Positions 1-64,000 of a stretch of DNA of 64,000 nt are shown piece after piece. How positions within the stretch are numbered: position 1 is the stretch's first letter; every line of letters starts with the position of its first letter. The translations under genes and the position numbers were made by a program. Origin of the DNA: Candidatus Bathyarchaeota archaeon (GTDB lineage: Archaea > Thermoproteota > Bathyarchaeia > Hecatellales > Hecatellaceae); NCBI GenBank assembly GCA_052246995.1, contig JBQPWD010000005.1:32001-96000 (forward strand). Reading direction: 5' to 3'. The notes beneath the pieces are model-generated. The model saw only the letters and a program-made list of their open reading frames with translations. It made no database searches and was not told where the DNA came from.

Positions 1-350
1 AAAGGCAGTTCAGACAGTTCAAGCCTATACCTGGTAAACTTTTCCCCTGATTCACTTGGAATCTCCAAGTTTGTAATTTTTCCTGCAACCGTAAAGCTGC
101 TTGTTTCCAGGATAACGGTTTTTTGGCTTTGATATAGGTTTAAAAGTTTCTGTATGTTCTCATTTACATTTTGACTTATCAAGCCTTCAATTGTGTAAAG
201 CGTTTCAGCCGTGCCTAAAGGCTGTAAAACTGTATGTCTAAAGGGTATTTGATGTCTAGCGTAGGTTTTAACTGGTTTTCTGGTTATTCTGGTTACGTTG
301 CCTATGTTTAAAAGGTCTATTACGTTTTCATCTAGGCCTATTTTAACCAT
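1..350 (-). CDS. Tail tube initiator/distal tail (Dit/GpU-like) protein, truncated by window edge; not in ORF track
   Basis: ATG at 350 overlapping upstream stop; open frame MVKIGLDENVIDLFNIGNVTRITRKPVKTYARHQIPFRHTVLQPLG...YRLELSELP to base 1; IP..LQ.LG pattern typical of GpU/Dit-like proteins. Confidence 0.6.
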   Translation of the reverse strand, partial: MVKIGLDENVIDLLNIGNVTRITRKPVKTYARHQIPFRHTVLQPLGTAETLYTIEGLISQNVNENIQKLLNLYQSQKTVILETSSFTVAGKITNLEIPSESGEKFTRYRLELSELP

Positions 351-2149
351 TCCTCAATCACCCTGATTTTTAAAACCTCATCCAAAATTGTTTCAGGTTT
401 ATCTCCAAGGGTTATACTCCAAACTTCCCCACCAGAGTCAAGGTTTATTGATATTTTCTGAACCTGGTAAGCCTTGTTTAAGCCTATTTTTCCACATTTA
501 ACCGTAATTTTATCTCCAACCTGGAAAATTTTGGTTGGGATAATTGTCAAGGTAACTGTTTCCCTTGGGTTTTTATACAGGTTTAAAAGGTTTAAGGCTA
601 GGGTTGAAGCCATACCTACATCTGTTATGTTCTTGTCAACCTTCACACTTTCCCTAACCCCATATGAAGCTTGACCTGGAAGGTCTTCGGCTAAAGCCTC
701 AATTCTACTTTCTCCTACAACTTCCCCTATCACTTTAACCTTGTTGACAATTTTTAAACCGTCTAAGGCTAGAGTAGGATTAAAATAGTCTTTTTCAGCA
801 TCTAAAACCACACTTGAACTTAAATCTTGCCCCCTAGTTTTCTTAAAATGCAGCCTTCCATCAACGTCAACCCAAAACTTTCCGTCAACTAGACTGGCCA
901 ACCTTTTTAAAGCTTCAAAAACAACTTCAAAATCAACTTCAAACTTGGTTACCAGGTCTTGCCTGAAAACTATACGCCAAGCGTGAAGTCTAGGGTAGTT
1001 TGCTTGTGAAGTTTGGAATTTAGCTTTCAGTTTGATTGCTGTTTGAGATATGTTTGTCATGTTGTAGGGTAGTTGACTTGGCAGGATATCCTGCACAACT
1101 ACGTTATTACTTGAATCTAGAATGTCAAATTTTAAGGTTTGATTGTTAAGCGTATAATCAGCCTCCAACCTATCCCAACAAATGAAGTTTGACGGCTGGA
1201 TTAGGCTGGAAGCCATATCTCCAGTTAAAGGTTGATATCTAACTTTTACACCTAAATCGTTGTTTGGTGCATCTGTCCATGTCTGACCAGAGTTATCTGA
1301 GTAGTGTCTCATACCGTAATCGTAAACACTTATAGGTGTACGTGGAGTATAAAGTGGGTTGCTTGATGATGCGTCAGGTGACCAGAAAATTACATATCTG
1401 GTTGTGTTTGCTGAAACGTAAACTGGATTTTCGAATTCAAATGTCTGCCAAATACTATACTTGACAAATTTTGTTGTTGAAGCTAAAATGTTACCTGTTA
1501 AACCATCCCTAAGCTGCACGGTAACATTATGTCCATAAGTAGAACTAAAAAATATGTTAAAACCATAGATATAGCCGTTTTCAGGAAGTTGAAAACTTTG
1601 AGCTTCTCTTCGTGTTGAACTTGTAATATCCATACCTGGATTCTCTGAATCATAGATAACATGCAACTTCTCGTTTGTTAAGCTTACATAGGCAGTTATA
1701 CCTGAACCGTAAACCTTAGTCTGGTTAAAAGTGTTAGGAGAGAATTCCGTATCTGTTTCCTGAACCCAGCGGGCGTAAACTGGAAAAGGATCCTGCACGG
1801 TTCCAAGTGTCAGGTCTGTTAGGCTTACCAGGTCTTGAACAATTTCTTTAACCTTCTTGTTTTCATAGGTTTTTTTGCCTGTAATTTTCCAGAAAAGTTT
1901 TTGGCTTAAATCTCTACCTGAAACAGTTAAAACCAGACCTTGACCTGTAAGTTTTAAAGTTTTCTTTTCTACCAGTCCCGTGAAAATCTTTAAACCATTC
2001 CTGTAAACTTCAACCTGGTCGCCTATGTTTATGTTTTCCAGGCTTGGAATGGAGATTTCAAAACTCTCGGGAGGGTAAAGTTCAAAATCAAGCCTTAAAC
2101 CTGTAAAAGGATGTTTTCTTTCAGCAATTTTAACTTCAAAAAAAGACAT
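338..2149 (-). CDS. Baseplate hub/Tal-like tail tip protein with inserted beta-rich domain
   Basis: N-terminal IFTGLVE...VSGRD and C-terminal FWVDVDGRLHF...NKVKVIG...SYGVRE hub motifs; directly downstream of TMP. Confidence 0.75.
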   Translation of the reverse strand: MSFFEVKIAERKHPFTGLRLDFELYPPESFEISIPSLENINIGDQVEVYRNGLKIFTGLVEKKTLKLTGQGLVLTVSGRDLSQKLFWKITGKKTYENKKVKEIVQDLVSLTDLTLGTVQDPFPVYARWVQETDTEFSPNTFNQTKVYGSGITAYVSLTNEKLHVIYDSENPGMDITSSTRREAQSFQLPENGYIYGFNIFFSSTYGHNVTVQLRDGLTGNILASTTKFVKYSIWQTFEFENPVYVSANTTRYVIFWSPDASSSNPLYTPRTPISVYDYGMRHYSDNSGQTWTDAPNNDLGVKVRYQPLTGDMASSLIQPSNFICWDRLEADYTLNNQTLKFDILDSSNNVVVQDILPSQLPYNMTNISQTAIKLKAKFQTSQANYPRLHAWRIVFRQDLVTKFEVDFEVVFEALKRLASLVDGKFWVDVDGRLHFKKTRGQDLSSSVVLDAEKDYFNPTLALDGLKIVNKVKVIGEVVGESRIEALAEDLPGQASYGVRESVKVDKNITDVGMASTLALNLLNLYKNPRETVTLTIIPTKIFQVGDKITVKCGKIGLNKAYQVQKISINLDSGGEVWSITLGDKPETILDEVLKIRVIEEWLK

Positions 2150-2152
2150 TTA

Positions 2153-3466
2153 CTATAATCCACCCTTCTTTTTCTCTATTTCATCGCCAAGTGTTTCCGC
2201 AAGCCGTATAATGTCAATCTCGCTTGAAACATTTTCAATATTCACGTTAATTTCCATAGGGTTTTCCCTGGTAACCGTTACACCTACCATCCGTCTAACC
2301 AGCTCATCCCAATAACCTAAGGTTTCAGGAGGCTTAACGGCTTCAACTGTTGCCACGTTTTTTTGAGTTATAAGCCTTCTAGTCATCTCATCCAGGTAGC
2401 CTAAAGTTTCACCAACATCTTTAGCCGTCTGTTTTTGCCCTAACATTCTCCTTCCAAGTTCATCCATCTTAAGCATGGCTTCAGTTGTAGCCTTGTTTAA
2501 GCCTTCCAAGGAAGTTTTAACGCTGGTAACAGATTCAACCACTTTTCTATTGGATTCCTCAATGCTTTTATTGTAGCCTAAAATGTTTTCTTTCAAAGTT
2601 TTCCAAGCATTATCAAGTCCAGGTAGGAGTGTTTTGGCAACAATGAAAAGGGGATTGTTTTCAACCCACCATAACAGCTTATCAGCCAACCAGGATAAAG
2701 CTCCCCATATCTGGTTACCAAGCCATTCAAAACCGTTTTTAATAGCCTCTAGTCCAGGTTTGATATGGTTTTCATAAATCCCTCCGAAAAACTGGCAAAA
2801 ACCTTCAACCTTCTCCCTAATCCCGCCCCAATTATTTGCCCAAGCTAATGCAAAAACACCTATGGCTGCAGTTAAAGCCATCAAAATTAGACCTATAGGT
2901 CCAAGGCTAACCATAAAACCTTGAATGGCAACTCCCGCAGCCTTGGTTGCAGGTATAAACGTGGCAATCTTAGCCATGCTTAAATTTTGAATTGCTGAGG
3001 TAACCAGGGGGACGGTTGATAAAGCCATTTGGATATATGCCTTGTTAACCTCTTCCTGTGCATTTTTCAACTGGTCTGAGGCTACTTGAACTCTAAGTTC
3101 CGCAGCCTGTAACTGTTCAAGTGTTAACCTATATTCTTCACTTCCTTCTTTACCCTGTTCAACCAGTTTATTCAGCTTTTCCTGTAGGTTGGCTACTTGA
3201 ACCCTAGCCTTGATTAAGGTGGCTTCAGCGGATGCAACCCTGGTTTGAGCGTCCCCTATACGGTCGTAGGCGTTGTAAAGATTCATGGCTGAGCTTACCA
3301 TGTTAGCCATGCTTGTAACAGCTTTTGCAGCCTGCTCCCTGGTAACCGTGAAAGTTTTTTCGGCTTGTTGTTCAAGTCCTTGAAGGTTTTGCCTAGCCTG
3401 GTCTAACCCTTCCTTAGTCTGGTCATAAGCCTTTAAATAAATAGCCACATCTACAGGTGTGGACAT
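2153..3466 (-). CDS. Tail tape measure protein (short, 437 aa)
   Basis: I.LKA.DQT N-terminus, coiled coil, GPIG..L.AL..AIG..A.AW..NWGGIRE motif, W/F-periodic repeats; follows the chaperones. Confidence 0.85.
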   Translation of the reverse strand: MSTPVDVAIYLKAYDQTKEGLDQARQNLQGLEQQAEKTFTVTREQAAKAVTSMANMVSSAMNLYNAYDRIGDAQTRVASAEATLIKARVQVANLQEKLNKLVEQGKEGSEEYRLTLEQLQAAELRVQVASDQLKNAQEEVNKAYIQMALSTVPLVTSAIQNLSMAKIATFIPATKAAGVAIQGFMVSLGPIGLILMALTAAIGVFALAWANNWGGIREKVEGFCQFFGGIYENHIKPGLEAIKNGFEWLGNQIWGALSWLADKLLWWVENNPLFIVAKTLLPGLDNAWKTLKENILGYNKSIEESNRKVVESVTSVKTSLEGLNKATTEAMLKMDELGRRMLGQKQTAKDVGETLGYLDEMTRRLITQKNVATVEAVKPPETLGYWDELVRRMVGVTVTRENPMEINVNIENVSSEIDIIRLAETLGDEIEKKKGGL

Positions 3467-3529
3467 GGAAAAACACTTTTCAAAATTTTTTTATAAAAAA
3501 CTAAGAGTAAAAACGCAGAAAATTGTAAA

Positions 3530-3742
3530 TTAAACTATTAACCCTAATTCTCGCCTTTTTAACCTAATTTGGTCTGAAAGGTGTAAGCTTAAAGCCTCTT
3601 TTTCCTCTTCAAAAGTTTCGCTTAGAAGTTTTAAATCCCAAGTTAAAAATTCAATAGGCCTATCCAGGAAAAAGCTTGGTGGAAGATTATAGTTTTTAGC
3701 TAGAATTTTAAATGTCTTTTTCAGGTTTAACAGGATTTCCAA
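3530..3742 (-). CDS. Tail assembly chaperone GT C-terminal extension, probably reached by +1 frameshift
   Basis: Overlaps upstream chaperone in +1 frame; LAKNYNLPPS resembles gpT-type motif; lies just before TMP. Confidence 0.7.
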   Translation of the reverse strand: MEILLNLKKTFKILAKNYNLPPSFFLDRPIEFLTWDLKLLSETFEEEKEALSLHLSDQIRLKRRELGLIV

Positions 3743-4079
3743 AGGCTGGTTGCCGAAAAAAGCTTAACTTTTCAACTATAGCCTGGAAAATTACCGCTCT
3801 ATCCTCCTCAAAAATCTCGTCAAACCCTATTTCACTTGGAATTTTAGGTTCTAAAACATATTCCTGGAAAAGTTCTTTCATCAATTCTCTAACCCTTTTA
3901 GCCAGCTCTAAAGTTTCAAGTTCATAAGGCTTTTCCAAACCATGTTTCCTTGAAAGCTCCAAAAAGGGGATTGAATCAGTTAAAACCCTAACCTTCACGG
4001 TTAAACCGTTAGGTGTATTCACAATTTTAACAGTTTTACGTCTATAATCCTCCAGAAAAACTTTCTTGGCTTTAACCAT
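3708..4079 (-). CDS. Tail assembly chaperone (gpG-like)
   Basis: Position between tail tube and TMP; in-frame TTT-TTT-CGG at 3761-3753. Confidence 0.7.
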   Translation of the reverse strand: MVKAKKVFLEDYRRKTVKIVNTPNGLTVKVRVLTDSIPFLELSRKHGLEKPYELETLELAKRVRELMKELFQEYVLEPKIPSEIGFDEIFEEDRAVIFQAIVEKLSFFRQPAFGNPVKPEKDI

Positions 4080-4124
4080 AAAAACACCACCTTTTTCAGC
4101 CTAGGTTTTTAGGATTTTTACTGT

Positions 4125-4602
4125 TTATTTTTGGTCAAGTTGATGTTGTTTACGGTATGCTGGTTTTCTTCCCTTAGCTTTGCAGTATTCTTCGTATGCT
4201 TGTCTGCTTAAGCTGTCAGCTTCCTTGTTTTGTTCTCTTGGAATCCATACAAAGAAAATGTTGGAAAAATGTTGAGTAAGCTTAACTGCCTCAACATAGT
4301 ATGGGTAGTATAAGCCTTCATATGCCTTCCACAACCTGTTCATCTGGTTGACAAGAAGTTGACTGTCTGAGAATATGACAACTTTTTCATTATGCCAACC
4401 ATGTTTAACCAGCTTTTTTAACGCCTTAACTAAGGCTGAATATTCTGCAACATTGTTACTCATTTCAGCACCCTCGCCTACAACACCCTTACCAGTAAAC
4501 AGTTTAACGTTATGCTTGTAAACAACAAAACCCCAACATGCAACTCCTCCAGGATTGACTGGTTCACTAGCAAAGCCCATCAATGTAGACTATGATGGGC
4601 AT
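4125..4602 (-). pseudogene. rnhA: Archaeal-type RNase HI disrupted by a 4-nt insertion
   Basis: SD GGAGGTG then ATG 4602: MPIIVYIDGLC-TAG; other frame continues EPVNPGG...SNNVAEY...SDSQL...WIPREQNKEADSLS. Confidence 0.85.
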
Positions 4603-4658
4603 TGTTTCACCACCTCCATTTTTCTGGTAAGGAAAAACTGTAAAGGGGAAAATGGTTG

Positions 4659-5390
4659 TTAAAACCATTTTTCAATCTTTCCTTGGCTTTTTTCCGTTAA
4701 AAATGGGGATAGTTCTTTTTTTATGAAGTAGTTTACTCCATGTTTATCCATAAACTCAACCAGTTTTGGCAACTCAGTTTTATAGTATTCTGGATGTAGC
4801 GGCCTGAGTTTGTAGTTGTGTGAACCTACAATCCACCAGTCAACTGTATCCATCAGTTTTTCAACTATGATTATAGGGTTGGTGTAGTCTTTAAGCCAAG
4901 GTTCAAGGGATATAAAGGTTTTAATACCTAAGTTTTTAGCCTTTTTTAAAGCTTGAATTCTCAATTCAGGCGGAGGGGCGTAGGGTTCATAAGGGTTTTT
5001 TGTCAAGCTTACAATTGTAAACCCAACCTGGACGTTTTTATACTGCAATATTAAGTCGTAGTCTTTTTCAACAAGGTTTGACTTTGTTAAAATTAAAATT
5101 TCATGTTTAGACTGTAAAAGCCTTTCAAGCCAAAACCTTGTTTGCCTTAAAATCCAGTCTACAGCCTGGTAGGCATCACCTATATCTTCAAAAAAAACTT
5201 TACCTTTAGGTTGTTTAACAAGCCCCCTAAACCTTTCCTCATTATTTTTTAACAGTTTAGGGTTTTTCCAGTCATCAGTCCACCTTACCTGCCTATTCAT
5301 GTCTTTAGCGTAACAGTAAAGGCAGTCATGAATACATCCAGCAAAAAAGTTGAAAACATAGTTACACCAGTCTACACCTGAAAGCCTCAA
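4659..5390 (-). CDS. Radical SAM protein, SPL-like/DUF5131 (Gp37/Gp68)-related
   Basis: GCIHDCLYCYA CxxxCxxC motif, DAYQ, ILILTKS, EP.AP.P..R, SLEP. Confidence 0.85.
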   Translation of the reverse strand: MRLSGVDWCNYVFNFFAGCIHDCLYCYAKDMNRQVRWTDDWKNPKLLKNNEERFRGLVKQPKGKVFFEDIGDAYQAVDWILRQTRFWLERLLQSKHEILILTKSNLVEKDYDLILQYKNVQVGFTIVSLTKNPYEPYAPPPELRIQALKKAKNLGIKTFISLEPWLKDYTNPIIIVEKLMDTVDWWIVGSHNYKLRPLHPEYYKTELPKLVEFMDKHGVNYFIKKELSPFLTEKSQGKIEKWF

Positions 5391-5433
5391 AAACCATCAA
5401 AAAACTTGGCAAACAATTAAAATTTAAACTTTG

Positions 5434-6336
5434 CTAGTAGCTTGAAATGTTATTCTTCAGCTTTAAGGCAACCTCGTATTGGCTGGTTGAATCGTAGAGG
5501 ACAAGCATGGGTGCAGTTATCCTTAAAGGTTCATTACGGTCTATATGGGGTGCTGCGTCGCTCCTGATAACCATTTTTGGCAGGTGAATTTCAAACTCAT
5601 AGGTGCCTTTAGTGAATTTTAAGCTTAGTGAAACCTCGTTTCCAGCTAAGAATTTATCATATTCGCTTGTATCTGGAAAAGCCATTTCCAACTCAGCCTC
5701 AACAGTCCTACCACGTACAACCATGGTTGTAGGTGTATTATCGCTAAAACCGTATAGTTCATCTTCAGGAATGTTGTTGTTTATTGTCAGCCTTAAGGCT
5801 TTGAGATACTTGGACCTGTCTATACCAGCCAGGGTTAAAACTCCTTCCTTGAAAACGAATGGTGCTAATGTTGAAATTGTAGGTGTATAGTTTGAAGTGT
5901 CCTTTTCCTCTTTTTTGGCTATGATGTCTATGCCTCCCGTGACAATGTCTAAGGCTGTTTCAATTGTAAGCCTGTTTATCAGGCAGCCTGTTATTCTTCT
6001 CTGGACTGTTTCGCTTTTAACAATCATGCTGAAGCTTTTAATCGTGTCTGCACCTTTAAAGGTGTGTTGATATGGTCCTGTACCTGTGGTTGTAACCGAA
6101 CCTAAAGCCCACTTAAAAAATTGGCCGACATTTTCAGGTTCAACTGTAAAATCTATGCTTCCAGTAACCCTGCTCCTTCCTTCAACATACTTTCTAATAT
6201 CCCTGGAATAGACTGTTTCAACTGGTATATAGCCCTTGTCAAAGCTAACCCTTTCCCGTAGAATGTCTACGTATCTGCTTGGGGATACAAATGTTCCATA
6301 GCTTGTTTCCTCAGCTACACCTATCCATCTAGACAT
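5434..6336 (-). CDS. Major tail tube protein
   Basis: IGVAEETSYGT N-terminus, Y.HTF, GC.IN.LTI, LTINNN motifs of siphovirus tail tube family. Confidence 0.85.
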   Translation of the reverse strand: MSRWIGVAEETSYGTFVSPSRYVDILRERVSFDKGYIPVETVYSRDIRKYVEGRSRVTGSIDFTVEPENVGQFFKWALGSVTTTGTGPYQHTFKGADTIKSFSMIVKSETVQRRITGCLINRLTIETALDIVTGGIDIIAKKEEKDTSNYTPTISTLAPFVFKEGVLTLAGIDRSKYLKALRLTINNNIPEDELYGFSDNTPTTMVVRGRTVEAELEMAFPDTSEYDKFLAGNEVSLSLKFTKGTYEFEIHLPKMVIRSDAAPHIDRNEPLRITAPMLVLYDSTSQYEVALKLKNNISSY

Positions 6337-6339
6337 TTT

Positions 6340-6594
6340 TTACTTTACCACCTCCTCCAAGTTTTGGTTTTCAAGTTCACGTTTAAGCTGTGTAAGTTTC
6401 ACTTCCGCCCTTCTCATGGCAACCTGTTTTTTAATGTTTTTTACAATATCCTCTTTTTCCACGTCAACAGGAAAAGCTAGGCTGGATTTTTCAACATTTC
6501 CACCTGCCAAGTCATAGCTAAAGTTTACAACTATTTGCATGTTTTCCATGTCAAAATCTACACTTTCAACTTTAATCATTTTTCTTTTTTCCAC
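6340..6594 (-). CDS. Viral hypothetical protein
   Basis: ORF with AGGAG SD, packed between terminator and tail tube genes. Confidence 0.6.
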   Translation of the reverse strand: MEKRKMIKVESVDFDMENMQIVVNFSYDLAGGNVEKSSLAFPVDVEKEDIVKNIKKQVAMRRAEVKLTQLKRELENQNLEEVVK

Positions 6595-6600
6595 CTCCTT

Positions 6601-7011
6601 CTAAACTGTTTTTAAAGCTGTAACTGTAACTAAAGCTCCCACAATAATTCCACCCTTCTCCAACCCTCCCGCTTCACTTGATATTTCGCTTACATAGGCA
6701 TAATCAACAAGACCGTCAAGGCTGAGGTTTTCAGTTAAAACCTGGTCAACCCTTTCAACCATACTTAGAACATTTATTTCAGCCTCATCTTCACGCATTT
6801 TCGCATCCACAACAAGAATTTCGAAAAACATTTCATATCTTTCCTTAAGTGTTGTTTCACTTGTAACCCTACACCCTCTAAACTTTACACCAATATAAGG
6901 GAAAACTTGAGGTTCAACTGGAAAACCAAAATACCATTTCCTAACCTTAGCTGCAAGTTCTTCATCATTTTTCAATAAATCTAAAATTTTGTTTATGATT
7001 TCCTCAAACAT
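6601..7011 (-). CDS. Tail terminator (gpU/gp17-like)
   Basis: 136 aa, FPYIGV, L..N.SLDGLV motif; upstream of tail tube. Confidence 0.7.
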   Translation of the reverse strand: MFEEIINKILDLLKNDEELAAKVRKWYFGFPVEPQVFPYIGVKFRGCRVTSETTLKERYEMFFEILVVDAKMREDEAEINVLSMVERVDQVLTENLSLDGLVDYAYVSEISSEAGGLEKGGIIVGALVTVTALKTV

Positions 7012-7096
7012 TTAAAAAAACACTTTAAGGTTAAGCTTAAACTTAAAACCAACCTAAAAAAATAAAAAAGTAAAAACTGGAAAAATGTTAAAACAT

Positions 7097-7225
7097 CTAT
7101 CCCTTTAATGCGTCCCAGCAACTTTTGCAGTAGAATCTAACGTAGTCTTCCATCTCAACCTTAATAAAATCTTTTTTATTGTTAATCACTTTTTGGCAGT
7201 TGTAACAGTAAACTTCGCTGGACAT
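7097..7225 (-). CDS. 42-aa CxxC...CxxC Zn-finger microprotein, paralog of 7374-7580; not in ORF track
   Basis: MSSEVYCYNCQKVINNKKDFIKVEMEDYVRFYCKSCWDALKG*, preceded by GGGGGTTAATGG. Confidence 0.75.
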   Translation of the reverse strand: MSSEVYCYNCQKVINNKKDFIKVEMEDYVRFYCKSCWDALKG

Positions 7226-7279
7226 TTACCATTAACCCCCTTTTATCCCTTAAATTTTCCTTCAAAAAGTAATTAAAGC

Positions 7280-7384
7280 TTACCTTCCAAATGTTCTGTT
7301 TTTAAGCTTAAACAGCCAATTTTCACAAGCTGGAAAGTTTACACATTCCTCATTTTTACAGTAAAAAGTTAACCTATCTGACAA
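7280..7384 (-). CDS. Possible 34-aa Cys-containing microprotein
   Basis: TTG start overlapping upstream gene end; MSDRLTFYCKNEECVNFPACENWLFKLKNRTFGR*. Confidence 0.35.
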   Translation of the reverse strand: MSDRLTFYCKNEECVNFPACENWLFKLKNRTFGR

Positions 7385-7580
7385 CGGTTCTTAACTCTTC
7401 AGTTTTTATGGTTTCACTATACCGAGTTTTAGGTGTTCGAGCATGTAACCGTCTACTTTTTAACATACTCCAACAACTTTTACAGTAAAACTTGATCCTA
7501 CCGTCTACCCTAACCTTAACAACGTCTTCCCTATTGCCAACTACCTTTTGACATTCGTAGCAGTATACTTCGCTGAACAT
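7374..7580 (-). CDS. Zn-finger microprotein
   Basis: CYEC...CKSC; SD GGAGGTTGATGG. Confidence 0.75.
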   Translation of the reverse strand: MFSEVYCYECQKVVGNREDVVKVRVDGRIKFYCKSCWSMLKSRRLHARTPKTRYSETIKTEELRTVVR

Positions 7581-7640
7581 TTAACCATCAACCTCCAAGT
7601 TTTTTAACCATTTTAACAGTTCAACTCTGACATTGTAGTT

Positions 7641-7666
7641 TTTAACTCTAATATATTAGAGTTAAA
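7641..7666. promoter_or_regulatory. Perfect 26-bp palindrome, candidate operator
   Basis: TTTAACTCTAATATATTAGAGTTAAA equals its own reverse complement; ~60 bp upstream of the Zn-finger genes. Confidence 0.55.
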
Positions 7667-7789
7667 GCAGGCTTTTAAATTTTCAATAAAATTTATAAAA
7701 AACAACAAATAAATATTAACCCCTTTAAAATGCTTGTTTTTAAGCCTAAACCAGTCTGAAGGTATCAAAATTACGCTTAAAGGTGTAAA

Positions 7790-7996
7790 TCAACCTTGCT
7801 TTTCCAACATTAAATCTAGAATTTTTTTGAAAACGACATCGCTTAACCTTTCAGGTAGACTTTTAACTTTTATACTGTAGTTTTGATATTTTATTTCAGG
7901 TTCTTCTATTTGTATTTTCAACAGGAAAAGGTTGTAAAGCTTTACAGCCTCAAAAATCTTGTTTAAAATCTCCTCTTCTGCCATTTTTTTATTCAC
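7790..7996 (-). CDS. Viral hypothetical protein
   Basis: ORF in operon with GGAG SD. Confidence 0.55.
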   Translation of the reverse strand: MNKKMAEEEILNKIFEAVKLYNLFLLKIQIEEPEIKYQNYSIKVKSLPERLSDVVFKKILDLMLEKQG

Positions 7997-7999
7997 CTC

Positions 8000-8218
8000 C
8001 TACAAGAGAGTTAAAAAAATGCTTGTAAATGTTAAACCAAGCGAATACTCTAAAATGTCTCCAATAAAAAACTCAAATTTTTCTTTTGGACGTTTCAGAA
8101 TAAACTCGATAAACTCGTAAAAAATGAATAAAACAAAAATTAAAGGAAAAATCAGGGTTAAAACTCCAAGCACTGTATGGATAAGACTCCAAACATCGTC
8201 AAAAACTTCAACCTTCAA
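8000..8218 (-). CDS. Small viral membrane protein
   Basis: D.WSL.H...G and YE..E....DILEY..G pattern, hydrophobic helices. Confidence 0.65.
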   Translation of the reverse strand: MKVEVFDDVWSLIHTVLGVLTLIFPLIFVLFIFYEFIEFILKRPKEKFEFFIGDILEYSLGLTFTSIFLTLL

Positions 8219-8421
8219 CTTTTCTCGCCATAGGTATATGTATAATACCTGGTTTCCAGGGTTTGTAAAGCCATAAAAATATTATACTCTAATGCTTTTA
8301 AAATCCATACAATCTCCATCACCGTTAAATTTTCCAGTAGCTTTTCAATTTCCTTTAAAACTTGGTTTAGCTTTTTTAAGTCAACTTTAACCTCTATTTT
8401 AGGCTTATTTTGGTTTTCCAT
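8215..8421 (-). CDS. Viral hypothetical protein
   Basis: Translationally coupled ORF. Confidence 0.55.
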   Translation of the reverse strand: MENQNKPKIEVKVDLKKLNQVLKEIEKLLENLTVMEIVWILKALEYNIFMALQTLETRYYTYTYGEKS

Positions 8422-8424
8422 TTT

Positions 8425-8835
8425 TCACCCCTTTATAACCAGTTGTTTTAAAACTTCAACCAGTCTTTGTCTAGCCTCACCTAGGCTTTTTGCAACCCAT
8501 TTTTGGCCTTTAAAACCTGGATGTTCAACTTTTCTTGTGAAAACAGTTTTTTTGCCAACCTTGAAAACTAAAACCTTAGCCTTTTTAGGTAGAATTGTAT
8601 AAGGTTTAACCCCATATTCCGTATATTTCCAATGGGGAGTCATTAGAATGTTTAAGCCTCTTACGGTTATGCTTCTCCTAAGCCTACCAGTCTTAACTGT
8701 AACATTACGTCTTAAAGTTTCAGCAATAACTTCACCTAGTTTTATACTTTTAGGGATGTTTTCAATGTTAAGTCTAAGCCTTCCAAGCAGTTTTAAAACT
8801 TCATCGGTTTTAACAACTATCTCCAGTTTTTTCAA
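8425..8835 (-). CDS. HK97 gp10-like neck/tail-completion protein
   Basis: VKTGRLRRSI...EYGVKPYTI.PK..K.L.F...V.HPG motif. Confidence 0.85.
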   Translation of the reverse strand: MKKLEIVVKTDEVLKLLGRLRLNIENIPKSIKLGEVIAETLRRNVTVKTGRLRRSITVRGLNILMTPHWKYTEYGVKPYTILPKKAKVLVFKVGKKTVFTRKVEHPGFKGQKWVAKSLGEARQRLVEVLKQLVIKG

Positions 8836-9458
8836 ACCATCACTATGGAAACATGTTTTTCAAAAAATTGCTCTAACTCTTTAACCCTGGTTTTCAACTC
8901 TTCATACAACTTGGACATATAGCCTTGTGAAAGGTCAACCCTGTAATTTTCGTTAAAGCTGCGGACAATTAAAACTTCCAAGGCCACCCGTTTAGTTGCA
9001 TACTCTTCCAAAATTTTTTGTTCAAAATTAAAACCATAGGTGTATGTTACCCTGATTCTAGCCCTACCTCTTGGAGGAATATTATCATAGAAATATAAAC
9101 CTATGCCTAAAAGCTTTCCAGCAAAGTTTTTCTTGACAACTATAAAACTTGAACCTTCCCCTGGCCCCTCAACCAGTTCCTGCCAATCTGGTTTTTGACT
9201 TGGATCTGCAAAGTTAACTTCTACCCTAGAAACCTGGATTATGGGTAGAAAGTTAGGCTGGATAAAAGCCTCACCATCACTACCTACAAGCTCGTTTTCA
9301 GAGGTGTATACGCCTAAAAGCCTGGTATCCATGTCTTTATCTACACGTTCAATAATGTCTAAAAGCTGCCCACTTGTAGGTACGCTATCCTCGCCAATAT
9401 CAATTTGAAGTAAAGCCTCAATTTTCATTTCATTCGTGTATTTAGGCTGGTAACTCAT
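8832..9458 (-). CDS. Head-tail adaptor (gp6/gp15-like)
   Basis: Downstream of MCP; YT...I.ALL, PII.V..V, IRVTYTYG motifs. Confidence 0.75.
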   Translation of the reverse strand: MSYQPKYTNEMKIEALLQIDIGEDSVPTSGQLLDIIERVDKDMDTRLLGVYTSENELVGSDGEAFIQPNFLPIIQVSRVEVNFADPSQKPDWQELVEGPGEGSSFIVVKKNFAGKLLGIGLYFYDNIPPRGRARIRVTYTYGFNFEQKILEEYATKRVALEVLIVRSFNENYRVDLSQGYMSKLYEELKTRVKELEQFFEKHVSIVMV

Positions 9459-9535
9459 AAAACAACGCTTTCAAAAATTGTTTTTAAAAAAAAGTTTTGA
9501 AAAAGAATTTTAAAATTCTAAAAATTTGTTGGTTT

Positions 9536-9796
9536 TTATTGTGGTGTGCAAACAGCAAAAACATATAGTTGTGTGCCGTTTGTTGCTGTAACTTTAATTG
9601 TTACAGTTTTCCCGCTTATTGAAGCCAAAGGTACACTTGAACCTCCTCCGTCTGTTGTTCCCACAATTTGAACCCATGCACGTTCAACAGGATGGTCAAA
9701 GGTTGCTGTGGCTTGGTTGCTGGATACTGATACAGTTTTCCAGTCTAAAATTTTACCCCGTAGGCTTCCAGGATGGTCTGTAGGTGTAATAGGCAT
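9536..9796 (-). CDS. Putative head decoration/minor capsid protein
   Basis: 86-aa Thr/Ser-rich beta protein immediately after MCP. Confidence 0.5.
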   Translation of the reverse strand: MPITPTDHPGSLRGKILDWKTVSVSSNQATATFDHPVERAWVQIVGTTDGGGSSVPLASISGKTVTIKVTATNGTQLYVFAVCTPQ

Positions 9797-9818
9797 TGGT
9801 CAACCACCTCTATCTAGT

Positions 9819-10859
9819 TTATGTTGCAGATTCAGGGGTTTGTATTACAATGTTTGCAGCTGGATCTACAACGGCTACTCCAAAACTGTAGCTTGCGGTT
9901 ATTCTAACTTTCAACTCTTTAACAAGCCTTTGAGTTTCAAAAAGCATTTCCCGTTTAGGTGCGAAAACTACAGCCCTTCTGTTAATCATAACAGCTGACT
10001 TTTTGCTGTTTGATGTGTGGCTTGGTAGTAGGTCTTTAGGTAGTACAAGTATTTTAACACCCATAAACTCTTGAACTAAGCCATCTCTTACAATGTCAGG
10101 CCTGGCAAACACAAGTGCTTGTGAACTTGCTACATCTTTATACAATGCTAAATACTGGTTGGGAGTTAAAACAAGAACGTAGTCCTGGGGCCTAATGTCG
10201 TTGCCTGTTGTATTCATGGCTTCAGCAATCCAGTCAACGTCAAAATTGACGCTTTCACTACCCTTTGAAAGGCTTGATACACCTGAAGCACTGTTGACGG
10301 CTGAAACTATTGCAGCATCTACAGCCCTGATAATACCTACTCTGAAAGCGTTTTCAATTTCAGCAAGTAAATCTTCGCTTAGCTTTTCAACATCTGAATA
10401 GGGTATATCTGAATAGGCTCCCCGTGTGTCAAGTGTTGTTGTTGCAACCCCGTAAAGGTTTCCAGTTTGAATTGCCTGCAGTTCTCCAGTTGAAAGGGTT
10501 AAACCTGTAACATCTTTAACGTATGGTATGCTTACAACATCACCCATCTGGCCTTGCATAGCCCTTGAAACTGTAACATAGTTTATCAAGCTTGCAACTG
10601 GGGCTTGTGGTATACTTAAAGGAGCCTCCCATTGTTCTCGTATGCTTCCAGCCCTCAAAGATTCAACAATTTTAGCCAGTCTTGACTTTTCCTGATTTTC
10701 AATTATACCTTTACCTTTAGGTTCGTCATGTTTAACCAGTTTCTCCCTTATTTCAGCTATCTCTTTGGTTAACTGGTCAAGCCTAGCCTGTAAAGGTGAA
10801 AAGTCTATAACTATTTCCTCCTCCCTCTTCTCCTGACTCATATTTTTCACGTATAACAT
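9819..10859 (-). CDS. Major capsid protein (HK97 fold) with N-terminal coiled-coil scaffold/delta-like segment
   Basis: Position after protease; G.VVSIP, VLTPNQY..L, G.V..FMGV.I, FGVAVVDP. Confidence 0.85.
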   Translation of the reverse strand: MLYVKNMSQEKREEEIVIDFSPLQARLDQLTKEIAEIREKLVKHDEPKGKGIIENQEKSRLAKIVESLRAGSIREQWEAPLSIPQAPVASLINYVTVSRAMQGQMGDVVSIPYVKDVTGLTLSTGELQAIQTGNLYGVATTTLDTRGAYSDIPYSDVEKLSEDLLAEIENAFRVGIIRAVDAAIVSAVNSASGVSSLSKGSESVNFDVDWIAEAMNTTGNDIRPQDYVLVLTPNQYLALYKDVASSQALVFARPDIVRDGLVQEFMGVKILVLPKDLLPSHTSNSKKSAVMINRRAVVFAPKREMLFETQRLVKELKVRITASYSFGVAVVDPAANIVIQTPESAT

Positions 10860-11015
10860 GGCTTACCCTTCCACTTTCACCTTAAACCCTACCCTGGAAA
10901 GGCTAACATGGTGAGGGGTGAAGGGCAGCCCTATTTAACCCTCAACACAGCCTAACCAACATTAAAAAATTCCAGGTTTGTTTGTTGGCTAGGTCTGTCA
11001 TCATCGGGTTAGCTT
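10860..11015 (-). ncRNA. Predicted structured RNA (K-turn hairpin plus second multistem hairpin with complementary loops) in protease-MCP intergenic region
   Basis: UAACCC-GAUGAUGA...UUGA-GGGUUA closing an 11-bp stem; loops CCUGGAA and UUCCAGG are complementary; G-U pairs favour the minus strand. Confidence 0.65.
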
Positions 11016-11027
11016 TAAAAATTAAAG

Positions 11028-12044
11028 TTAGGTTTTAATTCGGATTTTTCTTGTTTTTGGTAAAAGGCTTTCCAAGATTGTGTTAACCTTTACGCTTAAC
11101 CTTTCAACCTCGTCAACCAGCTTCTCCATCCTCTCATTTAAATCCTCAAGCTTAAAGACAATAGTAGCTGATTCAAATGTGGGAGGTTCACGTTCAAACT
11201 CTCTGTAATGCTGAGCTAAATGATTATACACGCCTTTTCTATCTTCGTCTGGAATGTCTACTCCTCCCCTTGCCCCGAAAAGTGCAGCCATAGCCGCAGC
11301 CACACCTCTCCAAACCACGCTAAACCTTCCACCGACAAACTTGTGGTGAGGTAGTTTATATCCTGCTTTGACATCAGCTTTTTCAGGATCGTACCATACA
11401 TGGGCTTCACGATATAATTCCCACCCTCCCTTGTCCAGGATAAAATTTCCATCGTCAGCGGTGAAACTCCATTCTGTGTCTTCTGGTGCTTTATCATAGT
11501 TTCTTGTATGTTTTACAACTTTTTCTTTAACCTGGTTTTCCAGTTTTTTATCCACCTCCTTACCAGTTTTATAAGTGTTAACTTTTTCAAACAGTTTCTC
11601 CAAAACCTGGATGTTTGTTTCTGGAACACCTGGTACGGCTACAAGGCTAAGCTCTTTAAACCCAAGGCCTCTTGGAATTCTCCCGTTAACTGGTTCTATG
11701 AGTTCATAGTTGGCTGCAATTGAAACATGCTGGATAAGACCAGTCTTAATCTTGTTTGCTACCTCATCATCGTAAATTTCAGCCTCATACATGATAGCCT
11801 TCTCCTTGTCATCCCACCAGGCGTTTACAACTTTCCCTACCGCCTTGTCCGCTGAAACATGCTCTATGTAAACTGGTTGCCCTACCAGGCTTTGAACAGC
11901 CTTTTTCAACTCTTCTTCGATGTATACGTTATAGTTTCTTGAAACTCCAGCCTTTACAGCTATTCCCCTAATCCTAAGAACTGGTTGGATTTGGGTTTTC
12001 TCTAAGGTTTCAAGCCAAACAAAACTATCCATTTTCAACTTCAC
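11028..12044 (-). CDS. Prohead maturation protease with C-terminal accessory domain
   Basis: I.G.A...G.SRN...Y..EEL, EH, HVSI, ELSLVAVPG; C-terminal YKLPHH...VWRGVAAAM..L.GARGGVDIP. Confidence 0.88.
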   Translation of the reverse strand: MKLKMDSFVWLETLEKTQIQPVLRIRGIAVKAGVSRNYNVYIEEELKKAVQSLVGQPVYIEHVSADKAVGKVVNAWWDDKEKAIMYEAEIYDDEVANKIKTGLIQHVSIAANYELIEPVNGRIPRGLGFKELSLVAVPGVPETNIQVLEKLFEKVNTYKTGKEVDKKLENQVKEKVVKHTRNYDKAPEDTEWSFTADDGNFILDKGGWELYREAHVWYDPEKADVKAGYKLPHHKFVGGRFSVVWRGVAAAMAALFGARGGVDIPDEDRKGVYNHLAQHYREFEREPPTFESATIVFKLEDLNERMEKLVDEVERLSVKVNTILESLLPKTRKIRIKT

Positions 12045-13476
12045 CCTCCAAACATTTTAAAAACTCGTAAACTAGGGGAAAGTTTTCCCTATACCAAGCC
12101 TTAGCCAAGTCTAACGTCCAGTTGTATACGCTTTTGTCAAATATGATTTGTATAACCCTTCTTCCTAACCCTGTAATCCATGCTGTTTGCATAGATACAC
12201 CTTTATCCGAGTCTAAAGGCTGGTAACGTATGGTTGAAGTGTCAACCTGGTCTGGATCCTGTAGTTGAAGTATAACCTGGTTTGTCAAGTTATACCATCT
12301 TGGCGTCCAAACCTGGAATTGTTCTTCTAAACCTTCCTTGGGAATTTCTGGTTCGGGGACAGGTATACCCATCATCTGCAACATCTTTATGACTTGTAAA
12401 CGGCTAAGAATTCCAACATCCGCTTTAGCCAAGTTTACCAGGTCGGAAATTTTCAAATCTTCTATGCCGCTTCTAGGATAACCCCAATTCAGTTTTACGT
12501 GGACATCATTTAAATCACAAGCCTTCAGAAGAGGTTTCCAGATTTCACCCTCCACTTTCCTTTTAATATAACGTTGTAAAGCCTTCACGTCACGGTCTAC
12601 ACATTCAAGCATAACTTTAGCCGAGGCTTCAGTTGCATTGCGTAGATAGGACAGTAGTGGACCTCTCATCCCCTCAAAAATTTTTCTTTCCACAGCCTCC
12701 AGGAGTTCGCCAAACCTTACACGGCTATCAACCTGGATTACGTTTGTTTCTATTTCTCCTGTAGCCAGAATTGGATCTCCAGGTTTCCTTTTCTTTAAAA
12801 CTTCCATGAAATAGTCAACATCAGCCTTATTCTTAAATGTGAAAACAGGGATTGGGTAGGCTGTTTTATAGACAACTTCAACCATGTTTTCCATGTTTTT
12901 TATGTCAAAATCAAGGAAACGGGCGACAGGTTCAACTATTCCAACCCCATACCCCGACATTTCTACATCATTCCATTTAAAATGAACTATCTCCTCAGGA
13001 TTAAACTCAACTCTAGCTCCTGTAGCCTCCTCCACGTAGCCTTGAATCTCGCCAAACCTATCCCTAACAATTTTCATTTTGGCTGTTGGTAGTCTTTTAA
13101 CCCTGGTAAGCCTACCATTCTCATTAAAAATTTTCTCCAGAAAACTGTTTCCAGTTATAAGCATATCTTTCACTATTTCCAGTAAAAGCTCATCCATGTT
13201 GACTTTAGCGTTAAACTCGTCAACAATTTCTTTAGCCCTGGTTTGCCTGGAATCCTCACCATTATCTACAGTAGTGTAAAACCCTGGTCCTGCAACCATC
13301 CCCGCCAAACTATCCACACTTGATTTTACCAAGGGATGGGTTTTATAATAGCCATAAAGCTGACTGTAGCTTACAGGTTGAGGTTTTCCCCATGTAGACC
13401 AAAACTCAAAATAAGGTTCTACAACACCTTTCTGTTCACGTATAAACAGTTTCCTAAGTCTTTCAAAAACACCCAA
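12025..13476 (-). CDS. Portal protein with C-terminal extension
   Basis: DML.TGNSFLEK, F.PEEIVHFK.....YG.GI.E motifs; follows TerL. Confidence 0.9.
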   Translation of the reverse strand: MGVFERLRKLFIREQKGVVEPYFEFWSTWGKPQPVSYSQLYGYYKTHPLVKSSVDSLAGMVAGPGFYTTVDNGEDSRQTRAKEIVDEFNAKVNMDELLLEIVKDMLITGNSFLEKIFNENGRLTRVKRLPTAKMKIVRDRFGEIQGYVEEATGARVEFNPEEIVHFKWNDVEMSGYGVGIVEPVARFLDFDIKNMENMVEVVYKTAYPIPVFTFKNKADVDYFMEVLKKRKPGDPILATGEIETNVIQVDSRVRFGELLEAVERKIFEGMRGPLLSYLRNATEASAKVMLECVDRDVKALQRYIKRKVEGEIWKPLLKACDLNDVHVKLNWGYPRSGIEDLKISDLVNLAKADVGILSRLQVIKMLQMMGIPVPEPEIPKEGLEEQFQVWTPRWYNLTNQVILQLQDPDQVDTSTIRYQPLDSDKGVSMQTAWITGLGRRVIQIIFDKSVYNWTLDLAKAWYRENFPLVYEFLKCLEGEVENG

Positions 13477-13616
13477 AAAAACACCTCTAAATTAAAATAG
13501 AAAACAGGAAAAAGCTGGTTTTGAAAAGTTAAACTTAAAAAAAGTTTAAGCTTGTAGCTTTATAGGTGAAAAAAAGTTTTTTGTTTTAAGGTTTCAGCTG
13601 GGAGGGTTGTGTTGGC

Positions 13617-13688
13617 TTATTTTGCACACTTACTTTTCTCTTCTTTTTTCTTCTCTTCTTTTTTCTTCACTTCTTTTTTCTTAGCCAT
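13617..13688 (-). CDS. 23-aa Lys/Glu-rich micropeptide; not in ORF track
   Basis: AGGAG SD, ATG 13688: MAKKKEVKKKEEKKKEEKSKCAK*; 15-nt tandem units; upstream AAAAACTTTTAAATA BRE/TATA-like. Confidence 0.55.
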   Translation of the reverse strand: MAKKKEVKKKEEKKKEEKSKCAK

Positions 13689-13742
13689 GGTCTCCTTCAT
13701 TTAAAAATATAGAGATAGTTATTTAAAAGTTTTTACTACTTT

Positions 13743-15038
13743 TCACCATTTCCATTGTTCAGCAGTTGTAACTTCAAGCTTTTCTTCCCTAGTTGCATAA
13801 ATGGCTAAGGCTAGACTCCATACACGGTCGTCATGGCTACCCTCAGGATGGTAAAACTTTATACTTCCATCTTTGGCTAATTCAAATTTTTCATTGTTCA
13901 ATTCGGCTAGAAGTTCAGCATCATAAGGAATTTTCAGGTTTTTATTTTGCATTTGTTGTTTTAAAAACCCTAAAATTTCCTGTTTACGGGGCATGGTTAA
14001 AATTACCCCCTGGACACCTGGAATCCCGCTGTTTCTCATATCTTCCAAGATGTACTCTCCAACACCTGTCTGGTCGATTAAAACCTGGTAAACAGTTTTA
14101 TAACGGTCTGTAAGAGTTTTAACATAACCTATAACACTAGCATAAGGAGTTTCCAAGGGAAACCTGTACATGTGAACCAGTTTAAACCCATCCTCCTGCC
14201 TATCTACCACGCTTACAACTGAATAGTCAACCTTTTTACCCAGGTCAACACCTATGTAAAAGTTTCCTTGAACATGGTCTTCAAAGTCATAATATTCCAG
14301 TTCTGCGTCTATACATTGGGTTATCAAACTTCTAGGCAAATAGCTATCACTATCCTCTGTAAACCTGGCTTCAAACTCCCTTTCAAAACGTTCCAAGGGG
14401 AGAACCCTTCGCATCTCCTCAATAAATTCTTTCTTTATCAGGCCTGCTTTAACCACATCCCTCCAGGTTACAACATGCTTGGAAAAACCTGGATCCTGAA
14501 ACATTTTGTAAAAAACGCTATCTATGGACCAGGGTGTACTGGAAACTATTAAGTAGCCGTCGGTTGTTGAAAGCATAGGGTAAAGCACATTGTAAAACAC
14601 TACTTCATCCTCACGGAAAAATGCAGCCTCATCAGCTATAACCATGTGGGCAGTATAACCTCTTAAAAGGTTTGGACTGTTAGGCAAGGCAACAATTTGC
14701 GAGTCGTTTTTAAACCTTACAACTGTCCGCTGCATTTTAGCTATCATATGTTTTTGAAGCTGTCTGGGTATTCGATGTAGGAAGACTTGCAGCCTATCCA
14801 TCATAATCATGCTTTGCCTTAGGCTGGGTGAAACGATTAGGGTTAAAGTTTTAGGATGGGTTACCACAAACCATATCGCCTTGACGGCTAGTGTAGATGT
14901 TTTCCCCGCCTGCCTCGACATTATGACACATATACGTTTACTTTTATCGTTTAAAAGCTTCTCCTGGTAAAATGTCGGCTTAAAACCAAGAAGCTTCTCA
15001 GCAAAAAGCGAGGGGTTTTGACGTAAAACCTCAACCAT
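13743..15038 (-). CDS. terL: Terminase large subunit
   Basis: SRQAGKT Walker A, IADEAAF Walker B, SSTP, GVDLG nuclease, HDDRV.SLAL. Confidence 0.95.
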   Translation of the reverse strand: MVEVLRQNPSLFAEKLLGFKPTFYQEKLLNDKSKRICVIMSRQAGKTSTLAVKAIWFVVTHPKTLTLIVSPSLRQSMIMMDRLQVFLHRIPRQLQKHMIAKMQRTVVRFKNDSQIVALPNSPNLLRGYTAHMVIADEAAFFREDEVVFYNVLYPMLSTTDGYLIVSSTPWSIDSVFYKMFQDPGFSKHVVTWRDVVKAGLIKKEFIEEMRRVLPLERFEREFEARFTEDSDSYLPRSLITQCIDAELEYYDFEDHVQGNFYIGVDLGKKVDYSVVSVVDRQEDGFKLVHMYRFPLETPYASVIGYVKTLTDRYKTVYQVLIDQTGVGEYILEDMRNSGIPGVQGVILTMPRKQEILGFLKQQMQNKNLKIPYDAELLAELNNEKFELAKDGSIKFYHPEGSHDDRVWSLALAIYATREEKLEVTTAEQWKW

Positions 15039-15045
15039 ACGGTTT

Positions 15046-15393
15046 TTAACCCTTTCTACCTATCTCAGCCAGTTCTTCTTTTGCTCTAGTATATTTGTTG
15101 CAAGATTTGTAGAGACCAAAGCAGATTAGAATGTCGGGGTAGGAGATTGGTTGAGGACGTTTTTCGGCTTCACATCTACCGTTTATAAAAAAGAGACAGC
15201 CATCCTGTTCTTTTAACGTTGAAAAATGTTGTATACAAAAGCTTGAAAGTAGGGTTGCAGCCTGCTCGTTATAGTCTAGTTTTAGCTTTTTACAAACATT
15301 TTTGAAAACAATTGTAATATAGTTTGGAATGGAAAAACTACAATTAACCTTCTTTTTTAAATCTTCAACCCTTTTTCTACCCATAAAAACCAC
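15046..15393 (-). CDS. Putative ribbon-helix-helix DNA-binding protein with Cys-rich C-terminus
   Basis: KKVNCSFSIPNYI...FK.VCKK....N.....LL RHH-like pattern; four C-terminal Cys; likely start ATG 15384. Confidence 0.5.
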   Translation of the reverse strand: MVFMGRKRVEDLKKKVNCSFSIPNYITIVFKNVCKKLKLDYNEQAATLLSSFCIQHFSTLKEQDGCLFFINGRCEAEKRPQPISYPDILICFGLYKSCNKYTRAKEELAEIGRKG

Positions 15394-15421
15394 TTGCTTT
15401 TTAACTTGGTCAGCTTAGATG

Positions 15422-15739
15422 GCTAAAGTAGTATTTTTGTAAGAATTTTGGTGAAAAACCGGAAATTTTTGTATACAAAAATATTTTTAGATTTTTTTAT
15501 TATATACAACCTCTAATTGAATTTTTTTATTTATCTTATTCTATTCTCTAAGGTTAACCAATTCTACACTTTATTCTCCATTTTTTTAATTTTTAGTTTA
15601 TTTTTGGTTTAAAACCTAGAATTTTCACCTTCTTTAAGTTGTCCAAGTTTTCTTTTTTTGTTTTAAGCTTCGAAAATATTTTTGTATACAAAAATATTGA
15701 GTTTTTGAGTGATATTCTTACAAAAAATGTTACTTTAGC
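15422..15739. repeat. Large imperfect inverted repeat (66-bp arms) around ~185-bp AT-rich core
   Basis: Arms 15422-15487 and 15673-15739: GCTAAAGTA..ATTTTTGTAAGAAT, an 18-nt spacer, then identical ATTTTTGTATACAAAAATATTTT. Confidence 0.9.
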
Positions 15740-15776
15740 GATTTTTCTGGTGGTTTTGACGTAGCTTTTTCAACCA

Positions 15777-16187
15777 TCACATTCCCATAAGCTCTTTTAC
15801 CATGTTGTCAACCATGTCAACAACTTTTTGCTGCTGTTTTAGGCTTAGCCTTTCCTTTCTTGTTAAAGCTAAACCTTCAATCCAGTCTAAAATTATTCTG
15901 CAAAGTTTTTCATAACTTCCAACATAGCTGGAAAGTTTACCATGTTTAAGCTCCTTAACTGGTTTGTTTAACTCGTCAAAAATCAGTTTACGTAGTTTTT
16001 GAAGTAAAACCAGGTTTTTAGCTGTTTCATCAACCATTAAAACGTCTACTTCAGCTTCAACACCAAGATTTTTCAATGTTTCCATGATTTTACTTTTAAC
16101 TTTTTCAACATCCTCGTCAGCTATTTTCCTCCAACCAGGGGGGAGAATGTTTACAATTTTACATCTAACCTGTTTTTCCAGTTTCAC
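15777..16187 (-). CDS. Probable terminase small subunit (P27-like)
   Basis: C-terminal EGLALTRKERLSL resembles the LGLTP..R..L motif; upstream of terL. Confidence 0.55.
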   Translation of the reverse strand: MKLEKQVRCKIVNILPPGWRKIADEDVEKVKSKIMETLKNLGVEAEVDVLMVDETAKNLVLLQKLRKLIFDELNKPVKELKHGKLSSYVGSYEKLCRIILDWIEGLALTRKERLSLKQQQKVVDMVDNMVKELMGM

Positions 16188-16503
16188 CTTTTAAACCCTC
16201 CAAAAGTTTGCCAATAAAATCCATGGTTGGAACTTTAGCTGGTATTAGGCATAATATTCCCCTGGACGTTTCAACATAGGCAAAATTTACATCTTCAAAA
16301 AACCTGTGAAACTCTTTGGGAATGTAAATTCTCATGCGTTTTTTATCCTTGTTGATTTTTAAAAATTTACCCAATGCCCTATTTACCCTTTTACCCTCAT
16401 ACCCTCCAGACTTTTGAATTTTAAATTGTTTTCCAGTATTTTGGATTTTTAGTTTCCACCAGTTTTTTAACTTCGCTTGCCAGGTTGAGGCTGCAAGTTT
16501 CAC
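16165..16503 (-). CDS. AbrB/SpoVT-like small DNA-binding protein (true start probably ~16374)
   Basis: KRMRIYIPKEF...ILCLIP pattern. Confidence 0.5.
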   Translation of the reverse strand: MKLAASTWQAKLKNWWKLKIQNTGKQFKIQKSGGYEGKRVNRALGKFLKINKDKKRMRIYIPKEFHRFFEDVNFAYVETSRGILCLIPAKVPTMDFIGKLLEGLKGETGKTG

Positions 16504-16630
16504 ATAAAATCATTGTTGGCCTTTCTCTTTTAGTGAAAATTGAGAAAATCAAACATTCAGTATTGTAAAATGTTTTTTCACAGCTTCCACATCTAAACGC
16601 TTTAAAGGTTTCTTTAGCGATTTTAAGCAT
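16421..16630 (-). CDS. Zn-finger viral protein
   Basis: CGSC...LCETC. Confidence 0.6.
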   Translation of the reverse strand: MLKIAKETFKAFRCGSCEKTFYNTECLIFSIFTKRERPTMILCETCSLNLASEVKKLVETKNPKYWKTI

Positions 16631-16642
16631 TTAAATCCCTCT

Positions 16643-16873
16643 TCACGTCTTACTCCTGGTAACCATGCCTGTTAAATGTCCTATAAGGGCCATGGTTAGG
16701 CTGAGGATGGTTGGTTCAAACTCTCCATGCTGTATATAATACAGTATATTTAATATTAGGAGAGCTGTTAGGCAAACCAAGTTTGTTATAAAAATACCCT
16801 CAGCTTTTGAAGACTCCTCCCTACTTGTTTTTCTAAACTCTAAAAGCTTATCCAGGCCTAACATGGTAAACAT
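16643..16873 (-). CDS. Small two-TM membrane protein (holin-like topology)
   Basis: Two hydrophobic helices, basic C-terminus. Confidence 0.5.
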   Translation of the reverse strand: MFTMLGLDKLLEFRKTSREESSKAEGIFITNLVCLTALLILNILYYIQHGEFEPTILSLTMALIGHLTGMVTRSKT

Positions 16874-17228
16874 CCCTAGCCTTAAGCAGAAAACCCTCTA
16901 AAGGCAGCTCGGAAACTAGGCTTTTAAACGTGAAATCTTTTTCATAACTCATTTTTTCAAAGTTGTTTTCAACAACCTTCACCTTTTTAATACTTTTAAT
17001 ACAGCCTAAAGGTATGGCAACTTTGAAGTGCTCCGCCAAACCCCTTTCACTTGTTATAATCAATTTGCCTTTAACAACGTCAACAACAAAACCAACATCA
17101 ACAATCTCGGCGAAAGGATCCTCCTTAAAGGCTTTAGCATCCTCCCAGATAATCATGACGAAGTCTCCTTTCCTCAGTCTTCTAACTTTTTTCAAAATTT
17201 CCTCAAAATCTTCAAGCTTTTCAGCCAT
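16848..17228 (-). CDS. Conserved viral small beta-barrel protein
   Basis: V.I.WEDA...VGFV...IPLGCI.SI motif seen in many phage hypotheticals. Confidence 0.6.
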   Translation of the reverse strand: MAEKLEDFEEILKKVRRLRKGDFVMIIWEDAKAFKEDPFAEIVDVGFVVDVVKGKLIITSERGLAEHFKVAIPLGCIKSIKKVKVVENNFEKMSYEKDFTFKSLVSELPLEGFLLKARDVYHVRPG

Positions 17229-17231
17229 GAA

Positions 17232-18035
17232 TTAACCCTCCAAGGCTTTTTTACCTTTTTCCCCAGCTTTTTCCATGGTTTTCAAGCCAACATAACGTTT
17301 AAAATCCACGTTACCAACAACTTTAGGCAAAAAAAGGTAGCAACTGTAGGCTGAAGTACATCGAGCGTTAATTTTGAAATAGATTGGGTAGGATTGTAGC
17401 CCATGATGCATAGCTAAAATATTCATAAAGTTTTCCTGAATTTTCTGGCAATATTCACCTAAATGCTGAATGCTTTTAAACTTACCATGTTTAACAGGAA
17501 AACTTTGTAAATAGTGTTTTTCCAGGTTTGTGTTGCTTAAACGTCTAAAGTTTAAGATAAAACCATCAGTCAGGAAACATATAAGAAAGCTTTTAGGACT
17601 GTAAACCTGGAAAAACTTTTTCACTTGGGCAGTTGGAGAACCGAAAGCGTCAAAGTCAACATGGGTTATGGGTTCGTCAAGGCTGAGGTTTTTCTCCAAA
17701 AACTCCATGTTATCCATGTTGTAAAACTCTGTAGGACATTTATTTTTAAACTCAGCCAGGTTTTCCTTTAAAACTTGGAAAAAACGTTTATCCTTTTCAA
17801 CACAGATAAGCTTTTCACAACCATGCTTCGCATACAAATACGCCAAAAAACCTTTACCTGAAAAAAGGTCTAAAACAGTTTTTCTTGGAAACATCAGGTA
17901 AACCTGCATACGTAAATTTATCTTATCCTGGTCAGCTTGTTCAAGCTTATAGCCGTCTTTACCAACATAGCTTGGACCTTGAAAAAGCTTTCTAGGCAAT
18001 TTCCAACGTGAACTGTATAAGCCTTTTCCAGTCAA
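17232..18035 (-). CDS. Class I SAM-dependent methyltransferase, Trm1/TcmP-like
   Basis: VLDLFSGKG motif I, ICVEKD motif II, VDFDAFGSP, LTDG. Confidence 0.75.
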   Translation of the reverse strand: MTGKGLYSSRWKLPRKLFQGPSYVGKDGYKLEQADQDKINLRMQVYLMFPRKTVLDLFSGKGFLAYLYAKHGCEKLICVEKDKRFFQVLKENLAEFKNKCPTEFYNMDNMEFLEKNLSLDEPITHVDFDAFGSPTAQVKKFFQVYSPKSFLICFLTDGFILNFRRLSNTNLEKHYLQSFPVKHGKFKSIQHLGEYCQKIQENFMNILAMHHGLQSYPIYFKINARCTSAYSCYLFLPKVVGNVDFKRYVGLKTMEKAGEKGKKALEG

Positions 18036-18037
18036 AA

Positions 18038-18247
18038 CTAATCAACCAAACATGGATGAATATACCTTGGAAAAGCAAACAAAACATCTCCACATTCAAC
18101 ATTCAAAACATGATAGTCTTTTAAGGCTACAAGCTCTCCCCTTTCACGATCATAGAAGGCTTCACGAAAAACCCTTCTCCTCTCCAGCCTAACCAGTCTA
18201 CACATCTCCCTCATTTTTTCAGCTTTTTTAGAACGTTTATGAGGCAT
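18038..18247 (-). CDS. Basic viral hypothetical protein (start refined to MPHKRSKK)
   Basis: GTGGTTTTT-ATG initiation context shared with other provirus genes. Confidence 0.45.
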   Translation of the reverse strand: MPHKRSKKAEKMREMCRLVRLERRRVFREAFYDRERGELVALKDYHVLNVECGDVLFAFPRYIHPCLVD

Positions 18248-18360
18248 AAAAACCACTAACCAAGCCACACAACCCAGCATTAAAAACAAGAAAAAGCTGG
18301 GAGGCAGCTGACACCTAAAAAACAAAACAAAAAGGAAATATTTAAACACCATTACGTTTA

Positions 18361-18423
18361 AAAAACATTAAAAAACATCTAAAAACATTAAAAATTAAAA
18401 GTTGTTAATAAAAATTAAAAGTT
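18361..18423. repeat. Short A-rich tandem/direct repeats at provirus-tRNA junction
   Basis: AAAAACAT(TA/CT) x3 at 10-bp period; AAAATTAAAAGTT x2. Confidence 0.5.
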
Positions 18424-18427
18424 AATT

Positions 18428-18512
18428 GCGGGGGTCGCCAAGCCTGGTTAAAGGCGCGAGGTTCAGGACCTCGTCCCGTAGGGGTTCGTGGGTTCAAATC
18501 CCACCCCCCGCA
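18428..18512 (+). tRNA. tRNA-Leu(CAG), intronless, CCA not encoded
   Basis: GCGGGGG/CCCCCGC acceptor, CGAGG-TT-CAG-GA-CCTCG anticodon arm, long variable arm, GGTTCAAATCC T arm. Confidence 0.97.
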
Positions 18513-18720
18513 CTGGATACATCAATCCCACTTCCCCGCCGAGTCTTTTTGCGCACATGGTTCAATAAATGACGAGCATCAATCAAGAGGTCTTCTTTTA
18601 GGACTTGAAGAAAGCCCCGCGAGGAAAATATGTAACATCAGCCTTAACGCTATACCAAACAATGGTAATAATGGCGGGCTTAACAGGGAAAACCTAAAAA
18701 ACCAAAAACTAATTGAAGAG

Positions 18721-18936
18721 TTGGTAAACTCGATAAAAAGCCTACTCGGCTTGAGGATAACACCTCTAACACTGGAAGATATAACCCAAGCAGCCAAACT
18801 GATGAAAAAATACAACCTAGACTACGAAGACGCGATACGCTTGGCTTCTGTATTAAGTAGTAAGGCGAAAGAAATAATATCCAATGACGAGTTCTTTGAT
18901 AGAACTACATTAAAGGATTTAGCTAAAAAGCAGTAA
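18721..18936 (+). pseudogene. PIN-domain (VapC) toxin remnant, C-terminal half
   Basis: A..LM.KY.LD.EDA...A......IISND..FD motif; N-terminal PIN strand missing. Confidence 0.7.
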
Positions 18937-18985
18937 AAACTCTAAACCTACCTTATTAGGCTGAAAGGTTTGTTTTCAGCTTTTG

Positions 18986-21900
18986 TCAGGTTATCTTTCG
19001 TCTTTTCAAGTATAAAGCAGAAAGCAGGACTGTTAGAAACAGTGTTATGGCTATGATGACGAAGACGGTATAGTTCTGTACACCTTCTTCAGACGGTTTT
19101 AACGTTGGACCTTCCCCCGTACTGAAGCAAATTTCCACGTAATGTTTTGAGTGGTCATATGTAAAGGTTATATTTACATATCCAACACCTTCACTTACGT
19201 TAAAATGTATGGGTTTACCGTCAAACAACACACTTGTTTGCCCGCTTACAATACTTTTTGGAACTGTAAGGTTGACAAAACCCTTTGTTCCAGTTTTTCC
19301 TTGAACATAGAAGGACAAGGTTTGATTCTTCAAGTCATATTTGAGGTTCAATATCACCGAGTTGGAGGTTAGCAAGATAGTTCGTTCTTGAATGGTGTGG
19401 TTAATGGTCATCAAAGGAAGGTTGCTGGTTGGCTCCATAAGGGGGTAACGATCAACCGCATCCCCACCAACCTTGTAGGGTTTATCACCTATACCGTCGG
19501 CACCTGGCTGGTTTTGCTCCACCCCACTTTTCTCATCCACTCCCACATAATCACTCCAGTAGTTTCCTCCAGAGGGGTAGCCGTTGTCCCAAACACATCT
19601 AGGCGGGTCGCCGCATGCTTGTTTATTCCCTACAAAGTTGTTATGAAAAATGTATACAATCACATCAGGAAGGTAATCAGTCTCCACAAAAACACTAAAG
19701 TTGTTCATTACAAAGTTGTTTTCTACAACCACGTGATTTTTGTTCCAGCCAGCTGTCATGTAAACACCCACGTCGTTTTCAATAAAGTTGTTTCCGCGGA
19801 TTTCAACACCATTTGACAACCCCTCTACAAAGACACCGTTACAGCAACGTGTAATGTTGTTTTGTTGAACTACAGAATGAATCTGCTCTGCGAAAAACTC
19901 CTCACCTGTTAAATAGATTCCAATTGATGCGTTGACGATGTTGTTGCCTGTGATGTTGCCGTAGCAGTAGCTTACACCGTAGACGCAGTTTAATATACTG
20001 TTTCCAATGATGTTACCACCTCCAATTATGCCTCGGGTGCAGCTTAAAACCTCATTTTCAGAAACACTACAACCTTCCAACAGTATACCGAATTCTGAAC
20101 AGTCAGCCACACGGTTACGTGAAATCTGGACGGAGAAACCCCGCATGTCTATTCCTGAACTACAGTTTAGAATTGTGTTTCCAAGGATAACTTTCTCTCC
20201 AGTTTGTCCAGTGCTAATTATACCATGCGCGCACTGAACAATGTTATTATGGGAAATCGTCTCCATTACTCCTTCCGCCCTCACCCCCTCTCCGTTGCCT
20301 ACTAAAAGGTTTCGCGTTATGTTGTTTGGTCCCCAGCAGCCGTCGTCAAATATTCCCACCTCACACGCAAGAATGATGTTTTCAGAGATGACGTTTTGCT
20401 CTGTAGACACACAATAATGACCGTTACGGAGGTAAACTCCAATTCCTAAGCCAGTGTTTGTTATGTTGTTTCTCAACATCACACATGACCTCGCCCCTAC
20501 GGCGGCTACACCTACTTGACAGCCGACAATAGTATTGTTAAAGATGGTTACGTTAACTACATCATTCAGAAAAATGCCATGTTTATCGTAAGAGTTTAAG
20601 GTAAGCGTCCAGATTCCGGCAATATGGTAGAGTGTTAAGCCGTCTAAGCCACCCTCCACCCTCATTGACGTAACCGTAACATTCTTTCTACAAGTCCCAC
20701 CAGTTTGCACAACAGCAACTCCTCCGTTAACCCTGTGACCATGTCCATCAAGGACAATGTTGTCCCTTTCAACCAAGATGGTGGTTTCAGCGTCACCTGT
20801 GAGGCTGTAAACCCTAAAGTCTCTGGAAACAATTAACAGCGTAGGTGGGGAAACGCATCCATCCGACCTTATGGTTATAACGTTTTCCACGGGATACGGG
20901 TCGTGATAGTCAAGGAGGATGCCACCTATCCACATCCCTCCATCTGGAAGGTTGACAACGCTGAACCCAAGGTTGTCAAAAACTGAACTTCCAAAGGGAC
21001 ATTCCCCCCAGAAGTTCACTATTGCCCCGCTCAACCCAGCCGACGCAATCTCAGCGTAAGAGTTGAAGTAGACAATGAAGCTTTCACCCACTGAAACATC
21101 CTTAAAGACCAAAATTTTGCTTTCAGCCACTGTTTCGTCAAAGCCTAAAGTTAGGATTATATCCACTAGGTCTAGGATGAACTTCACATAACCCAAAGCT
21201 TCAAGAGCTTTTTTAGCAATTGGCGACTCGACAACTTCCTGGACAACTTCCATCAAAATGTCGGCGCTTCCGCTGGCAGCCTCGTCGGCGACAAGCGGCG
21301 GGCCGCCTTTCTCAACCATGTAAACTGTTTCCTGGATGTGAGAGGCAATCGCTTCATTGAGGGTCTGGCCAGCACCAACTCCAACATTGATCTTACACCT
21401 GTAGTTTCCCTGGCCAGCGAAAAGTTCTGGCGCGATGTTTACGCCTCCCGCATACCCAACCTCAACATAAACGTCAGGCTTATATGCCAAACTTGGTGGG
21501 TGAATCCTTTTTCCAAAACACCATGTAAGACTGGAGCTCATCGGCTGGTCTCCAACTGGAGTGCCAAAAGATACAAGGCACATGCTCCCTTTACAATCAT
21601 CCGAAACGGTGTACGTGTACCAACCCTTACTCCCAACTTCCATCGGCCCAACAATGTCCATAAAGGGATTCCACTCCCTCATGTAGGATCTGGATGTGTC
21701 CAAACGTGGCTTGCTGTGGATGGCGTGTAGAGTTATGTTCACGTATGAAACAAAACTGTCCTTTGGAAGGGCATAGTAGACACCGTGAACTCCACCGACG
21801 CTTTTTTCACCATCTTCCTTATAACCTATCTTTGCAAGTCCAACTATCGGCTCCACAACATATTGTCCCTCGGAAGTCGCAACCAAAACAGGGCTGCTTA

Positions 21901-22183
21901 CAAGCGTAAACCCTATCCAGTCGTCGTTGAAAACCAGCCAATTCTCTTTTGCATAACTGTCATCCGTGCTTATGTAAAGCCAAATCTCCAAGCCTGAAAC
22001 ATGCTTGCCGACGTTAAAGCGGTATGCAGATTCATCGTCACCCTCATAGTAAACCAGCCAACCATCAACAACTTCAGCCGCCTCAGCCACATTAACCTTC
22101 AAACAAACCGCCAAGTTGCAAAACAACGGTTGAATTAAAAGGAGAAGTATTATAAAAAGGGAGAATACTGCTTTTTTGTTCAA
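18986..22183 (-). CDS. Secreted/membrane-anchored NosD/CASH parallel beta-helix protein
   Basis: Signal peptide, ITIRSDG...Y.LTGD, N.I..N..GI repeats, WDNGYPSGGNYWSDY...DGIGD.PY...DRYPLM, C-terminal TM. Confidence 0.85.
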   Translation of the reverse strand: MNKKAVFSLFIILLLLIQPLFCNLAVCLKVNVAEAAEVVDGWLVYYEGDDESAYRFNVGKHVSGLEIWLYISTDDSYAKENWLVFNDDWIGFTLVSSPVLVATSEGQYVVEPIVGLAKIGYKEDGEKSVGGVHGVYYALPKDSFVSYVNITLHAIHSKPRLDTSRSYMREWNPFMDIVGPMEVGSKGWYTYTVSDDCKGSMCLVSFGTPVGDQPMSSSLTWCFGKRIHPPSLAYKPDVYVEVGYAGGVNIAPELFAGQGNYRCKINVGVGAGQTLNEAIASHIQETVYMVEKGGPPLVADEAASGSADILMEVVQEVVESPIAKKALEALGYVKFILDLVDIILTLGFDETVAESKILVFKDVSVGESFIVYFNSYAEIASAGLSGAIVNFWGECPFGSSVFDNLGFSVVNLPDGGMWIGGILLDYHDPYPVENVITIRSDGCVSPPTLLIVSRDFRVYSLTGDAETTILVERDNIVLDGHGHRVNGGVAVVQTGGTCRKNVTVTSMRVEGGLDGLTLYHIAGIWTLTLNSYDKHGIFLNDVVNVTIFNNTIVGCQVGVAAVGARSCVMLRNNITNTGLGIGVYLRNGHYCVSTEQNVISENIILACEVGIFDDGCWGPNNITRNLLVGNGEGVRAEGVMETISHNNIVQCAHGIISTGQTGEKVILGNTILNCSSGIDMRGFSVQISRNRVADCSEFGILLEGCSVSENEVLSCTRGIIGGGNIIGNSILNCVYGVSYCYGNITGNNIVNASIGIYLTGEEFFAEQIHSVVQQNNITRCCNGVFVEGLSNGVEIRGNNFIENDVGVYMTAGWNKNHVVVENNFVMNNFSVFVETDYLPDVIVYIFHNNFVGNKQACGDPPRCVWDNGYPSGGNYWSDYVGVDEKSGVEQNQPGADGIGDKPYKVGGDAVDRYPLMEPTSNLPLMTINHTIQERTILLTSNSVILNLKYDLKNQTLSFYVQGKTGTKGFVNLTVPKSIVSGQTSVLFDGKPIHFNVSEGVGYVNITFTYDHSKHYVEICFSTGEGPTLKPSEEGVQNYTVFVIIAITLFLTVLLSALYLKRRKIT

Positions 22184-22608
22184 CTACTATCCCCCCTAAC
22201 GTTTAATTCTACACTTATAGTGAAGGAAGGTTTCCACGTATATACCGTATAAAGTAAACCGTCAAAAACGTCAAAACTTTCAACAAAAACGTTTTCCACA
22301 TGGCGCATGTATGGGCTACGGCGTCTTCCGTCTCCCATCCGGCAGCCCTCTACGATTATGTTCCTTAACTCATATAGTAGGAGGAGGTCAACAAATATTT
22401 ATCGTAACCGTAATACGTGGCGATAAATTGAGGATATTGTCCGTAAGAGGGGATGTTTGAAAGGTGGAAACTTCTTTACGTTTAGGTGATGGATGTGTCA
22501 AAGAGGAGGGTACTCGGTAGCCTCCTCAACCTGGCTAAAAACAAAAAAGAAGAAGCAAGGTTGAGCACCTCCAAAATAACCTAAAAATACCAGTCTAGCC
22601 AATACATT

Positions 22609-23388
22609 TCACTTAAACCTTATCATAAACCTTACAGTTGCAACCATTAAAACTAACCCAAGTATGGGTTTTAAATACTGTTCATGTGTAAATAACGCTA
22701 AAAAGGTTCCTATAAAGGCTCCTAATACAGAACCAACAGCCATGGATAAGGTAACCCATGTAAAATTAACTTTAAAATAACCCATACGGAAATGTTTTAA
22801 AAAGCCTACACCAACAGTTGCCATGGATGCAAAAAGGCTGGCAGTTCCAGCATGCTTTACTCCAAGACCAAAAAACATTATAAGAATAGGGATACGTATC
22901 TCTCCACCTGCAACACCAAACATTGTGGATAGTACACCAACCAAGAAGCCAAAAACGATTAAGTAGAAGGGAACCATGTTTTTTTGAAACAAAAGATTTT
23001 CATGGATTTCCCCTATTAAAGGCTCAAAGGTAAACCTTAACCCTACTATTAACAGGTATGCAACCACCATCAACCTAAGCATCCTATCTGAAAACTTTCC
23101 TGCCATCAAAGCCCCTAAATAAGCTCCAAAAATTGAGCCTATAGAAAGATAAACACCATGTAAAACGGCATCACCTCCAGCCAAACCTACCGATAAACGT
23201 AGAAAAAAGGAAACAACAACCGTAAAAAAGCCTATTAGAAGGTTTGATGCTGCAACACTAGCCATAGAACCCTTCAAAAGGTAGGTTAAAGCCGGTATTC
23301 TAAACTCTCCTCCCCCAACCCCTACCATACCTGCAACTATCCCTACCACTACTCCCAAAATGAAGCTTAACACAACCACTTTTTTCAT
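22609..23388 (-). CDS. Sulfite exporter TauE/SafE family
   Basis: Duplicated G..G.GGGE.RIP motif, 8 TM. Confidence 0.9.
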   Translation of the reverse strand: MKKVVVLSFILGVVVGIVAGMVGVGGGEFRIPALTYLLKGSMASVAASNLLIGFFTVVVSFFLRLSVGLAGGDAVLHGVYLSIGSIFGAYLGALMAGKFSDRMLRLMVVAYLLIVGLRFTFEPLIGEIHENLLFQKNMVPFYLIVFGFLVGVLSTMFGVAGGEIRIPILIMFFGLGVKHAGTASLFASMATVGVGFLKHFRMGYFKVNFTWVTLSMAVGSVLGAFIGTFLALFTHEQYLKPILGLVLMVATVRFMIRFK

Positions 23389-23487
23389 GGATTACATGCT
23401 ATATGTTACCAAGAAATTTAAAAGATGTGGTTTTTACAGATAAAATTGCTTATATACAAAAAAGTTATAAATTCTTATTAAGAATTT

Positions 23488-23871
23488 TTGGAGTTGGCTA
23501 AAATGTCTACAGACGTTAATCCTGCTGTTGAGGTTTTTCGCGAGATTTTTAGAAAGATTGTTTATTCTTCACTTGGTGAATCTGCTGGAGAGGTTTTAAT
23601 GTTTTTTCTACAGAAGGATTTAGGACGTGACCCGTTTAACATATTCTGGGAAAACCCGGAAGCTTTCTACTACACTATAAAAAAGGTTTTCGGCGTTGGA
23701 GCAGAGGTTTTAATCAACCTCCTAGTGGGAGAAATTAACAAGGGATGTGGTTTAAACATAAACCAGGAACATTTTTTAGAGCTTATATGTAGCGGCAGCC
23801 AAGGTTGTGTTGAGGAGCTACATAACTTCTTAAAAAAGGTAGCTGAGTTGTATAGGAGGGAGGGTACGTAA
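23488..23871 (+). CDS. Small helical protein of the type flanking archaeal KaiC-like ATPases (DUF3227/NitrOD5-like)
   Basis: SLGES...V...L...P..F...I.KVFG.GA motif; precedes KaiC-like gene. Confidence 0.6.
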   Translation: MELAKMSTDVNPAVEVFREIFRKIVYSSLGESAGEVLMFFLQKDLGRDPFNIFWENPEAFYYTIKKVFGVGAEVLINLLVGEINKGCGLNINQEHFLELICSGSQGCVEELHNFLKKVAELYRREGT

Positions 23872-24005
23872 TGATTAGCAGTATTATGTTCCAACCTGGA
23901 TAAGCAGCTTAGATAGGCTTAATCTCACTAATAATCTAAATCCAGTAAAATATATGTCCATGTTATGAACATTATTTACCTGTAGTATAAGGGTGTAAAA
24001 ATATT

Positions 24006-25427
24006 TTGAACATAAACCGTATATCTACTGGAAGTGTGATGCTTGATTCCACCCTTAACGGTGGTTTTCCAGCTGGAAGCCTAATAACCGTTACCGGTCC
24101 TCCAGGCTCTGGTAAAACGGTTTTCGCGGCAAACTGGATTTACAATGGTATTGAGAAACATGGTTTAAATGGTGTATACATGAGCTTTATTGAGGGATAT
24201 AAAAGCTTTATTAAGAATATGCATGGTTTAGGCTTAGATTTTGAAAAGCTTGAAAATACTGGAAAGTTTAGGTTTATGGAGATGGCTACACTTAGGGAGG
24301 TTAGTGTTCCAACTGTTTTTGAACAGATACTACAAGAGGTTTATAACGTAAAAGCAAGCATGCTTGTCATAGACTCCTTCTCAGCAATCTCACAAGTTAT
24401 GGAAAAACCCTACGACCCACGTATACTTATCCACACAGTTCTAGGTAAGATTGTAAGGGAAGTAGACTGCACAACAATGCTAATAATTGAAAAAACGAGT
24501 GTTGAGGAAACCTACGAGTCGGCGGAGTTTTTATCCGACTTTATAATCCACCTTTCTAAGGTTGAGGTTGACGGGGTACATCTAAGAACCCTAAAAATAG
24601 TAAAGGCTCGTGGAACAGAAATACAGCAGCCACAAGTAGCCTTCACATTAAAAGGCGGGTTTAAGGCTTTTCAGCCGCTAAACGTTAAACTTCTCGAGTC
24701 CATAAAAAAGTTTAAAATTGTCCCTCACGGTAAAGACTACTATTCCTCAGGTATTCAAGACCTTGACAACATGTTAGGTGTAATGTTTAAATGTGGAAGC
24801 TACAACCTTCTAGAAGTTGAAACAGATGTGACACTACCACCCGAACATCTACTACGGGTAACCATCTCCAACGCGTTAAACCAAGGAACTTGTGTTGTTA
24901 TTCTTCCACATCAAGGCTTAAGCGCACCAACTGTTTGGAAGTCGCTAGAACCACTTGTTTACGAGGATGCTTTAAAGGATAATCTTAAAGTTGTTGATTT
25001 TAAGGTAGTTGGTGAAGCTGTTGAAATTACCGAGCCATACGTAATACTGTTTGAGGGTAGGTCGTTAAGAAAGGATATGGTAAACCTCTGGGACACCATT
25101 TCAGAACTTAGAAATAAAAGTGGAAAACCAGTTTTAACAGTTGCCGGCTTTGACACACTAGAATACGTTTACGGGTTAAATGAAATTTTAAAGGTTTTAG
25201 GTGAAGACCTAGCAAAAACAAGAAACCTTGGAGATGTTAGACTGAATATTGTTAGACCAGAATGTGCCATAGCTGCCCACTTAAGGTCTCTAGCCAACAC
25301 CCATATGGTTGTTAGGGAAAGGTATGGTGCAGTCTTCCTCCAAGGAAAGAAACCCAAAACCCCGCTACTCAACATTGAGCTTCATACAAACGAAGAATCA
25401 GAAGTTAAGTTAATACCAGTATTGTAG
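24006..25427 (+). CDS. KaiC/RAD55-like ATPase with degenerate second (GvpD-like) domain
   Basis: STG...LD..L.GGFP, GPPGSGKT, LVIDS, R.L.I.K.RG; second SSG...LD lacks Walker A. Confidence 0.9.
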   Translation: MNINRISTGSVMLDSTLNGGFPAGSLITVTGPPGSGKTVFAANWIYNGIEKHGLNGVYMSFIEGYKSFIKNMHGLGLDFEKLENTGKFRFMEMATLREVSVPTVFEQILQEVYNVKASMLVIDSFSAISQVMEKPYDPRILIHTVLGKIVREVDCTTMLIIEKTSVEETYESAEFLSDFIIHLSKVEVDGVHLRTLKIVKARGTEIQQPQVAFTLKGGFKAFQPLNVKLLESIKKFKIVPHGKDYYSSGIQDLDNMLGVMFKCGSYNLLEVETDVTLPPEHLLRVTISNALNQGTCVVILPHQGLSAPTVWKSLEPLVYEDALKDNLKVVDFKVVGEAVEITEPYVILFEGRSLRKDMVNLWDTISELRNKSGKPVLTVAGFDTLEYVYGLNEILKVLGEDLAKTRNLGDVRLNIVRPECAIAAHLRSLANTHMVVRERYGAVFLQGKKPKTPLLNIELHTNEESEVKLIPVL

Positions 25428-25516
25428 CCTTATTTCATACAAGATAACTTACCCTGTTTATAGAAAAAGATTTTTCACATGGGCTACTACTTCAACATCT
25501 CAAAAATTTTAGGTTG

Positions 25517-25777
25517 CTATTGATAAATTCTTTTTCTTACGTCTATTTTAGCGACAACTATTATTTTTTCTTACTCGTAAACTTTGAGTAGCGCTCTATA
25601 TTTTCCCACGCGTAACCTGAAGGTGTTCGCCTCACCTGCAATTTTAACTATGTCAAGTTTAACAACAGGAAAATTCTCCAGCTGTTTAAGCTTTTCAACC
25701 ATGCGTTGCTTGTCTTCAAGGTTGATTCTCTTTAAAAATTCATCCGCTCTCTTTTAGAGGAGAACTCTAAACTTCAT
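25517..25777 (-). pseudogene. RelE/ParE toxin with two in-frame stops; not in ORF track
   Basis: MKFRVLL*KRADEFLK...FRLRVGKYRALLKVYE*EKIIVVAKIDVRKRIYQ. Confidence 0.85.
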
Positions 25778-25952
25778 TGAGGGATTTCAACTCGTCAAAA
25801 CGCTTTTCCTTAACTATTTCATCAATCTCTTTCAGTAAGACGTACTCTTCAACGGTTAGAAAAACATCTTCAAGAAAATCTCTTAACTCATCAAGCTTCC
25901 TACTGATTTCCTCAACCTTCTCCAAAACTATTTCACCCAAAAAACCACCCAA
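25767..25952 (-). CDS. Cognate antitoxin (RelB-type)
   Basis: Small acidic protein overlapping the toxin start. Confidence 0.7.
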   Translation of the reverse strand: MGGFLGEIVLEKVEEISRKLDELRDFLEDVFLTVEEYVLLKEIDEIVKEKRFDELKSLNEV

Positions 25953-26069
25953 GTAAACGAATACAAATACACCCTAATAACACTTACTTCCCCCAACAGT
26001 TAACACACCTAAGAAGGGCTACAAAATTAACAAACCTTTTTTTGGGAAAAATTTATTAATTTAAAGCAA

Positions 26070-26099
26070 AGTATTATCTTCCTATAGAAAAGTAATACT
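26070..26099 (+). promoter_or_regulatory. NikR-like operator AGTATTA-N16-TAATACT
   Basis: Inverted repeat with 16-bp spacer between TATA-like TTTATTAA (~26052) and fmdE start. Confidence 0.65.
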
Positions 26100-26101
26100 A
26101 G

Positions 26102-26782
26102 GTGGAAGGGATGGTTAATCAGGCTTTAATTGAAAAGGCAAGGGAGTTGCATGGCCACGTATGCCCCTTTGTGGTTTTGGGTTTAAGGGCTTCTGAAATT
26201 GCCATGAAAAAGCTTGGAGTAAGAAGGGTTGGGGGGATGGAAACCGTGGGTGAAGAGGTTTTGGCCATTATTGAGTGTAACAACTGTTTTGCTGACGGTG
26301 TTCAAGTGGCTACAGGTTGCACCCTTGGAAACAATTGCCTAATATACCTAGATGTTGGAAAAAACGCGTTAACGCTTGTCAAGAGAAGCGACTGGAAAGG
26401 TGTAAGAGTTTACGTTGACGGGGATAAACTTCGTGATAAATACTTTAAAAAAGAGACATTAAATCTTTTTGAAAAAGTTGTTGTAAAAAGAGAGGGAACA
26501 GCTGAAGACGTTGAAAAGCTACGGAAAATGTGGACAGAGATAGGCTATGTAATGAGCAACCTTCCTGAAGAAGAATTCAAAATTGAAGAGGTTTATGTGA
26601 AAGAAATTGAAAGGGCTCCAATTTTTGAAAGTGTTAGGTGTGAAAAATGTGGAGAACTAGCCATGAAAACTAGGGTTAAATTTGTTGATGGAAAGCCTGT
26701 ATGTCTAAGTTGCCATGGAGAATGTGAAGCCGTCATCGGGAGAGGTATAACACCAAACTTTAAGCTTCCATATGTCAGGTGA
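26102..26782 (+). CDS. FmdE/FwdE family protein with C-terminal Zn finger
   Basis: HGHVCP, C..DGVQ..TGCT.G, CEKCGE...CLSC. Confidence 0.92.
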   Translation: MEGMVNQALIEKARELHGHVCPFVVLGLRASEIAMKKLGVRRVGGMETVGEEVLAIIECNNCFADGVQVATGCTLGNNCLIYLDVGKNALTLVKRSDWKGVRVYVDGDKLRDKYFKKETLNLFEKVVVKREGTAEDVEKLRKMWTEIGYVMSNLPEEEFKIEEVYVKEIERAPIFESVRCEKCGELAMKTRVKFVDGKPVCLSCHGECEAVIGRGITPNFKLPYVR

Positions 26783-27933
26783 AAAGCATGAAGAAAAAAG
26801 GTGTAACAAAAATTCAAGCAGCAGTCCTGATGATAATCATAGCTGTTGCAGTTGTAGGAGCATATTTAACGTTTAATTTTCACTCACCACCTGAACAAAA
26901 AACATCGTCAAAAAATTATGTCGTGGATGTTTTAGGGAGAAATGTTACACTTCCCGAGAAAGTTACTCGTGTGGTAGCCATCGGCCCTGGAATGCTTAGA
27001 CTGGTTTGCTACTTAAACGCTTACAACCTACTTGTCGGTGTTGAGGAAAGTGAGGTAAAATGGGGCTTTACAGGTAGAGACTATGCTATGGCTTTAGGCC
27101 AAAAACTTGAAAATCTTCCCATAATAGGTCCAGGAGGACCAGGTAAACCTCCAACACCAGAGTTAATTTTAACCGTAAAGCCAGACCTCATAATAATGTC
27201 ACGTACATACGCAGAAATGTACAATCCAGATAGGCTGCAAAGTGAAACAAACTCTACTGTTATTGTTATGGATTATGGTCCAGCTGGACAATTAGACGTT
27301 AAAGGGTTTGCTAACGCCTTAAGGATTTTAGGGCAAGCTTTAAACAGGGAGGAGAGAGCTGAAGAACTAATCAGCTTTGTAAACAACCTATGTAAAGATT
27401 TAGAAGCTAGAACCAGAGAAGCTTCTCCACGGCCCAAGGTTTATGTTGGCGCAGTATCCTACAAAGGTCCTCAACCGTTCACCACCACCCAAACACCCTT
27501 CCCGCCTCTCACCCTCCTTTACACTTCCTCCATCGCTGACAAATACTCAAACCAAACAGGTGTCTTCTTTTGGGATTTTGAAGCTATACTCCAAGAACAG
27601 CCTAACATAGTGTTTATCGACGAAGGAAACTTAAACACAGTAAAACAAGACTTTGACAAAGATCCATCAAAATACTTGCAGTTAAACGCCTTCAAAAACG
27701 GCCAAGTTTACGGTACACTTCCCTACAACTACTACCACACAAATATTGCGGTAGCTTTAGCTGACGCATACTACATTGGTAAGGCATTGTATCCAGACAA
27801 ATTCGTCGACATAGACCCGGAAAAGAAAGCTGATGAAATATTCAACGCTTTCCTTGGTAAACCACTTTACCAGTCTTATAAAGAGGCTTATGGTGGTTTT
27901 AAGAACCTCTCCGAATTCTTCACGGTGCCATAG
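26779..27933 (+). CDS. Metal-chelate ABC transporter substrate-binding protein
   Basis: D.LGR.V.LP....RVV, PE.IL..KPDLI. Confidence 0.9.
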   Translation: MKSMKKKGVTKIQAAVLMIIIAVAVVGAYLTFNFHSPPEQKTSSKNYVVDVLGRNVTLPEKVTRVVAIGPGMLRLVCYLNAYNLLVGVEESEVKWGFTGRDYAMALGQKLENLPIIGPGGPGKPPTPELILTVKPDLIIMSRTYAEMYNPDRLQSETNSTVIVMDYGPAGQLDVKGFANALRILGQALNREERAEELISFVNNLCKDLEARTREASPRPKVYVGAVSYKGPQPFTTTQTPFPPLTLLYTSSIADKYSNQTGVFFWDFEAILQEQPNIVFIDEGNLNTVKQDFDKDPSKYLQLNAFKNGQVYGTLPYNYYHTNIAVALADAYYIGKALYPDKFVDIDPEKKADEIFNAFLGKPLYQSYKEAYGGFKNLSEFFTVP

Positions 27934-27935
27934 CT

Positions 27936-28985
27936 TTGGCTACATCAAGCTCAAAAAGGAAGAAGCAGCTAGCCTTAACTACCCTAATTTTTTTAACCCT
28001 TTTTCTAATTCCTGTTTCCGTGGCTTCAGGATGGTATAAAGCCTCGCTTTTAGACATTGTTCGGGTTTTGTTTATACCTGACAACAGCACCTTATCAACA
28101 GTTGTTTGGGATTTAAGGCTTAGACGTGTTTTAGCTGCATGTGTTGTAGGTGCAATACTAGGCGGATCAGGTGCTGCAATACAAGCCTCTATGAGAAACC
28201 CCTTGGCTTCTCCGTTCACCTTTGGGCTTTCCTTTGCAGCCTCTTTAGGTGTTGCAACAGCCCTTCTAGTTCTTCATGGAGGGGAAATTCAAAGGTTTCA
28301 AATACTGGTTTACAACCCGTTTGTTGTTTCCATGTTTGCGTTTATCTTCTCCCTCATCCAGGTTATGGTTATCCTTATCCTCGCATACAAGGCCGGGTTA
28401 AGTTCAGGAGCTCTTGTTCTTTCAGCCATCGCTGTTTCCTTTGCATACCAAGCTATCCTTTACTTGTTACAGTACCTCTACCTAAACGAGGTGCTTGTTT
28501 CAACAGTTGTTTTCTGGACTTTCGGCGATTTGGGAAGAATTGCGTGGATTGAGTTTAACCTTGTAACCATAGTATCCTTGACAATTGTTATTCCCTACTT
28601 CTTGTTAAGAAGCTTGGATTACGACTTAATTTTAAGCGGAGACGAGTTGGCGAAATCTGCCGGTGTAAACCCACAGAAAATTAGGTTTGAAACAACGGTA
28701 ATAGCGGCGTTGGCAACAGCCCTTGCCACATCCTTTGTAGGCGTTATAGGGTTTGTTTGCCTTATTGCACCTCACGCTTCTCGGCTAATTTTTGGAGGAG
28801 GCCATAGATATTTAATGCCTGCCTCCATGGTTATGGGTTCGTTAATCCTACTCCTTTCAGATACTGTTGGTAGAACCATTATAGCTCCTACAATAATTCC
28901 AGTTGGGATAATGACTTCACTTGTCGGTGTTCCACTGCTTGTTTACCTTCTTCTTAAAGGTGGGAGACATGGTTATAGAGATTAA
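27936..28985 (+). CDS. FecCD/BtuC family ABC permease
   Basis: RNPLASPFT.G, G.IGFV.L..PH. Confidence 0.93.
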   Translation: MATSSSKRKKQLALTTLIFLTLFLIPVSVASGWYKASLLDIVRVLFIPDNSTLSTVVWDLRLRRVLAACVVGAILGGSGAAIQASMRNPLASPFTFGLSFAASLGVATALLVLHGGEIQRFQILVYNPFVVSMFAFIFSLIQVMVILILAYKAGLSSGALVLSAIAVSFAYQAILYLLQYLYLNEVLVSTVVFWTFGDLGRIAWIEFNLVTIVSLTIVIPYFLLRSLDYDLILSGDELAKSAGVNPQKIRFETTVIAALATALATSFVGVIGFVCLIAPHASRLIFGGGHRYLMPASMVMGSLILLLSDTVGRTIIAPTIIPVGIMTSLVGVPLLVYLLLKGGRHGYRD

Positions 28986-29748
28986 TGTTAAAGATGTAAA
29001 GGTTTATTATCAAAGTGTTAAGGCTTTAGATGGTGTATCATTAAACGTGTGTGCTGGCGAAATACTTTCTGTCATAGGGCCTAACGGTGCAGGTAAAAGC
29101 ACGCTTTTAAAGGTTATTAACGGGGTTTTGAAGCCGCAAATGGGTGTAATATACATTGACAAAAAACCTTTAAACGAAATTCCTAGAAGAGAAGTTGCAC
29201 GTAAAACCGGGGTTGTTCCGCAGAGAATTCACAATTCAGGAATGTTGTCTGTCTACGATTTTGTGATGACTGGTAGAAGACCCTACATAGAGTTTACCAC
29301 CTCAAGAGCTGATGAGGAGAAGGTTTACGAGGCTTTAAAAACAGTTGACGCCGTTAACCTTGCAGAAAGAAGCTTGGAAGAGCTCAGCGGGGGTGAGCTT
29401 CAACGGGTTATAATTGCAAGAGCTTTAGCCGGAGAACCTGAAGTAATGCTTCTAGATGAGCCGACAAGCAGCCTAGACCTTAAACATCAGCTGGAAACCT
29501 TAAACCTGATAAAGTCGTTACGTTCAAAAGGCTTAGCCATAATTATGGCTATACATGACCTTACCCAAGCATACAGGGTGTCTGATAAGGTTTTACTGTT
29601 AAACGGCGGGAAGGTTTTCGCGGCTGGAAAGCCTGACGACGTGCTTAACCCAAAAACCCTTTTTGAAGTTTACAAGGTTCCGATAATTATAATCAATGAG
29701 TATAAGGTTGTTGTCCCCATCGAGGTTTTTAAGGAGCTTTCACTCTGA
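28921..29748 (+). CDS. ABC transporter ATP-binding protein
   Basis: GPNGAGKST, LSGGE, LLDEPT, HD. Confidence 0.95.
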   Translation: MSVFHCLFTFFLKVGDMVIEINVKDVKVYYQSVKALDGVSLNVCAGEILSVIGPNGAGKSTLLKVINGVLKPQMGVIYIDKKPLNEIPRREVARKTGVVPQRIHNSGMLSVYDFVMTGRRPYIEFTTSRADEEKVYEALKTVDAVNLAERSLEELSGGELQRVIIARALAGEPEVMLLDEPTSSLDLKHQLETLNLIKSLRSKGLAIIMAIHDLTQAYRVSDKVLLLNGGKVFAAGKPDDVLNPKTLFEVYKVPIIIINEYKVVVPIEVFKELSL

Positions 29749-29898
29749 ATTTTGTGGGGACAATTAACACCTCTTTTCTGATTTCTTCTTAACCGGCTTT
29801 TTCATCTCGCCAATAAAGGTTGTAATCTAGCTGGACTAACTACTTATTTAGATGACTGTTAATTTACTTTATATCTTAACTTATCTGGTGATGAAAAC

Positions 29899-30150
29899 AT
29901 GATGTTTAAAGCTAATGTGGAGGTTAAGCTTAAACCTGGCTTTTTTGACCCTGAAGGTGAAGCTGCCAAAGAAGCCTTAAACGACCTTGGTTATCAAGTA
30001 TACAACGTAAGAGTTAGTAAGCTTTATTCAATAGAGTTTAAGGCTTCTTCGCTTGAAGATGCCAAAAAACTTGTAGATGAGATGTGTAGAAGGTTGCTGA
30101 CCAATCCAACAAAAGACCTTTACAAGGTGGAGGTGCAACCATCTGACTAA
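29899..30150 (+). CDS. purS: FGAM synthase subunit PurS
   Basis: V.LKPG..DPEG, LL.NP. Confidence 0.95.
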   Translation: MMFKANVEVKLKPGFFDPEGEAAKEALNDLGYQVYNVRVSKLYSIEFKASSLEDAKKLVDEMCRRLLTNPTKDLYKVEVQPSD

Positions 30151-30163
30151 CCCCTATAAAAAG

Positions 30164-32518
30164 TTGAGTCTTCCATTTGATGTTTACGAGGTTAACATCT
30201 TAGAGGCAGACGATAACATGCTTATGAGGATAAGTGTTGAAACAGGGATTGGGTTAAGCTTAAAAGAGATGAAGGCTGTTAAGGCTTACTTTCAAAAAGA
30301 GAAAAAAAACCCTACAGATGTAGAAATTCAAACCATAGGTCAAACATGGTCTGAACATTGTTACCATAAAACGTTTAAAGGTATAGTTAAGACAAACGAT
30401 GGAAGAATTGTAGACAACATGTTTAAAACGTACATAGCATCAGTTGTCAAGGAGTTAAAACCAGAATGGTGTATTTCAGTTTTTGAGGACAACGCAGGAA
30501 TAGTAGATTTCTCCGACGGCTACGCCATAGCTGTTAAAGTTGAAACCCACAACCACCCTTCAGCCATAGAACCATTTGGAGGTGCTTCAACAGGCATAGG
30601 CGGTATAATAAGAGATATACTTGGAGTTTGGGCTGACCCGATAGCCAACACCGATGTTCTATGTTTTGGCCCTCTTAACTACGACTACTCAAAGCTTCCC
30701 CCAGGTGTTAAACATCCAAAATATCTTTTTAAAGGAGTTGTGGCGGGAATAGGACATTACGGCAACAACATGGGTATCCCAACAGTTAACGGAGCAATAT
30801 ACTTTGACGAAGGCTACGTTGGCAACGTGGTTGTTTACTGTGGTTGTGTAGGCATTCTACCCAAAAACAAGTATTTTAGGAAAGTTAAACCTGGCGACTC
30901 AATAATCATAGCTGGAGGAAAAACTGGGAGAGATGGAATTCATGGTGTAACATTTGCATCAGCCGAGTTGACGGAGGAGTCGGAGGAAACTTCAAGGTCA
31001 GCTGTTCAGATACCCAACCCAATTGAAGAGGAAAAGCTAAAAAGAGCAATAATAAGGATAAGAGATGAAGAACTCGGTTCAGGGATAACAGACCTAGGTG
31101 GAGGCGGGCTTTCAAGTTCTACAGGAGAAATGGCCAACAAGTATAATTGTGGTGTAGTTGTTGAGTTGTCAAAAGTAAAACTAAAAGACCCTGACATGAA
31201 ACCATGGGAAATATGGGTTTCAGAATCTCAAGAAAGAATGTTCATAGCCTCCCCACAAGAAAACGTTAAAAGGATAATTGAAATATTCGAGGAAGAAGAT
31301 GTGGAGGCTGTAGAAATAGGCAGATTTACAGATGACCGTAGACTTAAAGTTTTGTATAAAGGTTATGTTGTAGCAGACTTATCACTAGACTTCCTTTTCA
31401 ACCCGCCACGGGTAACATGGATAGCCAATGTTGAAAACAACTTGGAACGTGAAGTTGAATTTGAAAAACCTAAAAACTTAGATGAAGTTTTGCTTAAACT
31501 CTTAAAGTCACCTAACATCGCCAGTAAAGAGGCTGTAATAAGAACCTACGACCATGAAGTTAAGGGAATGACAGCCATAAAGCCTCTTCAAGGTTGGAGA
31601 GCAGGCCCTAACGATGCAGCTGTCCTAAAACCCTTACCCTCCTCCTGGACAGGTGTAGTTGTATCATGTGGTATAAAGCCAAGCTATGGGAAGATAAACA
31701 CATACCATATGGCGGCTTCAAGCATCGACGAAGCCATAAGAAACAACATATGCGTGGGAGGGAGAAGATGGGCATTACTGGACAACTTTACCTGGGGAAG
31801 TCCAGAAAAACCTGATAGAATGGGTAGTTTGCTAAAGGCAGTTGAAGCCTGCTACCATACAGCCAAACTTCTCGGAAGCCCTTTTATATCAGGTAAAGAC
31901 AGCTTGTACAACGAGTCTCCTCTTGGACCTGTAACGCCAACCCTGCTTATAACAGCCATCGGCATAATACCAGATGTGAGAAAAGCAATAACAATGGAGT
32001 TTAAAAAACCAGGTAACCCACTATACGTAATCGGCTTAACCAGAAGAGAACTTGGAGGCTCAGAATACTATAAACTGCTTGGAGTTCACGTAGGCATAGT
32101 GCCAAGAGTCTACAAACAGGCAAGGGATGTATTTGACAGGGTTGTTAAAGCCATAGATTTAGGTTTAATACAGGCTTGCCACGACCCTTCAGAAGGCGGT
32201 CTTGCAGTAGCTGTAGCGGAGATGTCTTTAGCCTCAGGTTATGGTGGAGAGGTAGAGCTTTCCAAGGTTTTGTTAAGTGAACCTATGAGAGAAGACCTAG
32301 CTTTATTCTCTGAGTCTAACAGTAGATTTATAGTTGAAGTTAAAGCTGACAGGGAGGAGGAGTTTAAAGAACATATGAAGGGCATACCTTACTCAAGGAT
32401 AGGTAGGGTGAGTAAAAGCTCAAGCTTAACCATAAGAGGCTTTAACGGTGACGTCTTAATCGACATAAACGTGGATGAAATGTGGAAAGCTTGGAGAGAA
32501 GCGTTGACGTTGAGGTGA
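30164..32518 (+). CDS. purL: FGAM synthase subunit PurL
   Basis: WSEHC.HK, K.ETHNHPSA.EP.GGA.TG.GG. Confidence 0.97.
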   Translation: MSLPFDVYEVNILEADDNMLMRISVETGIGLSLKEMKAVKAYFQKEKKNPTDVEIQTIGQTWSEHCYHKTFKGIVKTNDGRIVDNMFKTYIASVVKELKPEWCISVFEDNAGIVDFSDGYAIAVKVETHNHPSAIEPFGGASTGIGGIIRDILGVWADPIANTDVLCFGPLNYDYSKLPPGVKHPKYLFKGVVAGIGHYGNNMGIPTVNGAIYFDEGYVGNVVVYCGCVGILPKNKYFRKVKPGDSIIIAGGKTGRDGIHGVTFASAELTEESEETSRSAVQIPNPIEEEKLKRAIIRIRDEELGSGITDLGGGGLSSSTGEMANKYNCGVVVELSKVKLKDPDMKPWEIWVSESQERMFIASPQENVKRIIEIFEEEDVEAVEIGRFTDDRRLKVLYKGYVVADLSLDFLFNPPRVTWIANVENNLEREVEFEKPKNLDEVLLKLLKSPNIASKEAVIRTYDHEVKGMTAIKPLQGWRAGPNDAAVLKPLPSSWTGVVVSCGIKPSYGKINTYHMAASSIDEAIRNNICVGGRRWALLDNFTWGSPEKPDRMGSLLKAVEACYHTAKLLGSPFISGKDSLYNESPLGPVTPTLLITAIGIIPDVRKAITMEFKKPGNPLYVIGLTRRELGGSEYYKLLGVHVGIVPRVYKQARDVFDRVVKAIDLGLIQACHDPSEGGLAVAVAEMSLASGYGGEVELSKVLLSEPMREDLALFSESNSRFIVEVKADREEEFKEHMKGIPYSRIGRVSKSSSLTIRGFNGDVLIDINVDEMWKAWREALTLR

Positions 32519-32522
32519 CATC

Positions 32523-33320
32523 TTGCTCGACGTGAAGGCATGTATATTAAGGGTTGGTGGAACCAATTGTGACTTTGAAACTAAGGTTACACTTGAAGAC
32601 CTAGGATTAAAGGCGGACATTGTACATATGAACCAGTTGTTCAGAAAACGTGTAAACCTTGAAGACTACCATCTACTCGTAATTCCAGGAGGATTTTCCT
32701 ATGGAGACTACGTCAGGGCTGGAGCTATATGGGGAAAGAAGCTGGTCTCTAAACTTGGAAGAGAACTTGAAAACTTTGTAGATAATGGAAAAGCAGTACT
32801 TGGCATATGTAACGGTTTTCAAGTACTTGTAGAGTCAGAAATTTTGCCAGGCTTAAACAAAGTAGGTAAACATTTGGGAGCTGCGTTAGCAACCAACTCC
32901 TCAGCAAAATATGAGTGTAGATGGGTTTATCTGAAACATCAAGCTTCACAGTGTAAACTGCTTTCAAAAATTGATAAAAACACTGTTCTTCGGATACCTG
33001 TAGGTCACGGTGAAGGTAAGTTTGTTGCTTCTAAGGAGATTTTAGACAGCATAGTTGAGTTGAAGCTTATAGTTTTCACCTACTGTAAACCTGACGGTTC
33101 TTCAGCAAACGGAGAATACCCATACAACCCAAACGGCTCAATGCTGGACATAGCTGGAATATGTAACCTAAGAGGTAACGTGATGGGGATGATGCCTCAC
33201 CCTGAACGTGCATATTTTGGGTGGCAAATGCCAGATTGGACATGTAACGACAAACCTGCTCCCTACGGTGATGGAAGGATAATCTTTGAATCTATAGTTG
33301 ACTATGTCAAAAAGCTGTAA
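32523..33320 (+). CDS. purQ: FGAM synthase glutaminase subunit PurQ
   Basis: GTNCD, PGGFSYGD, LGICNGFQ, MMPHPER. Confidence 0.97.
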   Translation: MLDVKACILRVGGTNCDFETKVTLEDLGLKADIVHMNQLFRKRVNLEDYHLLVIPGGFSYGDYVRAGAIWGKKLVSKLGRELENFVDNGKAVLGICNGFQVLVESEILPGLNKVGKHLGAALATNSSAKYECRWVYLKHQASQCKLLSKIDKNTVLRIPVGHGEGKFVASKEILDSIVELKLIVFTYCKPDGSSANGEYPYNPNGSMLDIAGICNLRGNVMGMMPHPERAYFGWQMPDWTCNDKPAPYGDGRIIFESIVDYVKKL

Positions 33321-33472
33321 AAGAAGCTAAAAAATTTTCCTCTCCTTTTTCTACAATTAATAATTTAAGAAAACTTTTATCCTCAGCCCTTTTTTACCAT
33401 AAATACAAACAAAAATTTAATAAAAGACAATTTTTTAAACATTTTGGATGTGGGTAGAAAAGTTACATTTAT

Positions 33473-34957
33473 TTGCAAAGAAGACGTCTGAAAAGCCAGA
33501 AAGTGGAGATGTGGAGGATGAGTGTTAAAAACGCTAATAGAGTTCAAACTGGAATAAGCGGCTTAGACGAGCTTATTGGTGGAGGTTTTCCGAAAAATAG
33601 TTTAATAGTTTTATCTGGAAAACCGGGGACAGGTAAAACAATGTTTTCCGCAGGCTTCCTCTACAACGGCATTGTCAACCATGGTGAAAAGGGTATATAT
33701 GCTAGCTTCGCCGAGAACAAGGAGGCATTCTTCAGCAACATGTTAAGCCTAGGCTTAGACTTTGAAAAGCTTGAGAAGGCTGGAAGCTTCCACTTCCTAG
33801 ACATGGTAACTGTGAGGGAGGGGGCTACACCAACAGTAGTGGAAACAATATTTAGGGAAGTATACAAGCTTGAAGCTAAACGTCTAGTAATAGACTCCTT
33901 TTCAGCATTAGTTCAAGCATTCAAGGATCCAAGTGAAGTTAGAATTGTTCTACACACAGTTATAAGTAGGATTACTAGGCTTTTAGGATGTACAACCCTT
34001 CTAATAGTGGAAACTCCGTATGGTGAGGACAAGATTGGACTAGGCATAGAGGAGTTTGTTGCAGACAGCATAATCATGCTTAGAAGAACTAGGCTAGATG
34101 GAAGAATTCTGAGGGAGTTGGAACTGCTTAAAATGAGGGGAACCCCAACACCAGAAACAGAAGCAGTCTTCACACTTAAAGGCGGCTTTAAGGTTTTCCC
34201 GCCATTCAAACCTAAAAAAGTTGAAAAAACACAAAGATTCCAACCTCAACCAGACATGGAAGAATACTTCTCAACAGGCTCACAAAGCCTAGATGAAGTG
34301 CTTGGAGGAGGCTATCCAAAAGGCTCATCAGTCCTAATTGAGATTGACAAGCATGTATCGACATTACAGTACCACCTAATTGCGACTCCAACAGCATGGA
34401 ATTTTATTGCCCAAGGAAGAGGGATAATTGCAATTCCCTCGGCAGGTGTAGACCTAAGCCTCATATTAAGAAGGTGTGAGGAGGTTGGGTTAACCAGAGA
34501 TGAGGTAAACAAGCTTTTAAGAGTCTGTGTTAAAGAACACCCTGACCTTAAACCTGAACCCTATGTTGTGGCTTTTAAGGGTGAAAACATCTTAGAGGAT
34601 TACGCTAAATACTTGGAGGTTGAGCGTGAGTTAATGAAGAAAACAGGTCAACCAATACTTAAAATCAACGGGCCGGATACGCTTATAGACCTGTACGGGC
34701 TGAAGAACACGCTTTCAACCCTTAGAATCGACTCTACAAGAATAAGGGAAACTGGGAGTTTAGGTATAGTGTTACTTAAACCAGGTTATCCGAGGTTGGC
34801 AAAGATTCTTGCTGCAATCGCAGACATCCACCTGAAGATTACACGGGAACATGGTTCAATACTTGTTTACGGGGTAAAGCCCAGAACAAACATTTACGCA
34901 CTTGAAATGGATGTATCAAAGGGTTATGCAACACCAAAACTTACACAAATAATCTAA
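33473..34957 (+). CDS. Second KaiC/RAD55-like ATPase with GvpD-like C-terminal domain
   Basis: GKPGTGKT, RLVIDS, KMRG; paralog of 24006-25427. Confidence 0.9.
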   Translation: MQRRRLKSQKVEMWRMSVKNANRVQTGISGLDELIGGGFPKNSLIVLSGKPGTGKTMFSAGFLYNGIVNHGEKGIYASFAENKEAFFSNMLSLGLDFEKLEKAGSFHFLDMVTVREGATPTVVETIFREVYKLEAKRLVIDSFSALVQAFKDPSEVRIVLHTVISRITRLLGCTTLLIVETPYGEDKIGLGIEEFVADSIIMLRRTRLDGRILRELELLKMRGTPTPETEAVFTLKGGFKVFPPFKPKKVEKTQRFQPQPDMEEYFSTGSQSLDEVLGGGYPKGSSVLIEIDKHVSTLQYHLIATPTAWNFIAQGRGIIAIPSAGVDLSLILRRCEEVGLTRDEVNKLLRVCVKEHPDLKPEPYVVAFKGENILEDYAKYLEVERELMKKTGQPILKINGPDTLIDLYGLKNTLSTLRIDSTRIRETGSLGIVLLKPGYPRLAKILAAIADIHLKITREHGSILVYGVKPRTNIYALEMDVSKGYATPKLTQII

Positions 34958-35165
34958 AACGTGAAGTAGTAAACTATAAGACTACACTCATTTTTGCTCA
35001 GAAACAAGCAACCAGAAAATTGGTCTGTTTAAGTTTAGTCGTGTAAGATTTACAGAAAAAATGTTTAGGCTATTTTAGTTTTTATGCCAGTTACAGGTTA
35101 ATTTAACATCATCCAAGTTTGCAGCATTTTTATGATACCCCTGTAACAGGAGGTGTGTAGTAGAG

Positions 35166-35798
35166 TTGTCAAGCATTTCTCAAGAAGAATTAAACAAAGC
35201 AGAGGTTGCCAAGAAGAGTGGATTAGCCATTGTTAGGGTTGTTGTATACATCTTGGTTTATGTTTATGTTGCTGCAACCACACAATGGCTCTTTACAAGC
35301 TTCCTACCACAATACGGAATAAACCTGTCAGACTATATGGGATATGCTCAGATTCTTATAGCCCTAGCCTTTGGTTACTTGATACTCAACAGCATCGCCA
35401 TATTCGCCTACTGGAGTGTTAGGGCAAGACATGACCATTCCACAGCAGCAGCCATTAGGAATGTTGTTAAAGTAATAGGATTAGGAGCCCTAGTTTCAGC
35501 CATTGCTGGCGGAGTAGCTGGAGGGGCTGCTGGAGTTGCCTTAGGAGGATTTCTCGGCATGGTTGTAGGTTTTGCGTCGCAACACGTGCTTGGACAGGCA
35601 ATAGCCGGATTATTTCTATTGATCTCCAGACCATTTAAAATAGGTGATGAAGTCATTTTAGCTGGAGAAGAGGGAGTTGTGGAAGACGTTTCCACACTTT
35701 TCACAATAGTTGTAAAAAAGGATGGTTCAAAAGTTATAATACCCAACAACACAATCATTGGAGGTAAAATATACTTAAAAACAAAAACCAACAAATAA
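35166..35798 (+). CDS. mscS: Small-conductance mechanosensitive channel family (short form)
   Basis: GFASQ..L...IAG..L...RPFKIGD...G.V..V....T...IPN. Confidence 0.88.
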   Translation: MSSISQEELNKAEVAKKSGLAIVRVVVYILVYVYVAATTQWLFTSFLPQYGINLSDYMGYAQILIALAFGYLILNSIAIFAYWSVRARHDHSTAAAIRNVVKVIGLGALVSAIAGGVAGGAAGVALGGFLGMVVGFASQHVLGQAIAGLFLLISRPFKIGDEVILAGEEGVVEDVSTLFTIVVKKDGSKVIIPNNTIIGGKIYLKTKTNK

Positions 35799-35980
35799 TG
35801 ATTTTCAAAAATGCCTTACAGGTAGTATTCTTTACCTTAGATTCCTTTAACCAGCGAATATTGCTTTGAATGTAAACAAGGTTACGGCGGTAACTCTCGA
35901 GCCAGATGAATCCCTAAACAAACTCAACCTACAATTTTATCGCTATAAAATTTTTTCTTAAGCTAAATTAAACGTTAGAT

Positions 35981-36961
35981 TCAACTTCTAGCTCTCGGCT
36001 TTAGTAGCCCTCTGCTTTTCATTTGCTCTATAAGCCACCTGTCTCTACGTTTCACCACCTCTTCTATAGACTTGCCAGGGTAGTTGTAAAAACCTTTCCC
36101 GGTTTTAATTCCCAACTCACCAGATTCCACTTTACTCTTCAGAAGGCTTGGAGGTTTAAACTTCTCTCCAAGGGTTTTATAAAGATAGGTGTAAGCGTAA
36201 AGGAAGGTATCCATACCACCCAAGTCCACTATTTCTAGGGGGCCTAAGATTGGAAGTCGAAGGCCAAGAGTCATTTTAACAGCGGTGTCTATATCCTCCG
36301 CTGTTGCCAACCCTTCCTCCAACATTAAAATTGCTTCCATAATCAATGCAGCTTGAAGCCTCACACCTAAAAACCCTGGTGTATCCTTACATACCACTGG
36401 AACCTTTCCAAGCTTTTTAGCCAGCTCCTTAGTGGTCATAATGGTTTCTTTTGAAGTATATTGACCTTTAACTATTTCTACAAGAGGCATTAAATGTGGC
36501 GGGTTCCACCAATGCATACCTACAACCTTGTCTTTCCGATTTGTTGCGGAGGCAATCTCTGTTATGCTGAATGACGAAGTATTGGAGGCTAAAATGGTGT
36601 GGGAAGGACAAACCTTGTCAAGTTCTTTAAATACCTCTTTTTTTATGTTCATGTTCTCAGTTACAGCCTCAATCACAAAGTCTACATCTTTTGCCGCATC
36701 ACCAATATTTTCAACAAAAACTATTCTTGAAAGTATCTTTTTAACATCCTCACTTGTTAAAATTCCAGTTTCCACAAAAGTTTCTAAGTTTGAACTTATC
36801 CGGGCATATGCCGTTCTAAGAACCTCCTTTTGTTTATCGGTAACCATGGTTTGATAACCAGCTGAAGCGCAAACTTGCGCAATACCATGTCCCATAATTC
36901 CTGCACCTATTACAGCTATTTTACTTAGCTTCACATTATTTCCGTAATTTTGAGTTTCCAT
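35981..36961 (-). CDS. 3-hydroxyacyl-CoA dehydrogenase
   Basis: GAGIMGHGIA, EAV.E, SNTSS, GMH..NP. Confidence 0.93.
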   Translation of the reverse strand: METQNYGNNVKLSKIAVIGAGIMGHGIAQVCASAGYQTMVTDKQKEVLRTAYARISSNLETFVETGILTSEDVKKILSRIVFVENIGDAAKDVDFVIEAVTENMNIKKEVFKELDKVCPSHTILASNTSSFSITEIASATNRKDKVVGMHWWNPPHLMPLVEIVKGQYTSKETIMTTKELAKKLGKVPVVCKDTPGFLGVRLQAALIMEAILMLEEGLATAEDIDTAVKMTLGLRLPILGPLEIVDLGGMDTFLYAYTYLYKTLGEKFKPPSLLKSKVESGELGIKTGKGFYNYPGKSIEEVVKRRDRWLIEQMKSRGLLKPRARS

Positions 36962-37208
36962 TATTCAATCCTCCTAATATAGGTAGTATTCTTTTTTAAT
37001 AAAAAAATATCGTAATTCAAGTTTTAGCTCAAAATTTTGCTGACTACACGCTGCCACATCTAGGTTCATCAAAAAACTTTTAAAACCTTGATTTTTCAGG
37101 TACTTGCTACTTTTCACAACAAAAATAGATTTTAAGAGGTTTATTGTAAGATAACTTTAAGGTTGACCCCGGTAAACAATGAAGTTCTCCTAAAAAATAT
37201 GTCCTAGA

Positions 37209-39170
37209 TTAGATGGGTGAAAGTAAACTCATAAAAATTCTATATACTACTCCACCGAGTGTTATTGCAAAAGCTATTTCAAAAATTGTTATAAGTAAAG
37301 CTTTTTTCCATCCAATCTCTTTCATCAAGGCAGCAATTGTTGATATACATGGTATGTAAAACATGGCTACTACTGTAAAAACAACCATTTGAATAGGGCC
37401 AAATCCTGGGATGCTTGCAAAGTTTGTTGTTCCCAAAAGTGTTGCAAGCATGATGATTGTAAGCTCCTTCCTTAAAACTCCAAATATTAACGTTATTCCT
37501 GCAATCATTGGCAACCCTAACCATGTAACTGTTACTGGGCTTAAAATTAACGCCAACGGTTCAAGCATGCCAAAAACTTCTATAAGTCTAATTGTAAAAC
37601 TTCCAACAACTATTAGAGGGAAGGCTATTTTGACGAATTCAAGCAGCCTAAACCATGTTTGCTTTAAAACAGTTTTTAAATGTGGCAGCTTGTAATCAGG
37701 CATCTCCATGATTAAGGCTGTAGGCTCACCTGGTAAAGCCTTAAACGCCAGTCTTCCAAGGATAAATATTACTGTTAGGTTGAAAATGTAAAGCGTTAAG
37801 GCCCATTCAATACCCAAATACCTACCAACTAAACCAAGAATTATCACTGTGCGGGCTGCACATGGAACAAGTGTTGTAACAAAAACCGCAAGAAGTCTCT
37901 CCCTTTGAGTTTCCATTATTCTACATCCCAAACATGCTGGAACATTACATCCGTAGCCGAGGATTAATGGGATAAAAGCCTTTCCATGCAACCCAATTTT
38001 ATGCATAATGTTGTCCATTAAAAATGCAACTCTACTTAAATAGCCAGAATCCTCTAGAAAGTAGAGGATTATGTAGAATGGAATAATGTATGGTAGTGCA
38101 ATTGTAACGCCAGCAATAACCCCCTCCACAACACCCCATGTTAGTTTACCAGTAACTTCAACGCCAAAAACATTGTAAAGGAGAGTTTCCACACCATAAA
38201 AAGATTCGTTCAAAAATTCTGAAACACATCCTCCTACGGTGAAAATAAAGTAGAATATTAAAAGAAGTGAGGAAGCCATTATAAGGTATCCGGCAACTTT
38301 ATGGGTTGTAATGTTGTGAAGATGTTCCCCAAGCCTCGGTTTAACTGGGGAAATAAGCTTTTGAACCTCTCTAGTAATATAGCCAGCAATTTCATATCGT
38401 TCGGCAGTTACTACTGTTGGACATGCATGTCCATGAAGCTCCTCAACTTCCCTTGAAAGTTTTTTAGCTGTGGCAGCTATTTCAGGGTTAAGACGCATCA
38501 TTTCCCCCTCTATTTCCTCATCACCCTCCAACAGTTTAATTGCAGTATACCTTGAAGGATAGGGGAAAGAAGTGTTTGTAATCATTTTTTCCAGTTTAGT
38601 TATTCTCTCTTCAACCTCTTTTCCAAACTTAAAAGAAGACTTCACCACATTCCTTTTTTCTGCAACCTCGATAGCCTTCTCCAACAGCTTGTAAATTCCC
38701 AACCCCTTTACTGCTACAGTAGGAACCACAGGGATGCCTAAAAGCCTCTCCAGCTTCTTCACGTTAACTTCAATACCCTTTTTTTTAGCCATATCCACCT
38801 GGTTTAACGCTAAAACCATTGGAACCTCCAATTCCATAAGCTGTAATGTAAAGTAGAGGTTTCGTTCAAGAACTGAGGCGTCTACAACGTTTATTACAAC
38901 ATCAGGTTTTTCTTCAACAATATACTTTCTTGAAATCTGCTCTTCAATAGAATACGTGGAAAGTGAATAAATACCAGGTAGGTCAACAATGTCTATCGTG
39001 TAACCTTTAAAGTGAAGTGTTCCTTCAGCCTTCTCCACGGTTTTTCCAGGCCAATTACCAATATGCTGATGCAACCCGGTTAAATAGTTAAATATAACCG
39101 ATTTTCCAACATTTGCGTTCCCTGCTAAAGCAATACGAAGCTTCTTTTCAACCATTTTCCTCAACCTCAA
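37209..39170 (-). CDS. feoB: Ferrous iron transporter FeoB
   Basis: GNANVGKS, GNWPGKTVE, DLPG.YSL, GCNVPA, PCAAR. Confidence 0.96.
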   Translation of the reverse strand: MRLRKMVEKKLRIALAGNANVGKSVIFNYLTGLHQHIGNWPGKTVEKAEGTLHFKGYTIDIVDLPGIYSLSTYSIEEQISRKYIVEEKPDVVINVVDASVLERNLYFTLQLMELEVPMVLALNQVDMAKKKGIEVNVKKLERLLGIPVVPTVAVKGLGIYKLLEKAIEVAEKRNVVKSSFKFGKEVEERITKLEKMITNTSFPYPSRYTAIKLLEGDEEIEGEMMRLNPEIAATAKKLSREVEELHGHACPTVVTAERYEIAGYITREVQKLISPVKPRLGEHLHNITTHKVAGYLIMASSLLLIFYFIFTVGGCVSEFLNESFYGVETLLYNVFGVEVTGKLTWGVVEGVIAGVTIALPYIIPFYIILYFLEDSGYLSRVAFLMDNIMHKIGLHGKAFIPLILGYGCNVPACLGCRIMETQRERLLAVFVTTLVPCAARTVIILGLVGRYLGIEWALTLYIFNLTVIFILGRLAFKALPGEPTALIMEMPDYKLPHLKTVLKQTWFRLLEFVKIAFPLIVVGSFTIRLIEVFGMLEPLALILSPVTVTWLGLPMIAGITLIFGVLRKELTIIMLATLLGTTNFASIPGFGPIQMVVFTVVAMFYIPCISTIAALMKEIGWKKALLITIFEIAFAITLGGVVYRIFMSLLSPI

Positions 39171-39423
39171 CCAGAATCCTCTCAGCTACACCCCTACCAA
39201 GCACAAGCCTAGAACCCCTTACAAGAACCTCAACAGGCCCATGGAATGGTGCTGATTTTACAACTGTAACTTTCACACCTGGTGTTAAACCCATATCCAT
39301 AAGCCTCTTCTCAAACCCCCATCTTCCACCCCTCCTTCCGCCAAAACCAGCTGTAACTACAGAAATTACTGTACCTACTTCCCCATCTCTTAACGCAGTC
39401 AGCGGAACCTTTTTCTTATCCAC
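39148..39423 (-). CDS. feoA: FeoA
   Basis: RL.DMGLTPG..V.V...AP..GP. Confidence 0.95.
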   Translation of the reverse strand: MDKKKVPLTALRDGEVGTVISVVTAGFGGRRGGRWGFEKRLMDMGLTPGVKVTVVKSAPFHGPVEVLVRGSRLVLGRGVAERILVEVEENG

Positions 39424-39437
39424 AAAACCACCAACTT

Positions 39438-40109
39438 TTAACCTAGTTGTTTAACATGTACAATGGATGCCATTAAAGAACTTAAAAAACGGCGACTTCC
39501 CCCAACCATTACCATGACAGAACCATCTACAGGATTTCTCTCTAAAACCTCTATTAAGGCTCCGGGAAAAATTCCTAATCTACTCAGGTGCTGTAGTGTA
39601 TCTCTACCCTCCTCCGTCACTTTTGTAACTATACCACGTGAACCAGCCTTAAGGTCTGTTAAAAGAACTGATTTTTTCTCAACAAACTCCTCACTTTTTG
39701 TTGGAATTGGATTTCCATGAGGACATGTTTTAGGATGTTTTAAAACCTTTTCTAATGGTTTAATTATTTCATCAGTTAAGCTATGTTCAAGTTTACAAGC
39801 CAATTCATGAACTTTTTCCCATTCTATACGAAGAATGTTTACAAGAAAACATTCTGAAAGTCTATGTCTCCTCAAAACTTGAATAGCAATACTACGTCCT
39901 TTTTTTGTGAGTTTAACCCCACGGTAGGGTTGATGGGTAACCAGCCTATTCCTCTCCAACCACCTAACAGTATTTGTAACTGTACCCGGAACAACCTTCA
40001 TCATCTTAACAATGTCTCCGGTTCTAGCCACACCATATTTCTTTTCAAGCCTGTAAATACATTCAAGATACTCCTCAATTATAGGAGAAAACTCCTCGAC
40101 TACAGACAT
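39438..40109 (-). CDS. DtxR/MntR family metal-dependent repressor with FeoA domain
   Basis: EEYLE.IY, RRHRL.E, A..LEH, CPHGNPIP. Confidence 0.93.
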   Translation of the reverse strand: MSVVEEFSPIIEEYLECIYRLEKKYGVARTGDIVKMMKVVPGTVTNTVRWLERNRLVTHQPYRGVKLTKKGRSIAIQVLRRHRLSECFLVNILRIEWEKVHELACKLEHSLTDEIIKPLEKVLKHPKTCPHGNPIPTKSEEFVEKKSVLLTDLKAGSRGIVTKVTEEGRDTLQHLSRLGIFPGALIEVLERNPVDGSVMVMVGGSRRFLSSLMASIVHVKQLG

Positions 40110-40335
40110 TTATACGAACACCAAAAAATAATTTTACGATAACTCGTTATTAACTTTTCAGTTTTACCCTACTAATCATCAACAAAGTTTAACAGCAACT
40201 ACCTGGTATTTTCAGGCTGGATAAACTTAACCCTACACTTTAAAAAAGGATTTTTTATAAAAACTTGGAAAAAATTTTATCCTTATCAATGTATACTTGC
40301 CAACACCAACCGTAAACACGTAAAATGTTAAACTT

Positions 40336-41217
40336 TTATAGGGGGATGTATTCTCTTGGTACAACCACTTTCACGGTTACAGCTGGATTGACAATTTGAC
40401 ATATCCTTACATCTCCAGCTACACTAATCAACATAGCGGCATCCATATAATCCATGCCGCAAGTTTTCTCAATTAGTTTGGCCATGTCATCCAAGGCTAT
40501 CCTAACCGCTTCATCCAAGCTTTTAGCTGACACCATGTTCATTACGTAATCCTTTGTTACCAGTAAAGGCCAGTCTATTAATGGTTTATCTACTACATTA
40601 CATCTTAAGGTAGCCACACCGGAAACTTCTACACCACTCAATAAACTCTCCCCGTCACCCATTGCTGCATGAAAATCGCCAACACCCAGTAGGGCTCCTT
40701 TGACAAATATGGGGAGGTATAGTGTAGACCCTTCTTTAAGCATGTTATTATCCATGTTACCGCCATGTCTACCTGGAACACCAGTAGGTATTTCTTCAGG
40801 GGGTGGTGGTGCTACACCTATCCTACCAATATGTGGATTTAACCGTATTTTTATTCGACTGTTAAAGTATACATAGTCTTTATCAACCTTAACTATCTTT
40901 TTAAATGTTTTAGAAACCTTGTTGGCAAATCCACCTTTACCCGGTACCGCCACTATTACACCATTATCACCAGTAACCTCTACTTTAAGAACATCTATTT
41001 TTAAGATAAACCCTGGTTCAGCCCCATTTACGAATATAGGGCCAGTTACAGCATTTAAAACGTCTTCTTTCTCTGACAATATTACATCAAATTCTTTCCT
41101 ACCTAAGAAACGTTCATGTGTCTCAACTTGAAACTTCTCATCTTGACCTACAAATAAAGCTGGCGGTTTTGATGTGCCATACGTGTACATTAACCAATCC
41201 TTACTACACACCTTCAT
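40336..41217 (-). CDS. Acetamidase/formamidase family
   Basis: TGPI.V.GAEPG, GGNMD, GD.HA.MGDGE. Confidence 0.92.
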   Translation of the reverse strand: MKVCSKDWLMYTYGTSKPPALFVGQDEKFQVETHERFLGRKEFDVILSEKEDVLNAVTGPIFVNGAEPGFILKIDVLKVEVTGDNGVIVAVPGKGGFANKVSKTFKKIVKVDKDYVYFNSRIKIRLNPHIGRIGVAPPPPEEIPTGVPGRHGGNMDNNMLKEGSTLYLPIFVKGALLGVGDFHAAMGDGESLLSGVEVSGVATLRCNVVDKPLIDWPLLVTKDYVMNMVSAKSLDEAVRIALDDMAKLIEKTCGMDYMDAAMLISVAGDVRICQIVNPAVTVKVVVPREYIPL

Positions 41218-41410
41218 CTTTATCCCACTAAAAAAATTAAGGAAAAGGTTTAAAGCCTTATCTTTCTTTGGACTTCAGCTTGAAAGATTAAGTTAATTTC
41301 TACTAGGGTGCCAAGAAACTTTTCCAGCTGGGGAACATGGTTAAAGTTGCAGGTGAAAAATTTAGATAACAGAGTTAAAACCATGTTTTTAACAAGCTTG
41401 GCGGGTAATA

Positions 41411-42742
41411 GTGAGGCTGAAGAGCGTGGTTTATGGTTGTGTTGGATGGAAAACTAGAAGGTCTCTTAAAACTGTTAGGCTGGTTGTTTTTGTTATTCTT
41501 TCTATAACCTACTTTTTTTCTATGCTTCATAGATTTTCACCAGCAGTTGTTTCACTTGAAATAATGAGGGAGTTTGATGTAAGTGCAGTGGCTTTAGGTG
41601 TGTTATCCTCCGCCTACTTTTACTCTTATGCTTTACTTCAAATTCCAGTAGGGCTTCTTGCAGATTCTGTTGGACCAAGAAAAACAGTTTCACTTTTTAT
41701 TCTTCTTGCTTCATTTGGAACCTTAATTTTTGCCACCGCAAAAACTTTTGAACTTGCAGTTTTAGGTAGACTTCTTATAGGTGTTGGTGTTTCTGTTGTT
41801 TGGGTTTGTACAATAAAAATTATCAGTAAATGGTTTAAAAAAGAAGAGTTTGCAACTTTTAACGGAGTATTTAACACTATTGGAAATATTGGGGCTGTTG
41901 GTGCTGCTGCGCCTTTAGCTTTTCTTACCCTTTATTTTGGTTGGAGAAACAGCTTTCTTTTAATAGCATGTATAACTTTTTTTCTTGCTTTAACAGTATG
42001 GTTTTTTGTTAAAGATGACCCTACCCAGATAGGTTTAACGCCAGTTGTTAAAGAGGAGGAAGAAAAACATCTTTCTCCAATTGTTAACAAGATAAACCTG
42101 GTTCAAGGGTTAAAACTGGTTCTTTCCTCCAAAAATCTTTGGGTTGTTGGTTTTACTCTTCTTGTTTGGTATGGAGTTCTTGTTAATTTTCAGGGACTTT
42201 GGAGTATACCTTACCTAATCCAAGTTTATGGTTATAGCAGGTCTGATGCAAGCTACCTTGTAACTTTAATTCCTGTAGGTGTTTGTGTTGGAGCTCCTTT
42301 ATGGGGATACCTTTCGGACAAAATTTTTAAAATTAGAAAACCAATCTACGTTTTAGGCTACTTAAGCTACACCTTAACTTGGATTGTTTTTGTTTTTCTC
42401 AAAAACATTCCAAAAGAAATTTTTTACATAATTTTTTTCATGTTTGGCTTTTTTACCGGAGCAATAATAGTTTCAATTGCTTTACTTAGAGAGTTTTTCC
42501 CTGAACATTTGGTTGGAACCGTTATGGGCTGTATAAACATTTTCCCGTTTATCGGTGTAGGGATTTTTCAACCTTTAACAGGCTACATTCTAGACCAAGC
42601 AGGACCTGTAAAAATTGTTGAAGATGTTAAACTTTATCCTCCTCAAGCCTATCAAACAGCATTTACAGTTTGTATTTTTCTACTTATAATAGCAACATTA
42701 ACAACAATATTCTCCCAAGAAAAGCCTCAGAGTGATACATGA
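41411..42742 (+). CDS. MFS transporter
   Basis: G.LAD..GPR, 12 TM. Confidence 0.92.
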   Translation: MRLKSVVYGCVGWKTRRSLKTVRLVVFVILSITYFFSMLHRFSPAVVSLEIMREFDVSAVALGVLSSAYFYSYALLQIPVGLLADSVGPRKTVSLFILLASFGTLIFATAKTFELAVLGRLLIGVGVSVVWVCTIKIISKWFKKEEFATFNGVFNTIGNIGAVGAAAPLAFLTLYFGWRNSFLLIACITFFLALTVWFFVKDDPTQIGLTPVVKEEEEKHLSPIVNKINLVQGLKLVLSSKNLWVVGFTLLVWYGVLVNFQGLWSIPYLIQVYGYSRSDASYLVTLIPVGVCVGAPLWGYLSDKIFKIRKPIYVLGYLSYTLTWIVFVFLKNIPKEIFYIIFFMFGFFTGAIIVSIALLREFFPEHLVGTVMGCINIFPFIGVGIFQPLTGYILDQAGPVKIVEDVKLYPPQAYQTAFTVCIFLLIIATLTTIFSQEKPQSDT

Positions 42743-42932
42743 CTGTGCATTCAAACAAAACTGTTAAAACACTTTCTAAAAGAATTTTTAAAGAAAGGGT
42801 TTAAAAATGTTAAAGGAAAGTTTGATCAAGACTACATGATGAAATTAGCTTTAGAAAAAACGGCTGATCCTGTAAGGAATATACAGCTTTTCCTCTTAAA
42901 GTTGAGAAGGCGTTAAAAATAAAAAAAATCTT

Positions 42933-44951
42933 TTAGGGTTGTAAAGCCTTCGTATGGTATCTATATGCCCTAATTTCAGAGGCTATTGCGAAAAAGGAAA
43001 TACCCCCAGCTACGGCAGCCATTGCATAGATTACATGCAACGGTAACAATGGCCGTAGTAGGAATATGATGAAGGCTAATACTCCAAGCATCAACCTTAC
43101 AACCATGTAAATCGTTTTTACCTTGGTATAGTCTTCTAAAGACTTTATACCATAAATGCTTATTGGCAGGGAGATTGAGGCGGCTAGTAGCAACAGAAAT
43201 ACTATGGGTGTTTCCCAAGACCATACCAACAACTCTGGCCATATAAAAAATGAGAGACATATCAGAAATAGTGGAAGACCTATTTTCATAGATTCAAACG
43301 AAATTGCACCAAAATTTTCCTCAGCTATTTTTGCAGCTGTTGCACATGCTATTGCAACGGGTGGTGTTATCGCAGATAACACCGCAACCCAGAATATGAA
43401 AAAGTGTACAACCAGCGGGATAGCACCCAACATGGCGAAAGGTACTACCGCTACTGCTATTGCTATGACGTACACACCTGTGGCAGAAACTCCAAACCCA
43501 AGAATAGTGGTAATAAACCATGTGACAAGTATCAGTAGCATTAGGTTGTAACCTACAGCATGTGTAAGACCCATAGACCATTTTACAGCCATCCCGGTGA
43601 CGGTTAAAACTCCTGTAACTATATTTATTGTAGCCAACATAACTCCGGAGCTTGCCGCCAACGAACCACCCTCTTCAACGGTGGTGACAACACGGTTTAC
43701 AAAGTCCCTAATATATTCCTTAAAGCTCCTGCCTTCTGAAGGTTTCTTAAACACTACAAAGTAATTGTAGATGAAGGTAAAAGGTACATAGGTTATAAGA
43801 GTGTAGAAACATGCAAGCAGCGGATCCAGCCCAAAGTAAGCCATTAAGAATATTAATATTGCTAAAGCAAGAAAAAACGGTGTACCTGTTTTAACAAAAT
43901 CTTTAACCTTTGTAGGAGGCATTTCCCTCATAAATGCTTGAGCCTTTTGCAAGTTTAAGTATCTGCGGGTTATGCAAAATACGGCGATGGATGTAGTTAA
44001 GTAGTAAAGTATGGCTGGAGCTACAGCCACAACGCATATAAATATATATGGCTGCCCGAGTACGGCAGCCATTATAAAGGCTGCTGCACCCATCACAGGC
44101 GGAACTATTAAACCGCCGCTGGAGGCCACACTCTCTATTGCTGCTGCAAATTTTGCCGGTACTCCAATACGCTTGTTCATGGGTATGGTGAAAACTCCTG
44201 TTCCCGCAACGTTTGCAGGTGCACTACCACTAAACATGCCAAAAAGACCGCTCATTACAACTCCTGTTTGGGGTACTAGGTAGGGACTTCTGGTAACCAT
44301 GTATCTTGCTAGGTTAAAGAGAGTGTCATAGCCTCCCAAAGCTCTAAGAAAGGCTGCAAGTATTACAAATGCAGAAATCCATGTAAACGCAATTTGCGTG
44401 AGAGTGCCAAAAATACCGATGGGTAGGTCTGCTGAAAGAGACCTGAAGAGGACTTGGAGGCTTAATCCACCATGACGTAAACCTTCTATTGGTATGTAGG
44501 GGCCAATATATGCATATATCATGAAAGCTAAAGCCACTATGACCAGCCATTTTTCAACATCCTTTCTACAACATTCAAGCACTATAACTATAGCAATTGC
44601 ACCTAAAACTATGTCATAGATGTTTCCTACACCCATTCTATAGTAGCTGATGACAAAGTACTCCATGAAGAAGTATACGCCACTTACAGCTATGAGTACT
44701 ATAAGTATAGAAGCCAGCAATCTGTTTACAAGTAGACTTTTTAAACCAAATAACCTGTTACGACCCATAATTGAGTGGAACAGCAGTATAATGCATGAAA
44801 GCATTAAATACAGTGTAACTGCCCTCTCCTTCTCTATGGCAAGAGACCCAGCATACCACATAACGTAGCATATTATTGCTATACAGAAAGCTAGGTATAG
44901 GCCTCTCAACTTCGACATTTTATTGCTTGTTCCGCCGCTCATCTTACTCAC
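42933..44951 (-). CDS. TRAP (TAXI-type) fused 4TM/12TM permease
   Basis: SGSA.ANVA.TG.FTIP, ASSGG.I.PPVMGAAAF, TPPVA. Confidence 0.92.
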   Translation of the reverse strand: MSKMSGGTSNKMSKLRGLYLAFCIAIICYVMWYAGSLAIEKERAVTLYLMLSCIILLFHSIMGRNRLFGLKSLLVNRLLASILIVLIAVSGVYFFMEYFVISYYRMGVGNIYDIVLGAIAIVIVLECCRKDVEKWLVIVALAFMIYAYIGPYIPIEGLRHGGLSLQVLFRSLSADLPIGIFGTLTQIAFTWISAFVILAAFLRALGGYDTLFNLARYMVTRSPYLVPQTGVVMSGLFGMFSGSAPANVAGTGVFTIPMNKRIGVPAKFAAAIESVASSGGLIVPPVMGAAAFIMAAVLGQPYIFICVVAVAPAILYYLTTSIAVFCITRRYLNLQKAQAFMREMPPTKVKDFVKTGTPFFLALAILIFLMAYFGLDPLLACFYTLITYVPFTFIYNYFVVFKKPSEGRSFKEYIRDFVNRVVTTVEEGGSLAASSGVMLATINIVTGVLTVTGMAVKWSMGLTHAVGYNLMLLILVTWFITTILGFGVSATGVYVIAIAVAVVPFAMLGAIPLVVHFFIFWVAVLSAITPPVAIACATAAKIAEENFGAISFESMKIGLPLFLICLSFFIWPELLVWSWETPIVFLLLLAASISLPISIYGIKSLEDYTKVKTIYMVVRLMLGVLAFIIFLLRPLLPLHVIYAMAAVAGGISFFAIASEIRAYRYHTKALQP

Positions 44952-44995
44952 CTGCTGGTAAGGGTTGGAAAAAAAAGGTAAATTTTAGTTAGAGT

Positions 44996-46132
44996 TTACT
45001 GCTTAGCTACAAGTATCCCAAGTGCATCAGGGTTGTAGCCATACTCCTTTAAACATTCAGCTACACCAGGGTGTATTGAAACTCCATATTTGGATTGCTT
45101 TTTGAAGCATTCAACGTTAAATGAGAGGAACCAGTCTTTGTAATTCTTGAAGGTTGATAAGGCTTTCTCAAATTCGCTAGCACGCTCTATATGAGTCTTA
45201 AAGAGAAGGTAAACGTGGTCTTTGCTTAGATTTTTGCTACCAACAAGCCCAAATGGCACAGCAATAACGTTAATAGATGTTTTTCCATCTCTTGTCTTAA
45301 CGTTGTATGGGCCTAAATCCATGGTAAATGGTACAAGGTCAGGCGACTTATCCAATATTTTTTTCAACTCGCTTTCAGAAGGCGGCACAGCAACCAGTTT
45401 GTATCCAACTCTTGAAAATGCCTCTGAAACCCATGAAGCAGGACCACCTGGATCTCCATAACCCCAAACAACCTTAACCTTACCTGTAGTTAACGCATCG
45501 GCTGCACCGCTAACATCAAATATCTGGAGGTTGAACATTTTGTCTAGATCCTCAGACTTAACATCAAACAATATTGAAAAAGCTTCTCTAAAAGCCTCAT
45601 GGCTTGCATAGGCTGCTGGAGTTGGATATATCCCCACGGTAGTTCCAAGCTTTTTAAGGTCACTCCAACAAGTAACCTGGTCTTTTAGATCTTCAGTCAC
45701 AAACACAGTATATATAAGTGGATACTCGTAGACGAGAATGGACATTTCATTGTATTTCTGCGCTGTCGCCTTCTCGGGAGCCCATCTTCCAGTTTTTGTA
45801 GCATATTGATATACTATGTTCATTGCGGTGTACCCTATGTCAACCTGCCCAGCATCCCAAGCAGCATGCCCTGCCGCAGCACAACCAGCAACCTGTAACG
45901 TCATCCCGAAATACTCAGGATATGTCCTTTCAACTATGTCAATAGTGGCAGCATTGGCTAAATATCCTACAGAACCGGAGGTACATGAGCCAAGAGTCCA
46001 TGAAACCTTACCCGTAGGCATTGGCCTACCAGGGGGCGTGGCAAGAAAGTAACCAGCAGCAGCCACAACAATTATGACTACAACTATAATAGCTAACGCT
46101 TTCCCACTAATTTTAGGCATAAATCCCACCAC
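44996..46132 (-). CDS. TAXI family TRAP solute receptor
   Basis: N-terminal anchor, GS...GSVGY, IHPG; upstream of fused permease. Confidence 0.85.
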   Translation of the reverse strand: MVGFMPKISGKALAIIVVVIIVVAAAGYFLATPPGRPMPTGKVSWTLGSCTSGSVGYLANAATIDIVERTYPEYFGMTLQVAGCAAAGHAAWDAGQVDIGYTAMNIVYQYATKTGRWAPEKATAQKYNEMSILVYEYPLIYTVFVTEDLKDQVTCWSDLKKLGTTVGIYPTPAAYASHEAFREAFSILFDVKSEDLDKMFNLQIFDVSGAADALTTGKVKVVWGYGDPGGPASWVSEAFSRVGYKLVAVPPSESELKKILDKSPDLVPFTMDLGPYNVKTRDGKTSINVIAVPFGLVGSKNLSKDHVYLLFKTHIERASEFEKALSTFKNYKDWFLSFNVECFKKQSKYGVSIHPGVAECLKEYGYNPDALGILVAKQ

Positions 46133-46227
46133 TTTGAAGAATATTGTTTAGAAAATAAAAAGATTTCCAAAACAAGGTGTGAAAAACGTTTTAAAATTTG
46201 GCGGCTCAAATTTTCCACGCTTTACTC

Positions 46228-46361
46228 TTAAGGCTTTTCAACCGCTAAACATAGGTAGACTTCTCGAGTCCGTGAAAAAGTTTAAAATTACCCCTCACGG
46301 TAAAGACTACTATTCCTCAAGTATTCAAGGCCTTAACAACATGCTAGGTGTAGTGTTTAAA
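46228..46361 (+). pseudogene. Fragment of a third KaiC-like ATPase copy, similar to 24661-24791
   Basis: Nucleotide-level similarity; FQPLN..LLES.KKFKI.PHGKDYYSS.IQ.L.NMLGV.FK. Confidence 0.85.
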
Positions 46362-46537
46362 GGCACCTTAACCTTCAGAATTTCTTCACAGTTGTAAAAA
46401 TTTGCTACTGGTATTATGTTAAAGCGGAACGGGTATGCTTTTTACTTAAATTTTATTATCTTCACATAACCATGCCATATATCCTACAATAACTAGAGGC
46501 AATTTTAATAATAGAAAAAAAATAGAAATTTTAAAGT

Positions 46538-47302
46538 TTAAACCTGCTTTGTCTTTTCAAAGGCTTCGAGCGCCTTTTCTGAGGGTTTGGTTATAAGGCT
46601 GACGATGACGTATACAACTGCCGCTAAGATAACTGGAACCACAGCTGGATGAGTGCCCATGAGAAGTGGAGTATAAACATAGGTGGCAACAACCAAGTAA
46701 ACAAGTCCGACAAGCAGAGAAGCTATAACCCCCTCCTTTGTCCCTCTCTTCCAATACAATCCCAATAATGCTGCAGTTAGTAAAGAATAACCTGGTGAGG
46801 CTACGTAGTCCAACATTCTAGCAATTTCAATGGGGTATGTGTAAGCAAACAAGGTTCCAAAAATGAGTATTACAAACGTTATAATTCTTGTTGCCCAAAT
46901 AAGCTGCACATCTGAGAGTGTTTTAAATTGTTTTATCATATTGTTGGAGGCCAGAGCTGACGCAGTCATTAGCTGAGTGTTGGCGGTGGAAATCGCCGCC
47001 GCTAGGACTGCAAGTATCACAAACATCACGACAGAGAGCGGTGCAAAATTCTTAATAGATACTAATACAGCCGTGTCTGCTGCTTTCCCAGTCAATCCTG
47101 GCGCTAAAATTGGGGCCACCAGATTCCCCCATAGGAAAGCCCCTAAATACACAATAAAACCTCCAACTAATAACCATAGTATCGTAACCCGGAACAAAGT
47201 TTTCTTCTCTCTCATCCCCAATGTTGCTATTAGAACATGTGGCCAGCAGAAGACTGTCAAACCCGCAAAAGCTAATCCAAGCCCAAAAGCTGGTGAAATT
47301 AC
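46538..47302 (-). pseudogene. Sodium:solute symporter, C-terminal half only
   Basis: WPH, LAAAISTAN.QL, GLYWKR.TK.G; frame closed by TGA just upstream of 47302. Confidence 0.8.
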
Positions 47303-47303
47303 T

Positions 47304-47792
47304 CAACCAGGAGTTCCAGGAGAAATTTGTGGTAGGGGACCGCATGTAATGTTAATGTATTACAAAGACCCTGAAAAAACAGAAAAGGCCTTCGCATGTG
47401 GATGGTTCCACAGTGGAGATATCGGAATTATGAATGAAAAGAGGTTCATTGAAGTTGTTGATAGAAAGAAAGACATGATAAAGACTGGAGGGGAAAACGT
47501 TTCAAGTAGAGAGGTTGAGGAAGTTATCTACAAACATCCTGATGTATGGGAGGTTGCTGTTGTAGGGTTACCTCATGAAAAGTGGATAGAGGCTGTAACT
47601 GCCATAGTAACGCCGAAGCCAGGAAGAAAAATAAATCCAGAAGAAATAATTGAGCTTTGTAGAAAAGAGTTGTCTCCATTCAAAGTTCCAAAAGCAGTAA
47701 TTATACTTGATCCTGAAAAACTTCCAAAAACACCTTCAGGAAAAATAATGAAAAGAGAACTCAGGAAGATGTTTAGTGATTATTACCGTTAA
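47304..47792 (+). pseudogene. Acyl-CoA synthetase, C-terminal fragment only
   Basis: GEI..RGP.VM..YY, GWFHSGD.G, DRKKDMIKTGGENV, LPKTPSGKI; no AMP-binding N-terminal part. Confidence 0.85.
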
Positions 47793-47827
47793 TTTTTCTA
47801 TATCACATATTTTTTCTATATCACATA
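47793..47827. repeat. Tandem 17-bp direct repeat upstream of abfD-like gene
   Basis: TTTTTCTATATCACATA at 47793-47809 and 47811-47827. Confidence 0.8.
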
Positions 47828-47862
47828 ATATTTATATATGTTGAATTTGATACTCTTAAATT

Positions 47863-49287
47863 ATGAAAACTAAAGATGAGTATTTTGAAAGTTTAAAAAA
47901 GTTAAAACCAGTTGTTTACGTTCACGGAAAAAGGGTACATCCACTAGAAGAACCAGTGTTAAAAAATGTGGCTGAAGCGATAGGATTTACGTATGAAGCT
48001 GCTTTTGGAGAACATAAAGAATTCTTCAGAGCAAAATCACATATTACTGGTAAAGAAATAAACATCTTTACCCACATTCCCCAAAACGCAGATGATTTAC
48101 GAAAATGGGCAGAGGCTATGAAGATTTCTACGGCTGAGGCAGGGTGTATATTTAGATGTGTAGGTAACGATTTACTGCGAAGCTTGTGTATAATTACCTA
48201 TGAGATTGATAAAAAACACAGCAGCGACTACCATAAGAGGTTTCTTGAATACCTTAAATACGTTCAAGAGGAAGATTTAACCTGCACTATGGCAATGACA
48301 GATGCTGGTGGGGTAAGAGGCGTAGAACCGGCAAAACAACCAGATCGTGATGCCTATGTGAGAATTGTGGAAGAAGAAAGCGATGGAATTGTTATTCGCG
48401 GATGTAAAGGACCAGTTGCAGTGGCTCCACTTTCTCATGAAATTCTTGTTGCACCAACTAGAGCAATGAGAGAAGAAGAAAAAGAATTCGCTGTAAGTTG
48501 CGCTATACCCATAGATTCTAAAGGAGTAAAGATAATTTCAAGACCACGAGGTTTAAACAACTACAAAAAGACAAATTTTAGAACTGCAACTTCGGAATCG
48601 TTAATAATTTTTGACGATGTACTCGTACCCTATGAACGTGTATTCTTGTGCGGCCAATATGAGTTTGTGTTTAGGCTTGTTGACCTATTTACAATATTTC
48701 ATAGACATACATGTGGAGGAATATGTAAAAAGGGTTTTTACAACCTTTTCTGTGGCGCCCTACTCTGTATAGCCGAGTATAATGGTTTAGTTCCTATGCG
48801 AGTAGGACATATTAGAGACAAGTTTATAGATTTATACACATTAGGCGAGATATCGTGGGCATTAGCTCTCGCTGCAATTTACGAAGGATCTAAAGTAGAC
48901 CCCGGTGTCTTTGTACCTTCACCAATATTTTCTAATCTTGCAAAACTCCACACAACTCAAACGTTGCATACAGCATACCGTATACTTCTTGATGTGGCAA
49001 GTGGTATGCCTGTTTCCATACCAACTCCTGAAGACTATGAGAACCCGGAAATTAAAAATCAGATTATAAAATATTTGAAAAGAAATCCAGCGGTAAAATC
49101 TGAGAATGTTATGAAGATGTTGTGGTTGATTGAAGATTTGCTTCTGAGCTCATGGGGGGCTAGAAACCTGATACTCTCAGTTCATGGTGGGGGGCATGAG
49201 CAGGCTTCACGAGTAATGCTACTGAATCATATTGATATAAAGAAGCTAAAGGAGCTTGCAGAAAGAAAGGGAAATATTGAAAAATGA
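47863..49287 (+). CDS. abfD: 4-hydroxybutyryl-CoA dehydratase-like (HpaB/AbfD family)
   Basis: CIFRCVG (Cx3C), MTD..G.R, HRH.CGGIC Fe-S ligand pattern, HGGG. Confidence 0.8.
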   Translation: MKTKDEYFESLKKLKPVVYVHGKRVHPLEEPVLKNVAEAIGFTYEAAFGEHKEFFRAKSHITGKEINIFTHIPQNADDLRKWAEAMKISTAEAGCIFRCVGNDLLRSLCIITYEIDKKHSSDYHKRFLEYLKYVQEEDLTCTMAMTDAGGVRGVEPAKQPDRDAYVRIVEEESDGIVIRGCKGPVAVAPLSHEILVAPTRAMREEEKEFAVSCAIPIDSKGVKIISRPRGLNNYKKTNFRTATSESLIIFDDVLVPYERVFLCGQYEFVFRLVDLFTIFHRHTCGGICKKGFYNLFCGALLCIAEYNGLVPMRVGHIRDKFIDLYTLGEISWALALAAIYEGSKVDPGVFVPSPIFSNLAKLHTTQTLHTAYRILLDVASGMPVSIPTPEDYENPEIKNQIIKYLKRNPAVKSENVMKMLWLIEDLLLSSWGARNLILSVHGGGHEQASRVMLLNHIDIKKLKELAERKGNIEK

Positions 49288-49465
49288 AATAAAATTGGTT
49301 TACCTCTTTTCCCCCTTTTTACTATTCTTATTTCTAAAACCTTAAGATTGCATTTAACTCTAAACTTTACTTCTCGGGGGTACATTTAAAAAAATAAGCT
49401 TTTGCTTTTAAACAAGCAAAAATAAAAAATAGGGGTATATAAACCCCACGTCTAACCCTTATTCT

Positions 49466-50218
49466 TTATTCCTTTAAGGCTTCCTCCCACCTTTTAATTA
49501 CAGCTTCTTTTGTGATTCCAAATCTCTCCCTTAAAAACTGGTAAACCCTTTCTAAATCCCTTTCAAGGTCCTTTATTGCTTTTTGATCCTTGTGAAGGCA
49601 TGACCACTCAGGAGGCTTTTGTCCTGGAATAGGTACAGCGTATATATCCATAAGTTCGCCTTTCCTGTTTTCCCTAAACTTTATCTTAACTTCCTGTCCA
49701 ACCCACACATAAGTTGGAGGGGTTAAAATTTGGATTGGTAAGGCTGTATGTGTACCATCAACTTGTACATATCCAAGTACAAAGGGAAGCTGGTCTAGGA
49801 ATGAGTCTGCTGAAAAAAGCATGATGGAAAAGGTGTGCACTTTACCTTTTGGAGGAAGCTCAACCCACTCTGTTAATTGTGCCTTACATTCAGGGTTCCA
49901 GCAGTGAACTCTAGGGGGACAGTAAACTGTTTTACATTTTGGACACATGGTTCCGTAAAGCTTACCATCAACCAACCCTTTAAAAAACTTTGAAACCTTA
50001 CCTAGGCTGTGGTGATAAAGAACACCATGAGGACGGTAAACTATTAAAAACTCGTCTTCCTCCTCCTCTCCAACCTTAGTGTTTCCAGAAGGACCTCTTA
50101 TTAGCTGATAACCTCTAACTCTTAAGTTACCTTTTCTTGCATACTCCTCCCATTCCCTTAAAACCTGTGAAACCTTATCCTCGACAATCCTTTCCTTCAC
50201 TCTTTTCTCGCTCACCAC
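49466..50218 (-). CDS. DUF35 Zn-ribbon/OB-fold protein
   Basis: CPKC..VY.PPR.HC...C, WVELP..G.V.TFS. Confidence 0.9.
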   Translation of the reverse strand: MVSEKRVKERIVEDKVSQVLREWEEYARKGNLRVRGYQLIRGPSGNTKVGEEEEDEFLIVYRPHGVLYHHSLGKVSKFFKGLVDGKLYGTMCPKCKTVYCPPRVHCWNPECKAQLTEWVELPPKGKVHTFSIMLFSADSFLDQLPFVLGYVQVDGTHTALPIQILTPPTYVWVGQEVKIKFRENRKGELMDIYAVPIPGQKPPEWSCLHKDQKAIKDLERDLERVYQFLRERFGITKEAVIKRWEEALKE

Positions 50219-50222
50219 AACC

Positions 50223-51515
50223 TCACCTCGAATACACTATAACCCCACCCTGGCAACCAGTGCCACCATGACCAGTAATAAGTGCTTTTTCAGCCCCTGA
50301 AGCTTGAAGTTTAGGATCTCCAAATTTTTTAGGTATCTGTTCTGTAAGCTCCCAGTATAGGAAAAGGGTTTGAAGTAAGCTGGTTGCGCCAACAGGATGG
50401 GCAAAAGCTGTAAGACCTCCACTAAGCTGACATGGAAGTTCCCCACCCCTCATAGTAGTCCCATCTCTAACCAAAGTTTTTCCCTCTCCCCTAGGACACC
50501 ACATCAAATCTTCGTAAAGGCAAATCTCAACTCCATCATAAGGTGCAAACAACTCTGCAAGGTCAAGCTGTCTAACAGGGTTGGATATTCCAGCCTTATT
50601 GTATGCTTGTTTTGCTGCTTCTCTTGCAAATCCAAAGTTAGCCATTTCAGGGTAGGGTGTTAAAGGCTTTTCAACAAAGCTTGGATATATAGCTTCACAA
50701 TCCGGGAAAACACCTTTATAAGCCCAGTTTGCCAACCTATCTCCAGGCCTCATCGAGTCCGTTCCAATTCCAACACCTTTTATCCACATTGGTGAATCTG
50801 AATATTTTTTTGCAACCTCTTCTGACGCAAGAAGTAAAACAGCGGCACCCTCGCTTATTAAAGCACAATTCCATCTTCTATACGGCCAGGCAATGATCCT
50901 ATCTTTAAAGTAGTCATCAAGTGTTACATAACCTGTTCCATGTTCAGACCTCCATTGAGAATATGGATTATGAACAGCGTTATTCCTATTTCTGACAGCA
51001 AGCATCCCTAAATCTTCTATTGTTTCACCGTAAAGTTGCATATGTCTTAATTCAAGAGCAGCATAGTATCCATTATAGTATCCGCCAACTGTAAAATCCC
51101 AGTCAGTATCTGAGGCTGCAGCGATAAACTCGTTTGTTGTTGCAGTATCCACCTCTGACATCCACTCCCAACCAGCAACCAAGATAAGGTCAAACTCGCC
51201 AGATTTTATCAGAAAATAGGCATTTATTATCGCATCAAGCGGGGTGCTTCCTCCAGCCTCAACTCTATAACCCCCTTTACGATGCTGTCCTATGTAATCT
51301 TGAATTATCCAACTCATACAAAGCTGTTGATTTAAATGGTCACTAAAGTATGAACATTGAACAAACTCTATATCTCTCGGATCCAGGTTAGGAGTATCTT
51401 GAAGCAGCATTCTGTAGGCTTCTGCCACCCCTTCCTCAGCCACCTCATACCTAACCCTATCAGGCCTAAAAAACCCTCCACCTACAACAGCAACCCTACT
51501 CATAGTTACCACCAC
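50223..51515 (-). CDS. Thiolase-superfamily (SCP2/Ltp2-like) protein lacking the N-terminal catalytic Cys
   Basis: RVEAGGST in place of the xxACASG motif; SEGAA, SGGL...HPVGAT. Confidence 0.88.
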   Translation of the reverse strand: MVVTMSRVAVVGGGFFRPDRVRYEVAEEGVAEAYRMLLQDTPNLDPRDIEFVQCSYFSDHLNQQLCMSWIIQDYIGQHRKGGYRVEAGGSTPLDAIINAYFLIKSGEFDLILVAGWEWMSEVDTATTNEFIAAASDTDWDFTVGGYYNGYYAALELRHMQLYGETIEDLGMLAVRNRNNAVHNPYSQWRSEHGTGYVTLDDYFKDRIIAWPYRRWNCALISEGAAVLLLASEEVAKKYSDSPMWIKGVGIGTDSMRPGDRLANWAYKGVFPDCEAIYPSFVEKPLTPYPEMANFGFAREAAKQAYNKAGISNPVRQLDLAELFAPYDGVEICLYEDLMWCPRGEGKTLVRDGTTMRGGELPCQLSGGLTAFAHPVGATSLLQTLFLYWELTEQIPKKFGDPKLQASGAEKALITGHGGTGCQGGVIVYSR

Positions 51516-51702
51516 ACGTGTATAACATACATTAATACCATTTTAATATTCCTTTACCTAGAAAGTTTTACAAGACTAATTTTTGATACCATTTCCTATA
51601 GAATTTTATCTTTTCACTTTAAGAAAAGTGAAGGAAGCTTAAACAGTACAATCGTTTACAACCATGTCAAGCAAAAATTTAAAATAGATAAAAAATCTTT
51701 AG

Positions 51703-52512
51703 TTAAGATTCCTTTTTTGATTTTTTCCACTCCAAATAATCCTTGTAGGTGATCTTATAACCTTCAGGAACCCTAGGCTCATACAACATAAACTTTGCTG
51801 GGGGATATGGAAACATAAATTTTATGCCTTCTAAACCACTAACTAAGTTATCAATTAGTTTTGCTGGAAACATAAGGCCAACCTCATCTTCTTCACTTCT
51901 ACCTAAAAACACTTCACCAGCACATGGAATGCTAACCTGGGGTTTGCCTGTTAAATATGCGTTAGAAATAGCTGAACATGAAATTACCCCTGAAAATCTG
52001 AATTCTGGCAATATTCCATGCCATGTAAATGCTTTAGCCATCCTAGCTACCTGAGTTGGAGATCCATACATCACAATTACATCAGGTTCAAAGCTTATCC
52101 TTCTAAGAGGGGCAATTAAAATAGCTTGAGTAGTTTTTTGTGGTAAAAACTTTTCTTTAACAGACTCCCAAATGACTTTTCCAGCTTCCTCACTTTTACT
52201 ATGCCATGAACGCATTTCCCTAGCTAAAAAATCCGGAATCTCATCCAGTAAACCCATTGCAGCTGCACCAGCAAGACAATACATATCATCCATGGTTACA
52301 CCTAAAACCCATCCATAGGTTCTGGAAATGTTTACTACTTGGCAAAAAGGCATTCTAGCATTAAAATCTTTTAAAGGTTTTCTTGATCTTTTAAGCATCT
52401 CCTCGGCTTCCTTAAGTTCTTTGTAAAATTTAATTCCTAAAGGATAGGTGCGTAAAGCCATAATCTCCTTAACCTTTACACCATTTTCAACAAGTTTTTC
52501 AATAGTAGACAA
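51703..52512 (-). CDS. DUF169 family protein
   Basis: P.GIKF, CQ....R..G, C..G..A.G, PDV...YG.P.Q, PC.G. Confidence 0.85.
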   Translation of the reverse strand: MSTIEKLVENGVKVKEIMALRTYPLGIKFYKELKEAEEMLKRSRKPLKDFNARMPFCQVVNISRTYGWVLGVTMDDMYCLAGAAAMGLLDEIPDFLAREMRSWHSKSEEAGKVIWESVKEKFLPQKTTQAILIAPLRRISFEPDVIVMYGSPTQVARMAKAFTWHGILPEFRFSGVISCSAISNAYLTGKPQVSIPCAGEVFLGRSEEDEVGLMFPAKLIDNLVSGLEGIKFMFPYPPAKFMLYEPRVPEGYKITYKDYLEWKKSKKES

Positions 52513-52824
52513 AATTTAACACCTTCCAAGCATCGTTACCAATTATAACTAAAGCTTTAGCTTTATAAGAGTATTGCGTAGATGTAGTTTAACTTTCAAT
52601 TTAACTGCTTAGGAGGCTTAAAAGTTTAACGTTTTCATGAAAAAAGTGTGTTTTGCGGTAAGCTTTAAACTCACCTACTATTCAACCCTTCTTTAACTAC
52701 GTAGAACTTTAGCATCATCTTCTTAGGAGAAAAATCTTTATATAGCGCGTAGGCTTATTTGATTTAAGCCTAGCTGTAGGTGAAGGTCAAGCCAGCTTTT
52801 AGCTGACTTTTCCGTTTCACCTAT

Positions 52825-53289
52825 TTGCTAGCTTACGTTAACGCGAGAAGAAAAAAGTTGCGTGAAAAATCTGAAAAACGTTTTAAAGGAAAAAAGTTTA
52901 AACATGATTTTAAGTCTGTAAAAATGTCCTATCCCAAGAAAGTTTTTTCCAAACCAGGTGGAGTAAACGTGGATACGAATAAAGCTTTAAAAATATCTGA
53001 CTTAGCCACTGGTATGAGGTCTATAAACATTAAAGCTAAGGTTGTTGAGGTTTCAGAGCCAAGAGAAGTTTTTTCCAGGAGGAGTGGTAGACTTAGTAAA
53101 GTTGCAACCGCTGTTGTGGCTGATGAAAGCGGAAAAATCAACCTTTCCCTTTGGAATGAACAGATAGGCAAGGTTAAGGTTAACGACACCATCCAGATAA
53201 CTAATGGATACGTCACAGAATTTCGCGGAGTAAAACATCTTAACATAGGTAGGTTTGGCGACTTAACAGTTCTAAAGGAACAAGAATAA
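52825..53289 (+). CDS. Single OB-fold ssDNA-binding protein (SSB/RPA); true start probably GTG ~52969
   Basis: KISDL..GM...N..AKV, DESG.I.L.LW, NGYV..F.G...LNIGRFG. Confidence 0.88.
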   Translation: MLAYVNARRKKLREKSEKRFKGKKFKHDFKSVKMSYPKKVFSKPGGVNVDTNKALKISDLATGMRSINIKAKVVEVSEPREVFSRRSGRLSKVATAVVADESGKINLSLWNEQIGKVKVNDTIQITNGYVTEFRGVKHLNIGRFGDLTVLKEQE

Positions 53290-53317
53290 ATTTAATTTTT
53301 TTAAACCTTAAACGGAG

Positions 53318-53536
53318 GTGAAAAACTTGCAAAGAAGACCAGGCTTTAGACCTTGCCCAGTTCAAGTTAATGGAGAATACGACGTTGAGATAACTGAGGT
53401 TAGTAGACGTGGAGAAGGAATAGCCAGAATAAAAGGGTTCATAATATTTGTACCTGAAACAAAGCCAGGAGACCATGTAAAAATAAAAGTAACAAAAATT
53501 TCACGTAGATGTGCAAATGCAGTAGTGGTACGATAA
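53318..53536 (+). CDS. Single TRAM domain protein (archaeal cold-shock-type RNA chaperone)
   Basis: PV..G.EY.V.I....RG.GIARI.GF.IFVP....GD.V. Confidence 0.92.
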   Translation: MKNLQRRPGFRPCPVQVNGEYDVEITEVSRRGEGIARIKGFIIFVPETKPGDHVKIKVTKISRRCANAVVVR

Positions 53537-53674
53537 AGCCAAAAACTAAAACTTTTTACTTAACAACCAACTTTTCCTTAGCTAGGAAACCTAAACTGTT
53601 AATAAAGCTTTTTTATAAAAATTTTGGAAAAGAAAAACTTAATTTTTACCACCTAAAAATTTTATACTACTGGT

Positions 53675-53841
53675 GGGACCGTAGTCTAGCCAGGTAGGAC
53701 GACCACACCCTAAGCCTACTGGCTGGGGTGTCGTTAAGGGCTCCAGCTCAAAACTACGGGTTTACAGACAAAAGGATGAAGAAGAGCTGGAAATCGGGGG
53801 AAACCCGTAGGTCGCAGGTTCAAATCCTGCCGGTCCCACCA
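53675..53841 (+). tRNA. tRNA-Trp(CCA) with two introns (53704-53737 at 28/29; 53747-53802 at 37/38), CCA encoded
   Basis: Spliced product GGGACCG...ACGGG-CT-CCA-GA-CCCGT...GCAGGTTCAAATCCTGC-CGGTCCC-A-CCA; BHB-type motifs at both junctions. Confidence 0.93.
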
Positions 53842-53856
53842 AAAATTGTTTAACGT

Positions 53857-54549
53857 TTAAATCTGAATTAGTGGGAAAACTTCCTCTTTAATGTAGTTTA
53901 AAAATTCTTCTTGTGTTAACTGGTCAAAAATTGTTACTACTCCGTTTCCAGTTAAACCCACAGTGTACCCATACTTTTTAGAGGTTAAAACTATGTACCA
54001 AATTTCTCCACGAGAAAGAAAATCTTTGTAAAGAGATGAGTTTTTAATGTCTTCCCCATAAAGGGAAAGCTTTTTTACGCCAGGAAAACTTAAACCGTTA
54101 AAAAGCACTATTTTTGTTCCTTCAAAGTTTTTTTCATGGTATTTTTTAAGATTTTCAGCTGAAACTTTAACCTCTACAATAAAGCCTGCAGCGCCAAAAA
54201 TTTTTTCACTTAAAATGTTTGCCAACTTATTTGCTTTCCACTTCTTTCCTAAAATGGTTAACAATACTGTATTTTTATATTTATGGAAGGAAAAGAAAAA
54301 CTCGCCAGTATTTAACACTGGTTTAGTCTGTTCTTTTTGACGTAAATAAGTAACTTCATCTCTTAACAACCTACCTTTAACAAACCCTTCCCCGTAACTT
54401 AAATCTTTAACTTCCAACATGAGGGTAAAGCTGAAGCCGTTTTCCGTGTAAGTTTCACTAGATTTAAGGTTTTCAAGCTTATCAATCAACTTTTTAAAGT
54501 TCACTTTTTCCTTAACTTTAAAAATTTTTCCAGCTAAAACCATCAACAA
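53857..54549 (-). CDS. Conserved archaeal hypothetical protein
   Basis: 230-aa ORF, host-like codon usage. Confidence 0.7.
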   Translation of the reverse strand: MLMVLAGKIFKVKEKVNFKKLIDKLENLKSSETYTENGFSFTLMLEVKDLSYGEGFVKGRLLRDEVTYLRQKEQTKPVLNTGEFFFSFHKYKNTVLLTILGKKWKANKLANILSEKIFGAAGFIVEVKVSAENLKKYHEKNFEGTKIVLFNGLSFPGVKKLSLYGEDIKNSSLYKDFLSRGEIWYIVLTSKKYGYTVGLTGNGVVTIFDQLTQEEFLNYIKEEVFPLIQI

Positions 54550-54602
54550 TATTAATATGAAAGTTAAATAAAGTTCTTTTGATAAGCAACCTAATCCTTC
54601 TT

Positions 54603-56525
54603 TTAAACAATTAAATGCTTATTTCTTACAATTCTTAAAAGCTCGTTACACCTTTCTTTAACAGTCTTGTAAACCATTTCCCTAAGCCCTTCTCCTGTTA
54701 GACTTAAATTTTTAACTTTCTCCAGCTTTGCAGCAAGCTCATCATCTCCAACAACCTCTTTAACCCATCTTATAAGGGAACCGTTTTTTATGGAAAGCTC
54801 CAAAGATGAAACATCAACAACAGGTATTCTTTCATAAAGCTCAGGTAAACTTGAAGCATAAACGTGGTAAAAACCTTCCTTGCCAGAGTTAAACCAGAAA
54901 ACCTTCCATACTGGAAGTTTCCTAAGAACATGCTCCGCATGTTGCAACATTAAAACATTTTTGATATCCTTCTCTTTAAGAGAAAAAAGTGGATAAAAGT
55001 TTACAAGTTTTTTATTGAGCTTCTTCTTGTAATGGTTTAAAATTAAACTGTAAAGTTTTCTTCTAAGCTTTTCACCACTACAATTTTTAAACCTTAAAGC
55101 TTTTATCTTTTCAGCAAGCTCATGGTCTTCTAGGCTTTTAGCAAACCAGTTTTCAAAACTTCTATTCTTTAAACTGTACTCTATAGATTTAGCGTCAACA
55201 AGCTTTAAAACATGTAAAAGTCCACTTAAACTTTGAACAGCTACTCCTGTATAATGGTTTTTTGACAAATAAAACTTGAAAGGTTTTTTGGCTAAGATGA
55301 TGAAGTTTTTAACTTTAACTCTAAAATCTAGGATTACACTAACATAGTTTAAAAAAGCATTGTAAGGCGAAGTGTAAGGGTTAAAGTATCCACTTAAATC
55401 TTCAGAATTCTCGACAGTTGACATGTAATATAAATAGTCGCTTGTTTGGAGAAGTCTCCAAACTTTTAAAAAATTTTTATTCCAAGATTCTTTAACCTGT
55501 TTTCCCATCTCTTTTAAAGAAGTATAGCATGCAACCTGCATACTATTTCCAAGCCATAAATCTAAATCTTTCTTTAACCCACCCCAAGAAATAGTTTCAT
55601 CACGCTCATTAACATCAATTTCTTTAACAGGTTTATGTCTCTCTAAAACTTCTGAAGGAAGCATAAATTCCAAGTTTTCCCTTTTAACAACCTCCTCAAA
55701 AAGGTTTTTAAGAAAATTATGAACACCATCCTCTGAAGAGCAATGTTCTCCAAAAAAAGCATAATCTAAAAGGATAAGTATACATTGACCTGATGTTGAT
55801 GAAAGCATTCTAGCATATTTTTCAGGTGTAAGAGGCCATTCAAACCACAAACGATTAGAAAAGTTATATGTCACTACCTCACTAAGCTGAGGATTTCTGG
55901 GAAGGATTAAAACTTTACTACAACCTTTAGGTTTAAAAAGGTTGTTTGGAAGGTGTGGTTTAATTATTCTTTCAACACCCTCAATAATAATGCCTTTATA
56001 ACCTAAGCTATCAACAAGTTTTGCTATTTCATTGTTGTAAATAAGCTCAGTATTTTTAAAGACGTTTAAATTTAAATTAAAAATTTCTCTAATCTTTTTC
56101 TCATAAATTCTAACCTGTTCAATAAACTCGTCCTTTTCAGGCCAAAGACTGCAAAGAGAGTTGTAGTATGGTTGAGAAATGAGCTCTACACAACCAGTTA
56201 AAATAAGCTGCTTAAAAGATTCAAGAACATGTTCAGCCCACCTTGTACACTGTTCAAGAAAAACCCCTGAAAGGCTGAAAAAAACTTTAACCTTCTTATT
56301 TTCACCTTTAAACTTCTCAATTTCCTCCAGCAAAATATTGTTTGATGGTAGATAACTTTTCTCGCAAACTCTTTTTAAAACATCCTTGTTAAGCTTATTA
56401 TCAAAATAGTAGTCAAAAAGCTTGTTTACAGGTGTACGTGAGAATTCACGATGAAGCCAGAAAAAATCTCCCTTTAACCTAAAAGGTTGATGTACATTAA
56501 AACCTAGACATACATCGGTCAACAT
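54603..56525 (-). CDS. GH57 alpha-amylase-like protein with two C-terminal DUF5752-like repeats
   Basis: F.VHQPFRL, YLP.N, NTELIY, DY..FGEH, LQTSD.LYYMST; repeated F.F...A.SL..L...L..VD..S.E. Confidence 0.88.
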   Translation of the reverse strand: MLTDVCLGFNVHQPFRLKGDFFWLHREFSRTPVNKLFDYYFDNKLNKDVLKRVCEKSYLPSNNILLEEIEKFKGENKKVKVFFSLSGVFLEQCTRWAEHVLESFKQLILTGCVELISQPYYNSLCSLWPEKDEFIEQVRIYEKKIREIFNLNLNVFKNTELIYNNEIAKLVDSLGYKGIIIEGVERIIKPHLPNNLFKPKGCSKVLILPRNPQLSEVVTYNFSNRLWFEWPLTPEKYARMLSSTSGQCILILLDYAFFGEHCSSEDGVHNFLKNLFEEVVKRENLEFMLPSEVLERHKPVKEIDVNERDETISWGGLKKDLDLWLGNSMQVACYTSLKEMGKQVKESWNKNFLKVWRLLQTSDYLYYMSTVENSEDLSGYFNPYTSPYNAFLNYVSVILDFRVKVKNFIILAKKPFKFYLSKNHYTGVAVQSLSGLLHVLKLVDAKSIEYSLKNRSFENWFAKSLEDHELAEKIKALRFKNCSGEKLRRKLYSLILNHYKKKLNKKLVNFYPLFSLKEKDIKNVLMLQHAEHVLRKLPVWKVFWFNSGKEGFYHVYASSLPELYERIPVVDVSSLELSIKNGSLIRWVKEVVGDDELAAKLEKVKNLSLTGEGLREMVYKTVKERCNELLRIVRNKHLIV

Positions 56526-56560
56526 GAAAACCTCGTAGTTTTAGCTTGTAGGATCTGTTT

Positions 56561-57769
56561 CTAATGTAACTTGGAAACATGATTTAAGATGTCAACGTAA
56601 AGACTTTTTGTTTTTTCAGCAACAACCCTCCAACTATACTTATCAACTATTTCTTTATACGCATTTTTCACCATTCTTTCTACGTGTTTTCCTCCCTCTA
56701 AAACCTCAAGTATGCTGCTTGCAAGCAAAACTGGATTGTTTGGTTGAACCTTTATACCAGTTTTTTTATGTCTAACTATTTCTGATAAACCTCCAACATC
56801 AGAAACAACCACAGGAGTTTTAGCAGCCATAGCCTCTAAAGCTACAATTCCAAAGGGTTCATAAAGACTTGGAACAACACACACGTCAGCAGCCATGTAA
56901 AGCTGGTTTAAGGTTTCTTCGTTTAAAAATCCCGTAACACACACTTTATCCGGAAAACCATAGCTTAAAGCCTTTTTTAATATCTCCTCTCTTAGGTATC
57001 CATCTCCAACAACTACAAGTTTAGCATCAACTTTTTGAAGAACTTTTGGGAAGGCTTCAAGCAAAACATTTAAACCCTTTTCAAAAATAAGTCTACCAAC
57101 AAAAAGAATTAGCTTTTCATTAGAGCCCACAAATAAACTTCTAACCTCGTTAAGGTTATAATTGTTGCCTTTTCTTCTAAACTTTTTAAAGTTAACACCG
57201 TTATGGATTACGGTAATCTTACCATCTTCAACACCAAACTCTTTACGAATAGATTGGGACATGTACTTGCTACAACATATAACTTTTAAAGATTCTGACA
57301 CTAACCACGATTCTATTTGATGAATCATTTTATTGTAGTTTGACGGTAAACCGTTTGTTCTCCCATACTCTGTGGAGTGTATAGTTGTTACCAAGGGAAT
57401 TTTAAAAAGATTTTTTAGGCTTATAGCCGCAATTGCAACAAGCCAGTCATGTGCATGAATAATTTTAGGTTTATCTTTGCTAGCTTTTAAAATTTCTATA
57501 GCTTTCTGCTTAATGTTTAAATTTCCCATCAAAATTTTTGATGCAAAATCAGGTGCTGGAAAATCGTATAGGGGGACTCTAAAAATTTCAACCCCATCCA
57601 TGTTTTCATATTTTTTTGTTTCAGGAGAGCTAAAAGTTATAATTGTAACATCAACACCAAGCATGCTAAGATTTCTTGAAAGCTCGTAAACATGGGAAGC
57701 TATTCCTCCAACTATTCTCGGGGGAAACTCCCATGAAAGAATAACAACCTTAGCTGGAAAAACTTCCAT
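56561..57769 (-). CDS. GT4 glycosyltransferase (glycogen synthase-like)
   Basis: WEFPP..VGG, HAHDW, FVGRL..EKG, YEPFGIVALEAM. Confidence 0.93.
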   Translation of the reverse strand: MEVFPAKVVILSWEFPPRIVGGIASHVYELSRNLSMLGVDVTIITFSSPETKKYENMDGVEIFRVPLYDFPAPDFASKILMGNLNIKQKAIEILKASKDKPKIIHAHDWLVAIAAISLKNLFKIPLVTTIHSTEYGRTNGLPSNYNKMIHQIESWLVSESLKVICCSKYMSQSIRKEFGVEDGKITVIHNGVNFKKFRRKGNNYNLNEVRSLFVGSNEKLILFVGRLIFEKGLNVLLEAFPKVLQKVDAKLVVVGDGYLREEILKKALSYGFPDKVCVTGFLNEETLNQLYMAADVCVVPSLYEPFGIVALEAMAAKTPVVVSDVGGLSEIVRHKKTGIKVQPNNPVLLASSILEVLEGGKHVERMVKNAYKEIVDKYSWRVVAEKTKSLYVDILNHVSKLH

Positions 57770-57787
57770 TTTAACCCTCCAAGCCAG

Positions 57788-58414
57788 CTAGGTTTTTTGA
57801 ACCTCCTTGTAAAGAAGAGTTATGTTGTCAATCCATTTGGAATGATTAAACCAGTCAACAACCCTAATCTTATCTTCCGGAACTCTGTAAAGGTTGCATA
57901 GATCCTTTTTCAGGTTTTCAGACCTAACAACAATCTTATCAGCCACATACATTCCAAGCCACTCTAAACTTTTGATTGCAACACTTAATGGTGTTTCAGA
58001 GAAATTTGACCTGTAATCCTCTATGGTGTGAAGTGTAAAAACTAAAGGTATGTCGAAGGCTTTTTTTAATGACACTGCGGCGCTAACTGTTAACCATTCT
58101 TGTGCATCAATCAATGTTTGGTCAGTGCCTTCCTTTTCAAGTATTTCTACAACAGCTTTCTCAAAATTTCCGTTTAAAGTTAAGCTCCAAGTTAAAATGT
58201 TGGTGTGGTGGGAGACAGGATTGTTAACCCTAAAAACTTTTACCCCATCTTCACAGTGGGATAACCCGTTTAAAGAGTCATGGTATGTTACAACATATAC
58301 GTTAAACCCCTTTCTTGCAAGATTTGACGCTAAGCTGTTAACGTAAATTGCCATTTCCCCAACTATTCTTGGGGGAAACTCCCATGAAAGAATAATAACG
58401 TTCAAGAAAACCAA
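57788..58414 (-). CDS. Stand-alone GT4 N-terminal domain
   Basis: WEFPPRIVGE, DAQEW; no C-terminal nucleotide-sugar domain. Confidence 0.8.
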   Translation of the reverse strand: MVFLNVIILSWEFPPRIVGEMAIYVNSLASNLARKGFNVYVVTYHDSLNGLSHCEDGVKVFRVNNPVSHHTNILTWSLTLNGNFEKAVVEILEKEGTDQTLIDAQEWLTVSAAVSLKKAFDIPLVFTLHTIEDYRSNFSETPLSVAIKSLEWLGMYVADKIVVRSENLKKDLCNLYRVPEDKIRVVDWFNHSKWIDNITLLYKEVQKT

Positions 58415-58625
58415 CCCTAAGCTAAGGTTTTAGGGTGTTAAACCCTTGATGCTGAATTTTGGTATATTTTGTCTCTATGAAAAAGAAGTTACTTTCAAGA
58501 TTAAAAAACTTACCATAAATTTAGTTAATTAATTACTGTAACGTTTTTTAAAAATTGCACAAAAATACATAAATATAGAATAATAGTATATTCACATAAA
58601 AGTAAACAATTCTAGGTGTTTTTAA

Positions 58626-59831
58626 ATGTCCAAGCTAGAATGGGTACTTGCATATTTTGACGGAGATGAGCTTGAGGGAAATCCTAGGTATAAATATGAA
58701 TATGAAAAGCATTGGGCTATAGGATTTACCCAGTACCTTTTATACCTTTACACCAAGTATAAACCTTTAGGAGTTGTTTACCTCTCCGGACAAGATAGGC
58801 GGAGTAAACCACTCTACCTGATAAGTCTTGGACACTTTCAAGACATAGATACAGAAATAGATTATGAGAGCTGTAAAAGAAAGGGAATTATTGTTTCACG
58901 TAGGGTTGGTGTTGGCGGGGGAACTATTATTGGCGGACCATGGGGTATGGCACACATCTCCCTTTGTGACTGGTCTAGGGAGGAGAATAAGAAGATTTTT
59001 CCTGATATGGATACTGCCTTTGGCAAAATTGGTCAGCTTATAGTTAGAACATACCAGTATCTTGGTGTTAAAAATGCATGGTATAAGCATATTGGAGATG
59101 TTAGAGTTGGATTAGAAAACAGGAAAATTACTGGTTTTGGTTTTACAACTGTTGCAAACTTCTTGGCAATGAATCAAACTATAGGAATAGGTAAGCCTGA
59201 CCTTGACTACTTTATAGATGTTGTTAGGATTCCTGAAGAGAAAATTAAGGATAAGCCGTATAAAACTATTGAAGAATACCTTTATGCAGGAATGACAAGT
59301 GTTGAACAGGAAACAGGAAGAAAACCCAGTAATGATGAGGTTAAAAACGCTCTTATCAAGGCTTATGATGAAGTTTTAGGTGTAAAACTTGTTGAACATA
59401 AAATTACCGATGAAGATGTAAACTTCTGGCTAGATTTATATGAAAAAGCGGAAAAAGAGATTGGAGACAAACAGCTTTTCATGGTTAGCAGCTCTAAAAG
59501 GTTTTCCAGCATACCTGAAGACTGCATGTTAGGGTTTGCCAGACATAAAGCAAGAAAACTAATAGTAGCCCATGTCCTAGTTAACAAGGAAGGGATAATT
59601 AAAGATGTAATGCTTTCAGGAGATTTCTACTGTAAACCGTTTGAGTATGCTGAAAAAATCGAGAAAAACTTAAAAGGTGTAAATGTAAACGACAAGGATA
59701 CAATGATTAAAAAAGTTAAGGAAGTCTGTAGCTTAAAAGAGTGGGAAGCACCACTAGTTGAAGCTGAAGATTTTGTTGAAGCAGTGTTTAACGCAGGTTT
59801 AAATGCATACAAAAAACTTACAGGCAAATAG
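58626..59831 (+). CDS. lplA: Lipoate-protein ligase A family with C-terminal domain
   Basis: SLG.FQ...E.D...C...GI...RR..GGGT, D.....RKI.G, SGDF. Confidence 0.82.
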   Translation: MSKLEWVLAYFDGDELEGNPRYKYEYEKHWAIGFTQYLLYLYTKYKPLGVVYLSGQDRRSKPLYLISLGHFQDIDTEIDYESCKRKGIIVSRRVGVGGGTIIGGPWGMAHISLCDWSREENKKIFPDMDTAFGKIGQLIVRTYQYLGVKNAWYKHIGDVRVGLENRKITGFGFTTVANFLAMNQTIGIGKPDLDYFIDVVRIPEEKIKDKPYKTIEEYLYAGMTSVEQETGRKPSNDEVKNALIKAYDEVLGVKLVEHKITDEDVNFWLDLYEKAEKEIGDKQLFMVSSSKRFSSIPEDCMLGFARHKARKLIVAHVLVNKEGIIKDVMLSGDFYCKPFEYAEKIEKNLKGVNVNDKDTMIKKVKEVCSLKEWEAPLVEAEDFVEAVFNAGLNAYKKLTGK

Positions 59832-59938
59832 TATCGTAAATTGTTTTTTCATTTCCCCTAATTTTCCATTTTTATAAAGGTTAATTTTAAAAAGAGAAAA
59901 AGTAAAAATTTACTAAAATTTCTTATTAGTGTTTAAAG

Positions 59939-60871
59939 GTGGGTAAGTTGGAGGTTAAGAAAATTTCTAAAGAGCTTTATCTTTTAGACCCTACCCCTCC
60001 AATTGAGGGGTTTAAAGGTTTTCTTGCATCCTACATTCTTCTGGGTGAAAAAGTTTTATTATTTGAAACCGGGCCTACATGTGTAGTTGAGAGTGTTTTA
60101 GAGGGGTTAAGAGAAATTAGTGTTCCACCTAAAGATGTTTCATATGTTGTTGTAAGCCATATTCATATTGACCATGCTGGAGGTGTAGGGACACTACTAA
60201 AACGTTTGCCAAACGCAAAACTTGTTGTTCATGAAAATGGTGTATCTCACATGGTAGACCCTCAAAAACTCTGGGAAAGCACTAAGAAGGCTTTAGGCAG
60301 CCTTGCTGAAGCCTACGGTGTAATTGAACCTGTACCCGTGGAAAGAATAGTTACTGGTGTGGAGGGTTTAACGTTAAACCTTGGAGGGGAATGTAATGTT
60401 AAAGTTTTAGAAACACCTGGTCATGCACCCCACCATCTAAGCCTGTACAGGGAAGATGTTGGGGAAATCTTTCTTGGTGAAGCTGGAGGAGTATATATTA
60501 GCTATTTAGATGCTCTTAGACCTTCAACTCCTCCACCAGGATTTAATTTTACTCAAAGTTTAGCTTCACTAGAAAAGATTAAAAAGTTAAAACCTAAAAG
60601 GTTATGTTACAGCCATTTTGGTGTTACTGACAAAATTGAAAAACTTGACTTTTACGGTGAAAAACTTAAGTTATGGATAAACATGGCCTTAAAAGGTTAC
60701 AGGGAAGGTAGAACAAGTGTAGACGTTTTTAATGAAATTTTAGCTGTAGATGCGGATGCTAAAAAACTTGCAAAACATGAAAGAGAAAGATTTTTCATGA
60801 TAAACAGTATTGAAGGAATGATTTTTTACCTTAAAAAATACGGCTACCCTGGTGAAAACGTCAAAACTTAA
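59939..60871 (+). CDS. Metallo-beta-lactamase fold hydrolase
   Basis: SHIHIDHAGG, TPGHA.HH, SHFG. Confidence 0.92.
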   Translation: MGKLEVKKISKELYLLDPTPPIEGFKGFLASYILLGEKVLLFETGPTCVVESVLEGLREISVPPKDVSYVVVSHIHIDHAGGVGTLLKRLPNAKLVVHENGVSHMVDPQKLWESTKKALGSLAEAYGVIEPVPVERIVTGVEGLTLNLGGECNVKVLETPGHAPHHLSLYREDVGEIFLGEAGGVYISYLDALRPSTPPPGFNFTQSLASLEKIKKLKPKRLCYSHFGVTDKIEKLDFYGEKLKLWINMALKGYREGRTSVDVFNEILAVDADAKKLAKHERERFFMINSIEGMIFYLKKYGYPGENVKT

Positions 60872-61082
60872 ACTATTTGAGCAATAACCTAAACGGTAAA
60901 ACCAAAAGGTTAATCCTTCAACTTTAGCTCTTTTTCAATCTATCCTGGAAATAAAAATTTCATCTAACAATCCAGAAAACAATTTTTAAGTGTTTTATTC
61001 AAAATCTAAATTTTTTGGGCGTGTCATAATTTTTCCCTTCAAATTTCACTTACCTTAACTTGTTAAGATGCTTATTTAACGT

Positions 61083-61844
61083 TTAGAAATCCCTTTCAAC
61101 ATGTCTTGTTAGTAGACGGTAAATTATGAACCAGGGTGTATCTACTATAGTTAAGATGCATTTAGCAAGCGTCCCTGCCAGTATAAACGAGAGTAACACC
61201 TCATTAGGAACTACAAAAGCAAATGCCAGTGGGAAGAATATTAAGCTGTCAAGCACCATGTTAACAACATCACTAGATAGAGATCGGCATGTTACAAAAG
61301 CTGTAATGGATTTAAGTGAGCTATAGGGGTTTTCTTTAAACCTACGTGCAAAATACAGTTTAAGTGACGCAAATACTTTAGCATCTATAAGCTCAACGGT
61401 TATAAACGCTATAAACGAGGCTATAACTATTCGAGGTGCTTGTAGAAAGAAGAAACGCCATGCCTCTTCCATTCCAGTTAACCATGGTGCTGGCGGTTCT
61501 AGTGCACTTATGTAAATGAAGCTTACAAGTAAGATGTTTGTAAAAAAAGCTGTTAGAATAGCAGTGTACGTCTTCCTCCAACCGTATATTTCATTAATCA
61601 TATCTATGATTTGGGCACAAAATGGGAAAATGATGGTTCCACCAGCTAAAGCTAATGTTGTAAAACCAAGGTCAACAAGCATAATTCTTGAAGCAAGTAT
61701 GTTAGCTGCAAGTATGTATGAAACGTAAATAGCGGTTAACAGAGGATAACCCAGTTCCCTCCTCCTTTTAACAATATAGGCTCCGAGAAATGTTGAAATA
61801 GTCAACCCAAGAGCCCATATAATCCAGACCAGCATACTACCCAC
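61083..61844 (-). CDS. yhhQ: Queuosine/7-deazaguanine precursor transporter (YhhQ/Vut_1)
   Basis: AN..A, G...FP....D..NE.YG, PRI..AS..AF, RS..S....Q/M..DS..F. Confidence 0.9.
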   Translation of the reverse strand: MGSMLVWIIWALGLTISTFLGAYIVKRRRELGYPLLTAIYVSYILAANILASRIMLVDLGFTTLALAGGTIIFPFCAQIIDMINEIYGWRKTYTAILTAFFTNILLVSFIYISALEPPAPWLTGMEEAWRFFFLQAPRIVIASFIAFITVELIDAKVFASLKLYFARRFKENPYSSLKSITAFVTCRSLSSDVVNMVLDSLIFFPLAFAFVVPNEVLLSFILAGTLAKCILTIVDTPWFIIYRLLTRHVERDF

Positions 61845-61868
61845 CTTAACAGCAACAAAATAGTTTAC

Positions 61869-62609
61869 TCATTTTACACCACACTCACCAGTTTTACATT
61901 TCTCATCAACAACAGGATGATGCTCGTATTTTGTCTTGTCTGGAATGTTAGCTAAGATGAATGCTTTATGCCTGTTTACACAACTTTCACATGAACCACA
62001 ATGATACCTTTTACTTAAATAACAAGACCATGTATTGTAAACAAGCTTACCTATAATTCTATATCCACGTATGAGGTTTCTAGCCTTATCCATGCCTTCC
62101 TTGTTTGGACACCAAATTGTAACCTTTGTTTCCTTTGAGGGTATGTGTCCTTTGTTAAGCATTTCTTCAAGTGAAGATATAAAGGGAAGGGAACAATCAG
62201 GGTATAATGGTTCATCGTTTACCATCTTAACATCATCAGATTGGGCTCCGTAAAGAATGACGTTAGCTCCAATAGAGTATGCATAGACAGCAGCTATTGT
62301 CAGGAAAACGGCGTTTCGTAGAGGGACAACAACAGTAGGTTCATACTCTTTCTTAACTTTAACTTTTACATCTGTTAACTGTGTCTTACGCCAAAAGTTA
62401 AGCATAAAAGATATGTTGACGATTTTAGGTTGTTCAAATTTAAGTTTGCCGCATAACCTTCTTGCAACTTGGACTTCTTTATATCCTTTCTGCGCGTAAC
62501 AAAAGATAATAGGGTAGATGCTGTATCCTTTAGCTTGCCATTGAACCGTGTAGCATATCGAGTCTAATCCACCTGATACAACAGCCACGGCTTTAGGTTT
62601 TTTATTCAA
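61869..62609 (-). CDS. queC: 7-cyano-7-deazaguanine synthase
   Basis: SGGLDS, VP.RN, YPDC, TWSCY...HCG.C.SC..R. Confidence 0.93.
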   Translation of the reverse strand: MNKKPKAVAVVSGGLDSICYTVQWQAKGYSIYPIIFCYAQKGYKEVQVARRLCGKLKFEQPKIVNISFMLNFWRKTQLTDVKVKVKKEYEPTVVVPLRNAVFLTIAAVYAYSIGANVILYGAQSDDVKMVNDEPLYPDCSLPFISSLEEMLNKGHIPSKETKVTIWCPNKEGMDKARNLIRGYRIIGKLVYNTWSCYLSKRYHCGSCESCVNRHKAFILANIPDKTKYEHHPVVDEKCKTGECGVK

Positions 62610-62882
62610 TAAATAACCACCATCACACAGTTTAGGCTAATAAGTATAGGGGATTTAATTTACCTAACTTTTTCTTCTTTAACCTATTAAGTACTTTCAG
62701 AGTAAACATGATTCCAGCAACCTGAAGACTTAACCTCTTGGTTATGTAGAGACTTGTATCCTTAGATTTTAGATGTGTGTTCATCAGTAGTGTAAATGGT
62801 TTTCTTGCAACATGTAAAAAGTAAGAAACTAACTTATTGTTTAAGCCAATTCGTTTTAAAGCTGTAGGCTACGTTTAAACTT

Positions 62883-63869
62883 TTAAGTTTTTATGTACCA
62901 TGGCTCCATTATCATTGCTGGACATTTTTGCTTTAATTTACAGCTTCCACAGTCTCTAGGATGATACATACAGCCTGCAGCTGTTGCGTATTTAGCTGCA
63001 ACTCTTGCTTCCTCGCTTTTGTATTTTGATATTTCCTCAGCTTTTACTTTACATTTATAAGGATACCAACCAGAAAAGGAAACGTTTTTCACTCCAGTTT
63101 TTTTAACTTCTTTAACAAGATTTTTCATTAATTTTTTGCTTGGCCCGGGATGGTAATAGGTGATAAAGTTGGGACGATAGGCAATCAGCCTGTAGGGGGT
63201 TTCAGGATTTATTGATGCTAAAAATTCTGCTATTTTTAAAACTTGGGTTTCATTAATTTTAGGAATTACCACAGTTCTTACTACTCTTATTTTTTCTGGA
63301 AATTCCTTTACAAGGATTTTCAGGTTACTTAAAACAGTTTCTACAGGAGCACCAGTTATAGCCCTATGAACTTCTTCATCAAATGCTTTTATTTCAAAAT
63401 TTACCCAATCTACTTTGTTTAAAATTTCTTTAAATCTTTTTGAAAAGCCGTTTGTTGCGATTCCAACTTTTATATTGCCTATTTTTTCTTTAGCTAAATT
63501 TATAACTTCTTTTATGTATGGCCAATGTATTGTAGGTTCTCCACCAGTAAAGCTTAATGAATTAACATTTAACATTCTTGATTTTTCAGATTCATATAAC
63601 TTTATTACCTCATTTACAAGATCCTCTGGAACTAAAAATCCCTTGTAAAACCATCCAACGTCAGGATATTGAGATAATCTATACGCGTTACAGTATATGC
63701 ACCTAAAGCAACAACCAAGCATTGTAACTGTTATGCTTCTTGTTGTGTAAGATATGTTTAGATAGGCAACTTCAGAAATGTCAACCCTACATACTCCAGG
63801 TTCTTTAAGCCTGTTTACTCTACAGTTCCAAGCACATAATTCACATTTTTTAAAATCGTCAATCCACAT
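62883..63869 (-). CDS. Radical SAM protein (PflX/PFL-activase-like) with extra Cys clusters
   Basis: CELCAWNC, GCCFRCIYC, FTGGEP, ATNG, C-terminal C...CGSC....C. Confidence 0.85.
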   Translation of the reverse strand: MWIDDFKKCELCAWNCRVNRLKEPGVCRVDISEVAYLNISYTTRSITVTMLGCCFRCIYCNAYRLSQYPDVGWFYKGFLVPEDLVNEVIKLYESEKSRMLNVNSLSFTGGEPTIHWPYIKEVINLAKEKIGNIKVGIATNGFSKRFKEILNKVDWVNFEIKAFDEEVHRAITGAPVETVLSNLKILVKEFPEKIRVVRTVVIPKINETQVLKIAEFLASINPETPYRLIAYRPNFITYYHPGPSKKLMKNLVKEVKKTGVKNVSFSGWYPYKCKVKAEEISKYKSEEARVAAKYATAAGCMYHPRDCGSCKLKQKCPAMIMEPWYIKT

Positions 63870-64000
63870 AATCTTTAACTCCTAATCAACCCTAAAAAAG
63901 CACTTTATACATTTAACGTCTATGAAAAAGTAATGAAGAAGCTGGTTTAAGTTTAGCAAAACTTTTTTGATTACTCTTTTTTGAGTAGCAACTCTTTTAT

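Follow-up and report, generated by a model that had tools for sequence, protein, structure and literature searches.

The window, i.e., the whole stretch of 64,000 nucleotides of archaeal DNA that was analysed, carries the genes of a provirus from about position 1 to 18352, all of them on the minus strand; the host genome is 1.53 Mb in size and, judging by the names attached to homologues, that of a Bathyarchaeia-like archaeon. The head module of the provirus reads, in minus-strand order, large terminase (13743-15038), portal (12025-13476), a 338-amino-acid open reading frame (ORF) with a coiled-coil tail (11028-12044), a spacer and the gene for an HK97-type major capsid protein (MCP; 9819-10841). 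A tRNA-Leu(CAG) gene on the plus strand (18428-18513) lies just past the last minus-strand provirus gene (18038-18352) and is a likely integration site.

The 338-amino-acid ORF matches no Pfam family above that family's cut-off. In tblastn searches it matches genes annotated as prohead/head-maturation protease in Halogranum tailed virus 1 (E 2e-8) and in Thermus phage Riverbug, as well as a Nitrososphaera provirus gene in which protease and MCP are fused. The label "protease" is reasonable because these genes are so annotated. The ORF is also 68-71% identical to the upstream ORFs of six related loci (L014, L015, L002, L089, L003 and L090). The gene that follows the spacer is recognized by Pfam (PF19821, E 1.8e-8) and by PHROG (major head protein), and so the order of protease and then capsid, on which the preliminary description relied, is confirmed.

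The longest capsid ORF opens at 10859, and a hairpin had been said to end immediately before its first ATG. As judged from the sequences, the true start is almost certainly the AUG at 10841, which gives a protein of 340 amino acids beginning at M7. M7-S8 hardly vary in 24 homologues, the gene call supplied with the source is 340 amino acids long, and a near-identical strain (run X1) has a one-nucleotide insertion after 10842, which would put a start at 10859 out of frame. A weak, probable Shine-Dalgarno (SD) sequence, GUGA at 10847-10850, lies six nucleotides before this AUG and resembles the AGGUGA-N6-8-start arrangement of the relatives. The leader is therefore 186 nucleotides long (10842-11027), and the hairpin, which is predicted as described, ends 18 nucleotides before the start rather than directly at it.

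The 186-nucleotide RNA (G+C 0.42, folding z-score -3.5) is predicted to form two hairpins, hairpin 1 at 10936-11011 and hairpin 2 at 10860-10931. Both are present in the RNAfold minimum free energy (MFE) structure of 10850-11035, which has an energy of -62.5 kcal/mol (z -3.54), and none of 200 dinucleotide shuffles was as stable. The sense strand folds about 9 kcal/mol better than the antisense strand (-61.8 versus -52.7 kcal/mol) because G.U pairs occur in both hairpins, and the computed folds show the two stable hairpins forming on the sense strand only. Eight gaps between provirus genes were tested, and the leader alone is both G+C-rich and structured; six of the seven others have a G+C of 0.17-0.36 and z-scores between -1.2 and +1.3, and the seventh is the gap at 15394-15776 (z -5.8). 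Read on the minus strand, all of the motifs listed in the preliminary description are found where it had placed them.

The leader begins with an A+U-rich stretch (11012-11027), with a run of five U residues directly after the protease stop codon, which could be a TATA-like box or an archaeal oligo-U terminator. Hairpin 1 follows; it has an asymmetric 8-by-6 internal loop, an 11-base-pair stem with one G.U (10993-10983 with 10961-10951) and a 21-nucleotide loop, which holds a T6-A-A run in the DNA, and its arms total 20 base pairs. In hairpin 2, the inner stem is formed by an SD-like GGUGA and an anti-SD-like UCACC (10877-10881 and 10917-10921), 35 nucleotides upstream of the real start. The probable SD sequence itself is unpaired in the MFE fold.

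No second copy of the spacer was found in the host genome. Rfam has no match to it, either at E values up to 10 over 9500-12500 or at the gathering score across the window. One RNA-seq library, from a sediment metagenome of a different study (run X5), contains two contigs identical to a part of the capsid gene. All four sequencing runs were available as contigs and the coverage by the X5 RNA library is limited to 10500-10762; these contigs do not prove that the capsid gene is transcribed.

The most distinctive part of the leader is the base of hairpin 1. The consensus for kink-turns (K-turns) of the box C/D type consists of RUGAUGA and CUGA, which gives a U.U at position 3b:3n and a G-C pair at 4b:4n. 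In hairpin 1 a box C, GAUGAUGA at 11005-10998, which is an exact RUGAUGA, faces UUGA at 10945-10942 on the minus strand. Below them is a C helix of six pairs (UAACCC at 11011-11006 with GGGUUA at 10941-10936; CG, CG, CG, AU, AU and UA), so that -1b:-1n is C:G, as is usual in K-turns. Above it come a GAU bulge (11005-11003), tandem G.A and A.G pairs (11002-11001 with 10943-10942), a U.U at 3b:3n, a G.U at 4b:4n, which results from UUGA in the D-like box, CAG with CUG, and then the 11-base-pair stem. At the level of sequence, the base of hairpin 1 shows the signature of a box C/D-type K-turn, with UUGA in the place of the consensus CUGA.

The host genome encodes L7Ae (PF01248, 110.7 bits), the protein that would bind such a motif. 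No obvious GAU-bulge K-turn was seen, by eye, upstream of the host l7ae gene. The context of box C in the window is identical to that in C/D-sRNA-like loci of the host. Three host loci in assembly G000 (C2:207561-207625, C7:68082-68161 and C4:79650-79717) have a terminal stem and (G)AUGAUGA or CGAUGA and CUGA boxes 50-80 nucleotides apart; they are probable C/D box sRNAs and would show the host's own K-turn context. The first of them matches the box C of the window.

The rarity of the motif needs to be kept in proportion. GAU-bulge K-turn patterns with a C helix of at least four pairs and a non-canonical (NC) helix of at least three occur 93 times in the 1.53-Mb genome, as compared with 47-53 times in three shuffles of it, and part of this excess consists of loci that resemble C/D sRNAs. 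These counts imply a prior of about 0.003 for finding one in this 186-nucleotide gap. Among looser patterns (C helix of at least six pairs, NC helix of at least four) there are 24 on the minus strand of the window alone; such loose patterns are common by chance, and the K-turn is a feature that was chosen after the fact.

The best support for the K-turn comes from the comparison with related viruses and with l7ae leaders. A capsid alignment (A1) led to 96 loci that were fetched, and seven more came from related genomes; L012 was left out, as its upstream region runs into a terminase-like frame. Most of the relatives have a spacer of 105-250 nucleotides before the capsid gene, and GAUGA occurs within 260 nucleotides upstream of that gene in 43 of the 67 distinct related stretches. 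The leaders are of three types, namely a pseudoknotted motif, a reduced form of it and a third group (L014, L015, L002, which is the same as L089, and L020) that has neither of the first two and whose proteases are closest to that of the window (68-71% identity).

It is in this third group that the K-turn recurs. The window and all of the group 3 leaders have, in order, one strand of a C helix, the GAU bulge, the G.A and A.G pairs, an NC helix, GA and the other strand of the C helix. Neither the bulge nor the two GA dinucleotides vary in any of the six leaders of the protease group (four distinct sequences), as counted with a script that scored the K-turn pairs. The pairs at -1 and -2 are CG and CG in the window and in L015, and GC and GC in L014, L002 and L020, which is a double compensatory swap. 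The NC helix of group 3 starts with GC or GU, followed by AU and AU, and is closed by a loop of 10 nucleotides. In L014, L015 and L002 the K-turn is a short stem-loop that ends 8-13 nucleotides before the SD sequence. The comparison comprises four distinct sequences from about three lineages, and in three of them the C helix consists of two base pairs and then a mismatch. The K-turn that had been proposed for hairpin 1 is thus supported in part: in this small sample of four distinct related loci, the bulge, the GA dinucleotides and a complementary C helix are kept with compensatory swaps.

Other parts of the conservation picture are less favourable. The K-turn is absent from the six closest capsid relatives (44-54% identity). 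In these and in 55 other loci GAUGA lies in an eight-nucleotide hairpin loop and cannot form a K-turn; therefore the conservation of GAUGA may have another reason. In contigs of relatives that are about 90% identical to the window, the summed depth is 39-42 over hairpin 2 but only 0.7-2 over hairpin 1, which is not kept in them at 80% likeness.

Searches by similarity and by pattern added little, as no relative is close at the DNA level. Blastn and nhmmer searches of 103 related loci with the spacer gave nothing beyond chance matches of 13-23 nucleotides. Among 401 genomes of the class, short matches occur in 11 besides the host; none of the nine loci examined adjoins a capsid or protease homologue, and those that were read fall in coding sequence. 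Two exact or degenerate patterns had no matches in the viral_contigs set. A pattern made from group 3, allowing up to two mismatches, matched 12 of the 401 genomes, only one of them exactly (G011), as compared with 15 for a reversed control.

The pseudoknotted motif of the other loci deserves a description of its own. According to covariance model R2, 55 of the 98 related loci have this RNA of about 120 nucleotides, which in every case is on the capsid strand and immediately precedes the capsid gene; model R1, in which P3 is one column off, gives the same count. From the 5' end it consists of a conserved UAGUCAC, a hairpin (P0), YGAC, P1 (6 base pairs, with a loop of the form NN-GAUGA-N), P2 and P3, and the P2 loop forms a pseudoknot with the 3' tail; examples, from loci in the range L027-L094, are L036:2322-2446, L035:1717-1838 and L011:2298-2418. 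In a set of 40 distinct sequences, pairing reaches 93.6% in P1 and 100% in both P2 and P3, with 159 cells changed on both sides, a value that none of 500 shuffles reached. The alignment used (A5) omits nine of the 49 distinct sequences, which are the weakest or reduced ones (L061, L068, L053, L072, L021, L009, L024, L010 and L016). The six closest capsid relatives of the window carry the reduced form (E 1e-14 to 0.02).

An Rfam search of eight related loci (E up to 1) gave no match. The pseudoknotted motif is a candidate for a new cis-regulatory or catalytic class of RNA in its own right. It may already be among the five candidate RNAs upstream of a capsid family that are mentioned in PMC10690425. 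The motif is flanked by an anti-SD-like UCAC and by the SD sequence AGGUGA, an arrangement that suggests a switch that would sequester the SD sequence; the words GGUGA and UCACC of hairpin 2 also flank it. A search of 151 genomes of the class with R2 had no matches, although it shows little, as that set had no positive-control genome.

The window is not a member of this family. With filters off, the best R2 matches have E values of 0.74 (on the wrong strand) and 1.6, and the best R1 match has 0.23. The two kinds of leader are alike in their position before homologous capsid genes, in having GAUGA after one strand of a six-base-pair stem and in the presence of UCACC and GGUGA. They are unlike in that the window has no P2, P3 or pseudoknot, and its GAUGA is in the internal loop of a K-turn.

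Known systems provide a precedent for the K-turn. Stem-loops with a GAU-bulge K-turn that binds L7Ae are present in the 5'-UTRs of archaeal l7ae mRNAs, according to Daume et al. 2017 (PMC5539422) and Huang, Ashraf and Lilley 2019 (PMC6298567). The statement in the preliminary description that no equivalent had been described was therefore too strong. In the latter paper, G:A and A:G come after a GAU bulge in all six of the l7ae 5'-UTR K-turns drawn, which lie near the SD sequence and have weak C helices, and every K-turn tested folds upon addition of L7Ae. In l7ae mRNAs the binding of L7Ae has been shown to act on ribosome access.

The leader of the window shares with these elements its nature as a stem-loop of an archaeal mRNA leader and the GAU bulge followed by G:A and A:G. 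Group 3 in addition shares with them the weak C helix and an SD sequence close by, and the l7ae 5'-UTRs and the leaders described here are also alike in that either polarity of -1b:-1n (C:G or G:C) is seen. There are also differences. The l7ae elements act on the regulator's own message, whereas here the message would be that of a viral capsid protein. In addition, the NC helix in the window is about 14 base pairs long with a 21-nucleotide loop, the element lies about 105 nucleotides from the start, and the SD sequence is not occluded in the predicted fold.

Taking these observations together, the 186-nucleotide gap is probably a cis-acting leader of the capsid mRNA rather than a packaging RNA, and its sequence suggests that it is probably bound by L7Ae. 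We propose that an archaeal head-tail provirus uses the gap as a structured 5' leader for its MCP mRNA or, as a variant of the same proposal, as an internal leader of a late polycistronic RNA. Host L7Ae would bind the K-turn and clamp hairpin 1, and the compact leader thus bound would protect the capsid message at high temperature. The leader might also tune the amount of capsid protein relative to the protease encoded upstream, which would tie capsid synthesis to free L7Ae. For the reading as a whole, i.e., a structured leader clamped and protected by host L7Ae and perhaps tuning the ratio of capsid to protease, our estimate of its probability is roughly 0.4.

The preliminary description had suggested a switch that senses L7Ae and sets the ratio of capsid protein to protease. 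If such a switch acted by occluding the ribosome binding site, it would not be evident in the window, as the K-turn is about 105 nucleotides away and the predicted fold leaves both the SD sequence and the AUG unpaired; in relatives it is plausible, and in the short stem-loop of group 3 the binding of L7Ae could act directly on ribosome access. In the window the K-turn would more likely affect how stable the capsid message is or how it is processed, and hence the capsid-to-protease ratio, because its stem has grown longer and another hairpin intervenes before the start. The weakest link of the proposed mechanism is the transcription start. A T-rich box lies 9-14 nucleotides before GAUGA in all four leader types of the protease-related group, and if it were a TATA box it could put box C outside a capsid-specific transcript.

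A more ambitious version would have archaeal head-tail viruses in general couple capsid synthesis to L7Ae through a GAUGA leader, with the K-turn hairpin of the window kissing hairpin 2 in a compact particle clamped by L7Ae; this we consider distinctly unlikely. If correct, it would be the first viral use of an L7Ae/K-turn switch and would tie in with a broader family of capsid-leader RNAs that is as yet undescribed. To our knowledge, there is hardly any information on the means by which archaeal tailed viruses produce capsid protein in large excess over protease and portal when all are made from one operon. A K-turn in the capsid leader would provide a concrete and testable hypothesis, with host L7Ae as a sensor or a clamp. 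The one natural translational switch known for L7Ae, that of a ribosomal-protein gene, would then have a counterpart in a virus. The literature searched contained no description of a K-turn leader in an archaeal virus.

The strongest competitor to the L7Ae-bound leader is a structured leader that has no protein partner, in which, in a thermophile, the hairpins simply lend stability to the 5' region of the capsid mRNA or flag a site where it is processed, and the likeness to a K-turn is incidental. Structured spacers are indeed general in this virus group (mean z -1.5; z below -2 in 18 of 51 distinct spacers, counting spacers of 60-350 nucleotides only), K-turn patterns are frequent by chance as noted above, and what the relatives of about 90% identity have kept is hairpin 2, which lacks a K-turn. 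However, this explanation does not account for the exact RUGAUGA box, nor for the invariant GAU-GA...GA with its compensatory C-helix swaps in the related leaders, and we regard it as rather unlikely, if credible.

The element might instead act as DNA. Hairpin 1 would then be a long imperfect palindrome that flanks a T-rich, TATA-like loop, and would act as an operator at the capsid promoter, bound by a repressor of the virus or of the host. The T6-A-A run in the loop and another A+T-rich box just upstream are consistent with this, as is the variability of hairpin 1 among close relatives, since operators often vary in this way. However, the G.U pairs and the 8-by-6 internal loop make the element strand-specific, with the sense strand favoured as described above, and arms of this total length are unusual for an operator. 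Furthermore, the stems of related motifs covary even where, as in L093 and L094, G+C-rich loops have taken the place of A+U-rich ones, and this speaks for an RNA rather than a DNA element. Therefore, we consider an operator improbable.

The loop of hairpin 1 and the apex of hairpin 2 had been proposed to pair with each other, perhaps in a processed structural RNA like the pRNA of phage phi29. The phi29 pRNA, for which Rfam includes a family, is a separate RNA molecule that contains a three-way junction and whose loops form conserved pairs between molecules. CCUGGAA in the loop of hairpin 1 (10976-10970) is exactly complementary to UUCCAGG in the apex of hairpin 2 (10899-10893), as had been claimed, and the former is almost fully unpaired (unpaired probability 0.92-1.0); the latter, however, is partly paired in the MFE fold (0.42-1.0). 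When the loop of hairpin 1 was shuffled 5000 times, a 7-nucleotide complement arose with P 0.023 against all of hairpin 2 and with P 0.007 against the 26-nucleotide apex. Some 7-nucleotide complement anywhere in the spacer is found in 57% of 500 shuffles, though, and the complementarity is real but weakly significant. None of the relatives compared shares it, and with hairpin 1 missing from those of about 90% identity the pairing has no comparative support.

The leader and the phi29 pRNA are alike in having two loops with complementary sequences and in their origin from a head-tail virus. They differ in that the leader has no sequence or Rfam match to the pRNA, consists of two separate hairpins without a three-way junction, lies inside the mRNA leader of a head-gene operon and has a complement that is not conserved. 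We therefore set aside the pRNA-like alternative of the preliminary description, and any kissing-loop RNA, in which the apical loops would pair within or between molecules and so compact or multimerise a discrete structural RNA, is even less probable than an operator. The mutually exclusive pairing that had also been proposed, between GCUAAC (11013-11008) and GUUAGC (10907-10902), is at chance level, since a 6-nucleotide complement occurs in 95% of the 500 shuffles, and it carries no weight.

A short ORF also needs to be considered. The sequence AUGAUG...UGA (11004-10942 on the minus strand) opens a frame of 20 codons that coincides with the GA motifs of the K-turn, spanning exactly from box C to UGA, and a leader peptide of 20 residues might modulate translation of the capsid gene. 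The AUG of GAUGA opens short frames in the relatives as well. However, there is no SD sequence upstream of it, the lengths of the frames and their peptides vary between relatives, and covariation in P2 of the pseudoknot family removes the stop codon in 16 of the 40 rows. Moreover, the conserved G and A around the AUG are unnecessary for a start codon, and this explanation is very improbable.

Guide sRNAs of the C/D box kind have internal C' and D' boxes and guides of 10-12 nucleotides that match rRNA or tRNA. A virus-encoded RNA of this kind can be dismissed as extremely improbable: hairpin 1 resembles archaeal C/D sRNA K-turns in its exact RUGAUGA box C, terminal C helix, D-like box, three-nucleotide bulge, tandem GA pairs and U.U at 3b:3n, but the D box is UUGA and not CUGA (hence the G.U at 4b:4n), C' and D' boxes are lacking, the would-be guides are locked in a 14-base-pair helix, a search of the genome for targets of their 12-mers and 11-mers gave nothing except the locus itself and one 11-mer, and the position is that of an mRNA leader.

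The arrangement of the two head genes itself varies in this virus group. In several of the related loci (L003/L090, L018, L019, L022/L091, L023/L092 and L095) the protease and the capsid protein are fused in one frame and there is no leader. One of these fused forms belongs to a provirus of the host's own genus (G001), and so split and fused forms coexist in the group. Among isolated viruses, MFTV1 alone matches the protease over nearly its full length, and it has no spacer after its protease gene.

Finally, the gap at 15394-15776, which lies upstream of the terminase region and is A+T-rich (G+C 0.24), contains a 54-nucleotide inverted repeat (83% complementary) together with a 21-nucleotide palindrome that occurs twice, in identical copies 213 nucleotides apart, and it may be a regulatory site, an origin or a packaging site.
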